Positions 1-64,000 of a stretch of 64,000 bases of DNA are shown here, piece by piece. Origin of the DNA: Promethearchaeota archaeon (GTDB lineage Archaea > Asgardarchaeota > Lokiarchaeia > Sigyniarchaeales > SOKP01); NCBI GenBank assembly GCA_019058445.1, contig JAHPZA010000003.1:484919-548918 (forward strand), in the 5' to 3' direction. How positions within the stretch are numbered: position 1 is the stretch's first letter; the number at the start of each line of letters is the position of its first letter. Both the position numbers and the translations under genes were made by a program. The notes beneath the pieces were generated by a model. That model did no database searches and was not told where the DNA came from. It saw only the letters and a program-made list of their open reading frames with translations.

Positions 1-885
1 TACCAACTATATAAGAAATATTTTGAAAAACTTGAACCTATTTCTGATGTTTTCAAAAAGCTTACCATTACATGTCCAATTTGTAACACATCAAAAGAAA
101 TTGATATCCCAGAAAGAATAATTAATTTTAACAAAGATATGACAACCATTCCAATCCCTCAGCATAGAATATGTGAACATGCGTTTTTAATGTGTTTGAA
201 AACGGTGGACGATCAAATAAAAATTGGGAGTGTAAAAGAACTTGGGGATATACATGATTATCCTTCATTGAGAGATAAGCTTGAGCTTCAAGAAGAAGAT
301 ATTATTGAAATCAAATCATATTTAAAATCCCAAACATTAATTTATGTTCTTAATGCGCACTTTTTTAAGAAAAATATATTAATTTTGACTAGAATTTCTG
401 ATGATTTTAATACGATTATTTTGAAATTTTTCAACTTATTATTTCACAATACGTTTTCAATCTCAATTGCTGTAATTAATAGGTTACGATTCGAAGAAGA
501 TCCAGACTTATATAAAGATTATCTTATTATTGAAAATATAAATAAGGATCCCATTAATTCAGAAAATTTATTCTATGAAAAGAAAATTGCTGAAAATTTT
601 TATAATAATAATGATGATCTCTTAAGTTTAGATAATCTTAGGCATGAAATTTCATTTATTTACGGACTTTCTCAAGAAATCTATAAATATGCGACGAGGG
701 AACAGCATCCATATCCTTTCAAACGAAAAGATCTAATTCGGAAATTGTTGGACACATTCCTTATTGAAATAAACAAAAATTTCCTCTCATTTTTACTAGA
801 TATAGTAGAAAATTACTTTGGCACTCGAATTGAATTCACACAGGACTTATTGGCCAAAAAAATCGATGAAATGTGGGGGAGATAG
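1..885 (+). CDS. 5'-truncated Lokiarchaeia-type Zn-ribbon protein (CPIC...ICEH) with a possible DENN-like C-terminal region
   Basis: Frame 1 is open from base 1 (YQLYKKYFEK...LTITCPICNTSKEIDIPE...ICEHAF), so the gene starts before the window. Paralogous to 62268..63131 (CPVC...ICKDSF; C-terminal FLLxIVENY). Confidence 0.75.
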   Translation, partial: YQLYKKYFEKLEPISDVFKKLTITCPICNTSKEIDIPERIINFNKDMTTIPIPQHRICEHAFLMCLKTVDDQIKIGSVKELGDIHDYPSLRDKLELQEEDIIEIKSYLKSQTLIYVLNAHFFKKNILILTRISDDFNTIILKFFNLLFHNTFSISIAVINRLRFEEDPDLYKDYLIIENINKDPINSENLFYEKKIAENFYNNNDDLLSLDNLRHEISFIYGLSQEIYKYATREQHPYPFKRKDLIRKLLDTFLIEINKNFLSFLLDIVENYFGTRIEFTQDLLAKKIDEMWGR

Positions 886-1009
886 AATTCTACTTTTAAA
901 TTCCTATTTAATAGATTAATCATTCAGGAAGATGTTCATGAAATGAAATATACTCATAACCTCCTGGAATTCACATTCTTCGATATATATGTTAAAATTC
1001 ATACGAGTC

Positions 1010-1699
1010 TTATATTTTACGACCAATTCCATAATATATGAGAAAACCTGAAGGAATTGAGAAAATTGCCAAAACACTCCAGATAATCCGATATATAGGA
1101 TTATCCCAGAACACATAAAATAAAATGCCATAAACCATAAAAGATAGACACAGAACTCCAATTAAGAAGTATTTTAATTGTTGTTTAAGAAGCGCATCCG
1201 TAAATGAGTTATACACTTTTTTAGAATAGTAGAGAGTGGGTATAATCAGAAAAAACGTATAATATAGAATAAGTAAAATAGAAAAATAAAAAGCAAATTT
1301 GGGTCTCCAATTAGTATTTTTATTATATATAAAACCCTCTGGGTAGAGAAGAATTATAAAAGTAATAATTGCATATCCAATTAAAATTTTAAATCCATTG
1401 GGATGAGCTTGTTCAAGATTACGTGTGAATATAATAAGAAAAGAATGGGCGAAAAGACCCAAATAAAGAATTATAAAATACAAAATAAAGGCTGTAGGGT
1501 TTGTTCTTATTGGAATTAGAATCGCATTGAGAAATGCAACACTTGCTATGGTTAAATAATAACAACCTAAGGAACGTCCGATATGATTTTGATTGCGTTT
1601 AATTAAAACAATACCAAAATAAAAGAAAAAAATCCCTAATGTCAATTGAATTCCGTAAACAAGAAAAATTCGAGTCCAATCTGAATTGTCAATAATCAT
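1010..1699 (-). CDS. Stand-alone ~7-TM membrane protein (HisKA-7TM-like sensor-type domain)
   Basis: 229 aa with about 7 hydrophobic segments and no cytoplasmic output domain. Similar layout to 63226..63954. Confidence 0.7.
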   Translation of the reverse strand: MIIDNSDWTRIFLVYGIQLTLGIFFFYFGIVLIKRNQNHIGRSLGCYYLTIASVAFLNAILIPIRTNPTAFILYFIILYLGLFAHSFLIIFTRNLEQAHPNGFKILIGYAIITFIILLYPEGFIYNKNTNWRPKFAFYFSILLILYYTFFLIIPTLYYSKKVYNSFTDALLKQQLKYFLIGVLCLSFMVYGILFYVFWDNPIYRIIWSVLAIFSIPSGFLIYYGIGRKI

Positions 1700-1975
1700 A
1701 ATGCAATCGATGATGTAGTATTTCTTATTATCAAATTCATCGAGTCATATCCCTAATTAATTATGAATACCATCTTTTTCCATTTAAGATTACAAGTATT
1801 AAATATAATTGTGATATGATAGAACAAACATTAAACAATTTAGTTTGTTTAAAAAACCGCCTTTATAAACGGTAGTTCTCCACTCTAAATGATTGAGATG
1901 ATAGTTAAATATTTTAAAGATTTTAGATTTTGGAAATTATTTATAAAAAAATAGTAAGAGACAAATTGAAAATTT

Positions 1976-2293
1976 TTATAGATTATTAAGTTCAAATTTG
2001 GTATCTTCGAGGAGCTTGTTTAGATTCCAGAAAAAAGCCTCAAATTTTTTAAATATTTGAAAATCAACATCACTATTATCTTTTTCTTCAACACAAAAAG
2101 GATTGTTTTTAAAAACTTTTGCTGTATCAATCGAAATTAAATTAGTTTCCAAAATTTTTTGCAGATCAGGGGATAATCTGGTTAGATATTCAGATAATTC
2201 AAAACCTGTACATTTATTATCAACCATTTCCTTTATTTCTTCTAAAACGGTTAATTCTTGTTCGAGTTCCTTTATTTTTTCTTTTTTATTCAT
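1976..2293 (-). CDS. Hypothetical protein
   Basis: 105-aa ATG ORF with charged, helical composition. No motif recognised. Confidence 0.6.
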   Translation of the reverse strand: MNKKEKIKELEQELTVLEEIKEMVDNKCTGFELSEYLTRLSPDLQKILETNLISIDTAKVFKNNPFCVEEKDNSDVDFQIFKKFEAFFWNLNKLLEDTKFELNNL

Positions 2294-2564
2294 TTTTAAA
2301 TTATTATCTTTTAATTCGAATAAATTTTAATGGCAAATACCACCTAAAAATATATAATCATTGAGATATCTATGATTTAATGCACTAAAGTATTTTACCA
2401 TTATCTGGGTAAATAAACAAGGATTAACCTAATAAAACTTCTCTTAAAAAAGGATAAATTTAATATAAAAAGAGATTATAAAATTAACGCATGAATACGA
2501 GATAATTTTTAATATATTAGACCTTCAAAATATATCGCTGTTTATTTGAAAATTAAGGTATTAT

Positions 2565-2987
2565 TTATTTTTTCGTAAATAGCATATCTATAATAACCTC
2601 ATCTCTTGTTTTATTAATATAATTCTCAATCTCTCCCAATATTTCAGCCTTTCCTTCAAGGTTATATAGATTTTCATTCTTATATTTTTCAAAAAAATAA
2701 TCAACTATTCGTTGCAGAACTCTTAAAACTTTTTTATGTTTTACAGTTTTCAGGGAACTACCAACAAAAAATAAACTTTCTTTTTTAATTATATCAAATC
2801 GAATTTCTGAAAATTCAAATTGATTCAATTGTTCATGAGCAAAATCCTGGCAGAATATATTTAAAGCCCTAATCAAATTACTAAAAAATACTCCTTCAAT
2901 TTCAGGATTTTTAATTCTTCTTACTATAACTTTTCCTTCGGTAGTTATAATTAAGATATCCTCTAAAATATCAAACAAATTAAACAC
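2565..2987 (-). CDS. Longin-like domain protein
   Basis: GTG start. Pattern ILIITTEGKVIV...FFSNLIRALNIF...LFFVG...LQRIVDYFFEKY fits the longin beta-beta-alpha-beta-beta-beta-alpha-alpha topology. Confidence 0.6.
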   Translation of the reverse strand: MFNLFDILEDILIITTEGKVIVRRIKNPEIEGVFFSNLIRALNIFCQDFAHEQLNQFEFSEIRFDIIKKESLFFVGSSLKTVKHKKVLRVLQRIVDYFFEKYKNENLYNLEGKAEILGEIENYINKTRDEVIIDMLFTKK

Positions 2988-3152
2988 TTTATATTATTAT
3001 TACCCTAACTGTCCAAAAAGTTGTTCCAAAAATAAAGAAAAAAAAGAATTATTTAAATTTTTGTTAAGTATATAAATTAGAACTGATAAATTGAATAGAT
3101 TTCAATAACTTTTATTAGATCTTGAATTTCACGGTATTTATAAGTCTTTTTC

Positions 3153-3551
3153 TTATCCCGCTCGATTATATAAAATCGTGTTGACCACTACTAATCCGAT
3201 AAGTACGATTATAGTAATCCAAGTTCTTACTATTTCCATTGATGCATATGGCATGTAGGTCAATGATGCAATATCCAAGATTAACACAATGATCCACCAT
3301 ATAATAACAAGCTCCCATACAGGTTTCAATTTCTCTAATTCTCCTCTTTTTAGAGCAATCACACCACCAATTGCGAATGCTAAAACTGTTCCTCCAATAA
3401 CCCTCATATAATGTGGATTATAATAAGTTCCACCTGCAAATAAAATATCCGTTAGCACTAAGTATTGAATTGTATATATGATAGCAACGATTAAGTCAAT
3501 ATAAAATACATATTTCACTTCTTTTGAGAGCTCAACCATCTGATATCTCAT
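3153..3551 (-). CDS. Small 4-TM membrane protein
   Basis: Four hydrophobic segments. The start may be the second Met (MVELSK). Confidence 0.7.
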   Translation of the reverse strand: MRYQMVELSKEVKYVFYIDLIVAIIYTIQYLVLTDILFAGGTYYNPHYMRVIGGTVLAFAIGGVIALKRGELEKLKPVWELVIIWWIIVLILDIASLTYMPYASMEIVRTWITIIVLIGLVVVNTILYNRAG

Positions 3552-3712
3552 CTCCTCTCTATTTATTTTAAAAATGATTAAATATTGGATTTATATTTAG
3601 ATAAAATTTTACATAAATGTAAGAGAATCTCAATTTTAAATCTTTCTTAAAATGTGTTTAACTCATATAAAAATTATTAAATGTCCTGCTATTAACTTAC
3701 CTGCGAAAAAAT

Positions 3713-4585
3713 CTAAATGAAGAAAGTGTCAAATTCTGGATTCTCTTTTTTTAAAGCAGGAATATGAAAAACTCCAAAAGAACCACATAAGTCACAGTTA
3801 ACGTCATTTCCATAACAACAAAAAGGTATTTCGAATCCCTCATCACCTAAGTATAAGGGAATCATAAAATTCTTTACACAACAATCTCTAGTATATTTTA
3901 AAGCATTTTGAGATAACATATATTCAAGTGCGAGCACTCTATTTGGTATAAAAGAGGGATATTTTTTCTTTAAAGCTATTGCTTTTTTAACTGCAGCATC
4001 GCGGTCTTCTAAAGAATTCCAAGCAAATTCGGAAGTATCATTTTTTTTTGGAACATAAAAAGATAACACTAAACTGTGCACTGGTGTATCTTTCATCAAT
4101 ATTTCCGCTAATTCTTCAATGGAGTCTTCGTTTTTTTTAGTAATTGCGCATTGGCACTGGATTTTATTAGGGAAATTATCAGGAAGGTTATTTAAAGTAT
4201 TAATGACTTTTTGAAATGAGCCTTTTCCTCGTATTTCATCATTGATATGTTCGGGACCGTCGATTGATACTGTCCAATGTATTTTTGGATCGATATCTGG
4301 AATGGGTAGCGTACCATTAGTAGCAATAACATTTAAAGGAAACAGTTTCACACCAAGTTCTAATACATCCTTTCGTAAAAGAGGTTCTCCTCCCATCCAG
4401 AGCATTCTTATTATCCCATACTTTCTTTTATATTTTTTAAGTTTTTTTATCATTGTTTCTGCGGGCATCTCATTCTTCTTAGTAGGTGTATTCGGATTGC
4501 CTTCTCGGTACACAAAACAGTGTTTACAGCTTAAATTACATCTGTTTGTTATATTTACCAAGGCCAATGGATATTTTTTATTCAT
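3713..4585 (-). CDS. Radical SAM protein with Cys-rich C-terminal auxiliary-cluster region
   Basis: CNLSCKHC (CxxxCxxC), GGEP, SIDG...D..RGKG, C-terminal CC...CC..CDLC. Confidence 0.9.
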   Translation of the reverse strand: MNKKYPLALVNITNRCNLSCKHCFVYREGNPNTPTKKNEMPAETMIKKLKKYKRKYGIIRMLWMGGEPLLRKDVLELGVKLFPLNVIATNGTLPIPDIDPKIHWTVSIDGPEHINDEIRGKGSFQKVINTLNNLPDNFPNKIQCQCAITKKNEDSIEELAEILMKDTPVHSLVLSFYVPKKNDTSEFAWNSLEDRDAAVKKAIALKKKYPSFIPNRVLALEYMLSQNALKYTRDCCVKNFMIPLYLGDEGFEIPFCCYGNDVNCDLCGSFGVFHIPALKKENPEFDTFFI

Positions 4586-4818
4586 TTTTTTTATACCAGA
4601 TTAATTAGATATATTCTGTTATTTATAAATTAATTACTTTAAGTAATAAATCTCACTTTTCTTTAACTCTTTTTTATAAAAGGTTTTTTCCAATAAATTA
4701 AATGTCACATCTGCTAATAGAAAGTATGCGATTAGTCTCATTTTTTTATGAAACATTAAAAAAACCTTTATTTTTTTTAAATTATCTTTTAAAATTAAAA
4801 ACTTAAGGATGATCTTAA

Positions 4819-5322
4819 ATGGGATTATTAGCAGAAAATAGTGTTAAAGATTTGCCAACTCGATTTGAGACAGTACCGTATAGTACTTTTTTCAAACTCT
4901 GGTATGCTCTTCAAAAATCACTCCCTTCAGATAAAAAAGGAGAAATTCTCACGAGAATAGGACGAACAATCGGAAGAGAATTCGATGATGAAGGAATCGA
5001 GACAATTAACGATTTTTTAGCTAGGTTGGAGCAATTTTTGGAACAAGAATGGGCAATTACTGATAATGCAAAAGTAGAAGTTCTAAGAGATAGAGAAGGA
5101 AAAATTGTTAAATTAATAGCAAAACAAGACAGCTGTAAAATGTGTTTTGCCAATACTTATTATAGATTTCACGACAATGGAAGTCCATCTTGTATGTTTC
5201 CTCAAGTTGTTATGGGAATTTTATCAAAGGTGAAAAATAAGTTCGGGTTTAAGAATTTGAGATATGAGGGCGTTCAGAAAGGTGGAGTTGGAGTGTGCGC
5301 CATGACATGGAACGTTAAATAG
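4819..5322 (+). CDS. V4R/MetOD-like small ligand-binding protein
   Basis: IGRTIG helix, then CKMC...CMFP...VC Cys spacing typical of V4R-fold domains. Confidence 0.5.
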   Translation: MGLLAENSVKDLPTRFETVPYSTFFKLWYALQKSLPSDKKGEILTRIGRTIGREFDDEGIETINDFLARLEQFLEQEWAITDNAKVEVLRDREGKIVKLIAKQDSCKMCFANTYYRFHDNGSPSCMFPQVVMGILSKVKNKFGFKNLRYEGVQKGGVGVCAMTWNVK

Positions 5323-5425
5323 ATAGGTTACCTCTTTTTTTATTATTTCTCTTTATTTTTTGACTAAATTAAATAATATAAAAAAAGATAAAAAAGAATT
5401 ATCGAATTATAACATTTTCTTGCCG

Positions 5426-6064
5426 TTAATGCCAAAGAATTAGCGGATAAATGATAACTATAGGTACTGTTGCGATACTTATTATCACTACAAGAAAAGG
5501 TTTAAGAGTGTGTATTTTAGCCTTATATAAATGGATATCCGCTACAATTATCCAGATGATACATGTCCAGATACAAATAAGTTTGATTAATGCAAAGCAG
5601 CTATGAATTATGGCCCATATATCAGGGAAGCCTTGTGGGTCAGTAAGCATCAGTAATATAAAACCATTTTCAGTGTTATCACAAATAGCTGCAATTATTC
5701 CTAAAATAGCTATAAAATATCCTGATTTTCTCCATTTTGATACTTCCTCGAATTTCCGTCCAAGATATAAAATCATACTAAAATAAAATATTCCGTAGCT
5801 TACAGCATAAACATCGTCTAAAATAATAGCTATTCTATAATAATTAATCTGTTCAGCAGTCATCGATCTAAGTAGTGATTTATAATACGATCCACTGAAT
5901 GAAAGTTGGTGTATGTAGAAATTTTGTGGAAAAGTGGATAATGTCCAATAGTAAGCTAAAATTGGAAAATGGACAGCATAGAGAATGATACTAAAATATA
6001 TTAAAATTTTAATATTTCTTTCAGATGGCCAATTGGCTAATTTTTCTAACTTCATTCTATTCAC
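5426..6064 (-). CDS. Membrane protein (about 5 TM)
   Basis: Hydrophobic segments and a DxxEN motif (CDNTEN). Confidence 0.7.
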   Translation of the reverse strand: MNRMKLEKLANWPSERNIKILIYFSIILYAVHFPILAYYWTLSTFPQNFYIHQLSFSGSYYKSLLRSMTAEQINYYRIAIILDDVYAVSYGIFYFSMILYLGRKFEEVSKWRKSGYFIAILGIIAAICDNTENGFILLMLTDPQGFPDIWAIIHSCFALIKLICIWTCIIWIIVADIHLYKAKIHTLKPFLVVIISIATVPIVIIYPLILWH

Positions 6065-6244
6065 GGGGATTTCTGAATTATTTTTGCTGATAAAAATGTG
6101 GAATATAAAACTCTTTTTAAATCTTTCCTCTTATATCAGATTAAAGCATTTGAACTTTCTGTCAAAATTTTTTCAATGAAAGTAAATCTCTTGTATGTAC
6201 TGCAAAAGTAACTATAAATACAGATAGTATACATATTTATTATT

Positions 6245-6892
6245 ATGGAAAATACAAGCTTTATTGAAAAGTTGACTACCCCTAAATTCGTCAAAATTTC
6301 GACTATTACTGCGTTAATCGTTGCATTTTCATGTTTGATCATTGGTTATATAATAGCTCAATTTGGCCCTTACGGATATAACATGTTCGATAACTATATA
6401 AGTGATATGGGTTCGAGCCGCTATACCCCGTTTCCCTACATGAGAACAATATCTAATCTTATATCTAGCCCTCTGTTCTTTCCTTTAACTTTTTACATGA
6501 AACAAAAATTATTACCAAAATCTCAAGTACTTCCAAGAAAAAGACAGATCTTAGGTAAATTGGGTTTTATCGGAATGCTTATGATTTTTATAGGGATGAC
6601 AATCACAGGTATAATTACCGAAGATGTGAATATGCAAATTCATACCTATATTGCAATTTTCGCAATTTTTGGAGGGGTACTTGCTACTTTTACTTATGGA
6701 CTACTAATTACTAGATATCCCTCTCAAGTGCCTAAAAAAGTGGGAATCTATATGACACTCTGTATTCCAATTATTGCGATCTTAGCCATAATAGGATTCC
6801 CTTCTCGAATTTTTTATGAATGGATTCTATTATTTGCACTATATTCTTGGATTATTCTTTGCAGTGCTTTTCTTCTAAAAAATACAAATTAA
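6245..6892 (+). CDS. DUF998/Frag1-like membrane protein
   Basis: YNMFDNYISDMG motif, His in the fourth TM, about 6 TM, C-terminal EW. Confidence 0.65.
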   Translation: MENTSFIEKLTTPKFVKISTITALIVAFSCLIIGYIIAQFGPYGYNMFDNYISDMGSSRYTPFPYMRTISNLISSPLFFPLTFYMKQKLLPKSQVLPRKRQILGKLGFIGMLMIFIGMTITGIITEDVNMQIHTYIAIFAIFGGVLATFTYGLLITRYPSQVPKKVGIYMTLCIPIIAILAIIGFPSRIFYEWILLFALYSWIILCSAFLLKNTN

Positions 6893-7012
6893 GAAGAAAT
6901 TTTTCAACAATCTCCCCAAATCATTCTTTTTTAAATATTACCCATACTTATAAGATACCTAACACCGTGTTCAATAATAAATATAAAAAAAGAGAATTAC
7001 TATAAATTTAAT

Positions 7013-7951
7013 ATGAGAATCCAAAAAAAACACAATTTTTTATTAGTTAGCATTTTGTTTCTGGTTCTTTTTTCTATGACTCCTGCAATTTATTGCGACA
7101 GTGACGAATATGAAATGGGTATTGATGAAAATGGTATTATAGTCTGGGAAGTCATTGACGCCGATGAAGATCAAATAGAGTACCTCTTATCTGTTGCGGA
7201 ATTAGATGAAGATGATTTTGATTATGAAGAAGAGGATGAAATTAAATACGAAATAAATTCAATAACAGAGGTCTCTGATGAGGAATATTATATAATATCA
7301 TATGACGAATATGAGAATGATGAGGACCAAGGAACAAAAGCAGAAAAAATAGCGATGGACCCTGGTGAGCTGGCAGAAGATTTGGAAGACTTTGAGCTAG
7401 ATGACTATTCAATAACGTTTGTATTAACCGATACGGAAGACTACATTGATGAAGTTGGTGATGATGTTTCAGATACCTACAAACCATTTGTATATACTTC
7501 CGGATCATCGGTTATTTTAAATGGTTCAGTTGGAAGTTTTTTATTTTGGCTAAAGATGGATTACGATAAGCATGGAATACTGGAAGAAATTTTATTAGTG
7601 TACGACGGACAAGAAATTTTTAATATGGAACAAAAAAGTTATACGAAATCAAACCGTCTACCTTTAATCTGGATTATAATTATTTTCTTGCTTATAATAG
7701 GGGCAATTATTACCATAGTTATAGCACTAATCGTTGTTTTGACCAAACACGCAAAAAAGAAAAAACCAAAAAAGGTTCCCACCCCCTCAGAACCATCTGT
7801 TATTGCCGAACCAGAACAATTGGAAAAGACTCAAATAGTATCCGAAGATGAGGCAAAAAAAAAACCTAAGAAGACACAGTTTTGTTCAAATTGTGGTGCT
7901 GAAAGAGACACTGATAGCGCGTACTGCACATATTGTGGAAGTAAATTCTGA
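7013..7951 (+). CDS. Type I membrane protein: signal peptide, acidic ectodomain, TM, cytoplasmic Zn ribbon
   Basis: N-terminal signal-like segment, D/E-rich body, long hydrophobic TM followed by KKKKPKK, C-terminal CSNC...CTYC. Confidence 0.8.
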   Translation: MRIQKKHNFLLVSILFLVLFSMTPAIYCDSDEYEMGIDENGIIVWEVIDADEDQIEYLLSVAELDEDDFDYEEEDEIKYEINSITEVSDEEYYIISYDEYENDEDQGTKAEKIAMDPGELAEDLEDFELDDYSITFVLTDTEDYIDEVGDDVSDTYKPFVYTSGSSVILNGSVGSFLFWLKMDYDKHGILEEILLVYDGQEIFNMEQKSYTKSNRLPLIWIIIIFLLIIGAIITIVIALIVVLTKHAKKKKPKKVPTPSEPSVIAEPEQLEKTQIVSEDEAKKKPKKTQFCSNCGAERDTDSAYCTYCGSKF

Positions 7952-7970
7952 TAAGATATTTTTTTCATGA

Positions 7971-8120
7971 TCAATTTTTTTTTCGTTTTTCTATCTCTTG
8001 AATTTCAAAATCTTCTTTTTTTTCCTCCTCTAACAATTTTGCTGGCTTGAACTTATCAAAGGGGGCAAAGCATACCCAACGTGCATTTTCTATATTTACC
8101 AATGCTTTAGCGCAACCGAA
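7971..8120 (-). pseudogene. Possible remnant of a Cys-finger gene 3' end
   Basis: Minus strand reads FGCAKALVNIENARWVCFAPFDKFKPAKLLEEEKKEDFEIQEIEKRKKN*, with an in-frame TAA shortly upstream and no ATG. Resembles (from memory) the CxxAL.N.ENACWVC..P.D..KP tail of Lokiarchaeial RING-like proteins. Confidence 0.3.
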
Positions 8121-8253
8121 TAGATTCAAGTAATGGAAAATTTTAGCAAAAGGTTTCCGATTGTTTTGAATTTAAATAGAAATTTACTAAGTAATCTAAA
8201 GGAAGGAGAAATCACTGCTGAAGCTCAAATTACAAGAATTGAGAAAACTTTTA

Positions 8254-8592
8254 CTATATTATCATGCCACAGTGAGTACATTTATCCCCTGGAGGGAGTA
8301 GCTTGCTTCCGCAATATGGGCAAAATTTATAGACACTCCCAAGTTGAGAATCTGTTTGAGACACTGCTTGTTCGGAGGGATACATTGAGATTACTTCTTT
8401 AGGCTTCCTATAACGCAGATTTTTGTTTTGTTTACATATAGGGCATGTATCTCCACTTGAAACCAAGTAATACACAAGATAAATGATACCCCCGATAAAA
8501 GTGAACAGGAATAGCATAAAAAAAGCACGACGATTAAAAATTTTCATTGGAATAACGTGCTTTTTACAGGAATCACACCAGTTTTTTTTCAT
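8254..8592 (-). CDS. LITAF-like Zn-binding membrane-inserted protein with C-terminal Zn ribbon
   Basis: CDSC - hydrophobic stretch - CPIC, followed by CPYC...CTHC. Confidence 0.7.
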   Translation of the reverse strand: MKKNWCDSCKKHVIPMKIFNRRAFFMLFLFTFIGGIIYLVYYLVSSGDTCPICKQNKNLRYRKPKEVISMYPSEQAVSQTDSQLGSVYKFCPYCGSKLLPPGDKCTHCGMII

Positions 8593-8708
8593 CTTCCTAT
8601 GCTTACTATTAATTACAAATAGTTTTGTATTTTCAAATAAAGAAAGAGATAGTTATATTTTAAATTTTTTTTTAAAAGTAAAACAGTAAAATAGAAGACT
8701 AAATGTTC

Positions 8709-8733
8709 AACTAAACCTTTTTTAGGTTTAGTT
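8709..8733. promoter_or_regulatory. Perfect 10-bp inverted repeat
   Basis: AACTAAACCT-TTTTT-AGGTTTAGTT in the divergent intergenic region. Confidence 0.35.
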
Positions 8734-9086
8734 TAAAATTAACTTTATCACACATTTTTAATGGTTTTTTTATCATTTTCCGATACTCAAAATCTGCGGA
8801 TTATTGGATTCGATCATAATGTGATTTCCCATTCATTTAGCAAATCAAAAATTCGGTTTTCGATAATTCTAAATTTTTCTCTTGATCTTATGCGACATTA
8901 TGCACGTTTTGCAACATCATAAGATCTACTTTGTAGTAATGGAAAAAGCTAAAGTGACCTTTTATTGATTTTGTCGGAACCTGATAAAGGTTATTCGGCA
9001 AAATCGTTTTATCTAATATTCAGCATGTTCAGAAGTATCGAAAATGATCACCTTTTTCCCATAAATTAACGAAAAGTGACATAACA

Positions 9087-9094
9087 TTTAAATA
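9087..9094 (+). promoter_or_regulatory. Candidate archaeal TATA box for the Cys-rich triplet
   Basis: TTTAAATA about 90 nt upstream of ATG 9183. The AT-rich background limits specificity. Confidence 0.35.
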
Positions 9095-9127
9095 CGAATA
9101 TAGTTAAGTATAAAATGGGAAACACAA

Positions 9128-9151
9128 AATTGTGAAAAAAAATTCACAATT
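9128..9151. promoter_or_regulatory. Palindromic operator-like site AATTGTGAA-A6-TTCACAATT
   Basis: Perfect 9-bp arms between the putative TATA box and ATG 9183. Confidence 0.5.
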
Positions 9152-9182
9152 AAAAAGTAAAAACCTTAGAAGTGAAAAAAAA

Positions 9183-9407
9183 ATGTGTAATAAATGCGAA
9201 TGTGATGGAATAGCTCAATGTTCTATAGTTGGATATCAACCTTTCGGAGCATGTTGTACACTTTGTGCCCATTGGGACGAAGAACATACCTGTCCGAATT
9301 ATGAAATGGTTGCGAAAAATGTTACAGTTTCGCAGGAAAACCTATTTAAAGTTGCGCCAAAGGAAAAAGCCAAAGCTATGACCGTTTCAGTTGAAAAATT
9401 TCCATAA
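9183..9407 (+). CDS. Cys-rich mini-protein, paralog 1
   Basis: Start reassigned to ATG 9183 (MCNKCEC...) by alignment with paralogs 2 and 3. Contains 8 Cys plus His. Confidence 0.8.
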   Translation: MCNKCECDGIAQCSIVGYQPFGACCTLCAHWDEEHTCPNYEMVAKNVTVSQENLFKVAPKEKAKAMTVSVEKFP

Positions 9408-9463
9408 AAAATATGAACATAAATTATAAAAGTATTTCACTAACGGAAATTGAGTGATAAAAA

Positions 9464-9712
9464 GTGTGTAATTATTGCGAATGTGATAACATGGATAAAT
9501 GTTCTATAGTCGGGAATATTCCCTTAGGATTTTGTTGTCCTAAGTGTAAATTTTATTCAGGAGCGCATACATGCTTAAATTCGAAGATTAGAACTCAGGA
9601 GAAAATCAAAGCGATAACAAAAAAAATCGATGCTCTTCGTGAAGCTTTTGGTAAAAACGGCAATTCTTCCGAGGAGGAGGAAGAAATCGAAGAGCTTGAA
9701 AAGTATCCCTAA
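9464..9712 (+). CDS. Cys-rich mini-protein, paralog 2
   Basis: GTG start; MCNYCECDNMDKCSIVGNIPLGFCCPKC...HTC. Confidence 0.8.
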   Translation: MCNYCECDNMDKCSIVGNIPLGFCCPKCKFYSGAHTCLNSKIRTQEKIKAITKKIDALREAFGKNGNSSEEEEEIEELEKYP

Positions 9713-18994: not shown

Positions 18995-20014
18995 ATGGGA
19001 ATTGAGATAAAAAATCAAGAAATTGAAAATCAGATGAGGGAACTTGCGAGGAATTTACTTAATGAGAAAAAGGTTGATGTTATAATTGGATATGCCAAGG
19101 GTACTGTACCTTTGAGCTCAGCTCCAATAATGATTACTAATGAAGAAGATATTGACAAATTGATCTGGAATAATTTATGTTATATAAACTTAGCAAAATA
19201 TCTGGTTCCAAGAATACCCCAACTCATCGATCCTGAGGGTAACAATTTAAAAGTAGGGATAGTTTCTAAGGGATGTGTAGGGAGAGCCCTAATACATTTA
19301 GCAGTTGAAAAACAAATCAATCTTGATGATATTAAGATAATAGGTATTCCGTGTAATGGAATAATCAATCGGAAAAAAGTTGAAAAGGAAATAGATGAAA
19401 AGGAAATTTTAGAAGTCTCTGCTTCCGGCAACGATATAGTAGTTAAAGGAAAGGATTTTGAGCAAAAATTTCCTTTTGATGAATATATCAATGAATTATG
19501 TAAAGTTTGTAAGGTTAAATCACCCCCAACTGACGCGAGCATTTCAGAAGCATGTGTTGGTGAATGCCAGGAGATTTCGAATCTTGAAGATGATTTTGCT
19601 GATTTAGCGGAATTTGAGGCAAAAAGTTCCAAAGAAAAATGGGACTATATTAAAGATTTATTGAAGACATGTACAAGGTGTTATGCTTGTAGGGAAGCTT
19701 GTCCGATGTGTTATTGTAATCTATGTTTTGTGGATCAAAACAAGCCTATTTGGTTTGGTAAAACAACGGAGTTGTCTGATATAATTGTATTTCATTTGAT
19801 TCGAGCAATGCATTTAGCGGGAAGATGCGTGGCTTGCGGAGCCTGTAGCAGTGTTTGTCCTATGGGCATTGATTTAAACTTGATAACACGAAAATTAGAA
19901 AAAATGGTAAAGGAGCGATTTGATTTTACTTCAGGAATCGATAGCGAAACTTTGCCCCCAATGATGTCCTTTAATATGGATGATGAACAGGAATTTATGT
20001 TAGAGGAGGATTGA
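18995..20014 (+). CDS. flxC: FlxC-like 4Fe-4S protein
   Basis: CTRCYACREACPMCYC and HLAGRCVACGACSSVCP; position in the hdr-flxDCBA order. Confidence 0.75.
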   Translation: MGIEIKNQEIENQMRELARNLLNEKKVDVIIGYAKGTVPLSSAPIMITNEEDIDKLIWNNLCYINLAKYLVPRIPQLIDPEGNNLKVGIVSKGCVGRALIHLAVEKQINLDDIKIIGIPCNGIINRKKVEKEIDEKEILEVSASGNDIVVKGKDFEQKFPFDEYINELCKVCKVKSPPTDASISEACVGECQEISNLEDDFADLAEFEAKSSKEKWDYIKDLLKTCTRCYACREACPMCYCNLCFVDQNKPIWFGKTTELSDIIVFHLIRAMHLAGRCVACGACSSVCPMGIDLNLITRKLEKMVKERFDFTSGIDSETLPPMMSFNMDDEQEFMLEED

Positions 20015-20018
20015 GAAA

Positions 20019-21074
20019 ATGGATCAAAAAATATTAATGAAAAATGAAATTGGAAAATTGTATATTGAATTAGCAGAAGAATATAACTTTTATGCACCTG
20101 TAAAAGAAAAGGGGAATATAGTTTTTAAAAAGATCTTAAATCCAGATGATATTGTGTTAGAATATTTTAATTCAAAAGTACCACCAAAAGAAGTGCTGTT
20201 TCCGGAGATGGAAGTATTGTTTGAATATAGCTTAGACGGAAAAGATGTTGAGATACAAGACAGACAGGATTTAGACGAGAAGAATGTGATTTTTGGTATA
20301 AGACCTTGTGATGCACATGGTTTTGCGTTAATGGCCACTTTTTTTACTGCTCACGGAGACTGTGAAGACGAAATTTTTATGAAAAAACGCGCAAATACTA
20401 TCCTGATGGGGATAGGATGTAATGAGCCTAAAAGTACCTGCTTTTGCACATCATTAGGAGGTCACCCGTTCCAAAAGGATGATTTGGATGTAATGCTTAC
20501 AGATTTAGGAGAAAAATACTTAGTCGAAACTATTAGTGAGAAGGGAAAAACTTTTATTCAAAAATTAAAGTGGCTTGCTGATGCGAAAAAGAAAGATGTT
20601 CAACAAGCTCAAGAATTATCAAAGAAATCTGAAGAATCATTTGTAACGAAATTGGACCTTACTGATATTGACAAGATTTTAGATCCGAATTTTGAACATC
20701 CAATATGGAAGGAAATTAGCGATATATGTATAAGTTGTGGAACCTGTTCATATCTATGTCCAACATGCACGTGTTTCGATGTTATCGATGAAACAGACGA
20801 GTATAATAACCGAGGGCGGCGGATTCGAATTTGGGATACATGTCAATCCTGTCTCTACACACTTCACACCAGCGGGCATAATCCACGCAATAGTTGTATA
20901 GAAAGGTGTAGAAATCGTATAATGCATAAATTTAGCTATTATCCCAAAAATTATGATCAAATAGGATGCGTTGGATGTGGTCGATGTGTTCAACTATGTC
21001 CCGTTAATAATGATATAAGAGCAATTCTTACTAAAATTAAAAATATTGAAAAGGAGGAGGAAATAAGTGCCTAA
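20019..21074 (+). CDS. flxB: FlxB/AsrA-like 4Fe-4S protein
   Basis: GIRPCD, TCFCTS, CISCGTCSYLCPTCTCF, WDTC, HKF, CVGCGRCVQLCP. Confidence 0.8.
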   Translation: MDQKILMKNEIGKLYIELAEEYNFYAPVKEKGNIVFKKILNPDDIVLEYFNSKVPPKEVLFPEMEVLFEYSLDGKDVEIQDRQDLDEKNVIFGIRPCDAHGFALMATFFTAHGDCEDEIFMKKRANTILMGIGCNEPKSTCFCTSLGGHPFQKDDLDVMLTDLGEKYLVETISEKGKTFIQKLKWLADAKKKDVQQAQELSKKSEESFVTKLDLTDIDKILDPNFEHPIWKEISDICISCGTCSYLCPTCTCFDVIDETDEYNNRGRRIRIWDTCQSCLYTLHTSGHNPRNSCIERCRNRIMHKFSYYPKNYDQIGCVGCGRCVQLCPVNNDIRAILTKIKNIEKEEEISA

Positions 21075-21906
21075 TCCATATATTCCGATGCTCACTAAGG
21101 TTAAAAATATCGTTTCAGAAAATAAAGTAAATGATATTAAAACCATCGAACTAGAATTTAAAAATCAAGAGGATTATAAAGCTTTTAACTACATTCCTGG
21201 ACAATTCGCTGAGATTAGCTTGATTGGAAAGGGTGAATGTCCTATTGGTATAGCATCTTCCCCAACCGAGGAAGGTTCAATTAAATTTACCATTAAAAAG
21301 ATGGGAACTGTCACAAGCGAATTTCATAATTGTGAGGTTGGTGATACGGTAGGGGTGAGAGGTCCCTGCGGAAATGGGTGGCCAATGGAAGATCTAAAAG
21401 GCAAAAATTTAGTAGTAATCGGTGGGGGATTCGCATTTTCGACCCTACGATCACTTGTGTTATATGTATTAGATGAGAAATATAGAAAAGATTTCGGGGA
21501 TATTACAGTGATTTATGGAAACAGAGATAGTGGAGAAGTATTATATGGGGATGTCCTTGAAGAATGGGAAAAAAGGGATGATATTAACGTAGTATTAACT
21601 ATCGATCGCGAGGAAGAAGATTGGACTCGCGAAGTGGGATTCGTTGCTGCGATAGTTAAAAAAGTTGCTCCTTCTCCTGATAATGCTGTTGCGGTTGTCT
21701 GTGGTCCTCCTATAATGATAAGAACAGCAGTGGCAGAACTAGAACAATTGGGTTGGAAGGATTACCAAATTTTAAACTCTTTAGAAATGAGAATGAAATG
21801 TGGTATTGGAAAGTGTGGAAGATGTAATATTGGAAATAAATATGTCTGCGTTGATGGGCCAGTTTTCTCTCTGGAAGAACTTAAAAAATTACCCAATGAA
21901 TATTAA
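21067..21906 (+). CDS. flxA: FlxA/AsrB-like FAD/NAD(P)-binding oxidoreductase with [2Fe-2S]
   Basis: GTG start; PGQF, RGPCGNG, GGGFA, CGPPIM, MKCGIGKCGRC...CVDGPVF. Confidence 0.85.
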   Translation: MPNPYIPMLTKVKNIVSENKVNDIKTIELEFKNQEDYKAFNYIPGQFAEISLIGKGECPIGIASSPTEEGSIKFTIKKMGTVTSEFHNCEVGDTVGVRGPCGNGWPMEDLKGKNLVVIGGGFAFSTLRSLVLYVLDEKYRKDFGDITVIYGNRDSGEVLYGDVLEEWEKRDDINVVLTIDREEEDWTREVGFVAAIVKKVAPSPDNAVAVVCGPPIMIRTAVAELEQLGWKDYQILNSLEMRMKCGIGKCGRCNIGNKYVCVDGPVFSLEELKKLPNEY

Positions 21907-21943
21907 AATTAAAACTAATAATAGAAAAAAGGTTGATAAAAAA

Positions 21944-23056
21944 TTGGTTGAAGAAGTATTACCAAAATCGTTTGAAGATTTAATAAAAGATGTTCATGAA
22001 CTAGGAATCTGTGGAGAATGTGGTGGATGTGTAAGTTTTTGCTCTGCAGGCGAGATTAAAGCAATCGTAATGCCAGAGTCAGGTCCGCCGGTATATTATG
22101 ATAAGGATAATTGTCTCCATTGCGGAATTTGTTATTTAGTTTGTCCACAGACTCATGTTATGGATAATGAATTAAATAAGCGTTTTAATTATAAAGTCTC
22201 TATAGGAAATTACACCAAAGTTACCTCAAGTCAAGCAACTTCAGAGGAAATTAGAAAAAAGGCAACAGATGGAGGAGTGGTTACCGCGATTTTATCTTAC
22301 CTTTTAGATAAAAATCTAATCAGTGGTGCGATTGTATCAAAAAAGGAAGGACCATTTAATAGGATCCCCTTCTTTGCCTCCACAAAAGATGAATTATTAG
22401 AAGCCGCGGGATCGCATTATGATTTGTCGCAAGGAGTAGTAGGTTTAGAAAACTATAATTCATTTGTTCCAACAATTACCAAATTAAAACAAGTAGTAAG
22501 TTTAGATATGCCTAGTATTGCCGTCGTTGGAACACCATGCCAGATAATGTCAATACGTAAGATGCAGGAGTTAAGTATTTTACCAGCTCATATCGTAAAA
22601 TATACATTGGGTTTATTTTGTAATTTGAACTTTTCGTTTAATGCGGATGCTCGCAAAGAATTGGAAGAACGGTTCGATTTTTCTTTTGATGATGTGGAAA
22701 AATTAAATATTAAAGAGAATTTAATTATCCAGCTGAAAAATGGGCAGACAAAATATATCGATTTTAAGGATATTCACGAATTTGCACGATCTGCATGTTT
22801 TGCTTGCAGGGACTTTTCCAATGTATATGCGGATATCTCATTTGGGGGTTTAGGATCTAAAGACGGCTATACTACCTCTGTAATTCGAACAAAAGCAGGG
22901 GAAGAAATATACAATAATGCGCTCAGAGAAGGATATATACAAGAAACTTCTGATATGAATACGTCTGTCAAAAAATCAGAAATGCTCGCAAAAGTTATTA
23001 GTTTTGGGAAGAGAAAATTCGAAAGATATAAACAAGCTCGTAAAGCAAGAGAGTAA
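21944..23056 (+). CDS. FrhB/FpoF-family F420-interacting subunit with N-terminal ferredoxin
   Basis: Likely TTG start at 21944; CGECGGCVSFC and CLHCGICYLVCP, DGGVVT, GTPCQ, GLFC, CFACRDF...ADISFG. Confidence 0.85.
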   Translation: MVEEVLPKSFEDLIKDVHELGICGECGGCVSFCSAGEIKAIVMPESGPPVYYDKDNCLHCGICYLVCPQTHVMDNELNKRFNYKVSIGNYTKVTSSQATSEEIRKKATDGGVVTAILSYLLDKNLISGAIVSKKEGPFNRIPFFASTKDELLEAAGSHYDLSQGVVGLENYNSFVPTITKLKQVVSLDMPSIAVVGTPCQIMSIRKMQELSILPAHIVKYTLGLFCNLNFSFNADARKELEERFDFSFDDVEKLNIKENLIIQLKNGQTKYIDFKDIHEFARSACFACRDFSNVYADISFGGLGSKDGYTTSVIRTKAGEEIYNNALREGYIQETSDMNTSVKKSEMLAKVISFGKRKFERYKQARKARE

Positions 23057-23107
23057 ATCTTAAAATCTTTTTTTTACTTAATTAATCTATAATTCCCTTT
23101 TTTAAAA

Positions 23108-25111
23108 TCATTTTTTAATGGACTCATATTCTTTCTTCAATCTAGCGAGTTCTTCTTCTTCTTTTGCTTTTTTTTTTGCGAGTTTCGCTTTCTGCTTTTC
23201 TAATTTCTTTTCTTGTTTTTTTTTCTTTTTAATTAATTTAGCTTGTTGTTTCTTTTTTGCCTTTAATTCTTTTAATTCGATCTTTTGTCTTTCAATAGCT
23301 TCTCTCTCTTGCTGCTCTTTCTCTAATCGTTCTTGTTCAATTCTTTGCTGTTCTTGTCTTTCAGCCTCAATTTTTTCTTGTTCTCTCTGTAATTTGATTC
23401 TCTCTTGTTCTTTTCGAAGTGCTTCTATTCTCTCTCTTTCTTTTCTCTCTTCTTCTAACTTTTGTTTTTCTTTTTCAATCCTCTCTTTCTCTAAAGCTTC
23501 CCGTTCCTTTCGCTCTTTTTCTAATCGTTCTCTTTCGATTCTTTCCCTTTCCTCCCTTTCTTTTCGCTCTTTTTCCAACCTTTCCTCTTCAAATTGATTT
23601 ATCCATTTACCAACTCCTTCAAGTAATTCTTTCTTATCTTTTGGCGGAAGACCTAGAAGGGCTTCTTTTTTCTCGTAAATGTTTGCCCATTTGCTTAATT
23701 CCCATTTTATTTTTGAAAATTCAACTGGATATAAGTTTTTTATACTATCTCGTGCTAATCCGATTGCTATTCCTACAGAGTGCATATCAAAATCTTCCTC
23801 AATGATCCTTCTGATATATAATAAAATTTGTTCAATATCTTCTGTAGGGACTGGAGGGAGTGCTTTGGCTTGAACAAATTCAGACTTTTCTACTCTTAAT
23901 TTAAATTGCTCTGTTTCTCTTTGCGGTTCTCGATAATCTTTTAGTGTAGAAATACCAACTTGCTGAGAAGAAGAATCGACGGATCTTGTATGTGGAATGA
24001 CAAAAGATTCCTCTTTTACTGGTTTAATTTCAATTTCTTCTTTAATATTTCTCGGAAATTCACTTGGCCACTCGATCATTGAATTTAAACGATTTTCTGC
24101 GGAATATAATACTGATTTTTTAAGGGATAAAGTGGGTTCTGATGGGGATTCTAATAAAGAAATAGGAGTTGTTTCAGACTTTAAACTCTTAGACACATTT
24201 TCTAAAATGGAGTATGGATACATTGGATCATAATCAATTGTAGAATAAGTTTTCTTTAAATGAGTAATAACTTGTTCGATTTTTTGAAGTTCTATTGGAG
24301 ATAAGATTTTTGGTAAATATTCATCAACCCCATAATTGATTTCATTTAATCCCGCTGTTTCTTCCATATATCCCCTAGATACATATACTTTCATTTTATC
24401 TGATACGATTATTTTATTATAATAATCTCGAGAACTGCTTAGAAGCAAATGCCCCATAGCATCTAATTTGTAAGATTCTGGATCTCGAATTTTATCCATA
24501 AAATCCAAGAAGATATCCTTATTAGGAATAAAAATATTTCTCATAATAGCTCCTTTAATAAGAGTTTGCCGGCCTTCAGATTTAAAAGAGAGATCAATAG
24601 GTATCTTTATAACTTTTTCTGTAATAATTGCATCTTTATCATCTTCTAATGTAAGATCATTAGAGGCTGCGAGATGATCATATACAAAATCAGATAAGAT
24701 CAATCCTGTAAGTAGACGATTATCAATAATATATTTTCCTCTAGATAATTCTACATCATGGCGTAATTCAAATTTGTTATAGTAATAACCTATTCCAAAA
24801 ATAAAATAAATTGTACCTTTTTCAGTTTCAACCGCACATTCAGCTCCACCAAAAAGGATTACAATGTCAGTTATGATTTTTGCTACACCGTGACCGACAT
24901 ATTTACCTAAGGTCGGATATCCTAGTAAATCCCCCCAACTCGGGATTATAAAAATCATATTATTAGGGATGAGGCGATTAAGTTTTTTAAATTGCTCTTC
25001 TTTTTCTCTTTCTAATTTTTCTTGTTCGATTCGTGCTTTTTCAATTCTTTCTTTATCTAAAATTTCTTTATCCAATTTTTCATTCTCATTTAAAGGTTCT
25101 TTTTCTTCCAT
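23108..25111 (-). CDS. Hypothetical protein with E/K/R-rich coiled-coil N- and C-terminal regions
   Basis: 667-aa ORF with a long (ERERIE/EKER)n charged tail and a globular middle of unknown family. Confidence 0.8.
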   Translation of the reverse strand: MEEKEPLNENEKLDKEILDKERIEKARIEQEKLEREKEEQFKKLNRLIPNNMIFIIPSWGDLLGYPTLGKYVGHGVAKIITDIVILFGGAECAVETEKGTIYFIFGIGYYYNKFELRHDVELSRGKYIIDNRLLTGLILSDFVYDHLAASNDLTLEDDKDAIITEKVIKIPIDLSFKSEGRQTLIKGAIMRNIFIPNKDIFLDFMDKIRDPESYKLDAMGHLLLSSSRDYYNKIIVSDKMKVYVSRGYMEETAGLNEINYGVDEYLPKILSPIELQKIEQVITHLKKTYSTIDYDPMYPYSILENVSKSLKSETTPISLLESPSEPTLSLKKSVLYSAENRLNSMIEWPSEFPRNIKEEIEIKPVKEESFVIPHTRSVDSSSQQVGISTLKDYREPQRETEQFKLRVEKSEFVQAKALPPVPTEDIEQILLYIRRIIEEDFDMHSVGIAIGLARDSIKNLYPVEFSKIKWELSKWANIYEKKEALLGLPPKDKKELLEGVGKWINQFEEERLEKERKEREERERIERERLEKERKEREALEKERIEKEKQKLEEERKERERIEALRKEQERIKLQREQEKIEAERQEQQRIEQERLEKEQQEREAIERQKIELKELKAKKKQQAKLIKKKKKQEKKLEKQKAKLAKKKAKEEEELARLKKEYESIKK

Positions 25112-25381
25112 AATCTCAACTTTTTGAAATTAATTGTAATTTCCTTTTTAGTACTCGAAATCACTCTATTATTATTTTTCCTTTTATTTTAGTATTTTAA
25201 AAATAATAAATATTAACCTTTTTTAACAAATATCGTCAATTTCAAGTGAGATTTTTAAACTAATTTATCTTAATTTAAAGTAAAATAAGTTTATAATATT
25301 CCAATGTAAAAATTTGCATTTCAAATATTTTAGATTAATTTATTCAATTTCTAATCTAATGATGAGATGTAAAAAAATTAA

Positions 25382-26500
25382 ATGGTGAATCAAATGGCTG
25401 TGAAAAATATAAGTAATGACACGATGGTATTGATTGCCTCTGACCAACACTTAGGTGCCCGAAAATCAAAGAGTGAGGAATTTAAAGCTTTTCTTGATCA
25501 AGTTATTTATAAGCTCGACAATGAGATGTTAAAGAAGTTAAAGGCATTCTTACTACTTGGAGATTTCTTTGATATTGTGATGGATACTTATAAGGATATA
25601 TCTACAGATTTTAAAGAAATATATAATCGATTAGATGTACTACTAGAAAATGGTATTCATGTGATAATTACTCTCGGGAATCATGAAATCTCGATAAGAA
25701 AACCTTTAGAAAAACGATTCAAGAGAAGGAAAAATAAAATGGTCAGAAAATTTCAAAGGAAAAAACTGAGGAATAAATTCCTTAAAAGAGAAAATATGTG
25801 TCAATATATCGTTCTAAGAAAAAATGAGAATGAACAATTAGAAATGATAACATATGATTCTAAGAATCATATTGATAAGACTAGATTTGTAAAAGCAGAA
25901 ATTTTAGGTAATATCCCACATGAAGGTCCTCTGAAAGGAAGATATAAATGCTTATTTACCCATGGTTTTCAATTTGAACCCGAAAAATTTTCTTTTTTCG
26001 CTCTAATCTGGTGTTTCTTACTAAGAATGCCTGGTTTTATCAAGGAACTTTTTGATATATTATGGAATGGAATAATTAAAACCCCGGAGAGGCCCGCAAT
26101 TGAACAAATCGATAAAGCGGAGTTTAATCGAAGAATAAAAGAAAATAAAAAGATGCTCAACAAGAAACAAAAAATATCCTATTTTCTCTTTAAACGATTT
26201 ATACTTAAAGAATTAGTCAAAGAAGCAGAACGTCGAGCTGCCATCAAAGATAACAGTGAATTTAATAAAGTCATCGAAGAATCTTATATAGATGATTTTT
26301 TAGAATTAGGAATAACACATGTAGTTTACGGTCATTCTCATACAAAGCAGGAAGATGTTGTTATAAAAGGAGTTCCTGTGTTTAATACAGGAGGTTGGCA
26401 GCAAGTATCCGAACCAGCTTTTATTGAAATTCATTCAAATGGAGATATTAGGGTAAAAAGCTATACTCAAAAAGAAGAAATATCCAATATTGAAGCATAG
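25382..26500 (+). CDS. Calcineurin-like metallophosphoesterase (LpxH-like)
   Basis: SDQH, GDFFD, GNHE, THG and GHSH motifs. Confidence 0.85.
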   Translation: MVNQMAVKNISNDTMVLIASDQHLGARKSKSEEFKAFLDQVIYKLDNEMLKKLKAFLLLGDFFDIVMDTYKDISTDFKEIYNRLDVLLENGIHVIITLGNHEISIRKPLEKRFKRRKNKMVRKFQRKKLRNKFLKRENMCQYIVLRKNENEQLEMITYDSKNHIDKTRFVKAEILGNIPHEGPLKGRYKCLFTHGFQFEPEKFSFFALIWCFLLRMPGFIKELFDILWNGIIKTPERPAIEQIDKAEFNRRIKENKKMLNKKQKISYFLFKRFILKELVKEAERRAAIKDNSEFNKVIEESYIDDFLELGITHVVYGHSHTKQEDVVIKGVPVFNTGGWQQVSEPAFIEIHSNGDIRVKSYTQKEEISNIEA

Positions 26501-26908
26501 CTACTTAAAACTATTGTAAAATTCTTTTTTTATATCTTTTAATTATCCTAAAATGTCGATTAAAATAGCTTTAACTCTTAAAAAGTAATATTTTTTGAGT
26601 GATGATTTTTAATAATTGTTTCTTTTATTTATTATCGCTTCCCCTAATAATATTTGTTTGTGTGATGGGAAGGGAGAGTTTTGATCTTTTTTGGTGATCA
26701 TTTTCGTGCAATTTTATAAAAAGGTTTATTTAGATACGGGATTTTTTATTGATTCTCGACATGCAATTAATATTATGCAATATTTATTGACTTATATCTT
26801 TCAAATTATTACGGGATGTGATAACAAAATGACGAAAAGCAAATATTTAAAAATTCAAAATTCTTATTATTAAATAAGAAATAAAAAAAATTAATGAGAA
26901 GGTAAAAA

Positions 26909-27229
26909 ATGATCGAATCGGAATTTTCTGATAAACTTGCGGACGAAGCTTTCAAAAATTTTGAGAACATCAAAAAATCCCTAAAAGGATTGTTTGAAAT
27001 CTTGCAGCTTGCTAAAGATGGTGAAGAATTTCAAGATGTTTATTATGATCTTGGAGTAGATAATATTTCTGGCCTCTATGAAAACCTACTCGAATTGATG
27101 TTTAACGATTATGGTGCAAGAAAAGTTATGAAAGCTCTAAGAAATTCTGAAATTGATCTGGCAATTCCTCTAAACGACCCAATCAAGGGAGAAAGCGAAA
27201 GCGAAGAAGAAGAAGAAGCTGTTTTTTAA
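26909..27229 (+). CDS. Small acidic hypothetical protein
   Basis: 106-aa ATG ORF with a purine-rich leader. Confidence 0.65.
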   Translation: MIESEFSDKLADEAFKNFENIKKSLKGLFEILQLAKDGEEFQDVYYDLGVDNISGLYENLLELMFNDYGARKVMKALRNSEIDLAIPLNDPIKGESESEEEEEAVF

Positions 27230-27364
27230 GCACTACCTATTTTTCTTATTATTAGGATATATTATCCCTGACTTCATTTTGCTAATTAGTTTATTTTAAT
27301 AGTTATCATTAATTTCAATTTATAATTTAGTTACTTTCAATTATATTAAAAAAGAGGATATAAA

Positions 27365-28399
27365 TTGGTTATAAAAACTGATATAACAGAGATGTTTGGG
27401 ATTAAACACCCCATCGTAGCTGCGCCTATGGGTCCTTTTTACACAACTGACCTTACTATCGCAGTTAGCGAAGCTGGCGGTATGGGGGTTTTAAGCCATA
27501 CAAATTTATTTGGAAAGGATAGTTTAACGGAACTAAAGAAGAATATGGAATATGTGGTTGAGCATACTGACAAGCCATTTGGATTTAACATTAGGACGGG
27601 CCGCATGCAGATGGATGCAAAGATACTCTGCCAAAAAATCCCTCGCTTTATCTTGAAAAACCCTAAAATTAGGGAACAATGTCTATATGCATTAACAAGC
27701 GCAGGATCGTCAAAGTTGATTAAAACGAAAGCTTGGCAAGCACTAAAAGAAAGTGGTTCGAATATCAAACACTTTCATGTTGCTCCTGCTTTATGGCTAG
27801 CGGATAAATGTGTTGCTTCAAATGTGGATGGTATGGTTGTCACTGGTGGAGAAGGTGGGGGCCATCAATCTTATGAAAAGATTAGCACTTTAGTATTGCT
27901 CCAACAGGTAAAACAAAAATACCCCGACTTTCCTGTAATAGCATGTGGAGGTTTTGCTACCGGTGAAGGGATAGCCGCTGCTTTAGCTATAGGAGCTGGA
28001 GCTGTGGCGATGGGTTCAAGATTTATCGCTTCACAAGAAAGCGAGTTTCATCAGACCTATAAAGATATCGTACCCTCCGGTAAGGCTACGGATACTGTGT
28101 TAGTTACCGGATTTTTAGGTCCGATTCGACTCTGGAAAAATAAATATTCTCTCCATCACGGTCTTGTGGCAAATAAGGAAGAGAAAATGGCAGAGGAATC
28201 AAAAATGTCCTTGGAGGACTTAATAAAAGATGGTAAACATTATGAGATGACTTACCACGGGGACATTGAAGATGGTGCAGTTCTCTTAGGGCAAAGCATT
28301 GGGTTAATACCTAGTATTGATAAAGTACCAGATATTATTGATACTCTGGTGAAAGGCGCTGAAAAACGGTTAAAAGCTGCTGCTTCTATGGTAGAATAG
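27365..28399 (+). CDS. Nitronate monooxygenase/FabK-like FMN-dependent oxidoreductase
   Basis: TTG start; HPIVAAPM, AVSEAGGMG, KPFGFN, EGGGH, ACGGF, MGSRF, GQSIG. Confidence 0.88.
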   Translation: MVIKTDITEMFGIKHPIVAAPMGPFYTTDLTIAVSEAGGMGVLSHTNLFGKDSLTELKKNMEYVVEHTDKPFGFNIRTGRMQMDAKILCQKIPRFILKNPKIREQCLYALTSAGSSKLIKTKAWQALKESGSNIKHFHVAPALWLADKCVASNVDGMVVTGGEGGGHQSYEKISTLVLLQQVKQKYPDFPVIACGGFATGEGIAAALAIGAGAVAMGSRFIASQESEFHQTYKDIVPSGKATDTVLVTGFLGPIRLWKNKYSLHHGLVANKEEKMAEESKMSLEDLIKDGKHYEMTYHGDIEDGAVLLGQSIGLIPSIDKVPDIIDTLVKGAEKRLKAAASMVE

Positions 28400-28518
28400 T
28401 TTAAAACAAACTTATTTTATCAATTTTTACTTAATATACAAAAATTTTTTTTTTTCTTTATTTTTATGGATTTTGCTAAATTGAAAAAATTTAAGAGAGA
28501 AATCTGAAAAAATTAAAT

Positions 28519-29943
28519 TTATAGTTGAAGCTCTTTCAATTTCGCTCGAATTATTTCAACTTTCTCTGGTTTTAAATCGCAAAACTTCCAGAAAATACCT
28601 CCCCCAATGAGAATTATAAAAATTGGGATTAATGCCGTGTGGAGACGAATACCCCAAATAGCTAAATCCGTTTGGGAAGCACCTGGTATGGGATTAAATC
28701 CAGTAGCAATATGGACGGTTGTAAATATTATAGCTTGACAAATATATGATAATCTCACGAAAAACGTTCGGATTCCGAGAAATATTCCTTCTTCCCTCGT
28801 TTTTCGTTCAATAACTATTTCATCTAATACATCGCTAAGCATAGCTAAGGATATAGCATATGTAGCCCCAATCCCCACTCCAACTAACAATGTACTAATA
28901 AAAGCACCCAATACATCGGAAACAAAAAGTAGAGGTACGGCAGCGGCGGCGGTAACTAGAAATCCAATAAAAAAAGTAATTCTGTTCCCTTTTCTACGTG
29001 CTAACATCACCCATAATGGAACAGAGACCAGGCTTCCTAAAAGTACCCCTGCTGTAAGAAAAACTTCAGAGCTAGCAGGTTGTTTTAGTATATATTGATT
29101 AAGATAAGGAATTGAAGCCACCATGACTACAACTAAAATTTGCCAACATGTATATGCTAGCACAAATGCCATGAAATTTCTTTTTTTTAACGCAAACCTT
29201 AGTACTTTCCAAAAAGATGCTTTTTCCTCTTCTTTTTTTCCTTCACTAGCCAATTGCATAGCTCTATCAATCATAGTTTGATTTTCTCGGGTCCCCGGTA
29301 TCATTAAAACTACACAAATTAATCCAACAATCATAATTATCGCTGCTGCAGTAAAATAGGATTGTTTATTACCATATGTAATAAATAGTGGAGGTATAAG
29401 AACACCGATTGCAACACCCACTAAACCTAAGATTGAACCAATCCCGCCAATTTTAGTGCGTTCATTCTGAGAACGAAAACGATCGGGAGCTTGCGCTAAG
29501 AAATTAACATTCCACACTGATAAGAAAAAATCTATGAGACATGTTATAATTGTGAGATATAAGAAGATGAGTAATGCATCTTTGACTGGATCAACATTAG
29601 GAGGCGCAAATAAGAGTAAAAAAAAGATACAATAGAGTATAGCTCCGATGAAGATCCATGGAAATCTCCTACCCCATCTTTTCCATAATATATTCGGCTT
29701 ATCACTTAAATATCCGATAAATGGATCGTTGACCATGTTCCATATGCCATATATAATAAATGAGAGTAAGATAAAAAGCACTGGGAGCCCTACTTCTGTT
29801 TCATAGAAGATAAATGTTCTTGTATCAAACACTACTCCTATGAATGTAATAAGAAAATTACCTATAGCATATGATAATTGAATTCCAGTTGATGATGGTG
29901 CTTCAATACTTTCAGCCATTTTACTTTCTTTAATATTGTTCAT
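28519..29943 (-). CDS. MFS GPH-family (MelB/MFSD2-like) symporter
   Basis: WNMVNDPFIGYLSD, WGRRFPW, REEG.F.GIRTFF; about 12 TM. Confidence 0.9.
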   Translation of the reverse strand: MNNIKESKMAESIEAPSSTGIQLSYAIGNFLITFIGVVFDTRTFIFYETEVGLPVLFILLSFIIYGIWNMVNDPFIGYLSDKPNILWKRWGRRFPWIFIGAILYCIFFLLLFAPPNVDPVKDALLIFLYLTIITCLIDFFLSVWNVNFLAQAPDRFRSQNERTKIGGIGSILGLVGVAIGVLIPPLFITYGNKQSYFTAAAIIMIVGLICVVLMIPGTRENQTMIDRAMQLASEGKKEEEKASFWKVLRFALKKRNFMAFVLAYTCWQILVVVMVASIPYLNQYILKQPASSEVFLTAGVLLGSLVSVPLWVMLARRKGNRITFFIGFLVTAAAAVPLLFVSDVLGAFISTLLVGVGIGATYAISLAMLSDVLDEIVIERKTREEGIFLGIRTFFVRLSYICQAIIFTTVHIATGFNPIPGASQTDLAIWGIRLHTALIPIFIILIGGGIFWKFCDLKPEKVEIIRAKLKELQL

Positions 29944-29989
29944 TCCTTATTTTCCTCTTAATTTCTATTATCCTTTATTGAAAGAAAGT

Positions 29990-31621
29990 TTATTTTTTAA
30001 TTACTCTAACACAGCGTTTTTCAATTGATTTGTTTCCAAAATTATCCATAGCCGTGAGGGAGACCTCATATTTACCGGCCTTTTCATATGCATGCCGGGT
30101 TAAGAGCCTGGGACTCTTCTCTCCATCCCCAAAGTCCCATTCAAGTTCTAATAATATGCTTTCAGGTGCACTCATCACTGTCGGATAAAAAATAACAGAA
30201 AAACCTTCTGTAATGGGATAAGGAAGAATTGAAAATGAAATATGAGGTGAGGTCACTCCTTCTTTTTTGGTGATATATTTTTGCATATCTATTTCCTGAG
30301 CATCTGCCGAAATAATATCGGCAGCGGGAATTTCTTGAATTTTTTCAATGATATATGCGTGAGCTTTTGCGGTTCGTTCCAGCTGGTCAGGAGTACATTT
30401 ATCTATAGTATCATATTTAGTATGATAAAATACTGGTTTTCCAATGACCATTATTGAAGGAACATTGGCAAAAATGAATGGAGGTAAATCACTCACTGGG
30501 AGCTGTCTTGCTGAAACATACGCAGCGGGAAATAAATTATATTTGAACACCGCATCTTTTACTATTGGCCAGAGCAAAATATTATCTGATACAAACAGAC
30601 CTCTTCTTTCGTCAAGGCCGGTTTCTACGACACCCCCTTCAACTTGATTATACCAGCCTTTTGATCCAAATCCATCCATCATAATAAAAGTGGCAATTTT
30701 CTTTACCATCTCTGGATACATGGAATGAAATTGGAACGTTCCGACCAATCCACACTCATGACCCGTCCAACCAGCAAAAACAATAGTTTTATCCCTTTTT
30801 TCGAGAGGAATTTGAGCGAAGTATTTCGCAAGCGCAATTAAGCCAGCGTTAGCCCCTGCGTTGTCTACAGCTCCAGTAAATGTGCTGTCTACATGAGTTC
30901 CTATTAATATAATTTCATCTGTTCTTCCTGGTAGAGTTCCGAGTATCATACTACTTGGTGCCTTTTCTGTTTTTACATCTAAAGTAAATTTTACCAAAAC
31001 CTCATCAGGTGTTTTTGTACATAATGCTCTTAGATATTGCCCATCAAAATTATTTACTGACAGTGCCGGTAATCTTCTTTTCCAACCCCTCACTTCATCG
31101 ACTCCGACATAAGATATCGAATCTAACGGAGAATTATTAGTAAAAATTGCTCCGAGAGCGCCTTTTTTCTTTGCTAAGTTTAGAGAATTAAACAAATTAA
31201 CTTGTTGAGAAGGTGCAAAATTTAATACCATGATTCCGTCTATAAGCACAATTTTATTCTTAACATCAATTTTCTCAAAATCTACGGAAGTTCCATATCC
31301 CGCGTACACCATTTCGCCCTCTACTCCCTCAGGGGCGGTGGATCCACTAAGATGTACTGGAAATGTTTCAATGACTTGATCTGAAGGTATAGAAGGAGTT
31401 CCTTTAGCAATCAATTTCAGCTCCTGTTTTTCGGCCCACCAACGAGTAAATTTAAACGGATCTAATTTAACATCTGGCAATTTTGCTTCCTTTAATTTAT
31501 TATAAATATAATTTTCCGCTTCTATAGCAATTTGAGTACCAGCTCTACGATAACCAAATTCACATAGTTCTTTCATAATTTGATACATTTCAGCACCAGA
31601 AATATTTTCATAATTAGACAT
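29990..31621 (-). CDS. M28 peptidase with PA domain and C-terminal PKD domain
   Basis: THVDS, GAVDNAGA, GHECG, SDLPPF, YHTKYD; WDFGDG PKD motif; no signal peptide. Start taken at the ATG (MSNYE). Confidence 0.85.
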   Translation of the reverse strand: MSNYENISGAEMYQIMKELCEFGYRRAGTQIAIEAENYIYNKLKEAKLPDVKLDPFKFTRWWAEKQELKLIAKGTPSIPSDQVIETFPVHLSGSTAPEGVEGEMVYAGYGTSVDFEKIDVKNKIVLIDGIMVLNFAPSQQVNLFNSLNLAKKKGALGAIFTNNSPLDSISYVGVDEVRGWKRRLPALSVNNFDGQYLRALCTKTPDEVLVKFTLDVKTEKAPSSMILGTLPGRTDEIILIGTHVDSTFTGAVDNAGANAGLIALAKYFAQIPLEKRDKTIVFAGWTGHECGLVGTFQFHSMYPEMVKKIATFIMMDGFGSKGWYNQVEGGVVETGLDERRGLFVSDNILLWPIVKDAVFKYNLFPAAYVSARQLPVSDLPPFIFANVPSIMVIGKPVFYHTKYDTIDKCTPDQLERTAKAHAYIIEKIQEIPAADIISADAQEIDMQKYITKKEGVTSPHISFSILPYPITEGFSVIFYPTVMSAPESILLELEWDFGDGEKSPRLLTRHAYEKAGKYEVSLTAMDNFGNKSIEKRCVRVIKK

Positions 31622-31900
31622 TGGTTCTTTCCTCAAATAATAAGATATTTTAGAGTATTAATTATCATAAATTATTTTATAATTGGTTTAAGAGATTATT
31701 AATATTTCTTTTCTTTTTCCAATTAATCATCTGAGATTTGAGGAAGAAAAACTATTTTATCGCTTATAAATTATCAATGCTAGATAAATTACCTTTAAAT
31801 AAGAACCAATCACAATATAAAATAACGAAAAAATAATCGTAATAAGGTAAAAAATCTTAATTGAAAATATCGAAATTAATATGAGTACAAGTTGATGAAA

Positions 31901-32329
31901 ATGTCAGAAGAAAAACAAAAATCTAAACCAGTAAGGCTCAAAGGTTTTCCAATGCTTATAGGTAATCTTGTCAATTCTGTGAAGGATACTCCCGAATGTA
32001 AGGATTTACTTGAAGGAATGAGAACCCGGGTACTTTTTAATAACTTAGAAGATAAACGATGGGCGTGTTTAGTCACAGTTGATAAAAACCAAATAAAAGT
32101 GGAAGGGATTAGAAAAGAGGGTAAAGACTCTCTTAGTCGTAAAAAACTCTTCTATTGGGGCTATTGGGAATTTCCAAATCTCCAAACAATGATGGGAGCG
32201 AGTAGTTGGAAATCTGGTAAATGGATTAGAAAGATGGGATCAGGGAAAGTGAAAGGGGCTTCGCAAATTGCATTAATTGGACAGATTCTAGCTTTGGCAA
32301 GACCTCCAGAGCCTCCTGCAGAAAAATAA
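31901..32329 (+). CDS. Possible SCP2-like (sterol-carrier fold) lipid-binding protein
   Basis: Size and pattern (strands, then ...MGSGKVKG...) resemble the SCP2 C-terminal GKxKxxG motif. Weak evidence. Confidence 0.45.
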   Translation: MSEEKQKSKPVRLKGFPMLIGNLVNSVKDTPECKDLLEGMRTRVLFNNLEDKRWACLVTVDKNQIKVEGIRKEGKDSLSRKKLFYWGYWEFPNLQTMMGASSWKSGKWIRKMGSGKVKGASQIALIGQILALARPPEPPAEK

Positions 32330-32492
32330 TAATATTTTTTTATAGAGAATTTTTTTCTTTCTTTTTTTATTTTCAATTTTTCCTAAGACGCTAAAATCAC
32401 AATTGATTATAGAAAAATTAGTATTTAATGTAAGCATCATTTTACTTGGTATATAAGAATTTTAATTAGATTAAAGAAAATACAGTAGTATA

Positions 32493-34046
32493 ATGAAAGT
32501 TATTGTTATTGGCTCGGGTATATCCGGAGCAACTTCTGCAGCCTTATTAGCAAAGGAGGGGCATTCGGTGATCGTGTATGAGCAGCATGAAAAAATTGGA
32601 GGAATAACAGCAACCATCGAGCAAGATGGATATAGATGGGATTGGGGACAAATGATTGTTCCAGATTTAAGTGATAATGAACCGGGGCGGCTTGTTCTTG
32701 AAAAATTAGGCATTTCCGAAAAAATAAAAACAATTAAAGGCTATAGAGAAAATTATTTTCCTGATTTTAGAATTCGCAAACCTCAAAAGTTTAAAGGAAT
32801 TTATTGGCGAAAAGAGTATTTTAAGGAGCTATTTCCTGAAGATGCGAAAGGTATAGATAAATATTATAAAATATACAATCGAATTCATGACCTCACTGGG
32901 CTGTTTAATAAGCCAGGACTATTGGCAAAGCTTAAACTATTTTTAAAATTCCTGCCAATAATGGGCAAGAAAAATTGGAGTGCCCAACAACTTATGGATT
33001 ACTGTTTTTCAAACAAAAAGCTTCAGGCTGTTTTTATTGGGATTCTTGCGGATTATGTCGCCTCACCAGAGGTTTTTCCGGGTTTAATCATCCCCATAAT
33101 AAATGCAGAGTCTCAATATGATGAAAGAGTTCCATTAGATTATGGAAAACATGAGCATAGGTCATCATGGACATTTATTGAAAATGGATGTATAGAATTA
33201 ATAAATGCGATAGTTGGTGTGATAACAAAATGTGGTGGCAAGATAATCACTAACATGGCAGTATCAAAAATTTTGATTGAAAGCGGTAAAGGAAAAGGAG
33301 TTATTACATCTGATGGAAAAGTACATGAAGCTGATGTTGTAGTGGCAAGTGGTGGCGCAAAAGAACTGTTTTTAGATCTTATTGAAGCAAAATATCTTCC
33401 CAATGATTTTATTAACACATATATAAATAATTTATTTACCACCGAATCTGTTTTTATGGTGCATTTAGGCGTTGATTATGATCCTTCCGTCCATCAAAAT
33501 GGTGCGGCTCTCTGTTACTATTATTTAACTTATGATATTAACGAAAGTATTAAGGAATGCCAAAAAGGAATATATCATGAAGGAAAAGATGGTTTTTTAG
33601 TATATATTCCATCAGTCCATTCACCTAATATGGCCCCTCCGGGACACCATGCAGTTACAGTTTATACAATTGCTCCGAATAATCTTATCAACGGAAATTG
33701 GGAGGATAAAAAAGAAGAATGGTCTGAAAAACTCCTTGATATTGCAGAAAAACATGTTCCCGGATTACGTGAGCATACCAAGACGAAAATTATATTGACG
33801 CCGGAAGATTTCAAAAACAGGACGTATCTTAAGCATCATGCATTTGGTGGTACAGTCCCCCATTTAACAATACCCCCGCCACCGCATAAGTCGCCTATAG
33901 AGGGGCTTTGGTTTGTTGGCGCTCAAAGTGAAACTTATGGGGGGGTTATTGGAGGGATGACTGGAGCCGATAACGTGGTTAAAATGATGTTAAAAGAAAT
34001 GAATTCGAAAACAACTAAACAGACTTTCAAAAGTTTTTCTAAATAA
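32493..34046 (+). CDS. Phytoene desaturase/retinol saturase-family FAD oxidoreductase
   Basis: GSGISG...VYEQH..IGG, FMVHLG, TPEDF, GLWFVG. Confidence 0.85.
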   Translation: MKVIVIGSGISGATSAALLAKEGHSVIVYEQHEKIGGITATIEQDGYRWDWGQMIVPDLSDNEPGRLVLEKLGISEKIKTIKGYRENYFPDFRIRKPQKFKGIYWRKEYFKELFPEDAKGIDKYYKIYNRIHDLTGLFNKPGLLAKLKLFLKFLPIMGKKNWSAQQLMDYCFSNKKLQAVFIGILADYVASPEVFPGLIIPIINAESQYDERVPLDYGKHEHRSSWTFIENGCIELINAIVGVITKCGGKIITNMAVSKILIESGKGKGVITSDGKVHEADVVVASGGAKELFLDLIEAKYLPNDFINTYINNLFTTESVFMVHLGVDYDPSVHQNGAALCYYYLTYDINESIKECQKGIYHEGKDGFLVYIPSVHSPNMAPPGHHAVTVYTIAPNNLINGNWEDKKEEWSEKLLDIAEKHVPGLREHTKTKIILTPEDFKNRTYLKHHAFGGTVPHLTIPPPPHKSPIEGLWFVGAQSETYGGVIGGMTGADNVVKMMLKEMNSKTTKQTFKSFSK

Positions 34047-34162
34047 ATTCCTTTACAACTTTAATCATTAAAGGTTTATAGATGAATTTTGATTAAACAG
34101 AACTATAAAAGTAAATTTTTAATTATTCAAACACAAAAGGAAATAAAAGAGGAAGAAAAGAT

Positions 34163-34990
34163 ATGGAATTAAAGTATGATCTAGAATCAATAACATCTCA
34201 TACAGTTGCAAATACAACTGGTATAGGTCGTGGAAATGCTGGAGCAATTTCTTTACGAAATTTCACAATTGCTATAGATTCCACGATATATGCCAAAACT
34301 GCCCAAATATTCCGCTATAATCTGGAGAAACATTTTAATTTGCCAATCAAATTTCTTATTTTTACCCATTACCATGCAGATCATATTTTTGGAATTGGAC
34401 CGTTTACCGATGTAGTAACAATTAGTAGTGAGCAAATGATAAGAAATATGAAATCAAAAAGCATTAAAGACCAGTATGAAATCAGGGTTAAAGAGTTTCA
34501 AAAAGAAGATCCCTTGGCTGAAGGTGTAGAATTTAAATTGCCAAATATTGGATTTAATGAGAAACTAATAATTTATGATGAAGATTTACACATCGAGGTA
34601 TTACATACAGGGGGCCACACATCTGGAACCAGTATTGTATATTTTCCCTATGAAAAAGTTGTTTTTGCTGGTGATTTGATTTTTGCTAATTATTTTCCGT
34701 ATGCAGGTGATCCTACATGCAATCCAAATAAGTATATTGAAGCCCTTGAAATAATGAAGAGCTTAAATGCAGAAATTATAATTCCAGGTCATGGAGTTGT
34801 ATTAAAGGGTAAAAACGCTTTGGATATATATATTGAATTTTTCAAAAATTTTCGAAAATCTATAAAGAATGCTATTAAAGAAAATGTTTCTCCCGAAAAG
34901 GTAGAGATTCCACATACATTTGATACTTTTCGTGATGAATTAAAAACAAGATCGATAGAGCACTGGTACAAATTCTTTCAAAATGAATAA
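34163..34990 (+). CDS. MBL-fold metallo-hydrolase
   Basis: THYHADH, GHT, AGDL and PGHG motifs. Confidence 0.9.
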   Translation: MELKYDLESITSHTVANTTGIGRGNAGAISLRNFTIAIDSTIYAKTAQIFRYNLEKHFNLPIKFLIFTHYHADHIFGIGPFTDVVTISSEQMIRNMKSKSIKDQYEIRVKEFQKEDPLAEGVEFKLPNIGFNEKLIIYDEDLHIEVLHTGGHTSGTSIVYFPYEKVVFAGDLIFANYFPYAGDPTCNPNKYIEALEIMKSLNAEIIIPGHGVVLKGKNALDIYIEFFKNFRKSIKNAIKENVSPEKVEIPHTFDTFRDELKTRSIEHWYKFFQNE

Positions 34991-35030
34991 GATATAATGC
35001 CGAAGTGCAGCATTCATATTTGGAATTTAA

Positions 35031-36422
35031 TTAGATATTCCCTCTTTTTTCTTGATGTATTCTATCAATCTCATTTTTGATTTGTTCATATCTTTCTTTA
35101 TTGATGGGAAATTTTAACATTGATAGAACTCCGATTAATAACACAACAGCCGGAAAGATAAACATTAAACTTCGAAGCCCAAGAATAGTTTCTTCAGTAG
35201 CTAATTTGGGGTTAAATACCGTCCATCCGATAATGTTAAAAACAAAGCTTATAGATAAGAATACAGCAATTATAGTCAGTCTATTCATCAAAATTAAAGA
35301 TCCCATATATGCGCCTTCTCTTCGAATTCCCGTTATTAATTCATCTTCATCAATAATCGCAGAGGCGGCTATAATACGAAAAAACATTGCTCCAGAGATT
35401 CCCAAACCCACAAAAATGTAAGCGATAAATGCTCCTATGATATCATTAATAAACATAAAAGGAACTAAGGTTATAATAAAACTGATTAATGCTATTATCA
35501 TACCATTCTTCACTCCAAACTTTAATGATATATATCTCCAAAATACTGTAAATAGTGCAGCAGAAATAAACGAAACTCCTAAAAGGAGGGATAAGATAAA
35601 GGAATTTTCAATATGTAATACAAATCTTCCATATAAAGGAGTAATTACTGGTAAAATACCAAATACATAATAAATTGTAAAGTAGGCAACAAGATTTTTT
35701 CGAAAAGCCTTGTTATTCAATGAAATTTTTATTGAGGATATTATGGGAGGGGCTTTTTCAGAATCCTTTAAGTATTCCAATCGCTCTTTAATCCCAAATT
35801 TAATAAATATTCCACCGGAAATTCCAACAATGATCGCCATAAATATACCCGCATAAATATAGTTCACAGCGTATTTTGAATCAGTATAATTGGGAATGAA
35901 AAAGCTTGGAGCTAAATATGCAAAGATTAATGCTATTATTCCAATGATTTGAATAATATTATTGGCTCTTGCTCTTTCTTCTAAATTTTGATACATTTCA
36001 GGAAATAAAGCCATTGTATTCAAGCTATACATGTTAAAGAAAAACTCAAATAAAAAAATCATAATAAGAAAATAAATAAAGATTGTAATCTCAGGTCCTG
36101 CCGGCGGAATCCATAAAAATATTAATATGATAGAGGTGGGTATTATTCCTACAATTATATATGGTTTTCTCCTCCCCCATTTCGATTTGGTTCGGTCTGA
36201 GAGGGCTCCTAATAATGGATTATTAATTAGGTCCCATAATGACCTTAAAATAAATCCTAACGTGATCCAATTAATATTTAAGCCAACAATAGTAAAGTAA
36301 AAGGTGAATAATAAAAATGAAATAAATTGAGATGCTACAACATCGGCAAAATAAGCATTACTATATGCCAATATATCGGTGGTCGAGTGTTCCTGTTTAG
36401 TTTTATCTTTTGTAATGTTCAT
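35031..36422 (-). CDS. MFS GPH-family symporter
   Basis: LGALSDRTKSKWGRRKPY and DEDELITGIRREG motifs. Confidence 0.9.
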   Translation of the reverse strand: MNITKDKTKQEHSTTDILAYSNAYFADVVASQFISFLLFTFYFTIVGLNINWITLGFILRSLWDLINNPLLGALSDRTKSKWGRRKPYIIVGIIPTSIILIFLWIPPAGPEITIFIYFLIMIFLFEFFFNMYSLNTMALFPEMYQNLEERARANNIIQIIGIIALIFAYLAPSFFIPNYTDSKYAVNYIYAGIFMAIIVGISGGIFIKFGIKERLEYLKDSEKAPPIISSIKISLNNKAFRKNLVAYFTIYYVFGILPVITPLYGRFVLHIENSFILSLLLGVSFISAALFTVFWRYISLKFGVKNGMIIALISFIITLVPFMFINDIIGAFIAYIFVGLGISGAMFFRIIAASAIIDEDELITGIRREGAYMGSLILMNRLTIIAVFLSISFVFNIIGWTVFNPKLATEETILGLRSLMFIFPAVVLLIGVLSMLKFPINKERYEQIKNEIDRIHQEKRGNI

Positions 36423-36576
36423 TTATATTTACAAATTTGTTTAAATATTTTAATTGGCTAATTTTATGCATATATTTAATTAATACTATTATATTAATTT
36501 CATTTAATATAAAGTGAATAAAAATAAGAACTTAATTTTGTTCACAGAGATATGATCAAATAGAAAATAAACTAAT

Positions 36577-37470
36577 CTATTCATTCATTTGTTTTTTCAA
36601 TTTCTTTAGGTATACCTTTGCTGCTTTATCCTTTGGGTCGATTTTCAGTGCATTTTCAATGCATTCCAAGGCTTTCTGAGGATCCCCCGTATTATTATAT
36701 GCGATTCCTAAATTATAAAATGCCGTGGAATTATTAGAATCGGTCTGAATAGCCTTTTCATAACACTCGATAGCTCTTTCGATCTTGCCAATATCTTTAT
36801 AAGCAAACCCTAAATTATTCCACACTTCTGATACGTTTGGATCCAGACTTACTGATTTTTCAAAACTCTCAATAGCTTTTAATTTCTTTTCCAATCTATA
36901 ATAAGATTCTCCCATTTCATACCATATTACGGCATCATCAGGATCCAATCTAATTGATCTATTAAAACTGTCTATAGCATTCTTGAAATTTCCAGCACTT
37001 TTATAGATACGGCCTATATTTTTCCAAGCATTCACATATTTTGAATCTAGCTTAGTTACTTTATTGAAGCTCTCTACAGCTTTTTGCCCATCGTGGGTTT
37101 TGAGATATGCCAGTCCTAAGTGAAACCAGGCATTTTTGTCCTTTGCATCAAGATTCACTGCTTGTGTAAAGTATTCAATTGCTTTTTTATAATTTTCTAA
37201 TTTACTATATCCTATTCCACAATTAAACCATGCTATTTGATCTTGGGGGTTAATTGCAATAGCTTTATCGCAACTTTGAACTAACATTTTATAATTTCCT
37301 ACATTCTCATATGCTGCACCGAGATTAATCCATATATCGCTACTTTCGGGATAAATTTTAGCTGCATTTTTGAAAGCATTAATGGCCTCTTTAAACTTTC
37401 CAGAATCAAAATAATTAACTCCGGCAGTAACCCATTCTGAACCCGTTTTCCCTTCAATTTTTTTTGACAT
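36577..37470 (-). CDS. TPR-repeat protein
   Basis: About 8 consecutive 34-aa W..LG..Y...A...A..P repeats. Confidence 0.92.
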   Translation of the reverse strand: MSKKIEGKTGSEWVTAGVNYFDSGKFKEAINAFKNAAKIYPESSDIWINLGAAYENVGNYKMLVQSCDKAIAINPQDQIAWFNCGIGYSKLENYKKAIEYFTQAVNLDAKDKNAWFHLGLAYLKTHDGQKAVESFNKVTKLDSKYVNAWKNIGRIYKSAGNFKNAIDSFNRSIRLDPDDAVIWYEMGESYYRLEKKLKAIESFEKSVSLDPNVSEVWNNLGFAYKDIGKIERAIECYEKAIQTDSNNSTAFYNLGIAYNNTGDPQKALECIENALKIDPKDKAAKVYLKKLKKQMNE

Positions 37471-37640
37471 ATGAAATCAAAATCTCTAATAAGAATCATC
37501 TTATAAAACTTTAATTTTTTAGAAAGAATAAACTCAAAAACTGAATTTTAGGCTGGATATCACTAAGATAAAATAATAGTATACAATTTGAAAAAAATGA
37601 ACCTTATGATGGATGGAATTTAAATGACTGCTATGGATAC

Positions 37641-38366
37641 TCAAATACTTGAAATTTCATTCACTAGTGTTGCTCCACAGTGTTTGCAATATTTATCATT
37701 TAGGTTTATTCGTTTACCACAGGAAGAACAGGTTTTAAATTTAAACTGCGTTAACCACATTCTGCAAGCTATACAAAAATTAGCTGTAGCTCGATTCTCC
37801 ATTCCGCATCTAGGGCAGATAATTTTACCAGGTTGTTCTTGAAACTCTCGAGACATATCTATGCTGCTTCCAGTTTTTTTTAAAAAAATTTGTGAGGGCG
37901 GTATGTCAGATTGTTCTACTGGAAGAATACAAATAGCGTCCTTGCTATGTGTTCCGACGTTTGATATTAATCCCGTTTTTTGCAAAAAGAACAAAGCTAA
38001 GTGCCAATCCCTATATTTTTTTCCTTTTATTGGCTTCCATTTTGAAGGAAGCTGAATTACAAAACCAATTTCAATTTTTTCACCGGATTTTATAAATTGG
38101 GGATGTTCTAAACGGTATTTTTTAAGAAAGATACTTTGCTCCATCCAACGTTTACGAGTAAAAAGACTATCTGGATCATGTTCGGATAGTCTTTCATAAT
38201 GTTCGAATCTTGAAAGTAATTCTATATATACCTTTTTCAACTTTTTTTCTTTGTTTCCTGTATTACTTAGAGTAATCTTACCCGAAAGTGTATCATTAGG
38301 ATATACTATCGAAGGAGGATCATAAATCTCATATGTTATGTGTATTTTTGAAGTAATAGATCCCAC
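37641..38366 (-). CDS. Arrestin-N/SpoOM-like domain protein with double Zn ribbon
   Basis: VYPNDTLSGKITLSN...KKVYIEL...GEKIEIGFVIQLP; C-terminal CPRC/CIAC/CSSC/CKHC. Confidence 0.6.
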   Translation of the reverse strand: MGSITSKIHITYEIYDPPSIVYPNDTLSGKITLSNTGNKEKKLKKVYIELLSRFEHYERLSEHDPDSLFTRKRWMEQSIFLKKYRLEHPQFIKSGEKIEIGFVIQLPSKWKPIKGKKYRDWHLALFFLQKTGLISNVGTHSKDAICILPVEQSDIPPSQIFLKKTGSSIDMSREFQEQPGKIICPRCGMENRATANFCIACRMWLTQFKFKTCSSCGKRINLNDKYCKHCGATLVNEISSI

Positions 38367-38492
38367 TACTTACTGTATAAAAATCTTTTATAGAATGATT
38401 ATAAAATGGTTTTTCGAATTTATATAAATTTTTGTCAAATTTAAAATTATTTTTAAAACTTAAGGGAAAAAAAGAAAAAGTGGATTTTTATT

Positions 38493-39779
38493 CTATTTAG
38501 GTTCATAATCCTCTGGATTTAATAAAGCGAAGAATATGATGCCAACATTTTGCATTATTGCTAAGAATAAAAAGACAATAAAAAAGCTTGCAGTCATCCG
38601 AAATATTATTCCCGTAATAAAAAGTCCCAAAACTACTCCGATATTGGTAAATGCCATACAAATTGCAAAATAAGTCCCTATCATTTCAGGATGTTTTTTT
38701 GATATTTGACCTGTGACACCAGTATAACTTGAAATGCGGATGCCCATTGCAAAACCAATTAAACCGGCAAAAAAGAGCAGTACTCCAATTCCAATTAAGT
38801 TGATATCAATTAAAATTAATAATATTGTAACAGTCGATAATAAAAATGAAAGATATACACTTATTCTCCTTGAAAGAAGATCAGATAATCGTCCCCCTAA
38901 TACTGAACCAACAATTATCCCAATACTCGTAATAAGGCTTATATTAGCTTGGTACACATATAAAGATGCCTCTGTTCCTCCTAATGACAAAGATCCTCCC
39001 GGCTTTAATTCGATTAAATTCATTTGAATTAAAATATAGATCGATAAGAATATAAAAATCACTTGATTGAGCAGTGAATTAAAAATCGAGTATAAATAAA
39101 CCTTCCAATCTCTGCTGTTATTAAACATGCTTTTCATATGGGATCCTATTTGAACTTCAGGATATGTTGTTGCTACTTTTATTGTAAGTATTAAAAAAGC
39201 TACAATTATTAATAAAATTCCAACAATCACAAAAACTAATTACACAGTTAAAACTTCAAAAATAACTACTAGATAAAGGAAAATAGGACCCCCCGTTACA
39301 GTGCCTATTGCTCTTGTACCAAAACAATACCCTTGAGTTCTTCCTAATTTCTCTTTTGGACAAATATCAAGAATAAAAGCATCAGTAGCAGTATCAATAA
39401 TATACAAAGTTAAAAATATGATAAAACCCAGTATTGATATAATTACTAAAACGTTAGTAGGAGTTATCAATATAGGCAGAGCAATAAATAAAAATCCAGA
39501 TATAATTCCTGCAACTAAAATCCAAGGCTTTCGTCGACCAAGTTTCTTCGTACCAAACCTATCAGTTAATATACCATAAATGAATTTCATTAGAATAGGT
39601 GCTGCCACAATAGTCGCTAAAAAGGCTAGATCGCTGGCATCTAAGGTTCCTATAAATCCTATTAAGAAAACAGGAATAATGACTGCGAAGGTACTCATAA
39701 CTATGCCTTGCATGAGATAGTTTATGGTGAAAACTAAAGTATATGATGATTTGTATTCAATATCTTCTTCACTAGCCAT
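38493..39779 (-). pseudogene. AmpG-like MFS transporter interrupted by one in-frame TAA
   Basis: ORFs 39240..39779 and 38493..39230 share a frame: ...FEVLTV*LVFVIVG... with TAA at 39240-39242. Joined length is about 428 aa, with MKFIYGILTD..GRRKPW and D.ATDA motifs. Confidence 0.8.
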
Positions 39780-39913
39780 CTTTAAATCTCTATTCTTGTT
39801 AGTTTATTAAATTTCATACTATAAAATTAGATAAAATTTATTTCTATTATTATTTAAAGATAACCTTTTAATGCGAGTTAAAACTTGATTTACAAAACAA
39901 TCGCTAACCAATT

Positions 39914-41338
39914 ATGACTATTATCAGACCAAAAATTCAATTGTTAGATGAGAAACATAAAGCACAAATTCTTCTAGAAGCTAAAAATATTCTTGAAACT
40001 CTCGGAGTCTATATAGAAAATGAGCAAGCGATTGAATTATTAAACAGTAATGGATTAAACCATAAAAATTCGCGCTTTTTCCTTCCATCTGATTTAGTAG
40101 ATAAGTGTTTAGGGGATGTTCCATCCGAAATTATTTTATATGATAGAGAGAGTGAAGAAAACCTCTCATTGAGAGATGATAATTCCTATTTTAATCCTGG
40201 ATCTGCTGCGATGCATATTTTAGATGATGCTACTTATCAGAGAAGAAAGGCAACTACTCAAGATTTTATCCGTTTTTCTAAAATTGTTGAGCAATTAAAG
40301 TATATTGAGGCTCAGAGTACCGCATTAATCTGTAATGATATCCACATAGAGGCTCAAGATTGGCATAGGTTATTGATCTGTTTAACAAATTGCTATAAAC
40401 CAATTATTACGGGTACATTCCGTAAAGAAAGTTTCAAAATCATGCGAGAGCTCCTTCTTGCCTGCCGATTATCTGAGGATGACTTAGCGAGAAAGCCGTT
40501 GGCTATCTTCGATGCTGCGCCTTCTCCACCTTTAAAATGGACGGATCTCACAACCCAAGCCATAATTGACGGAGCGAAAAGTAGGATTCCCGTGGAATTT
40601 GTATCAATGCCTTTAGGAGGAGCAAATGCTCCAATTACATTAATAGGTTCGATCACCCAAATCTGTGCTGAGAACTTAGCTGGGATAGTAATTTCCCAAC
40701 TAACAGCTCGCGGAGCCCCTCTCATATGGGGAGGTTCTCCATCAATGTTAGATATGAAATATGGAACACCACCAATGAGTGCAATCGAATCGATGATGGT
40801 AAATATTGGTGGTGTTGAAATGGGTAAATATTTGAATATGCCCACACATGCTTATATGAGTGTAAGCGACTCAATGATTCCGGATACTCAAGCAGGTCTT
40901 GAAGCAGGAATGGGTATATTACTTGGAGCATTAGCCGGAATAAATGTAAATTCCGGTCCTGGAATGTTAGAATTTGAAATTACTCAAAGCATTGAGAAAC
41001 TATTAATTGATAATGAAATTGTTGGTATGGTAAAAAGATTTTTATCTGGAATTGAAGATTACGGGAAGCCTTTTGCGTCAGATATTTTACAAGATTATCA
41101 AAAGAAGGAACAACTACTTACACACCCGACAACCAAGAAGTTATTTAAGACAGAATTATTTTTACCAAGTTCTATAATTAATAGAATGTCCTATAGTATG
41201 TGGAAAAATTCCGGAGAAAAATCAACAAGGAAGAGAGCTATGGAAGAAGCCTCCAAATTAATAAAAAAGCCTCCGATAAAACCCATTAAGGAAATTCTGC
41301 GAAATGAATTAAATAAAATTGCGTCTAATTATTTATAA
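39914..41338 (+). CDS. MttB-superfamily (non-pyrrolysine) methyltransferase
   Basis: PSPPLKW, GANAPITLIG, AENLAG, GAPLIWG, DMKYG, SDSMIPDTQAGLE; no in-frame TAG. Confidence 0.9.
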   Translation: MTIIRPKIQLLDEKHKAQILLEAKNILETLGVYIENEQAIELLNSNGLNHKNSRFFLPSDLVDKCLGDVPSEIILYDRESEENLSLRDDNSYFNPGSAAMHILDDATYQRRKATTQDFIRFSKIVEQLKYIEAQSTALICNDIHIEAQDWHRLLICLTNCYKPIITGTFRKESFKIMRELLLACRLSEDDLARKPLAIFDAAPSPPLKWTDLTTQAIIDGAKSRIPVEFVSMPLGGANAPITLIGSITQICAENLAGIVISQLTARGAPLIWGGSPSMLDMKYGTPPMSAIESMMVNIGGVEMGKYLNMPTHAYMSVSDSMIPDTQAGLEAGMGILLGALAGINVNSGPGMLEFEITQSIEKLLIDNEIVGMVKRFLSGIEDYGKPFASDILQDYQKKEQLLTHPTTKKLFKTELFLPSSIINRMSYSMWKNSGEKSTRKRAMEEASKLIKKPPIKPIKEILRNELNKIASNYL

Positions 41339-41385
41339 TAAAAATAAAATTTTTTATAGAAATTTGATTTTAATTAAAGAGAAAG

Positions 41386-42039
41386 ATGAATATGTCTCAA
41401 GAGAACATATATAGAGAAATTTCCGCAGCAATAGTAGAGTTAAATAAAGAAAAAGCTATACAAATGGCAAATAAAGCCATAGATGAAAGGATGAATATAT
41501 TAGATGTGATTGAGAATGGTTTTGCAGAAGGTATTCGACGAGTCGGAGAGTTATGGGATGAGGGGGAATTTTTTTTACCAGAATTAATGATGGGTGCTAA
41601 AATTATGCAAGAATGTTTAGAACTTCTTATGCCCCATTTAGAGAGAGGAGTAGAAAGAAAAACACTAGGAAAAGTCGTCATAGCTACTATTGAGGGAGAT
41701 ATACATTCAATAGGGAAAACGATTGTAGCCACAATGTTAAGAGCTTATGGATTCGAAGTTTTTGATATAGGAGCAGATGTTCCAGTAGATAAAATTATAG
41801 ATACTGCCATTGAAAAAAATGCTGACGTAATTGGAATTTCAGCTCTACTTACAACAACCATGATCGGTCAAAAAAAAGTTATAGAAGTTTTAAAAGAAAA
41901 AGGAATCGCTGATAAATTTAAAGTGATTCTGGGGGGCGCACCAATAACAGGTGAATGGGTTAAAGAATGTTGTGCCGATGGCTACGCCGGAAACGCTGTG
42001 GAAGCCGTTAACCTAGTCAAATCCTTATTAAGTAAATAA
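41386..42039 (+). CDS. Methyltransferase cognate corrinoid protein (MttC/MtgC-like)
   Basis: FLPELMMGA cap, GDIHSIGK (DxHxxG), SALLTTT, GGAP. Confidence 0.93.
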   Translation: MNMSQENIYREISAAIVELNKEKAIQMANKAIDERMNILDVIENGFAEGIRRVGELWDEGEFFLPELMMGAKIMQECLELLMPHLERGVERKTLGKVVIATIEGDIHSIGKTIVATMLRAYGFEVFDIGADVPVDKIIDTAIEKNADVIGISALLTTTMIGQKKVIEVLKEKGIADKFKVILGGAPITGEWVKECCADGYAGNAVEAVNLVKSLLSK

Positions 42040-42080
42040 ATAGAAGTACAGAGGAGATAAAGCTGCTTTTTTATGATTGG

Positions 42081-42950
42081 TTGAATAACGAATCTAAGGT
42101 TATTTTATTCGATGGCGCAATGGGCACAGAAATCATTAAGCGAGGAATAGAGCCTGGTAAAATTCCAGATATTTTGAATATCGAACAGCCAAATCTTATT
42201 ACAGAGATACATAAAGCATATTTTAGTGCCGGATCAGACATATGCCAGACCTGTACTTTCGGATCTACACCATTAAACTTACAGCATTATAATTTAACTG
42301 AAAAATTTAAAGAAATTAATCAAAAAGCCTTAGACAATATTCTATTAGCCCGTCCTCCTGATCGAATAATCGCGGGAGATATTGGACCAACTGGAGAATT
42401 TAAACCTCCTGTAGGAAATGCGACACTAGAACAATGGTATCAGAGTTTTTATGAGCAATCGAAAATATTAGATAAGTATATTGATGTATGGCACATCGAA
42501 ACAATGTCCGATTTGGATGAAATGCTCACAGCTGTAAAAGCAATCAAAAGAATTTCTCAAAAACCAATTATGAGTTCAATGACTTATAGGAAAACAAAAA
42601 GGGGGTATTTTACTATTATGGGAGATTCCTTGGAAAAATGTATTAAATCATTAGAAATGAGTGAGGTAGATGTAATTGGAACAAATTGTACTATTGGATC
42701 AAAAGATATGATTGGTTTAATTGAAGAATCCGTGAAAATAACCAACAAACCACTTTTAGTAAAACCCAATGCTGGTCTCCCTAGGCTCGATACAGGTGAA
42801 AAAACATATTATGATCAATCGGTTGAGGAATTTGTTGAAGATATTTGTATAATGATTGATTTAGGGGTAAAAATAGTGGGAGGATGCTGTGGAACTTCGC
42901 CAGAGACAATTAGAGAAATCCGTAAGAGCATTGACTTATTATATTCTTGA
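42081..42950 (+). CDS. Stand-alone homocysteine S-methyltransferase domain (MetH N-terminal-like)
   Basis: TTG start; FDGAMGT, GDIGPTG, IETM, GTNC, PNAGLP and GGCCGT Zn ligands. Confidence 0.9.
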   Translation: MNNESKVILFDGAMGTEIIKRGIEPGKIPDILNIEQPNLITEIHKAYFSAGSDICQTCTFGSTPLNLQHYNLTEKFKEINQKALDNILLARPPDRIIAGDIGPTGEFKPPVGNATLEQWYQSFYEQSKILDKYIDVWHIETMSDLDEMLTAVKAIKRISQKPIMSSMTYRKTKRGYFTIMGDSLEKCIKSLEMSEVDVIGTNCTIGSKDMIGLIEESVKITNKPLLVKPNAGLPRLDTGEKTYYDQSVEEFVEDICIMIDLGVKIVGGCCGTSPETIREIRKSIDLLYS

Positions 42951-42991
42951 TTTTAAGTATTAAAAAGCTTATTGAACGAAGTAATTAAATC

Positions 42992-44467
42992 TTAAGCTTT
43001 AAATTTAAAATTTATTAATTCTTTTTCAGCTCTAGTAAGAATTTCATTTAATTTTTGTACGGTAGTCTCAGATAACTGTTCTGGTTGGTGAGATTCAAGT
43101 ATTTCAAGTGTTTTCTGATTTACCTTATCTCCATAAGGTTTTTTTCCTTTTTTTATCCACGATTCTGGATCTTCACGATTTAGAAATTTAGGACGCCATA
43201 ATTCTTGACGAAAGTGTTTCAAAGTATGTTCTTCAGAGAGAAAATCTCCACCTGGACCAACCTTTCGAATTACATCAATAGCCATCATTTCCTGATCGAT
43301 ATTAAAGCCGTTTATAAGCTTTTTTACATAACTTATAATCTCATTACACATAACTATTGAAGCGGGATTTCCCAACAGTCCTTGACCTAAATATCCAATA
43401 TCATGTATTAAATTGGCTCCATCAAGGGCAGATAACAATGTTCCGAATGCATGTTCCATAGCTGCCTGCTGATCAAGACAATGAGAATCAGAACCCGTTG
43501 TAGACCACATTGGAATATTATAATAGTGAAAGATATCTGCAAATGCAGAGTTTGTCAAACGAGTAGCAGGATCTCCATAAGAGAAAGTTGAGTATCTCAT
43601 ATCTAATGGAATTACTCCAAATCCTGAGATTATTGGAGCCCCCTTGTTCTTAAGTTGATGTAAAACAATCCCACTTAAAGCTTCAGCATTAGCTTGTACA
43701 ATTCCGCCGCCCAATGTAACTGGAATGCTTGCTCCAAGAATATCTCCTGGTGTATAGCATATTGGAATACTTTTCTCAGCACACAAAAATACCTTATTTA
43801 CTGCTCCATAAGAATGTGTCAAAGGAGCAGTTGGTTCAGAATAATGAATAAGAAAAGGCTTTTTTTTTAGATTTTCCTCTCCACCAGCTATAATTTCTGC
43901 CATTTCTATAATGTACGAAAGATCCTCTTTTCCAGCTGCAGTAAAGAATATAGGTTTAATGGAATTTTCCATCATCGCTTTTACACAATTAATATACATT
44001 AAATTAGACGGTACATCACTCGGTAAGCCAAAAGAAGCAATAAAATCTACATTCTCGCAATAATCCGAGACTTTAGCTGCATTAATTACGTCTTGTAATA
44101 GAGATAATCTTATTTCTTTAGTGTGTAAATCATATGTACGAATTAAGTCCGTTCCGGTCCCAAAATGGATATTCCTTCCCTCCAATTGCATTACCTTTTC
44201 TCCTTTTCTATTAAATATTGTAATTTGAGAAGGAGCACTGCGTAAACATTCTTCCACTAACCAATTAGGTATACGTACAATGTTATTATCTTCCACGATG
44301 CACTCGGAATTCTCTAATAATTTTAAACCTTGCTCGTGTGATATACGAACACCGATAGTTTCCAATATCTCCAAACTGGCTAGATGAATTTTTTTAATTT
44401 GGCTTTCTGTTAAAAGCTTAAAGTTTGGTTTACACTGTGTTTTGAAATTTTCAATCATCTTAATCAA
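42992..44467 (-). CDS. MttB-superfamily (non-pyrrolysine) methyltransferase
   Basis: IHLASLEILETIG, EPTAPL, NAEALSG, DMR, SDSHCLDQQAAME, IRKVGPGGDFL. Confidence 0.9.
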   Translation of the reverse strand: MIKMIENFKTQCKPNFKLLTESQIKKIHLASLEILETIGVRISHEQGLKLLENSECIVEDNNIVRIPNWLVEECLRSAPSQITIFNRKGEKVMQLEGRNIHFGTGTDLIRTYDLHTKEIRLSLLQDVINAAKVSDYCENVDFIASFGLPSDVPSNLMYINCVKAMMENSIKPIFFTAAGKEDLSYIIEMAEIIAGGEENLKKKPFLIHYSEPTAPLTHSYGAVNKVFLCAEKSIPICYTPGDILGASIPVTLGGGIVQANAEALSGIVLHQLKNKGAPIISGFGVIPLDMRYSTFSYGDPATRLTNSAFADIFHYYNIPMWSTTGSDSHCLDQQAAMEHAFGTLLSALDGANLIHDIGYLGQGLLGNPASIVMCNEIISYVKKLINGFNIDQEMMAIDVIRKVGPGGDFLSEEHTLKHFRQELWRPKFLNREDPESWIKKGKKPYGDKVNQKTLEILESHQPEQLSETTVQKLNEILTRAEKELINFKFKA

Positions 44468-44545
44468 ACCTCAGATTAGACTAATATAATAATTTTTAGT
44501 ATTAAAAACTTTTAAATAAATTCAAATCTAAATAATAATTCGATT

Positions 44546-45973
44546 ATGTTTGCAAAAGTCCTTACAAAACCACAAATTGATCAAATTCACCAGGCATCAC
44601 TTAGTATTCTAGAAAGAACTGGAGTGATAATTCCCCATGAAGAAATTTTAGCTAAGTTTGGTAAACACGGGGCAGTTGTAAATGCTAAGGAAAACCATGT
44701 AAAAATACCCTCTGAGTTAGTTATGGAACTCGTTTCAAAAGCGGGGAAAAACTTTACCCTTTATGGAAGAGATATTTCGAATAAAGCTGAATTCGGATCA
44801 GGTAAACGGAACTATAATACCACTGCTGGACAAGCTTTCTGGATCGATAATATCGGGGATAATCGAAGATACACATGTATGGATGATGTTACTACTGCCG
44901 TGAAGTTTAGCGATGCGCTAGATCAAATAACAATTCCAGGAGCAATGGCAGATCCACATGAAATACCAGTGGAGTGGAGATGCGTTGCTGTAGCAACGGA
45001 AGCCATTAAAAATACTTCAAAACCAATCATGTTTTGGTTCCATGATAGAGCTTCGGCAAAATATTTAATAGATTTGCTTATCGCATTAAGGGGAGACGAG
45101 AAAAAAGCTGAAACCTATCCTTTATTTTTTCCGTTTCTTGAACCTATAAGTCCTTTGAGCTTTCCCTTCAACGGTATAGACCTTTTATTCGAAACAGCAC
45201 GTTTAAATATTCCAGTTCCTATTGGTCCCATGGCACAGATGGGCTTATCTGCTCCATCAACATTAGCCGGAACCATGGCCCAAGAAAATGCTGAAGTATT
45301 AGCTGGGATATGTGTCACCCAACTTATACGTGAAGGGATGCCAATTTGTTATGGGGGTATATGCCATGCATTTGATATGAAAACCGTACAAATGATATTT
45401 TCAGGGCCGGAACAAGCAATTTTTAGCGTTGCGATGAGTCAGATGGGTAAATTTTATGGTTTTCCGGTATATATTAATGCGGGATTAACAGACTCGAAGA
45501 GTCCCGATGCTCAAGCAGGTTTGGAATGCGGATTAACCTTAGCAATGGGTGCTGCTGCCGGTGCTGATATCTTCGGACATATGGGGATATGTGGGATGGA
45601 TCAGGCAAGCTCTTTAGATTTTCTTATAATGCAATCTGAAATTATTTCATATGTAGAAAGTATGATGAGAACAATAAACTTCACAAAAGAAACTTTTGCT
45701 ATGGATTTAATCGATGAAACTGGACCTAAAGGCTCATTTTTACACAAACAACATACTCGTAAACATTTTAGGAAAGAACTATGGTTTCCTAGCTTGCTAG
45801 ATAGAAGAGATTATAAAGCATGGCGTGAAAAAGGAACTAAAACTATGGAGCAACGTTGTCGCGAGCGAAAAGATGAAATTATAGCAAACTATAAACCTAT
45901 GCAATTACCAAATGATATAGCACGCGAACTGGATGAGATTGTTAGGACCGCAAAGCAAAACTTAAAACAGTGA
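44546..45973 (+). CDS. MttB-superfamily (non-pyrrolysine) methyltransferase
   Basis: IHQASLSILERTG, EPISPL, APSTLAG, NAEVLAG, AGLTDSKSPDAQAGLE. Confidence 0.9.
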   Translation: MFAKVLTKPQIDQIHQASLSILERTGVIIPHEEILAKFGKHGAVVNAKENHVKIPSELVMELVSKAGKNFTLYGRDISNKAEFGSGKRNYNTTAGQAFWIDNIGDNRRYTCMDDVTTAVKFSDALDQITIPGAMADPHEIPVEWRCVAVATEAIKNTSKPIMFWFHDRASAKYLIDLLIALRGDEKKAETYPLFFPFLEPISPLSFPFNGIDLLFETARLNIPVPIGPMAQMGLSAPSTLAGTMAQENAEVLAGICVTQLIREGMPICYGGICHAFDMKTVQMIFSGPEQAIFSVAMSQMGKFYGFPVYINAGLTDSKSPDAQAGLECGLTLAMGAAAGADIFGHMGICGMDQASSLDFLIMQSEIISYVESMMRTINFTKETFAMDLIDETGPKGSFLHKQHTRKHFRKELWFPSLLDRRDYKAWREKGTKTMEQRCRERKDEIIANYKPMQLPNDIARELDEIVRTAKQNLKQ

Positions 45974-46043
45974 ATACAATTCAATGGCTTTATTCTTTTT
46001 CTTTTAGCATAAATATTAAATCCTTTTTAATATAAACTTACTC

Positions 46044-47420
46044 ATGTTCAAAAAGTTTGTTGGTCCTTCAAGATGGTTTAAGCTTGAAGAGATTTATGAT
46101 GAAACTACTCTTGAAACCCAGATTAATGAGGATAAAACTTTTGAAAGTAAGGTAAGAAAAGGCAAAAAAGTCCGCTTCATAGATCTAGTCTTTACAAGTC
46201 AAAATTGGCATGATTCAATATGGAAACATCGAGCCAGAATTTATATTCCTGAGAATTATCAAAAAGACGGTAATGTAGCTATTATTGGAGCTCATAAAGA
46301 TTTTTGTCCAGAAAAAAACTATATCGTGGGAGGAATTGATGGAGAAGATTTACCTCAATTCAATAGAGGTAAAATCCTAGGGCAAAACAATCAGCCAACA
46401 GAATTAAATACAGAAAGTGAATTCTGCGAGGGGACTGCCATTGATCTTGGTATACCGATAATGTTATTTAACACGCCAGGGGATATAATATTTGGACTAG
46501 ATGAATCTGATTTAATGGGTTACGGCTTAAAAAAGTTGGGAGAAACTTTCGACCTCACGTGGTTTCCATATCTTCCAATTGTAATTTCATATCTTCGAGC
46601 AATTACTCTTTTTCATTCTTTACCCGAAGTGAAAGCACAGCGAGCAGTTCTTTTCGGAAATTCAAAACGAGGTGTGTCAGTTAGTCTATCTACTGGTGTT
46701 GATCCGGACAGAGTTGCAGGTATATTATGTACCGGCGCTCATGGAGGGAATACTCTTCATATGATATTAATGAAGTTTGCGCAGTTGGGTCCTGATGTAG
46801 GTGGTCCCGCTATCGAAAGAGCAGGTCCTGGATTTTTACCAGCTGAGCGATTATTGGAAATCCTAAATTCCGCGGCAGGATTTTTCCTTCTTATGTCATT
46901 TGATCCCTACATTTGGAGGAAACAAATTAAAGCAGCATATATGATAGCCATTGGAACGAATGATGAATTCACGGGATTAGGAGCTCCCGATGGTATGATT
47001 AAAAATATGGAGGGTGACAAAGCACTCTTATATATAGATAATCTTCCTCACACGTGGACTTCACTTAAACATCTTTCTGCTTGGAGGATGCTTATCTCTC
47101 ATGCCTTTTATAATCGAGAGATTCCTCTCATTGAGGTCAATAAAAATGTCCAAAATTCGCACCTGTATGTCAACGCTAAAATAAACAATTTTAATGAAAT
47201 AAAAGGTGTGAAATTATTTTACTCATTTAATAAATCATCTGATTGGCGATTTTCCCAATGGGAATCTATTCCAATGAATTTTGAAGATGGTGAGTATAAA
47301 GCGGTACTTCAAGTAAGAAAGGATATGAAGCTAGCCTATTATGTAGAGTTAGAAAATTATCATGAAAAAGGAGGAATTGGTTATGTTAGTACACCAATTT
47401 CTTTTGAAGGATGGAATTAA
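46044..47420 (+). CDS. PqaA (PhoPQ-activated)-family alpha/beta hydrolase
   Basis: WKH...IYIP, GNSKRG nucleophile elbow, GTNDEF, NLPH. Confidence 0.7.
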   Translation: MFKKFVGPSRWFKLEEIYDETTLETQINEDKTFESKVRKGKKVRFIDLVFTSQNWHDSIWKHRARIYIPENYQKDGNVAIIGAHKDFCPEKNYIVGGIDGEDLPQFNRGKILGQNNQPTELNTESEFCEGTAIDLGIPIMLFNTPGDIIFGLDESDLMGYGLKKLGETFDLTWFPYLPIVISYLRAITLFHSLPEVKAQRAVLFGNSKRGVSVSLSTGVDPDRVAGILCTGAHGGNTLHMILMKFAQLGPDVGGPAIERAGPGFLPAERLLEILNSAAGFFLLMSFDPYIWRKQIKAAYMIAIGTNDEFTGLGAPDGMIKNMEGDKALLYIDNLPHTWTSLKHLSAWRMLISHAFYNREIPLIEVNKNVQNSHLYVNAKINNFNEIKGVKLFYSFNKSSDWRFSQWESIPMNFEDGEYKAVLQVRKDMKLAYYVELENYHEKGGIGYVSTPISFEGWN

Positions 47421-47424
47421 AGAT

Positions 47425-49389
47425 TTATAATGGGTTAATCGTTTCAAATAAATGAGTAAATTTAGATTTTTTTCTATAAAATACCGGTGGACTCCCAATG
47501 GAAGCTTCTATTTCATGCCATCCTTTTCCATATTCCTTATCAGACCATATGTGAATCCATTGATCTTCAGGAAGATATACTTTCCAAACAGTAATCTTAG
47601 GTTTAATAACAGGAGCCACAAGCAAATCTCTTCCCAATAAATATTGGTACTTTAATTTATGTAATTCGGGATCATTTCCATAATGGAGATAACAAGCCCG
47701 TATTGGTGAGATGCCTGTTTCTTGATATTCCTTTGAGAGTTCTTTCAAATATGGTTTCAAATGAACATGCATATTAACCATTTTGGCTAGGTGAGATAAA
47801 GTCTCCTGATCACCATCAAATTGCCAATTATTCTGAGGTCTATTACCCTCATGAGTACGCATTATCATTGAAAAGGCAGCCCATTCTGCTCCGCGTAGAA
47901 ACATCTCTTTTGTTCTTTTATATGGACCATATGTAGTGTATCCTCCAATATCATAACAGTAATAGCCTATTCCACATAATCCTACTGAAATACCACATGG
48001 AATGACCGTTGCTATTCCATTTATTTCATTCCAATCCTCAAGCTGATCCCCTGAAAAATAACACATTATATATTTAGACGCATGTGAAAATCCTGATCTA
48101 TTGAATACAAAAACATCGTGTAATTTTTGTTCCTCATCTAAAATTTCATACACGACTTTCGCAAATTCGACGGGATAATAATTATGATATTCTTCAACAC
48201 CCATATCTGAATGTATTATTATATCAGCATTTACTGGAAGGTATTCTCCATAATCATGCATCCAGCCTGAGAGTCCTATATCAAGCAAATTTTTTTTTAT
48301 TATAGTTTTGAACCATTCGAATGCATCTGGATTTGATATATCTAAGATGCAGGTTGGAAAGTCTGTGGTATATATAATTAAATCTTCGCCTTCTTTGTTT
48401 TTCACACAATACCCTTTTTTGGAAGCTTCCAAATACATGGGAGCGTCAATTGGCAAAAATTGGTTCATATACCCTAAGAACTTAATGTTCCTTTTATTTA
48501 AGGATTTTATAAACTCTGGCAAATCTGGATAACTTTTTTTTTCATATTCCCAATTCCAAAATAATTGCTGACCAAATGAGGTCATACGAATCCCTTGCCA
48601 ATCTTGACACCATGCTGCTATTACTTTAATCCCAGCATCAATTGCTTTATTGATTTTAGTCTCGACTATTTCATTTCCCCCTTGAATTCCCATGATAAGC
48701 CCATCATATACCCAGTCGGGCACTGGCGGTTGGCGACCAAAATAATCCGATAAATAACTTATTACAGAAATTGCTGTTTCAAATTTACCAATTATAATCT
48801 TCTTTGGCACTTCCCAAATAAGCAATTCATGGAATTTTTCGTTAATAAAATTAAATTCAGAATAATAGGTTGTTTCTACATGGCAGAAGTAGTTAGATTT
48901 TCCAGCTGAGATAAAAGTAGGAAATGGGAAATATGTATACTTTGTATGCCCAACGGGGGAGTGATCCTCAACCCATATAGGAATTTTATAGCCCCTCAAA
49001 TTTAATTCTGAAAATTGTGATCCGCAACCATAGATTGCCTCTTCAGATCCTGCTGAGAGTGACATCCAAAATCTATTAATAATCGGATCTTTAGCTGCTG
49101 GTATGATTTCTAAGTGATTATCCTTTATTCTACAAATGAGATTTAATATTTTATCCTTTCTTGAAAGATTAATTTTAATCTCATTATCAGTGGTATTAAT
49201 AATATTAAATTCATTAAGTTCAATCTTTTCTTCCACATTATCTTTTATCTTAAACTTATGATTTTTTAGTCTATAGAGAGCTTTTCCAATTCCAATTTTA
49301 AAGCAAGGCTTATTGGAACTGTGATGTAAAAAAAGATGACCTTTATAATATATCTTGAATTCATCCTTGGAATATTCAAGCTTTAACAT
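47425..49389 (-). CDS. GH31 sulfoquinovosidase (YihQ/SftG)-like alpha-glycosidase
   Basis: GIQGG, WCQDWQGIRMTSFGQQLFWNW, GWMHDYGE (nucleophile), GDQ..DW (acid/base), DIGGYTT and MRTHEGNRP, all YihQ-type motifs. Confidence 0.85.
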   Translation of the reverse strand: MLKLEYSKDEFKIYYKGHLFLHHSSNKPCFKIGIGKALYRLKNHKFKIKDNVEEKIELNEFNIINTTDNEIKINLSRKDKILNLICRIKDNHLEIIPAAKDPIINRFWMSLSAGSEEAIYGCGSQFSELNLRGYKIPIWVEDHSPVGHTKYTYFPFPTFISAGKSNYFCHVETTYYSEFNFINEKFHELLIWEVPKKIIIGKFETAISVISYLSDYFGRQPPVPDWVYDGLIMGIQGGNEIVETKINKAIDAGIKVIAAWCQDWQGIRMTSFGQQLFWNWEYEKKSYPDLPEFIKSLNKRNIKFLGYMNQFLPIDAPMYLEASKKGYCVKNKEGEDLIIYTTDFPTCILDISNPDAFEWFKTIIKKNLLDIGLSGWMHDYGEYLPVNADIIIHSDMGVEEYHNYYPVEFAKVVYEILDEEQKLHDVFVFNRSGFSHASKYIMCYFSGDQLEDWNEINGIATVIPCGISVGLCGIGYYCYDIGGYTTYGPYKRTKEMFLRGAEWAAFSMIMRTHEGNRPQNNWQFDGDQETLSHLAKMVNMHVHLKPYLKELSKEYQETGISPIRACYLHYGNDPELHKLKYQYLLGRDLLVAPVIKPKITVWKVYLPEDQWIHIWSDKEYGKGWHEIEASIGSPPVFYRKKSKFTHLFETINPL

Positions 49390-49412
49390 AATAAATTATA
49401 TAAATAAAACAA

Positions 49413-50732
49413 TTACTTAATTATTTTCCATCCTATAATTTTGGAAAACATCTCAAAAGGTTTTATGAAATCTCCATAGACAACTGAAATATGATGTGCA
49501 ATTCCATTGTGAATAATTTTATGTAATACATCTCTTATTTTTTCTTGAAATACGACTTTTGCATAAGTACCCTTTAATTCTTTTTCCATAAAAATAGCCT
49601 CTCCTTTTTGGACAAATATTCGATATTCGTCTGGAGGAGCATAATCGATTCTTAAAAGTGAAAGTTCTCCGGGTTTCATGACAAAATCTGCAGTCACTCC
49701 TTTTCCACCCGCAAAATAAGTATCTAAAGATCTGATACATTTACCATCCCACAAATTGCATGCTGCAACACCACAATGCCATAATAATCCATAATTTTCT
49801 TCAAAATTCACTTGTGAAAAATCAGCTAAAAACGGAGTTTCTGCTCCAATAGCTTTATGTGCTAACATAGATAAACTGCCTAGAATGTCTCCCTCACAAG
49901 TTAAGATTTTTCCTTCGGCTTGTAAAATAGACATCGCAGCACATGGAGATATTCCAAATTTTTGTGCAAATTCAGGCCAACATCGCACGGCTATAGAGTT
50001 TAGGTTATTCTCTTTCATAAATGTTTCAAATTTGATTACTAATTCAGCCACTTTTTCAACTTGACTAGTGTTTACTCCTGAAATGTCGAATATAGTTTCA
50101 ATTTGCGTTTTTCTTTCTGGAAGTTTATGATAATCAATGATTTGATTAAATACATCACTTAACTGATAATACTCAATTAAAATTCCTAAATGCTTGTATA
50201 AATCAAGCTCATCGACGTCTAGATTAAAAAATCCGTGAGCTCTGGAGCCTATTATCCCTACGTGAGAACTTGAAAATGCTTTGATTATCCTTATTGCATC
50301 TAACCAATCCTCGTCAATCTCATCCCCTATAACTACATGATAATTTCTTATACCTGCTTTATACAGATTAGACGCATTCAAGTTAATCCCACAGACTGAA
50401 TTGAGTCTAATTTTTCCACCATCATAGGGTAATTCATATAAACCCCACAATAGAATTGGTCGGTTGATAACTTTATTTAATTCTAAAATCAAATGCCCTA
50501 AAGCAAAAGTTCCGCTAATACAAATCAAGCCATCTATTTGCTTAGATGCTAAATGATGTGCTGCATTTTGTGCTTCTTCAATTTCGATGACTAACTCCGG
50601 GATAATTTCCCAATTTATATTTTCAATAGATTTAAGTTTCACTTGAATATCTTGATAAATCTCAAACGCCACCTCGAAATCGAATGTTTTTCTGGCAATG
50701 CACACTACTCCTATTCGAATTTCTTGCTTCAT
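49413..50732 (-). CDS. L-fucose-isomerase-fold aldose/ketose isomerase; SQ isomerase (SftI/SqvD)-like
   Basis: ARKTFD, GG.IRLNS, RCWPEF, CEGD, WHCG and HHIS motifs; sits between the SQase-like and transaldolase genes. Confidence 0.8.
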   Translation of the reverse strand: MKQEIRIGVVCIARKTFDFEVAFEIYQDIQVKLKSIENINWEIIPELVIEIEEAQNAAHHLASKQIDGLICISGTFALGHLILELNKVINRPILLWGLYELPYDGGKIRLNSVCGINLNASNLYKAGIRNYHVVIGDEIDEDWLDAIRIIKAFSSSHVGIIGSRAHGFFNLDVDELDLYKHLGILIEYYQLSDVFNQIIDYHKLPERKTQIETIFDISGVNTSQVEKVAELVIKFETFMKENNLNSIAVRCWPEFAQKFGISPCAAMSILQAEGKILTCEGDILGSLSMLAHKAIGAETPFLADFSQVNFEENYGLLWHCGVAACNLWDGKCIRSLDTYFAGGKGVTADFVMKPGELSLLRIDYAPPDEYRIFVQKGEAIFMEKELKGTYAKVVFQEKIRDVLHKIIHNGIAHHISVVYGDFIKPFEMFSKIIGWKIIK

Positions 50733-50830
50733 TAAATACCGACCTTTTCTAACTTATCTTAAAATTTTAATATATACACAGTATACTAAATAATTCCAAT
50801 TTCTCTTAAATTTTCAAACCAGATACCAGA

Positions 50831-51499
50831 TTACAATGTGCCAAGTTCGGTATCATCCCACGCATCTTGGAATATTTTTAATCCTCGATCTGTAAAGGGA
50901 TGGTCGAAACTCGCCTTGTAAACTTCAAATCCTGCCGTTACAATATCAGCTTCCATAACTGCTGCCTCCACGATCTGCTTGCCATTACGTACGGCAGCGA
51001 CAATAATTTCTGTATCGAAATCATAATTTTGATATATAGTCACAATATCTGAAATCAGTTGAGTGCAATCTACACCCGAAGCTTCTTGCCAGCCTATAAA
51101 TGGAGAACAATATGCCGCACCTATTCTTCCTACCTGTAATGCTTGTGATGCTGTAAAAACGAGCGTCACATTTACTTTAATACCCTCTTCTGTAAGATCC
51201 TTCGCTGCGATTAACCCATGCTCTGTACAAGGAATCTTTATCACAAAATTTTTAGAGATTGCTGCGATTTTCTTGGCCTCAGAGATCATATCATCTGAAT
51301 TCTGAAGGTGTGGGTCTATTTCTACAGAAATAGGAAAATCAATATTCTTAAATTCCTCAGCAAATTCTTTAATCACGTTAAAAAATGGCTTTCCCGAATT
51401 TTTGATGTGTTTCGGATTTGAAGTAACACCATCAATCTTCCAATTCTTTAAAGCATATTTTATTTCTTCTAATTTGGCACTATCAAGAAAATACTTCAT
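50831..51499 (-). CDS. Transaldolase, sulfofructose-transaldolase (SftT/SqvA) type
   Basis: D6, E60 and Schiff-base K88. NPKH, SPFIGW and AAVR replace canonical NPSL, SPFVGR and ASIR. Confidence 0.85.
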   Translation of the reverse strand: MKYFLDSAKLEEIKYALKNWKIDGVTSNPKHIKNSGKPFFNVIKEFAEEFKNIDFPISVEIDPHLQNSDDMISEAKKIAAISKNFVIKIPCTEHGLIAAKDLTEEGIKVNVTLVFTASQALQVGRIGAAYCSPFIGWQEASGVDCTQLISDIVTIYQNYDFDTEIIVAAVRNGKQIVEAAVMEADIVTAGFEVYKASFDHPFTDRGLKIFQDAWDDTELGTL

Positions 51500-51633
51500 T
51501 TTTTTTTCCTTGAGTTCACGACTAATTGTTGTTAAAAATTAATTTCTTAAAAGTTCCTACACTTTAAACTTTTTTTAACTTTAAAATAATAAAAAAATAG
51601 GTAAAAAAAAGATAATTCAACTAAACCTTCATC

Positions 51634-53049
51634 TTAGCGATAGATACCTAATTCTTTTAACTTCTTTATTAATGCTTCCTTCTCGGCTCCCTCAAGCGTG
51701 TAGTTTTTCCTAAACATTAATCCCATCACTACAAATATAAGTCCTGGAATTAATTGAGCGTGAATTCGAATTCCCCATTGAGCTACGAGAGATTGAGTTG
51801 CATGTGGATCAGGATTGTATGCAGTAAGAATGTGTATTGTTGGAATGATAATCCCAACTGCTACAAATGCGAGACGAAAGAAAAATGTTCTTACTCCAAC
51901 CAAACTTGCATCAACACGTTTTCCCATTTTTGATGCAACTAAATCATAGGTATCAGAAGCAACAGGTTGTAGCATGGTAACTTCACCAGAATAAAATATG
52001 GCACCTATAAAAGCAATTATGACGAGTATGATATAAAATAAAGGAAATCCATATTCTCTTAACACAAATAACGCAGATAAGATAAAAATCCCGTGACAAA
52101 TAAATGTAAGCCAATATGTCTTCTTAAAGCCATGCTTCCGAGTATAATTACTCCAGAATGGTACAGCAAATACAAAAGCTGCTACACCTAACAATGTAGG
52201 CAGAATTGCATATGTTAAGGGTAATTGCCAAACATCTTTATACATATAAATACTGGATACCCCCTGTAATGCTATTGCAATACTATAACATGTATATCCT
52301 GCTAATGATACTCTAAAATTCTTTGTTTTAAGCGCTGTTTTCATTGTCCCATAAAAACTGCTTTCTTTTTCTACATAACCCCGTAGAAACATTTGTTTCA
52401 TCTTATCTGATTCTTTTATTCCAAGTAAAAGAAATACATTATATATTACCAGAAGGATAATCATTATTGTTGCAAATGTAACAAACGAGGTCCTATCTCC
52501 ATATACTATAATTGCGTTTCCTATTACGGTCATAGTAGTCATTAAAATACCCATTAAAATCGTTGCTATCGCAAATGATCTTCTACGCTCGTATTCTGAA
52601 GGGAATTGGTTAGTGTAACCTCCATAAACATGGTCATTATAAATAGAGAAAAAAGTATCGAAAAGACATGTTATAACTATAAACCATATAAATAAAGTCA
52701 TCTCACTTGCTCCTTCAGGTGGGACCCAAATAAGAAAATAAAATAACAAAATCGGGAAAGCCGTAATTACAACCCAAGGAGCTCGTAAACCCCATCTCTG
52801 TGTCCATTTAAGAGGTTTATCTGTAAGATACCCTAATAGGGGATCATTTATCATGTTCCATATTGCAAATATAACGTACGCGACCCCTAATAGCGCAACT
52901 GATATACCAATCTCGACTTCATAATAGTAAAACACGAGAGAAAAGCCACGCATTAACAAAAAATTTATAATAAGGTAGCCAAATGCATATGATAACATTT
53001 TACCTGTAGATGCGATTTCCCATTCACTTAAATCTTCTTGAACAGCCAT
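51634..53049 (-). CDS. MFS GPH-family symporter
   Basis: WNMINDPLLGYLTD, GVRTFFFR, YNPDP...WGIRIH. Confidence 0.9.
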   Translation of the reverse strand: MAVQEDLSEWEIASTGKMLSYAFGYLIINFLLMRGFSLVFYYYEVEIGISVALLGVAYVIFAIWNMINDPLLGYLTDKPLKWTQRWGLRAPWVVITAFPILLFYFLIWVPPEGASEMTLFIWFIVITCLFDTFFSIYNDHVYGGYTNQFPSEYERRRSFAIATILMGILMTTMTVIGNAIIVYGDRTSFVTFATIMIILLVIYNVFLLLGIKESDKMKQMFLRGYVEKESSFYGTMKTALKTKNFRVSLAGYTCYSIAIALQGVSSIYMYKDVWQLPLTYAILPTLLGVAAFVFAVPFWSNYTRKHGFKKTYWLTFICHGIFILSALFVLREYGFPLFYIILVIIAFIGAIFYSGEVTMLQPVASDTYDLVASKMGKRVDASLVGVRTFFFRLAFVAVGIIIPTIHILTAYNPDPHATQSLVAQWGIRIHAQLIPGLIFVVMGLMFRKNYTLEGAEKEALIKKLKELGIYR

Positions 53050-53321
53050 TTATTTTCACCTTTTATTTGAAAGAATTTGATTAGATTTTGATAAGAAATT
53101 GAATGTTTACTGAAAAGTATATATTTTATTTTACTATGGATCTTGTGATATATTTAAAGTTTTTGAAGTAGATTAATAGAAATCAGTAATCAATCCCTTT
53201 TTCCTTTTCTGAAAATCTTTTGTTCTTTTCCTTAAATATAAAGGAATTTAACAATAAAACTCCTTAAGATATTTAAGTAATTAAAAAAATAAAAAAGATT
53301 TTTAATTTATTCATCTCCTTT

Positions 53322-54725
53322 TTAATATAACCCCATTTCCTTAAGCTTTTTCACCATTTCTGCTTTTCTTTCTCCCTCTAATGTATACCATTTATATACA
53401 ATAAGGGAAATCGTTAACATTAATAGCGCAGGAATTAATCCAGCATGAATTCGTATTCCTATAATTGCTAGCGGCGTCTGTGTTGCATTTGGATCCGGAT
53501 TATAGTTCGTCACGATATGTATCACGGTGATTACTACTCCTTGAACTACGATAGCAATTCTAAAGAAAAAATTCCTTATTCCCTGAAGTGTTCCGTCTTG
53601 GCGTCTGCCCATTTCCGTAGAGACCTCGTCCATAGTGTCGGAAGCTACTGGCATTGTCATGAGAGTATAACCCGCATAGGGAATTCCCCCTATAAACGTA
53701 AAGATAACAGCTTGCCATATATTCGTTATGAATAATGTGGGGATATAACAAATGCCAGCAAAAAACAGAGCTGTGTAGTATGTTTTTTTAAAACCGTGTT
53801 TTCTGGCATAATTAGACCAGAATGGAATCGAAAGCATATAGCCCGCGAAACCTGCAAGTGCTGTGAGTACTGCATATGTGTAAGGTACTTTAAATACATC
53901 TTTCAGCATATAAATCCCTGAAGCGGTTGCTAAGGTCTGAGCTGTAATGATAGTGGTATATGTGGTAAGAGAGATTGCAAAATTCCTTTTTTTAATTGCT
54001 GTTTTCATGATACCAAAAAAGCTGGTATCTTCGGCAGTTTCGAATCCCTTGATAAGCTTTTCTTTTAATTCATCAGATTCTTTAATTCCAAGAAAGAGAA
54101 AAATATTACATATCGCAAGAATTATTACTACAACTAAGGCTGATACCGCAAAGGAACTCTTGTTTCCATACTCTATAATAAAAGGCGGGATTATTGCTAT
54201 ACCAACCACTCCGATTCCTGCGACTGCTATGATTACGGCAAATCCCCTTCTTCGCTCATATTCTGTGCGAAATTGGTTTGTAAAACCTCCATAGACATGA
54301 GTATTGAAAATAGAGAAGAATGTATCAAATAGAGCAGTAATTATTAGCATGTAAAAAAATATAGTTAACGCATTTTCCTTAGGGTCAATGTTAGGCGGAG
54401 TAAAGATTAAAAAATAACAAATTAAAATTGGAAAACTAGAAAGAACAACCCAAGGAGCTCTAAATCCATATTTCCTCGTCCATTTTCTTGGTTTATCGGT
54501 AAAGTATCCTAAAAGGGGATCATTAAACATGTTCCATATTGCATACAGCACAAAAGCAATGCCTACGAATAAGACGGGTAACCCTACTTCCACTTCATAG
54601 AAATAAAAAACGATCGCAGAATATGCACCTAGTAAATAAGCAATAATAAGGTACCCAAATCCGTAGGATATCATTTTAGAGGTTGGTGCTATTTCCCACT
54701 CACTTAAATCTTCTTGAATAGCCAT
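53322..54725 (-). CDS. MFS GPH-family symporter
   Basis: Paralog with WNMFNDPLLG and GIRNFFFR. Confidence 0.9.
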   Translation of the reverse strand: MAIQEDLSEWEIAPTSKMISYGFGYLIIAYLLGAYSAIVFYFYEVEVGLPVLFVGIAFVLYAIWNMFNDPLLGYFTDKPRKWTRKYGFRAPWVVLSSFPILICYFLIFTPPNIDPKENALTIFFYMLIITALFDTFFSIFNTHVYGGFTNQFRTEYERRRGFAVIIAVAGIGVVGIAIIPPFIIEYGNKSSFAVSALVVVIILAICNIFLFLGIKESDELKEKLIKGFETAEDTSFFGIMKTAIKKRNFAISLTTYTTIITAQTLATASGIYMLKDVFKVPYTYAVLTALAGFAGYMLSIPFWSNYARKHGFKKTYYTALFFAGICYIPTLFITNIWQAVIFTFIGGIPYAGYTLMTMPVASDTMDEVSTEMGRRQDGTLQGIRNFFFRIAIVVQGVVITVIHIVTNYNPDPNATQTPLAIIGIRIHAGLIPALLMLTISLIVYKWYTLEGERKAEMVKKLKEMGLY

Positions 54726-54879
54726 TTATTTCACTATTAGTTTTTTTCAATATTTTTGTTTTAAATTGCGAATTTCCTAAATAATTATTATTTAAATGTT
54801 TAAAATTAAAAAGGTATCTTTTTAATAAGAAATGATAAATAAAATAAGTTTAAAAAAAAAAGAAATTTAAATTTTAAAA

Positions 54880-56289
54880 TTAACGATAGATACCCATTTC
54901 TTTTAGCTTTTTTACCAGCGCTTCTTTCTCTTTTCCTTCAAGAGTATAATATCTTTTAAATAGCAACCCCATGATAATCATCATGAGTCCCGGTATCAAT
55001 GCGGTATGAATACGGATACCTAATAGAGCTGTGGCAGTTTGATCTGCTGGCCCAAAAGCATTTGGATCGGTATTATACCCTGTTAAGAGATGGATGGGGA
55101 GTATTACAAGAAAAATAACAAGAAATGCTACACGAAAGAAAAAGGTTCTTATCCCAACCATGCTCGCGTCTACGCGGAATCCCATATGACTAGAGACCTC
55201 ATCATAGGTATCTGAAGCTACGGGCATGAGCATCGTGGTCAACCCAATCCCGTTTATTTGGAAGATAATATAACAGATTAAATGGGCCCAAAAGTTAGGA
55301 GTGAAAAAGAACTGTAGATATAAAATGCCTTGAAGTAAATAAGTTACCCAATAAGTTTTCCTGAATCCATGCTTTCGAGAATAGTTATACCAGAATGGTA
55401 TAGATAATATAGCAGCTGCGGTACCTAATAACGCGAGTAAGGTGTTCATTGCATAAGGCACCCCATACACATCCTTTAACATATATGCCATAGACGCGAG
55501 ATAGATGGTTTGAGCAGTTACCTGTATCGTATAACCCGCTAAGGATACCCGGAAATTTTTTGTTTTAAGGGCAGTTTTCAATGTACCAAAAAAACTAGCC
55601 TTCTCTGCTTTCTCATATGCGTTGATAAACATCTGTTTCATTTGTTCCGACTCTCTTATTCCAGGAAAAATAATTATACTGAAGATGGCCATAAGGATTA
55701 TCATCACCAAAGCACCTACTGCAAATGACGCTGGGTTTCCGAATTGTATTATTAAAGACCCGATAATAACCATACCGGTTATTACTAAAAACATTATAAT
55801 CGTTGCTATCGCAAAGGACCTACGGCGTTCGTATTCTGAAGGGAACTGGTTGGTGTAGCCACCATACACGTGGTCATTATAAATTGAGAAAAAAGTATCG
55901 AAAGCGCACGTCATAAGGATAAACCATAAAAACATCACCATAGCGCCCATGCCTTGAGGGGGTACCCAGATTAAGTAGAAAAATATAAATATTAGGGGAG
56001 TGCATACCACAACCCATGGAGCTCGTAATCCATATCGTGGTGTCCATTTCAAGGGCTTATCCGTAAGGAAGCCTAAGAGCGGGTCGTTCACCATGTTCCA
56101 TAAGGAAAATACTACGCCTGCAAGTATAATATAGATAGCAGCTAACCCCATTTCGACCTCATAAAAATAGAGTAGATTTGCCAAACCATATAAGAGGATA
56201 TAGTTGACAACAACATAGCCGAAACCGTAGGATATCATTTTTCCTGTGGAAGCAATTTCCCATTGACTTAAATCTTCTTCAATTGCCAT
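54880..56289 (-). CDS. MFS GPH-family symporter
   Basis: Close paralog of 51634..53049 (shared YNDHVYGGYTNQFPSEYERRRSFAIATI). Confidence 0.9.
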   Translation of the reverse strand: MAIEEDLSQWEIASTGKMISYGFGYVVVNYILLYGLANLLYFYEVEMGLAAIYIILAGVVFSLWNMVNDPLLGFLTDKPLKWTPRYGLRAPWVVVCTPLIFIFFYLIWVPPQGMGAMVMFLWFILMTCAFDTFFSIYNDHVYGGYTNQFPSEYERRRSFAIATIIMFLVITGMVIIGSLIIQFGNPASFAVGALVMIILMAIFSIIIFPGIRESEQMKQMFINAYEKAEKASFFGTLKTALKTKNFRVSLAGYTIQVTAQTIYLASMAYMLKDVYGVPYAMNTLLALLGTAAAILSIPFWYNYSRKHGFRKTYWVTYLLQGILYLQFFFTPNFWAHLICYIIFQINGIGLTTMLMPVASDTYDEVSSHMGFRVDASMVGIRTFFFRVAFLVIFLVILPIHLLTGYNTDPNAFGPADQTATALLGIRIHTALIPGLMMIIMGLLFKRYYTLEGKEKEALVKKLKEMGIYR

Positions 56290-56522
56290 TACTAATCACT
56301 TTGATTGATTTTAATTGCTTTTAAATATTGGATATTTTTTTTAAAATTGATGTTAATTTAACATTTTCGTTAAGTTCTATTTAAATATTTGTAAAAAAAC
56401 TACCTATCAAATTTCTAATATCCTAAGAAACCTAAGATCTCAATAAAGAAAAAAAGCAATCTTACCATTAAAAAAGAGCAATTCTTACCTAATTATTGGA
56501 AAAAAATTGAGATAATTAGTAA

Positions 56523-57020
56523 TTCTGATCATATATTGAAAAAAAATACGGGCATGTAAAAACGATGAAATTCGGTTCCTTATTGGTTGCAATTGCATTA
56601 ACTCCCGGAATGTGGATAACAACACTATGGGAAACCATATTATTTCAATTTTTAGGTGGGATCGCTTTTGGCGGCTTTATAATTATGATAGGACCGAGAA
56701 CTGCAGATGTAAATGATGAATTTACTGTTACTACAGGAAGAAATCAAGAAGAAATACTCGCGGGAATTCGCACGTTTTTCTTTCGATTTGCACTTATCTT
56801 TCAAGCGATAATTCTTACAACTGTACATGTCTTAACGGAATATAATCCCGATCCTCATGCAGTACAGACTCCTTTAGCTCAATGGGGAATACGTATACAT
56901 CTTGCTTTAATCCCTTCTTTATTAACATTATTGGGATTTTTCATCCTATATTTCTTTTATGATCTTAAAGGAGAAAAAAAAACATTTATTAAATCTCAGT
57001 TGCGTGAATTAAAACTATGA
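56523..57020 (+). pseudogene. 3' remnant of a GPH symporter
   Basis: Only the last ~4 TM remain. Upstream in-frame F*SYIEKKYGH (TGA at 56526) matches FWSNVSKKYGH of the 58813 paralog. Confidence 0.8.
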
Positions 57021-57201
57021 TGTTTATTTATTCTTAGAATTACATTAGTAAATCCTCTTCAAAAATAAGATAAGTATTGCAAAATAAACCTTTTTATATT
57101 GGTTTGATCTAATTCTATATTTAATTAGCATTGCTATTTTACATACTATATTGTAAAAAACACTTAAGGAAGCAATGGAATAATAAAATAAATGTGATAT
57201 A

Positions 57202-58614
57202 ATGATGAGTGAAGAAAATGAGACTGATTTTTCAGAATGGGAGCAAGCATCCACAAAGAAAATGTTATCCTTTTCCTTTGGATATCTTCTTGTATTTTTT
57301 ATGGGAGGTCAATTTAATGTTTACGTATTTTATTATTACGAAGTAGAGATTGGCTTACCTGTTGTGATGCTGGGATTTGCTTTTATTATATTTGCGGTTT
57401 GGAACATGATCAATGATCCTCTTGTAGGATTTTTAACCGATAAGCCTTTTAAATGGACCAAAAAATGGGGAATGAGATTTCCCTGGATGGTCTTGGGTGT
57501 AATACCATATATTATCTGCTGGTATTTTCTTTTCGCAGCTCCCGAGGCTTTAGTTGAAAATTCTGATCCATGGCCCATTTTTTGGTATTTTGTGATTATG
57601 GCATGTCTGTTAGACACTTTTTATTCCCTTTTTACAACTCACATAAATGCTGCATTTACAACCCATTTCCGCACCGATGCAGAACGCAGAAAAGCTCAGT
57701 TAATAAACAATACCATCCCACAGGTTTTGCAGCTTTTTATAGGTTTTACAGTACCCCTCATTTATATCTATGGTAATAGGAATTCAATGATTCTTGCACA
57801 AACTATAGTAGTTTTACTAATGTTTGTTGCCATGCTTATTATGATCCCTGGTGTACGCGAGTCAAATGAATTAAAAGAGCGCTTTCTTCGGGGTTATGAG
57901 AAACAAAAGAGAGATCCTTATTTTAAGTCATTAAAATTAGCTTTTGGTCGTAGGAATTTTACGTCAACTCTTATAGTATATATGTTATTGTCATTCGGAG
58001 CAATTATTTACGCTGCATCAGGGGTTTACTTCTTTAAAGATATTTTAGGAATCCCATATTCATACGCTATATTCACTGGTTTAGCGGGTTTTGTAGGTTT
58101 TGTAGGTTCTGTACCTTTCTGGGTTTGGATGTGTAAAAAGATAGGACATGGAAATGTAATGAAATTAAGCCTTTTTTTAATAACTCTTGTATATCTGCCT
58201 GTGTTGTGGATGACAACTTTAATTGAAGCTATAATATACGGTTTTTTCGGCGGAATAGCGAGTGCGGCCTTCTGGACGCCACTTGGGCCGGTCACAGCAG
58301 ATGTTTATGATGAATCTACTATATCGACGGGAAAACACCAAGAAGCGATGTATGAGGGAATTAGAACTCTTTTTAATCGTCTTGGTTTTGTCTTTGTAGG
58401 AATAGTACTTCCAATAGTTCATATTTCTACAGGATACAACCCTGATCCTCATGGTACACAAACTCCACTAGCTATATGGGGAATACGCATTCATATGGGA
58501 TTAATTCCAAGTCTTTTAGCGTTAATATCATTTGTAGTTATGATAAAATGGTACGATTTAGCAGGAGAAAAACAAAAGGCACTCAAAATAAGGTTAAAAG
58601 AAATGAATCTCTGA
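57202..58614 (+). CDS. MFS GPH-family symporter
   Basis: WNMINDPLVG, TGKHQEAMY, WGIRIH. Confidence 0.9.
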   Translation: MMSEENETDFSEWEQASTKKMLSFSFGYLLVFFMGGQFNVYVFYYYEVEIGLPVVMLGFAFIIFAVWNMINDPLVGFLTDKPFKWTKKWGMRFPWMVLGVIPYIICWYFLFAAPEALVENSDPWPIFWYFVIMACLLDTFYSLFTTHINAAFTTHFRTDAERRKAQLINNTIPQVLQLFIGFTVPLIYIYGNRNSMILAQTIVVLLMFVAMLIMIPGVRESNELKERFLRGYEKQKRDPYFKSLKLAFGRRNFTSTLIVYMLLSFGAIIYAASGVYFFKDILGIPYSYAIFTGLAGFVGFVGSVPFWVWMCKKIGHGNVMKLSLFLITLVYLPVLWMTTLIEAIIYGFFGGIASAAFWTPLGPVTADVYDESTISTGKHQEAMYEGIRTLFNRLGFVFVGIVLPIVHISTGYNPDPHGTQTPLAIWGIRIHMGLIPSLLALISFVVMIKWYDLAGEKQKALKIRLKEMNL

Positions 58615-58812
58615 AAAATCTAATACTAAAAAAAAATTTTATTTTCTTTTTTCTTAATAATTGAATGTTATTCTATTAAAATTGATTTAGTACTATAAAC
58701 GGTTATAGGGAGCTTTTAAATATTAGTATAACTCAATTAATATATTAATTCTCAAATTACTAATTTGTAAAAGAGACATAAAAAAAAATAATAGAATGAA
58801 GGTGAAATTCTA

Positions 58813-60222
58813 ATGAATGAAGAATCTGAAATGGATTTATCAGAATGGGAGCTGGCTTCTACAGAAAAAATGATTTCCTATTCTTTTGGATTTCTCCTCG
58901 TATATTTTATGGCAAGTCAATTTAACACATATGTGTTTTATTATTATGAAGTAGAAATAGGTATACCTGTTGTAATGTTGGGATTTGCTTTCATTATTTT
59001 CGCGGTTTGGAATATGATAAACGACCCGCTTTTAGGCTATCTTACTGATCGCCCTTTTAAGTGGTCCCAAAGATGGGGTTATAGAGCACCTTGGATGGTA
59101 ATTGGAGCTATTCCTTATTTAATATGCTGGTGGTTTTTATTCGCAGCTCCCGAGGCTTTGATTAATTTATCAGATCCCTGGCCAATTTTTTGGTATTTTG
59201 TAATAATGGCATGTCTATTTGACACATTTTACTCATTATTTAGCATCCATCTTAGTGCAGGTTATATTATCCATTTCCGTACTGATGCTGAACGCAGGAG
59301 AGCAAGTGCGATTAATGCAACAATTCCACTAATATTGGCTCTCTTTATAAGCTTTATAGTTCCTATAATTTATATTTACGGAATGAGAGACACTATGATG
59401 TTAGCGCAAACAATGGTAGTTTTATTGTTAGCCATTTGTGTTCTTATTTTATTACCTAGTATACGAGAATCAGATGAAGTGAAGGAGCGTTTTCTCCGAG
59501 GGTATAATAATACGGAACGAGATTCTTTCTTTAAATCAATGAAATCAGCTTTTAAACGGAATAATTTTCGTAGCACTATGCTGATTGTGCTGCTTGCGAC
59601 TTTAGGAAGTACATTATACTATGCCTCTGGGGTTTACTTTATGAAGGATATCTTAAGATTACCACTTTCTTACGCAATATTTACAAGTTTAGCAGGCTTT
59701 ATAGGATTGATTATATTTATACCATTCTGGTCTAATGTTAGCAAAAAATATGGCCATGCAACAACCTTTAAATTAAGTCTTCTTTTAATAACCCTTCTTT
59801 ATCTTCCATTTTTATGGATTACGACAATATGGGAGGCAATAATTTTTAATTTTATAGGAGGCTTTATTGTGGGAGCTTATTATATTTCTCTAGGACCTGT
59901 TGTAGCAGATGTGTATGATGAATGTACAATTTCAACCGGAAAACATCAAGAAGCTATGTATGCCGGAATCCAAACATTTTTTATACGTATTGCAATTATC
60001 GTTCAAGCAATTATTTTTGTAATGGTTCATCTTGCCACAGGATATAATCCAGATCCGCAAGTAAAGCAAACTAATTTAGCCATTTGGGGAATTAGGATTC
60101 ATATGGCATTGCTTCCATCTCTCTGCTCTTTTATGGCTTTTCTTATTATGCTGAAATTTTATGATTTAATAGGAGAGAAACAAAAAGCGATTAAACGCCA
60201 GTTAATGCAAATGAAACTTTAA
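58813..60222 (+). CDS. MFS GPH-family symporter
   Basis: Close paralog of 57202..58614 (DPWPIFWYFVIMACL shared). Confidence 0.9.
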   Translation: MNEESEMDLSEWELASTEKMISYSFGFLLVYFMASQFNTYVFYYYEVEIGIPVVMLGFAFIIFAVWNMINDPLLGYLTDRPFKWSQRWGYRAPWMVIGAIPYLICWWFLFAAPEALINLSDPWPIFWYFVIMACLFDTFYSLFSIHLSAGYIIHFRTDAERRRASAINATIPLILALFISFIVPIIYIYGMRDTMMLAQTMVVLLLAICVLILLPSIRESDEVKERFLRGYNNTERDSFFKSMKSAFKRNNFRSTMLIVLLATLGSTLYYASGVYFMKDILRLPLSYAIFTSLAGFIGLIIFIPFWSNVSKKYGHATTFKLSLLLITLLYLPFLWITTIWEAIIFNFIGGFIVGAYYISLGPVVADVYDECTISTGKHQEAMYAGIQTFFIRIAIIVQAIIFVMVHLATGYNPDPQVKQTNLAIWGIRIHMALLPSLCSFMAFLIMLKFYDLIGEKQKAIKRQLMQMKL

Positions 60223-60331
60223 ATAATAGATGATTTTTATCGATACTTTATCTTTTTTTATTAGAAATCTGGGTTGCCAACAATAATACTCAGATAAACA
60301 TTTTTATTATAATTTAAATTGAATATAATCA

Positions 60332-61108
60332 ATGAGAATAATTGACTCGCATACCCATTTATTTAATCATCCTAATTATTTAGACAATTTAATCCAAACA
60401 ATGGATGATTGTGGAATAGAAAAATGTTGCATTAGTGGACTTGGCAAACTCTTCATGTGTGTAGATAATGGAGGATTACAAGCTGCTATTGATAAATATC
60501 CTAATAAATTGATCGGCGCATTTTATATTCGTCCAGGAAAGAATGAACCTAAAGATATTAAAGAAGCATATGAAAGTGGATTTAAAATGCTCAAAGTTAC
60601 CCTCCCACACAAAGCTTATGATGATCCCTCATATTTTCCTCTTTGGGAAAAGGCACAGGAATTAAAAATGCCTATTTTGTTTCATACGGGAGTAGTAACA
60701 ACCTTAAAAAAAGCTCCCGAAGAAAGAATATCCTCATGGTTTATGCATCCTATGCGAATTGAGCCAATTGCCAATGCATTCCCTGATCTAAACATGATTA
60801 TCGCTCATTTAGGAGTCCATTGGAATGATGATGCTGCCGAAGTAATTCGAATGAAGCCAAATGTATATGCCGACTTATCGGGAGCTCCAACTGGATGGCG
60901 CGTAAGGGTTGATAGAATTGGAATAACACACTGGTTATGGTGGCCAGGAGCATTTAAAAAAGTAGTATTTGGTTCAGATGTCATATTTAATCAGATTCCT
61001 CAAATTCTTGCCGAAGATAAAGCTCGATTGAATAAATACAACGTTGATCAAAAAACCCGCGAACTAATATTTGCTAAAAATATACTAAAGATATTGGGAG
61101 AGAAATAA
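60332..61108 (+). CDS. Amidohydrolase-superfamily (Amidohydro_2) protein
   Basis: IDSHTH, LFHTG, AHLG, YADLS and FGSD motifs. Confidence 0.88.
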   Translation: MRIIDSHTHLFNHPNYLDNLIQTMDDCGIEKCCISGLGKLFMCVDNGGLQAAIDKYPNKLIGAFYIRPGKNEPKDIKEAYESGFKMLKVTLPHKAYDDPSYFPLWEKAQELKMPILFHTGVVTTLKKAPEERISSWFMHPMRIEPIANAFPDLNMIIAHLGVHWNDDAAEVIRMKPNVYADLSGAPTGWRVRVDRIGITHWLWWPGAFKKVVFGSDVIFNQIPQILAEDKARLNKYNVDQKTRELIFAKNILKILGEK

Positions 61109-61110
61109 GT

Positions 61111-61959
61111 ATGCTCAATAGGAAAAAAGAAGTTCATGAATTAATGCAATTAACTCCTACACAGGTAGTAGATAGAGCTGGTGATCATTTAATTGTCTGC
61201 GAGAATTTGGATGATCTTCACCATCATTTTGCTGAGAGTATCGCCTCAGAGATACGTAATAATAACGCTAAAAATATACCCACAAGATTGATTTTACCAG
61301 TAGGGCCGATTGGTCAATATCCAATCTTAGCTGAGATAATTAATAAAGAACGCTTATCCCTCAAATATATTTGGATATTTTTCATGGATGAGTACTGTGA
61401 CGAGAAAGGTAAGGCACTTAAGGTTGATCACCCGCTAAGCTTTAAACGGATCGCTGAAGAAAAGTTCTTAAGTCTAATAGGACAGGAGTATTTTCAGGTT
61501 TTTAAGAGAATTTTTATCCCCAATGAATCAAATTTAAAAGAATTATCAGAAAAAATCGAAGAAATTGGCGGCATCGATGTTTGTTTTGGAGGAATTGGAA
61601 TTCATGGACATGTAGCATTTAATGAACCTGAATCTGGAATTTCTAATACTGATTTTAGAAAAGTTCAACTCAATAATTTTACAATTACCATTAATTCAAT
61701 TCGAGCTCAAATTGGCGGCAATTTAGAGAATTTTCCAAAATGGGCATTTACAATTGGAATGAAACAAATATTAAATGCCCGAAAAATAAGATTGTATTGT
61801 CGAAATGGAACACCATATGATTGGGCGAATACCATCTTAAGAATTGCATTATTTGGAGAACCAGGAGATGATTATCCAGTTACTCATATTAGAAATCACC
61901 CCGATTATATGATTATTACTGATAATGATACATTAAACACTCCAAAAGTTAAATTGTAG
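61111..61959 (+). CDS. Glucosamine-6-phosphate deaminase/isomerase (NagB)-like protein
   Basis: PVGP..QY, FFMDEY, GGIGIHGHVAFNEP, TIGMKQI; 2 nt downstream of the amidohydrolase gene. Confidence 0.8.
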   Translation: MLNRKKEVHELMQLTPTQVVDRAGDHLIVCENLDDLHHHFAESIASEIRNNNAKNIPTRLILPVGPIGQYPILAEIINKERLSLKYIWIFFMDEYCDEKGKALKVDHPLSFKRIAEEKFLSLIGQEYFQVFKRIFIPNESNLKELSEKIEEIGGIDVCFGGIGIHGHVAFNEPESGISNTDFRKVQLNNFTITINSIRAQIGGNLENFPKWAFTIGMKQILNARKIRLYCRNGTPYDWANTILRIALFGEPGDDYPVTHIRNHPDYMIITDNDTLNTPKVKL

Positions 61960-62267
61960 AATTATTTATATTTTGATCATATAAATAAAAACAATGTCTT
62001 TAGTACTCTTTAAAATTTAATATGATCAGATTCTCTCATAAGGAAAATTAAATAGAATAATTTGGAAATTTAAATAAAACTTTTTTCTTTTTTTTACTTT
62101 ATTAAAGAAAAATATCTAAATTGAATATATCAATAGCTTATAAACTTCATTAAATATATAATAGGATATTTTTATATATTATTCAATTTCAAAAGAAAAT
62201 TAATACAAAATTATTTTTATTGAATTATAATATTTCTTGAAATTAATGGAAATTTTAGGGTTTATTA

Positions 62268-63131
62268 ATGGTTAATGTTCAAATTATATGCCCAGTCTGT
62301 AAAAAAAAAGGAAATATTGAAGTATCTGAGGATTCTATGAAAGAATTTTCAAGAGGAATTTTAGCCATTAATATTGCAGAAAAAACCATTTGTAAAGACA
62401 GTTTTGTTGCTTATTTAGACAAAAATCTTAAGGTTCGAGATTATTTTATCGTTGATTTTAAACTTGAACTTCCCGATTTTATTTCTGAAAAAGATAAGAA
62501 ACTAGAATCGGAAAAAAAATTCATTGTTGAAAAAATTCTAGATTTAGATCTGATAAAATATAATATGTCCCCAAACCTTTTAGCCTATACATTAAAAGTT
62601 ATTCTTCTGGGAAAGAAATTTTTATTAATCTTAGACGATCAACAGTCCTTTCTCATTGACCATCTGATAAATTTTTATAAATATATCACTCAAAACTCTT
62701 TTAAATATGAGCTAAATATAATTTTACAAAAAGAATATAATGATAAAAAAAAGAATTATAAAGATTACATAGTTTTTGATAATAAAGAGATAATTTATGA
62801 TAGAGATAAATTTTTAAATCCCAAAAAGATCGCAGTGGAAAAGAGAATTATTCAAAAGTTTATTGCTGAAACTGACCAAAATTTAAGTCTCTTAATAATT
62901 AAAAACGATATCCAAAAAGCTTTTGATTTGTCTAAATTTGTTACTGATTATCTCAATAAAGTCGAGTCGATAAAGAAAATAGATATTACAGAAATTTATA
63001 AGGATTTACAAGAGCAATTTCATACAAATATATCTTCGATTTATTTAAGTTTTTTACTTGAAATCGTTGAAAACTATCATAAGGTTGAGATCCCCGGAAG
63101 TTTAAAAAGACTATTAAAAATTATTTTCTAA
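62268..63131 (+). CDS. Lokiarchaeia-type Zn-ribbon protein (possible DENN-like C-terminal region)
   Basis: CPVC...ICKDSFVAYLDKNLKVR; paralog of 1..885. Confidence 0.75.
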   Translation: MVNVQIICPVCKKKGNIEVSEDSMKEFSRGILAINIAEKTICKDSFVAYLDKNLKVRDYFIVDFKLELPDFISEKDKKLESEKKFIVEKILDLDLIKYNMSPNLLAYTLKVILLGKKFLLILDDQQSFLIDHLINFYKYITQNSFKYELNIILQKEYNDKKKNYKDYIVFDNKEIIYDRDKFLNPKKIAVEKRIIQKFIAETDQNLSLLIIKNDIQKAFDLSKFVTDYLNKVESIKKIDITEIYKDLQEQFHTNISSIYLSFLLEIVENYHKVEIPGSLKRLLKIIF

Positions 63132-63225
63132 CATGATTTTATCTTGGTTTTTTACTTGTAAAGTATATTTAGTTAATCTTTTTTTATAAAAAATTTATAA
63201 TTTGAAAGAAAAAAAAATTTAGGAG

Positions 63226-63954
63226 CTATGTTTTTAAACTGAATTTAGTAACACCATAAGTAAACATAATTAATCCAGTAATCTTGAAAATAAATAACAA
63301 GAAATACATTGTTATCTGAATCTCCGAACCATATAATGCTCTTAAAGGAATTAGAACAGGTTCAATTACTAAATTGGAACCTATTGCATAAATTATTATT
63401 CCAAATGCTATAAGAAAAGACGATTTTCGCAACCCAGGTATCTTAATCCCTGTGTAGAAAAAAATTAGAGGTACAATTATCGCAACAATATTTCCAAAAA
63501 TACCAATTACTCCAAGCATTTCAAAATCTTCTGCAGTATTCACAGGATAAAAAAATTGAATAGAAGTAGCAATAATCATCAACCAAGCTAATAATCCTTT
63601 AAGTTTAAAGTTCAATATCTCTTTATCTATTGAATATAAAATAACAACAAAGCCAATACTAGAAGAAAGAGCGGCAAATTTCCATACGATTATATTTGGA
63701 TATAAATGGGCTTTTGATGTATCGAATTGCGTTAAATAAAAATCAAAAATAGCATATAATAATCGAGAAATGAATAGACAAAACATGAGTATGCAAATGC
63801 TTACTAAGAAATCAAAATTTAGAGTTCCCGTTTCTTTTTTTCTAATTCTTACCTTATTCAAGAGATATAATGTTAAAAATAACTTAACTATTAAGATTAT
63901 AATAGTTAAAATTAAAAAAAGATTAAATTCGAAAGTATTTGGTGAAATTATCAT
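63226..63954 (-). CDS. Stand-alone ~7-TM membrane protein
   Basis: About 7 hydrophobic helices ending ...MFTYG; same layout as 1010..1699. Confidence 0.72.
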   Translation of the reverse strand: MIISPNTFEFNLFLILTIIILIVKLFLTLYLLNKVRIRKKETGTLNFDFLVSICILMFCLFISRLLYAIFDFYLTQFDTSKAHLYPNIIVWKFAALSSSIGFVVILYSIDKEILNFKLKGLLAWLMIIATSIQFFYPVNTAEDFEMLGVIGIFGNIVAIIVPLIFFYTGIKIPGLRKSSFLIAFGIIIYAIGSNLVIEPVLIPLRALYGSEIQITMYFLLFIFKITGLIMFTYGVTKFSLKT

Positions 63955-64000
63955 AAATACTGAGTTATAATAGGTATATTTAAATATTTCTTATTACCAA

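Follow-up and report, generated by a model that had tools for sequence, protein, structure and literature searches.

Sulfoquinovose (SQ) is an abundant sulfur sugar of plants and algae, with an output of about 10 billion tonnes per year. Known sulfo-TAL/sulfo-SFT clusters include those of Bacillus aryabhattai SOS1, Priestia megaterium, Eubacterium rectale and Clostridium symbiosum (Frommeyer et al. 2020, PMC7491151; PMC11968277), and the signature of a sulfo-SFT cluster is the combination PF00923+PF02952+PF03446+PF14833 (Sharma et al. 2025, PMC11968277). In the literature searched the pathway is described in bacteria only and no archaeal example has been characterised, as the initial annotation of the present locus had also stated. 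We describe three genes, borne on the chromosome of a Lokiarchaeia-type Asgard archaeon, that probably constitute the catabolic core of sulfo-TAL/SFT sulfoglycolysis; the window is the whole stretch of 64,000 nucleotides that was analysed. That such a core is present in an Asgard archaeon had been proposed beforehand, and homology, synteny with bacterial sft-type clusters, phylogeny, host checks and the literature all agree with the proposal.

The core consists of three intact minus-strand open reading frames with no internal stops, found exactly where they had first been placed: a transaldolase of the SftT/SqvA-like sulfofructose-transaldolase type (50831-51499, 222 aa, Pfam TAL_FSA), an SftI-type aldose-ketose isomerase of the fucose-isomerase fold (49413-50732, 439 aa, Pfam Fucose_iso_C) and a YihQ-subfamily GH31 glycosidase (47425-49389, 654 aa, three Pfam GH31 domains). 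Intergenic gaps are 98 nt between transaldolase and isomerase and 23 nt between isomerase and GH31. The core lies downstream of same-strand GPH symporter genes, and coordinates, strand and Pfam assignments all support the original description of three co-oriented genes with GPH symporters directly upstream. The nearest symporter gene, paralogue a (51634-53049, minus; Pfam MFS_2 143 bits, TIGR00792 gph), lies 134 nt upstream of the transaldolase and is 52–57% identical to paralogues b (53322-54725, minus) and c (54880-56289, minus), both assigned by Pfam and NCBIfam; in L013, a genome of the same genus, the transaldolase is preceded by an orthologue of b with 93% identity. Paralogues d (57202-58614, plus; Pfam/NCBIfam) and e (58813-60222, plus) are 65% identical to each other. 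Beyond them are an Amidohydro_2-family hydrolase (60332-61108, plus; PF04909, 71 bits) and a NagB-like protein of the glucosamine-6-phosphate deaminase/isomerase fold (61111-61959, plus; TIGR00502 nagB, 98 bits, under the cut-off). This pair is a conserved neighbour of the Asgard clusters, divergently oriented beside the transaldolase at L016/L031, L018/L033, L019, L028, L029, L037 and L040.

By homology the transaldolase is of the sulfofructose transaldolase (SftT/SqvA) type. It matches BmSF-TAL, the sulfofructose transaldolase of Bacillus megaterium solved by cryo-EM (PDB 8bc3), with 318 bits (E 2e-94) over residues 1-217, whereas the highest-scoring ordinary transaldolase reaches 170 bits, and a count from the alignment gives about two-thirds identity to BmSF-TAL, with 64–67% to the Bacillaceae homologues fetched and just 38–44% to the canonical TalC of relatives. 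The N-terminus, whose resemblance to SqvA had been remarked on, agrees almost residue for residue with that of BmSF-TAL. The pocket residues previously read from the sequence are likewise present (N28-P29-K30-H31, S132-P-F-I-G-W137 and A168-A169-V-R171), where canonical TalC of related Asgard genomes has NP[T/S]L, GR and AS.R, so that K/R30, W137, A169 and R171 contrast with T/S, R, S and R and all three canonical phosphate-pocket residues are substituted. The catalytic Asp-Lys-Glu triad is retained (D6, K88, E60), K88 corresponding to K89, the Schiff-base residue of BmSF-TAL according to a review. Across 91 aligned members of the SF-TAL-type family there is no variation at D6, E60, K88, W137, A169 or R171, and position 30 is basic in 86 (K in 59, R in 27, with N in the other 5); the basic position 30 and the invariant W137, A169 and R171 extend to the Bacillaceae clusters whose make-up is like that of the characterised sft clusters from Bacillus. 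In the tree the family is separated from Asgard canonical TalC by a long branch with 100% support.

The isomerase has a single NCBIfam match, full-length, to NF048012 (sulfoquinovose isomerase SftI), at 236 bits, which falls far short of the equivalog cut-off of 700 bits; the model appears to represent the Bacillus-type isomerase. Identity is 24–30% to the Bacillus type and 49–66% to the counterpart in many bacterial TAL-reductase-isomerase clusters. Of 15 Asgard loci inspected, 14 have the isomerase linked to the transaldolase, often with the GH31 as well, and in the remaining one the contig stops about 3 kb past the transaldolase. The isomerase also adjoins an SF-type transaldolase in many bacterial loci, and the linkage is thus common to two domains. 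An alternative explanation could be that these are ordinary carbohydrate genes adjacent by chance, namely a housekeeping pentose-phosphate transaldolase, an alpha-glucosidase and a fucose- or arabinose-type isomerase, and it may be noted that 50831-51499 is the sole TAL_FSA-family gene found in this genome and that most Asgard GH31 homologues carry the NCBI name 'alpha-glucosidase'. This would not account for the replacement of three phosphate-pocket residues, for the much greater identity to BmSF-TAL than to canonical TalC, or for a transaldolase-isomerase linkage kept across two domains. Moreover, relatives either encode a canonical TalC in addition or, even with genomes 98–100% complete, possess no transaldolase of any kind, which argues that the SF-TAL-type gene is not the housekeeping one, and we regard chance adjacency as very unlikely.

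The GH31 belongs to the YihQ subfamily by the curated NCBIfam model PRK10426 (735 bits, over the 553-bit cut-off). Among PDB entries it matches sulfoquinovosidases best (8r56, 614 bits; 6pnr, E. rectale SftG, 579 bits; 5aed, E. coli YihQ, 579 bits), and it shares 39% identity with E. coli YihQ, in alignment with which the equivalents of Q262, Q288, W304, D405, D472, Y508 and H537 are retained, including both catalytic Asp (D405 and D472; nucleophile and acid/base). The triad R301-W304-Y508 (the Q/E-RWY motif) defines sulfonate recognition in sulfoquinovosidases, and Arg occupies the R301 position in all four solved or characterised enzymes aligned. Here that residue is Q275, conserved in close relatives, so that the triad is incomplete with W and Y retained; because the sulfonate-binding Arg is replaced, the protein is a putative rather than proven sulfoquinovosidase. 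SqgH represents a separate Arg-less clade of GH31 sulfoquinovosidases that functions with other residues.

The missing Arg bears on whether the substrate might be some related hexoside other than sulfoquinovosyl glycerol, sulfonated or otherwise modified at position 6 (an amino-sulfosugar, for instance) and processed by the same chemistry to a different C3 product. Diversified specificities are suggested by the many pocket variants in the closest 120 GH31 homologues, mostly Asgard (QQQWY in 42, QQRWF in 40, QQQWF in 15, QQRWY in 13, plus L/N/H variants), and the conserved NagB-like protein and amidohydrolase, as well as the five GPH paralogues flanking the core, would fit such a substrate. However, lack of the Arg goes back to the ancestor of a large clade that takes in gut Firmicutes, Leptospirales and most of the Asgard sequences, and the gut Firmicutes and Leptospirales encode these enzymes within TAL-reductase-isomerase clusters of otherwise standard make-up. 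The feature is thus not peculiar to Asgard archaea, and Gln could presumably still hydrogen-bond a sulfonate. The transaldolase pocket also argues against a different hexoside, being uniform at W137, A169 and R171 and nearly always basic at position 30 even in the sft-like clusters of Bacillaceae. Such a substrate is conceivable, but we consider it unlikely.

Assignment of the locus to an Asgard archaeon, made from the letters at the outset, is supported by several lines of evidence. The window lies inside a 315-kb gap-free stretch, and the genome (92.6% complete) has 26 TFIIB-domain matches and 87 matches to the Ras family, of which three fall on that same stretch; genomes that GTDB places with it in one genus, family or order bear the names Promethearchaeota or Hermodarchaeota. 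The closest non-archaeal relatives of the cluster are bacterial (58–72% identity) and estimated contamination is 4.3%, as might be seen if bacterial DNA had entered an archaeal genome through mis-binning or chimeric assembly, but this explanation is extremely improbable, given that the nearest assembly gap is more than 128 kb from the cluster, that tetranucleotide composition is ordinary and that flanking MttB and GPH genes recur in same-genus genomes. Homologous clusters occur in 38 of 400 sampled genomes of the phylum, and 18 independently assembled archaeal-labelled MAG loci carry the cluster on contigs of up to 504 kb (15 with Asgard-lineage names, one submitter-labelled Bathyarchaeota). 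In a closed Asgard genome of 6,035,313 bp the cluster abuts Vps4, ESCRT-II and EAP30 genes, lying 119 nt from the Vps4 of the ESCRT cluster. Transfer from Firmicutes had been suggested as the origin; a bacterial source is upheld, but the tree does not single out Firmicutes. In it the Asgard sequences make up a single old clade that sits among those of several bacterial phyla. The cluster looks to have been acquired from bacteria long ago, followed by mostly vertical inheritance within the order.

If the core acts in sulfo-TAL/SFT sulfoglycolysis, then by homology a sulfoquinovosyl glycoside, for instance sulfoquinovosyl glycerol, would enter through at least one of the neighbouring GPH symporters, the cytoplasmic GH31, which is without a signal peptide, would free SQ, and the SftI-type isomerase would convert SQ to 6-deoxy-6-sulfofructose (SF). 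The transaldolase would form a Schiff base at K88, releasing C4-C6 of SF as 3-sulfolactaldehyde (SLA) and passing the C1-C3 unit to glyceraldehyde-3-phosphate, with the resulting fructose-6-phosphate entering glycolysis. In relatives the cluster additionally encodes a YihU-like reductase, an AEC transporter or an aldehyde:ferredoxin oxidoreductase (AOR), none of which is found at the cluster of this genome. The relatives' reductase (PF03446+PF14833; L021, L023, L024, L026-L029 and L116) is 30–31% identical to E. coli YihU, and clusters with it show the full PF00923+PF02952+PF03446+PF14833 signature, of which the present cluster is without the reductase component. No YihU/SftR-type reductase or SftD dehydrogenase was found in the window or elsewhere in this 92.6%-complete genome; a genome-wide search for a HIBADH-type reductase found none (best NAD_binding_2 match 31 bits), aldehyde dehydrogenase gave a single weak match, and the sole AEC paralogue is 70 kb away among fatty-acid genes. 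DUF4867 (SftX) also had no matches, which does not show absence because every control genome was equally blank. Asgard relatives probably dispose of SLA through reduction to DHPS with the YihU-like enzyme or through oxidation with the cluster-encoded AOR, and the product then probably leaves through the AEC-family carrier. Because the present cluster has no SLA-converting gene, this genome would need an unlinked enzyme, one of 11 AORs or five Fe-type alcohol dehydrogenases elsewhere in the genome, with export possibly through a GPH paralogue.

It is also possible, although we think it doubtful, that Asgard archaea run sulfoglycolysis variants of their own, with diversified Arg-less GH31s and, in some lineages, AOR-based SLA oxidation. 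Under such variants the Arg-less enzymes might open sulfoglycosides other than, or besides, sulfoquinovosyl glycerol, a tungsten/molybdenum AOR might send SLA electrons to ferredoxin instead of NAD, and a LarA-type nickel isomerase and the AEC exporter might act downstream of it; excreted C3-sulfonates might feed sulfate- or sulfite-reducing growth partners, and the NagB-like/amidohydrolase pair and five GPH paralogues might belong to an extended sulfosugar system.

Should the more probable assignment to sulfo-TAL/SFT sulfoglycolysis hold, the sampled distribution of the cluster would bring archaea into the organosulfur cycle of anoxic sediments and would assign a defined sugar substrate to Asgard archaea. 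It suggests cross-feeding of DHPS or sulfolactate to the bacteria in Asgard enrichment cultures that reduce sulfite or sulfate, and the idea is directly testable in that the enrichment-cultured Ca. Lokiarchaeum ossiferum appears to have a fuller cluster. The Arg-less GH31 clade, spanning many gut Firmicutes too, is a clear target for enzymology.

BmSF-TAL reportedly recognises the sulfonate through an Arg-Trp-Arg triad, an account attributed to Snow et al. in 2023. Compared with that enzyme (PDB 8bc2, 8bc3, 8bc4), the transaldolase retains the Schiff-base Lys, the Asp and Glu of the catalytic triad, the pocket Trp and the second Arg, whereas the first Arg is Lys30, the commonest family state. 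The GH31 has the nucleophile, acid/base, Q262, Q288, W304, Y508 and H537 in common with E. coli YihQ, A. tumefaciens SQase and E. rectale SftG and differs from them in having Gln for R301, its Arg-less clade being uncharacterised. At the level of the cluster, the bacterial sulfo-TAL/SFT loci have the same PF00923 SF-TAL-type transaldolase, PF02952 isomerase, YihQ-subfamily GH31 and adjoining sugar:cation symporter, as well as the YihU/SftR-type reductase known from relatives of this genome. The present cluster differs in its archaeal host, in having no SftR, SftD or TauE-type exporter, in a GH31 without the sulfonate Arg, in five GPH paralogues instead of a single importer and in the additionally conserved Amidohydro_2 and NagB-like pair, and in some Asgard relatives AOR and ferredoxin replace the NAD-dependent SLA enzyme. 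The order TAL-reductase-isomerase-GH31 is nevertheless the same in Clostridia loci L042-L045 and Asgard loci L028/L029.

Genomic evidence makes it fairly probable that three genes of this Asgard archaeon form the core of a sulfo-TAL-type sulfosugar pathway. All are intact minus-strand open reading frames, a transaldolase of 222 aa (50831-51499, Pfam TAL_FSA), an isomerase of 439 aa (49413-50732, Pfam Fucose_iso_C) and a GH31 glycosidase of 654 aa (47425-49389, three Pfam GH31 domains), spaced by 98 and 23 nt and lying exactly where the initial annotation had drawn them as a co-oriented set. Its account of the transaldolase pocket also held, with NPKH at residues 28-31, SPFIGW ending in W137, and AAVR containing A169 and R171; the same columns in the canonical transaldolase (TalC) of related genomes read NP[T/S]L, GR and AS.R. 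The sulfofructose transaldolase (SF-TAL) of Bacillus megaterium reportedly has an Arg-Trp-Arg triad, said to have been described by Snow et al. in 2023. The solved B. megaterium structures (cryo-EM, PDB 8bc2-8bc4) matched the window protein over residues 1-217 at 318 bits and about two-thirds identity, compared with 170 bits for the best ordinary transaldolase and about 70 bits for E. coli FSA. The phylogeny proposed as a check agreed with this nearest match, since in a tree of 98 sequences (IQ-TREE, quick, PMSF) the SF-TAL family and Asgard canonical TalC were split, at 100% support, by a very long branch. In a survey of 91 SF-TAL family members of Asgard and bacterial origin, D6, N28, E60, K88, N110, T112, W137, A169 and R171 were invariant, while position 30 was Lys in 59, Arg in 27 and Asn in 5, with Arg the state in one Asgard family; K30 is thus the majority state and no anomaly. 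The Schiff-base lysine, K89 in the B. megaterium enzyme according to a review, is K88 in the window protein.

An alternative explanation could be that this gene is simply a housekeeping transaldolase. The SF-TAL-type gene was found in 16 of the 41 genomes of the order (the window's own included) at 66-93% identity, dropping with kinship from 77-93% within the genus to 74-79% within the family and 66-72% within the order. A separate canonical TalC (38-44% identity) was present in 9 of the 41, four having both types, and several genomes at 98-100% completeness had neither, which together rule out a housekeeping identity. Phylum-wide, 38 of 400 genomes carried the SF-TAL-type gene (E <= 1e-60, the window's genome counted); leaving that genome out, matches occurred in 25 of 134 genomes of its own family, in 6 of 14 and 3 of 4 genomes of two other families of the same order, and in 3 genomes of other families.

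The sole NCBIfam match of the isomerase was SftI (NF048012), full length at 236 bits with a cut-off of 700 bits; the low score is explained by the Asgard type's identity of only 24-30% with the Bacillus type, compared with 49-66% with isomerases of Clostridia, Spirochaete and gut-type clusters. A PDB sequence search with the isomerase gave no useful match and so no solved relative detectable by sequence. The genome holds one SftI-like isomerase, one YihQ-like GH31 and no transaldolase of SF-TAL type beyond the one gene.

The GH31 protein passed the NCBI YihQ model (735 bits, cut-off 553), and among its best PDB matches were the sulfoquinovosidases E. coli YihQ and E. rectale SftG (6pnr), the latter assayed on pNP-SQ (SQ, sulfoquinovose). 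The proposed YihQ-type assignment nevertheless stood only in part: aligned with E. coli YihQ from the MG1655 record, the protein keeps Q262, Q288, W304, D405, D472, Y508 and H537, but R301, to which sulfonate recognition is attributed together with W304 and Y508, is replaced by Gln (Q275). This Gln is kept in the closest relatives, with the common motif FGQQLFWNW, and recurs beyond archaea in gut-Firmicute-type clusters, a rumen Clostridia locus, a Clostridium MAG and Leptospirales, in each case beside SF-TAL-type genes. Across the best 120 database homologues, nearly all of whose named sources are Asgard (Lokiarchaeota/Promethearchaeota, Hel-, Heimdall-, Hod-, Thor- and Hermodarchaeota) and 2 of which bear the automatic NCBI name 'Sulfoquinovosidase', the pocket at YihQ positions 262, 288, 301, 304 and 508 was QQQWY in 42, QQRWF in 40, QQQWF in 15, the canonical QQRWY in 13, and L, N, H and other variants in 10. 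A FastTree of 171 GH31 sequences, with a one-sequence YihQ root and some long branches, needed five changes between Arg and non-Arg; the Arg-less state was basal to a supported clade of gut, Leptospirales and all Asgard sequences, and Arg was regained with Y508F in one Asgard subclade. Because the tree places the Arg-less state at the clade base, Gln is evidently old and selected within a coherent GH31 subfamily living in sulfo-TAL-type clusters. Alternatively, the cluster may act on a related but different glycoside substrate, and it is to this explanation that we assign most of the probability left over by the sulfosugar reading. SqgH, from a different GH31 clade, cleaves SQ glycosides without the RWY motif, so that the missing Arg is no bar to sulfoquinovosidase activity. 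With the sulfosugar reading preferred, the predicted role of the GH31 is most likely hydrolysis of a sulfoquinovoside, and we do not class it as a proven sulfoquinovosidase.

The isomerase was linked to the transaldolase in 14 of 15 fetched Asgard loci, the contig of the other (L015) stopping about 3 kb past the transaldolase, and GH31 was also often linked. Between transaldolase and isomerase, five relatives' loci have a beta-hydroxyacid dehydrogenase resembling YihU (PF03446+PF14833; 30-31% identity with the E. coli protein), six have an AEC-family transporter, and two lineages have a ferredoxin and an aldehyde:ferredoxin oxidoreductase (AOR), with a nickel-pincer isomerase of LarA type coming next in one case. 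The reductase-bearing Asgard loci contain the four-Pfam signature (PF00923+PF02952+PF03446+PF14833) used to call sulfo-SFT clusters (Sharma et al. 2025, PMC11968277). The AOR arrangement comprises a 4Fe-4S ferredoxin-like gene and AOR between the SF-TAL-type gene and isomerase in locus L016 of genome G023 (12402-15999) and locus L018 of genome G008, from the window's genus (10769-13079); in L016 the genes after the AOR encode the LarA-type isomerase (466 bits to NCBIfam group 22) and an AEC transporter. From gene content, the ferredoxin-AOR arrangement is a candidate for a ferredoxin-linked route from 3-sulfolactaldehyde to sulfolactate. Another insertion at the same position, in locus L019 of genome G022 (7095-8147), is a PF00174 sulfite-oxidase-type molybdopterin oxidoreductase fused to a DUF4079/cytochrome-b561-like membrane domain. 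No second GH31 was found at the start of contig C1 of G008 (L119).

Searches of the window's genome for the sulfolactaldehyde step recovered no HIBADH-type reductase (best NAD_binding_2 match 31 bits, versus 153 for the relatives' gene), only one weak, partial aldehyde dehydrogenase match, and no orthologue of the cluster AOR among 11 AOR paralogues (<=38% identity); DUF4867 had no match there, and none in any control genome either. Five Fe-type alcohol dehydrogenases are unlinked to the cluster, two of them beside AOR genes. The single AEC paralogue (about 50% identity) lies 70 kb off among SDR, 3-hydroxyacyl-CoA dehydrogenase, acyl-CoA ligase and BKACE genes, and two strong TauE matches are on other contigs (C6, C10).

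The symporters that the initial annotation saw upstream of the core are three GPH/MFS_2 genes on the same strand, with two further such genes and a 151-aa fragment (56565-57020) on the opposite strand nearby. Identity among the five intact paralogues runs from 34 to 65%, and to E. coli YihO/YihP it is only 21-27%. In all, seven intact GPH/MFS_2 genes occur in the window (28519-29943, 35031-36422, and the rest within 51634-60222), and the array of five around the cluster recurs with other copy numbers in two same-genus loci (L013, L014). An Amidohydro_2 and NagB-like pair (60332-61959) adjoins the transaldolase divergently in many Asgard relatives, and the GPH array appears to have expanded between this pair and the transaldolase in this genome. 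The cluster also adjoins genes for three MttB-family methyltransferases, for a corrinoid protein and for a homocysteine S-methyltransferase (39914-45973), the GH31-MttB adjacency being kept in G008 (L018). A PhoPQ-related (PF10142) protein on the plus strand (46044-47420), convergent with GH31 across a gap of 4 nt, had no homologue at the other 94 loci and is probably outside the conserved system for that reason. An MFS transporter gene (38493-39779, minus strand) is split by one in-frame TAA into ORFs of 179 and 245 aa, so that it may be a pseudogene, unless the stop is an error of sequencing.

A bacterial or chimeric origin of the contig was considered and set aside. The window (contig C3, 484919-548918) lies within a gap-free stretch of 315 kb (C3:356919-671810) of a 4.61-Mb genome in 10 contigs, 92.6% complete with 4.3% contamination, and its tetranucleotide usage near the cluster is ordinary, the 10-kb pieces there falling between the 32nd and 84th percentiles for distance from the genomic mean. 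Ras-family matches number 87 in the whole genome, with three on the 315-kb stretch; TFIIB-domain matches number 26, and among the controls TFIIB matched only archaeal genomes. NCBI titles in the same GTDB genus, family and order are Promethearchaeota, Promethearchaeia or Hermodarchaeota, with one called Bathyarchaeota by its submitter. The whole window gave zero tRNA or Rfam matches, and thus no RNA marker for taxonomy; sequencing runs containing the stretch are sediment and soil metagenomes only, none listed as RNA. The strongest single evidence for an archaeal host is the cluster of a relative, G171, a closed single contig of 6,035,313 bp, where 119 nt separate the start of the SF-TAL-type gene from Vps4, which is followed by ESCRT-II and EAP30/Vps36-family genes. 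That locus (L116:7688-17166, on contig C1) also encodes a YihU-like protein, an FKBP-like protein, a class I/II aminotransferase, an AEC transporter and the isomerase, and a YihQ-like GH31 (50% identical) lies 1.2 Mb away. The taxonomic doubt raised at the outset is thereby answered in favor of an archaeal host.

In a scan of named organisms, one genome per prokaryotic species, bacterial SF-TAL loci at 58-72% identity came from Clostridia, Caloramator, Bacillaceae, Paenibacillus and Spirochaetes, and also from Leptospirales, Desulfobacterota/SAR324, Anaerolineae and Planctomycetota; the same scan gave 18 archaeal-labelled loci, 15 with Asgard-lineage names. In the 98-sequence tree, Anaerolineae branched first, the other bacterial groups formed an unresolved comb, and one clade (98% support) took 28 of 29 Asgard sequences together with three Desulfobacterales, SAR324 and delta-proteobacterial sequences nested beside an Asgard one. 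We read this as a single old acquisition from bacteria, probably followed by mostly vertical descent within the order. On this reading the origin would be bacterial, as the initial annotation suggested, with Firmicutes no more than a plausible donor by identity and by gene order, transaldolase-reductase-isomerase-GH31 being common to Clostridia (L042-L045) and two Asgard loci (L028/L029). The three nested bacterial genes come from MAGs (L051, L058, L059) and stand beside Asgard locus L026, possibly reflecting later transfer from archaeon to bacterium; L051 also has a NagB-like homologue.

A full-text literature search combining Asgard or Lokiarchaeota with sulfoquinovose returned glycosylation papers only and none on SQ catabolism, in agreement with the initial annotation's remark that no characterized archaeal example was known. 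Its central reading is upheld with three qualifications, namely the GH31 without the sulfonate-binding Arg, the cluster without a recognizable sulfolactaldehyde enzyme, and the Firmicutes donor. Bacilli and Clostridia are the groups in which sulfo-TAL/SFT is an established pathway, and of archaea only unrelated NAD-dependent SqgA glycosidase genes have been noted; we class the predicted system as a known kind of pathway in a new domain, the archaea, with some variant features.

Follow-up and report, generated by a model that had tools for sequence, protein, structure and literature searches.

Can a glycosidase built like a sulfoquinovosidase (SQase) act on glycosides of sulfoquinovose, a plant and algal sulfosugar, when the arginine expected to hold the sulfonate is replaced by glutamine? 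The question is raised by a locus on contig JAHPZA010000003.1 of a Promethearchaeota archaeon (assembly GCA_019058445.1), where a gene encoding a GH31 glycosidase, here called P0001, lies within the 64,000-nucleotide stretch of DNA that was analyzed as a whole and is referred to below as the window. Single substitutions of Arg301 are reported to abolish activity in Escherichia coli YihQ, and Arg301 has been reported to be essential. The SQase motif is reportedly the subject of a 2018 paper by Abayakoon in ACS Cent Sci. This Q/E-RWY motif holds the sulfonate in SQases (PMC12780224).

Identity of the glycosidase and its pocket residues

The GH31 gene is part of the following arrangement in the window.

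47425 to 49389, minus strand: YihQ-type GH31 glycosidase of 654 amino acids (P0001), Gln/Thr pocket class, from open reading frame calling
49413 to 50732, minus strand: SftI-like aldose-ketose isomerase with the fucose-isomerase fold, 23 bases upstream of the GH31 gene
50831 to 51499, minus strand: sulfofructose transaldolase homolog of 222 amino acids with Lys30, E value of 2.4e-94 to BmSF-TAL (8BC3/8BC4)
51634 to 56289, minus strand: three GPH-family (MFS_2) sugar symporters, candidate glycoside importers, upstream of the transaldolase gene
46044 to 47420, plus strand: PhoPQ-related alpha/beta-hydrolase-like protein (Pfam PF10142), convergent with the GH31 gene

P0001 aligns with E. coli YihQ over its full length at 39% identity, scores 735.5 bits on the NCBIfam YihQ equivalog PRK10426 (cutoff, 553), and contains the three-domain set of GH31, with PF13802 at the N terminus, the TIM barrel PF01055, and PF21365 at the C terminus. 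The top six matches in a phmmer search of the PDB are all YihQ-type enzymes (8R56, 6PNR, 5AED/5AEE, and the A. tumefaciens SQase), four of which are named or published as SQases; E values are 3.5e-183 for 8R56, 1.2e-172 for E. rectale SftG (6PNR), and 1.4e-172 for YihQ (5AED), and the next relatives, the YicI xylosidases, are down at 1e-42. Domains, equivalog score, and both catalytic aspartates are those of GH31 subfamily 13 (YihQ type), and by these marks P0001 belongs to the YihQ lineage (CAZy GH31_13) as a retaining alpha-glycosidase with intact catalytic residues. It is the only YihQ-type gene in the host genome (4.6 Mb, 92.6% complete). No obvious signal peptide was seen by eye at the N terminus, and the enzyme is therefore probably cytoplasmic.

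Residues of P0001 were mapped to YihQ by two routes, a phmmer alignment against PDB entry 5AED and a MAFFT alignment with the MG1655 gene (RefSeq), which gave the same result. Residues 260 to 280 read WCQDWQGIRMTSFGQQLFWNW. Gln236 corresponds to the pocket residue Gln262 of YihQ and is kept; the other positions, placed by alignment to YihQ unless stated otherwise, are as follows.

48565 to 48567, minus strand: Gln275, codon CAA, at the position of the sulfonate binder Arg301 of YihQ
48364 to 48366, minus strand: Thr342, codon ACA, at the position of Gly368 of YihQ, placed by covariation and column mapping
48556 to 48558, minus strand: Trp278, equivalent to the sulfonate binder Trp304 of YihQ, kept
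47938 to 47940, minus strand: Tyr484, equivalent to Tyr508 of YihQ, which binds the sulfonate via water, kept
48604 to 48606, minus strand: Gln262, equivalent to the pocket residue Gln288 of YihQ, kept
48253 to 48255, minus strand: Asp379, equivalent to Asp405 of YihQ, the nucleophile (WMHDYGE)
48046 to 48048, minus strand: Asp448, equivalent to Asp472 of YihQ, the acid/base (FSGDQ)

Four of the five pocket residues are kept along with both catalytic aspartates: P0001 has the Gln/Glu, Trp, Tyr, and Gln/Lys expected at YihQ positions 288, 304, 508, and 262 but not the Arg at 301, and with Gln275 at that position, it is for this reason not classed as a canonical RWY SQase. The original prediction had equated Q262-x12-Q275-x2-W278 with the Q-R-W of the motif by spacing; both alignments support this assignment, with the stretch from 48556 to 48606 spanning W278 to Q262, and the YihQ motif that it had cited, FGKRVMWNW, is correct in both letters and spacing. 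Its statement that the tyrosine and both catalytic aspartates are retained likewise agrees with the alignment (Y484, D379, and D448). The plus strand shows ttg at codon 275, so that the coding strand has CAA (Gln) there; codon 274 is CAG.

Conservation of Gln275 and its pairing with Thr342

Among the closest 120 homologs, which are mostly unnamed metagenome proteins with nearly all of the named ones being Asgard, column 275 holds Gln in 57 sequences, Arg in 54, Leu in 5, Asn in 3, and His in 1. The segment GQQLFWNW is common to the five closest homologs (P0002 to P0006, 69 to 80% identity) and to the same-genus orthologs L011 (73%) and L019 (82%). The Gln275 codon alternates synonymously between CAA and CAG in the orthologs, and an Arg-type Asgard relative has AGA. 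Because Gln275 is invariant in the same-genus orthologs and in P0002 to P0006 despite this codon variation, the residue is by this pattern under selection. Comparison with related Asgard orthologs, which had been proposed as a check, finds the Gln conserved at 70 to 82% identity as either CAA or CAG. It had also been pointed out that CAA is one transition from CGA; this is right as codon arithmetic but does not describe the evolutionary route, given the codons of the orthologs and of the Arg-type relative. A contig from the probable source run matches without difference (k-mer depth of 23), and in a second sample of the same study an independently assembled contig of 392 bases covers positions 48409 to 48800 with zero differences, whereas two further runs gave no contig that matched; this sample check of codon 275 used contigs rather than raw reads, and rare variants would not show in it.

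The glutamine does not vary alone. The top covariation partner of column 275 is column 342, with a mutual information of 0.83 (next column, 0.43). In a set of 275 relatives, the two columns hold R+G in 100 sequences and Q+T in 97, and the mixed combinations R+T and Q+G do not occur; Gln275 is always accompanied by Thr342, and P0001 has the Q275, the T342, and the retained W278 that define the Q/T class. Column 342 is Gly in Arg-type enzymes (Asp in one Asgard clade) and Thr in Gln-type enzymes. The same pattern was found among 118 bacterial homologs of a clostridial Gln-type enzyme, with R+G in 75, Q+T in 41, and two outliers (E+K and R+E). GH31_13 is, on these counts, divided between two discrete pocket states, R+G and Q+T. 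Fitch parsimony on a FastTree phylogeny of the 275-sequence set, rooted with YicI, gives at least six switches between R+G and Q+T; a bacterial Q/T clade is nested inside an R/G grade (support of 0.995), and within the Asgard radiation the Q/T branches are basal and the R/G clades are nested, in a quick tree that is relied on for the number of switches rather than for their direction. Both the archaeal case of the Gln variant and the absolute dichotomy between R+G and Q+T, with repeated switching, are new here.

The column of Thr342 is that of Gly368 in YihQ and Trp380 in YicI, on the insert that follows barrel strand 3, and the threonine stands eight residues before the conserved D-x-T/S-N-P. 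This column is presumably also that of Trp481 in GAA. The GAA structure shows Trp481 next to the active site, on the tip of insert I (PMC5653652). Gln275 and Thr342 would then be close to each other in the pocket, a placement drawn from covariation and homology rather than from coordinates.

Other positions follow the two states less closely than Thr342. The Asn two residues after the acid/base is replaced by His in bacterial Gln-type enzymes and by Arg in one Asgard clade. In the clade of P0001 itself, the W-A preceding the acid/base is changed to F-S, the positions of YihQ Lys300 and His502 hold Gln (in GQQ) and Cys (C478), H378 precedes the nucleophile, and Y479 is a further mark of the clade, which also lacks the His or Arg carried at position 450 by other Q/T clades. 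This clade is the most remodeled of the Q/T groups; because of this and of the missing extra His/Arg, a shifted specificity is hardest to dismiss for P0001.

Gene neighborhoods of Gln/Thr enzymes

The transaldolase homolog in the window is much closer to BmSF-TAL than to ordinary transaldolases (1e-48) and, by hand count from the alignment, shares 63% identity with the solved sulfofructose transaldolase. That enzyme is said to have been described by Snow in 2023 in Structure. The window homolog has the catalytic residues D6, E60, and K88 (D6/E61/K89 in BmSF-TAL), retains the sugar-orienting N110 and S132, and carries the WAR motif as W137, A169, and R171, of which the A and the R were placed by us from the sequence. 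In BmSF-TAL, WAR (W138 plus A and R) is the sulfonate-orienting motif, as cited in PMC11659671. The isomerase scores 236 bits on the NCBIfam SftI model NF048012, under the cutoff of 700, and no solved relative was found by sequence; it shares 56% identity with its counterpart in a Clostridium sulfo-TAL cluster and 71 to 73% with other Asgard cluster isomerases, one of them beside a canonical Arg-type GH31 gene. P0001 is linked to sulfoglycolysis genes: its neighbors are an SftI-like isomerase and a sulfofructose transaldolase homolog with the WAR motif. The three GPH symporters have only 20 to 27% identity to YihO/YihP or to the transporters of bacterial clusters, which is too low for their substrate to be inferred. 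The arrangement of the PhoPQ-related hydrolase and the GH31 gene is repeated in an orthologous locus that is 71% identical (L034).

Lys30 of the transaldolase had been read in the original prediction as a second sign, beside Gln275, of a retuned pathway. The substitution is real with respect to Arg30 of BmSF-TAL, but position 30 lies outside WAR and is divided between Lys (59) and Arg (59) among 120 members of the sulfofructose transaldolase family. A K30 transaldolase is encoded on the same contig as a canonical Arg/Gly Asgard GH31 (P0562 with P0114) and another in Tepidibacillus marianensis, an organism with GH31 genes of the Arg/Gly type, a comparison that rests on a shared contig or genome rather than on adjacent genes; no transaldolase was found on the contig of P0056. 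As a family-wide K/R polymorphism that is also seen with Arg-type GH31 enzymes, K30 gives no sign of a changed substrate, and the removal of this argument for retuning, made from sequence comparison, is new here.

For the Asgard archaea, 20 GH31 genes were read with as much as 20 kb of surrounding sequence, and neighbors were mapped by tblastn. An isomerase and a transaldolase adjoin the GH31 gene in all eight Asgard Q/T loci with readable flanks, and the canonical Arg/Gly Asgard GH31 genes adjoin the same neighbor families, the cluster of P0078 having been read from its gene calls. Across these 20 loci, tblastn detected none of these neighbors, isomerase and transaldolase included, beside the other Asgard pocket classes, namely R/D-W-F, K-L-Y, and some that are more remote. 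The Asgard cluster isomerases are 68 to 80% identical to each other whichever GH31 class, Q/T or canonical Arg type, they accompany. Judged by gene neighborhood, Q/T is the class that goes with sulfo genes in the Asgard archaea, which is new here. Related Asgard Gln-type loci include an isomerase, an AEC-family transporter, and an SLA-reductase-like gene. An amidohydrolase and NagB-like pair is conserved in four Asgard loci, and a sulfatase is present in one; a 6-O-sulfate substrate was considered on the strength of the sulfatase and dropped, because a canonical Arg-type gene has a sulfatase next to it as well.

None of SLA reductase, DUF4867, and the TauE exporter is encoded within the window, and a search of the 92.6%-complete genome with one Asgard query found no SLA reductase, a result that at this completeness falls short of showing absence. 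A homolog of the AEC-family transporter (51% identity) lies about 19 kb before the window, and the genome encodes more than 10 paralogs of aldehyde:ferredoxin oxidoreductase. In a genome of the same genus, labeled Hermodarchaeota at NCBI, the transaldolase and isomerase are separated by a ferredoxin and an aldehyde:ferredoxin oxidoreductase, which suggests that in this cluster sulfolactaldehyde may be oxidized to sulfolactate.

Five bacterial Q/T genes were read in their genomic context. The locus of Clostridium sp. DL1XJH146 encodes TauE, a ROK regulator, a transaldolase, an SLA-reductase-like dehydrogenase, an SftI-like isomerase, an MFS_2 transporter, the GH31, and DUF4867; the sulfo-SFT cluster of E. 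rectale is made up of the same genes (PMC11968277). A second locus is of the transketolase type, with an isomerase, DUF4867, a split transketolase, and RpiB, and a third contains an isomerase, DUF4867, an Fe-ADH, TauE, and RpiB. No Arg-type GH31 gene was found near the Q/T genes in the stretches read of these three sulfo-type clusters, and two of the five contexts had no clear sulfo genes around the GH31. By position, the bacterial Q/T enzymes take the place of the SQase in sulfo-TAL and sulfo-TK clusters of textbook type.

Function of the Gln/Thr pocket and comparison with known systems

These observations indicate that P0001 is probably a working SQase with an alternative, uncharged Gln/Thr sulfonate pocket. 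The enzyme would hydrolyze alpha-sulfoquinovosides such as sulfoquinovosyl glycerol, with Gln275 and Thr342 standing in for Arg301 and Gly368 and with the Trp and Tyr ligands kept. The sulfonate would be gripped by neutral hydrogen bond donors (the Gln amide, the Thr hydroxyl, the Trp indole, and the Tyr via water) in place of a guanidinium group. The freed sulfoquinovose could then be isomerized by the adjacent SftI-like isomerase, and the adjacent sulfofructose transaldolase would cleave the product to fructose-6-phosphate and sulfolactaldehyde. We infer that sulfoquinovosides are hydrolyzed, how Gln and Thr take part in binding, and what becomes of sulfolactaldehyde. The most economical reading for the subfamily is that GH31_13 may have two builds of the C6 pocket, Arg+Gly and Gln+Thr, both serving sulfoquinovoside hydrolysis. 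The original prediction had offered three options, a retuned specificity, a compensated sulfonate pocket, and recent decay; the compensated pocket is the best supported because Gln always occurs with Thr342 and because Gln/Thr enzymes occupy the SQase slot of bacterial clusters, and recent decay, like an assembly error, is refuted. No assay or solved structure of any Gln/Thr-class enzyme was found in the searchable literature.

A retuned specificity is the strongest of the alternatives, though we regard it as rather unlikely. The Gln/Thr pocket and its cluster would in that case serve another alpha-linked sugar with a different C6 group, for which a 6-O-sulfate, 6-deoxy, or 6-carboxy sugar, plain glucose, or an epimeric sulfosugar are candidates. 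Two specificities would give discrete R+G and Q+T states such as those observed, the canonical Arg is missing, and the P0001 clade has a pocket altered at several more positions; the Asgard clusters concerned also lack SLA reductase and have the amidohydrolase and NagB-like pair or the sulfatase instead. However, there are Q/T enzymes in sulfo-TAL and sulfo-TK clusters that are complete in other respects (TauE, SLA reductase, and DUF4867) and have no Arg-type GH31 in the stretches read; the linked transaldolases retain the sulfonate motif WAR; and the isomerases resemble their counterparts in Arg-type clusters no less than they resemble one another. Neither the sulfatase, which also adjoins a canonical Arg-type gene, nor K30, which is unlinked to the GH31 class, points to a different sugar. 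More speculative, and improbable, is a broader proposal in which Q/T would be a second specificity for the glycoside of another 6-substituted or epimeric sulfosugar, abundant in guts and anoxic sediments, the isomerase and transaldolase linked to it would form a parallel, undescribed pathway, and the Asgard archaea would have expanded the lineage into further pocket classes. That P0001 is an inactive relic or that codon 275 is a sequencing or assembly error is very improbable: CAA is a single transition from CGA and Arg301 is reported as essential in YihQ, but the reading frame is intact with both catalytic aspartates, the Gln is fixed in orthologs and in large clades with synonymous codons, the Arg-type Asgard relative has AGA rather than CGA, the contig from the second sample is identical, and P0001 is the sole copy in its genome and retains tight operon linkage.

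Should enzymes with the Gln/Thr pocket prove active, many clostridial degraders and most Asgard candidates would be overlooked by counts based on the motif. Arg301, no longer essential, would then be one of the two residues of a switch, and how a sulfonate is recognized with no charged ligand could be tested structurally. Activity would, moreover, speak for the use of sulfoquinovose glycosides by Asgard archaea in sediments. No paper on a Gln variant of SQase or on sulfoglycolysis in Asgard archaea or Lokiarchaeota was found in the searchable literature.

P0001 is most like E. coli YihQ, SftG (6PNR), the A. tumefaciens SQase (5OHS/5OHY), and 8R56, with which it shares the full-length three-domain GH31 architecture (E values of 1e-141 to 1e-183), the catalytic Asp pair, and the Gln, Gln, Trp, and Tyr of the pocket; with E. 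rectale SftG it also shares its operon partners, an SftI-type isomerase and a sulfofructose transaldolase. It differs from YihQ-type SQases in the replacement of Arg301 by Gln, Gly368 by Thr, Lys300 by Gln, and His502 by Cys and in the His before the nucleophile. The window resembles the sulfo-TAL/sulfo-SFT systems of Priestia megaterium/aryabhattai and E. rectale (SftG, SftI, SftT, SftR, SftE, and SftX) in its co-oriented block of glycosidase, isomerase, and transaldolase, and its transaldolase resembles SftT/SqvA, with the catalytic triad and WAR intact. In contrast to these systems, the host is an archaeon and the window is without SLA reductase, the TauE exporter, and DUF4867; the orthologous cluster of the same genus differs in the ferredoxin and aldehyde:ferredoxin oxidoreductase placed between its transaldolase and isomerase. 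A different precedent is AmSqgH of Alteromonas macleodii, an active GH31 SQase outside subfamily 13 that, like P0001, does not have the Q/E-RWY motif and is predicted to have a Thr among its sulfonate ligands (PMC12780224). Unlike P0001, AmSqgH belongs to another GH31 clade, is about 28% identical to YihQ, has predicted Arg and Lys ligands, and is linked to a sulfo-SDO pathway (PMC12780224). Because AmSqgH is active without the motif, recognition of the sulfonate by other than RWY residues is possible in GH31.

Accessory genes near the GH31 cluster

Two features of the window lie near the YihQ-type GH31 gene, which has a Gln/Thr pocket:

46044-47420, PhoPQ-related (PF10142) alpha/beta-hydrolase-like gene, tail-to-tail with the GH31 gene
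60332-61959, tightly coupled Amidohydro_2 and NagB-like gene pair

The PF10142 gene is also tail-to-tail with GH31 at the 71%-identical orthologous locus (L034, 9165-10529), and its product is a candidate that might act as a deacylase on a lipid form of the substrate. A bacterial Gln/Thr-type cluster (L063) contains patatin and GDPD genes instead. Four Asgard loci, namely, the window, L032 (3625-5248), L035 (3993-5617), and L049, have the Amidohydro_2/NagB-like pair close to a Gln/Thr-type GH31 cluster. The NagB-like protein belongs to the glucosamine-6-phosphate deaminase family (E value of 3e-19 to 5HJ5), and the pair may provide a second entry route, through a deacetylase and a deaminase, for an amino-sugar analogue.

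Paralogous GPH (MFS_2) symporter genes surround the window cluster, with six intact copies (35031-36422 and 51634-60222) and fragments at 38493-39779 and 56565-57020; all of the paralogues are only 20 to 27% identical to YihO/YihP. Adjoining the sugar cluster (39914-45973) are genes for three nonpyrrolysine MttB-family methyltransferases, a corrinoid protein, and a homocysteine S-methyltransferase, and the orthologous GH31 genes of L032 and L034 likewise have flanking MttB genes. An Hdr/Flx-like Fe-S flavoprotein cluster with FlpD, CCG, and FrhB domains (10323-23056) is also present, within 10 to 35 kb of the GH31 genes; three other Asgard contigs show this proximity too, namely, L035 (19979-21956), L037 (13628-22001), and the contig of P0078, a canonical Arg-type Asgard GH31. 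The proximity may be explained by a functional relationship between the clusters or by synteny that has been conserved.

Radiation of YihQ-type GH31 genes in Asgard archaea

YihQ-type GH31 genes form a large radiation in Asgard archaea (homologues P0001 to P0120; loci L042, L043, L050, L051, and L054), and some genomes contain four or five matches to the YihQ family model, including distant or partial ones. The radiation includes additional pocket classes (R/D-W-F with DIGGFHS, K-L-Y, K-N-W, and T-R with DIGGLF), none of which had adjoining sulfoglycolysis genes. A distant homologue (35% identical) in a single-contig genome of the same order (L060, 915444-917492; G032) has FQIGFLF where W-x-G-D-Q is expected and apparently lacks the acid/base motif; it may be a noncatalytic relative.

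Possible fate of sulfolactaldehyde

The archaeal sulfo-TAL core of GH31, isomerase, and transaldolase genes (window 47425-51499) lacks a sulfolactaldehyde reductase gene. In the orthologous cluster of a same-genus genome (L032, 5340-11965; G008), the transaldolase and isomerase genes are separated by inserted genes for a ferredoxin and an aldehyde:ferredoxin oxidoreductase. This insertion suggests that sulfolactaldehyde is oxidized to sulfolactate via ferredoxin, a variant for which we know of no description in bacterial clusters.
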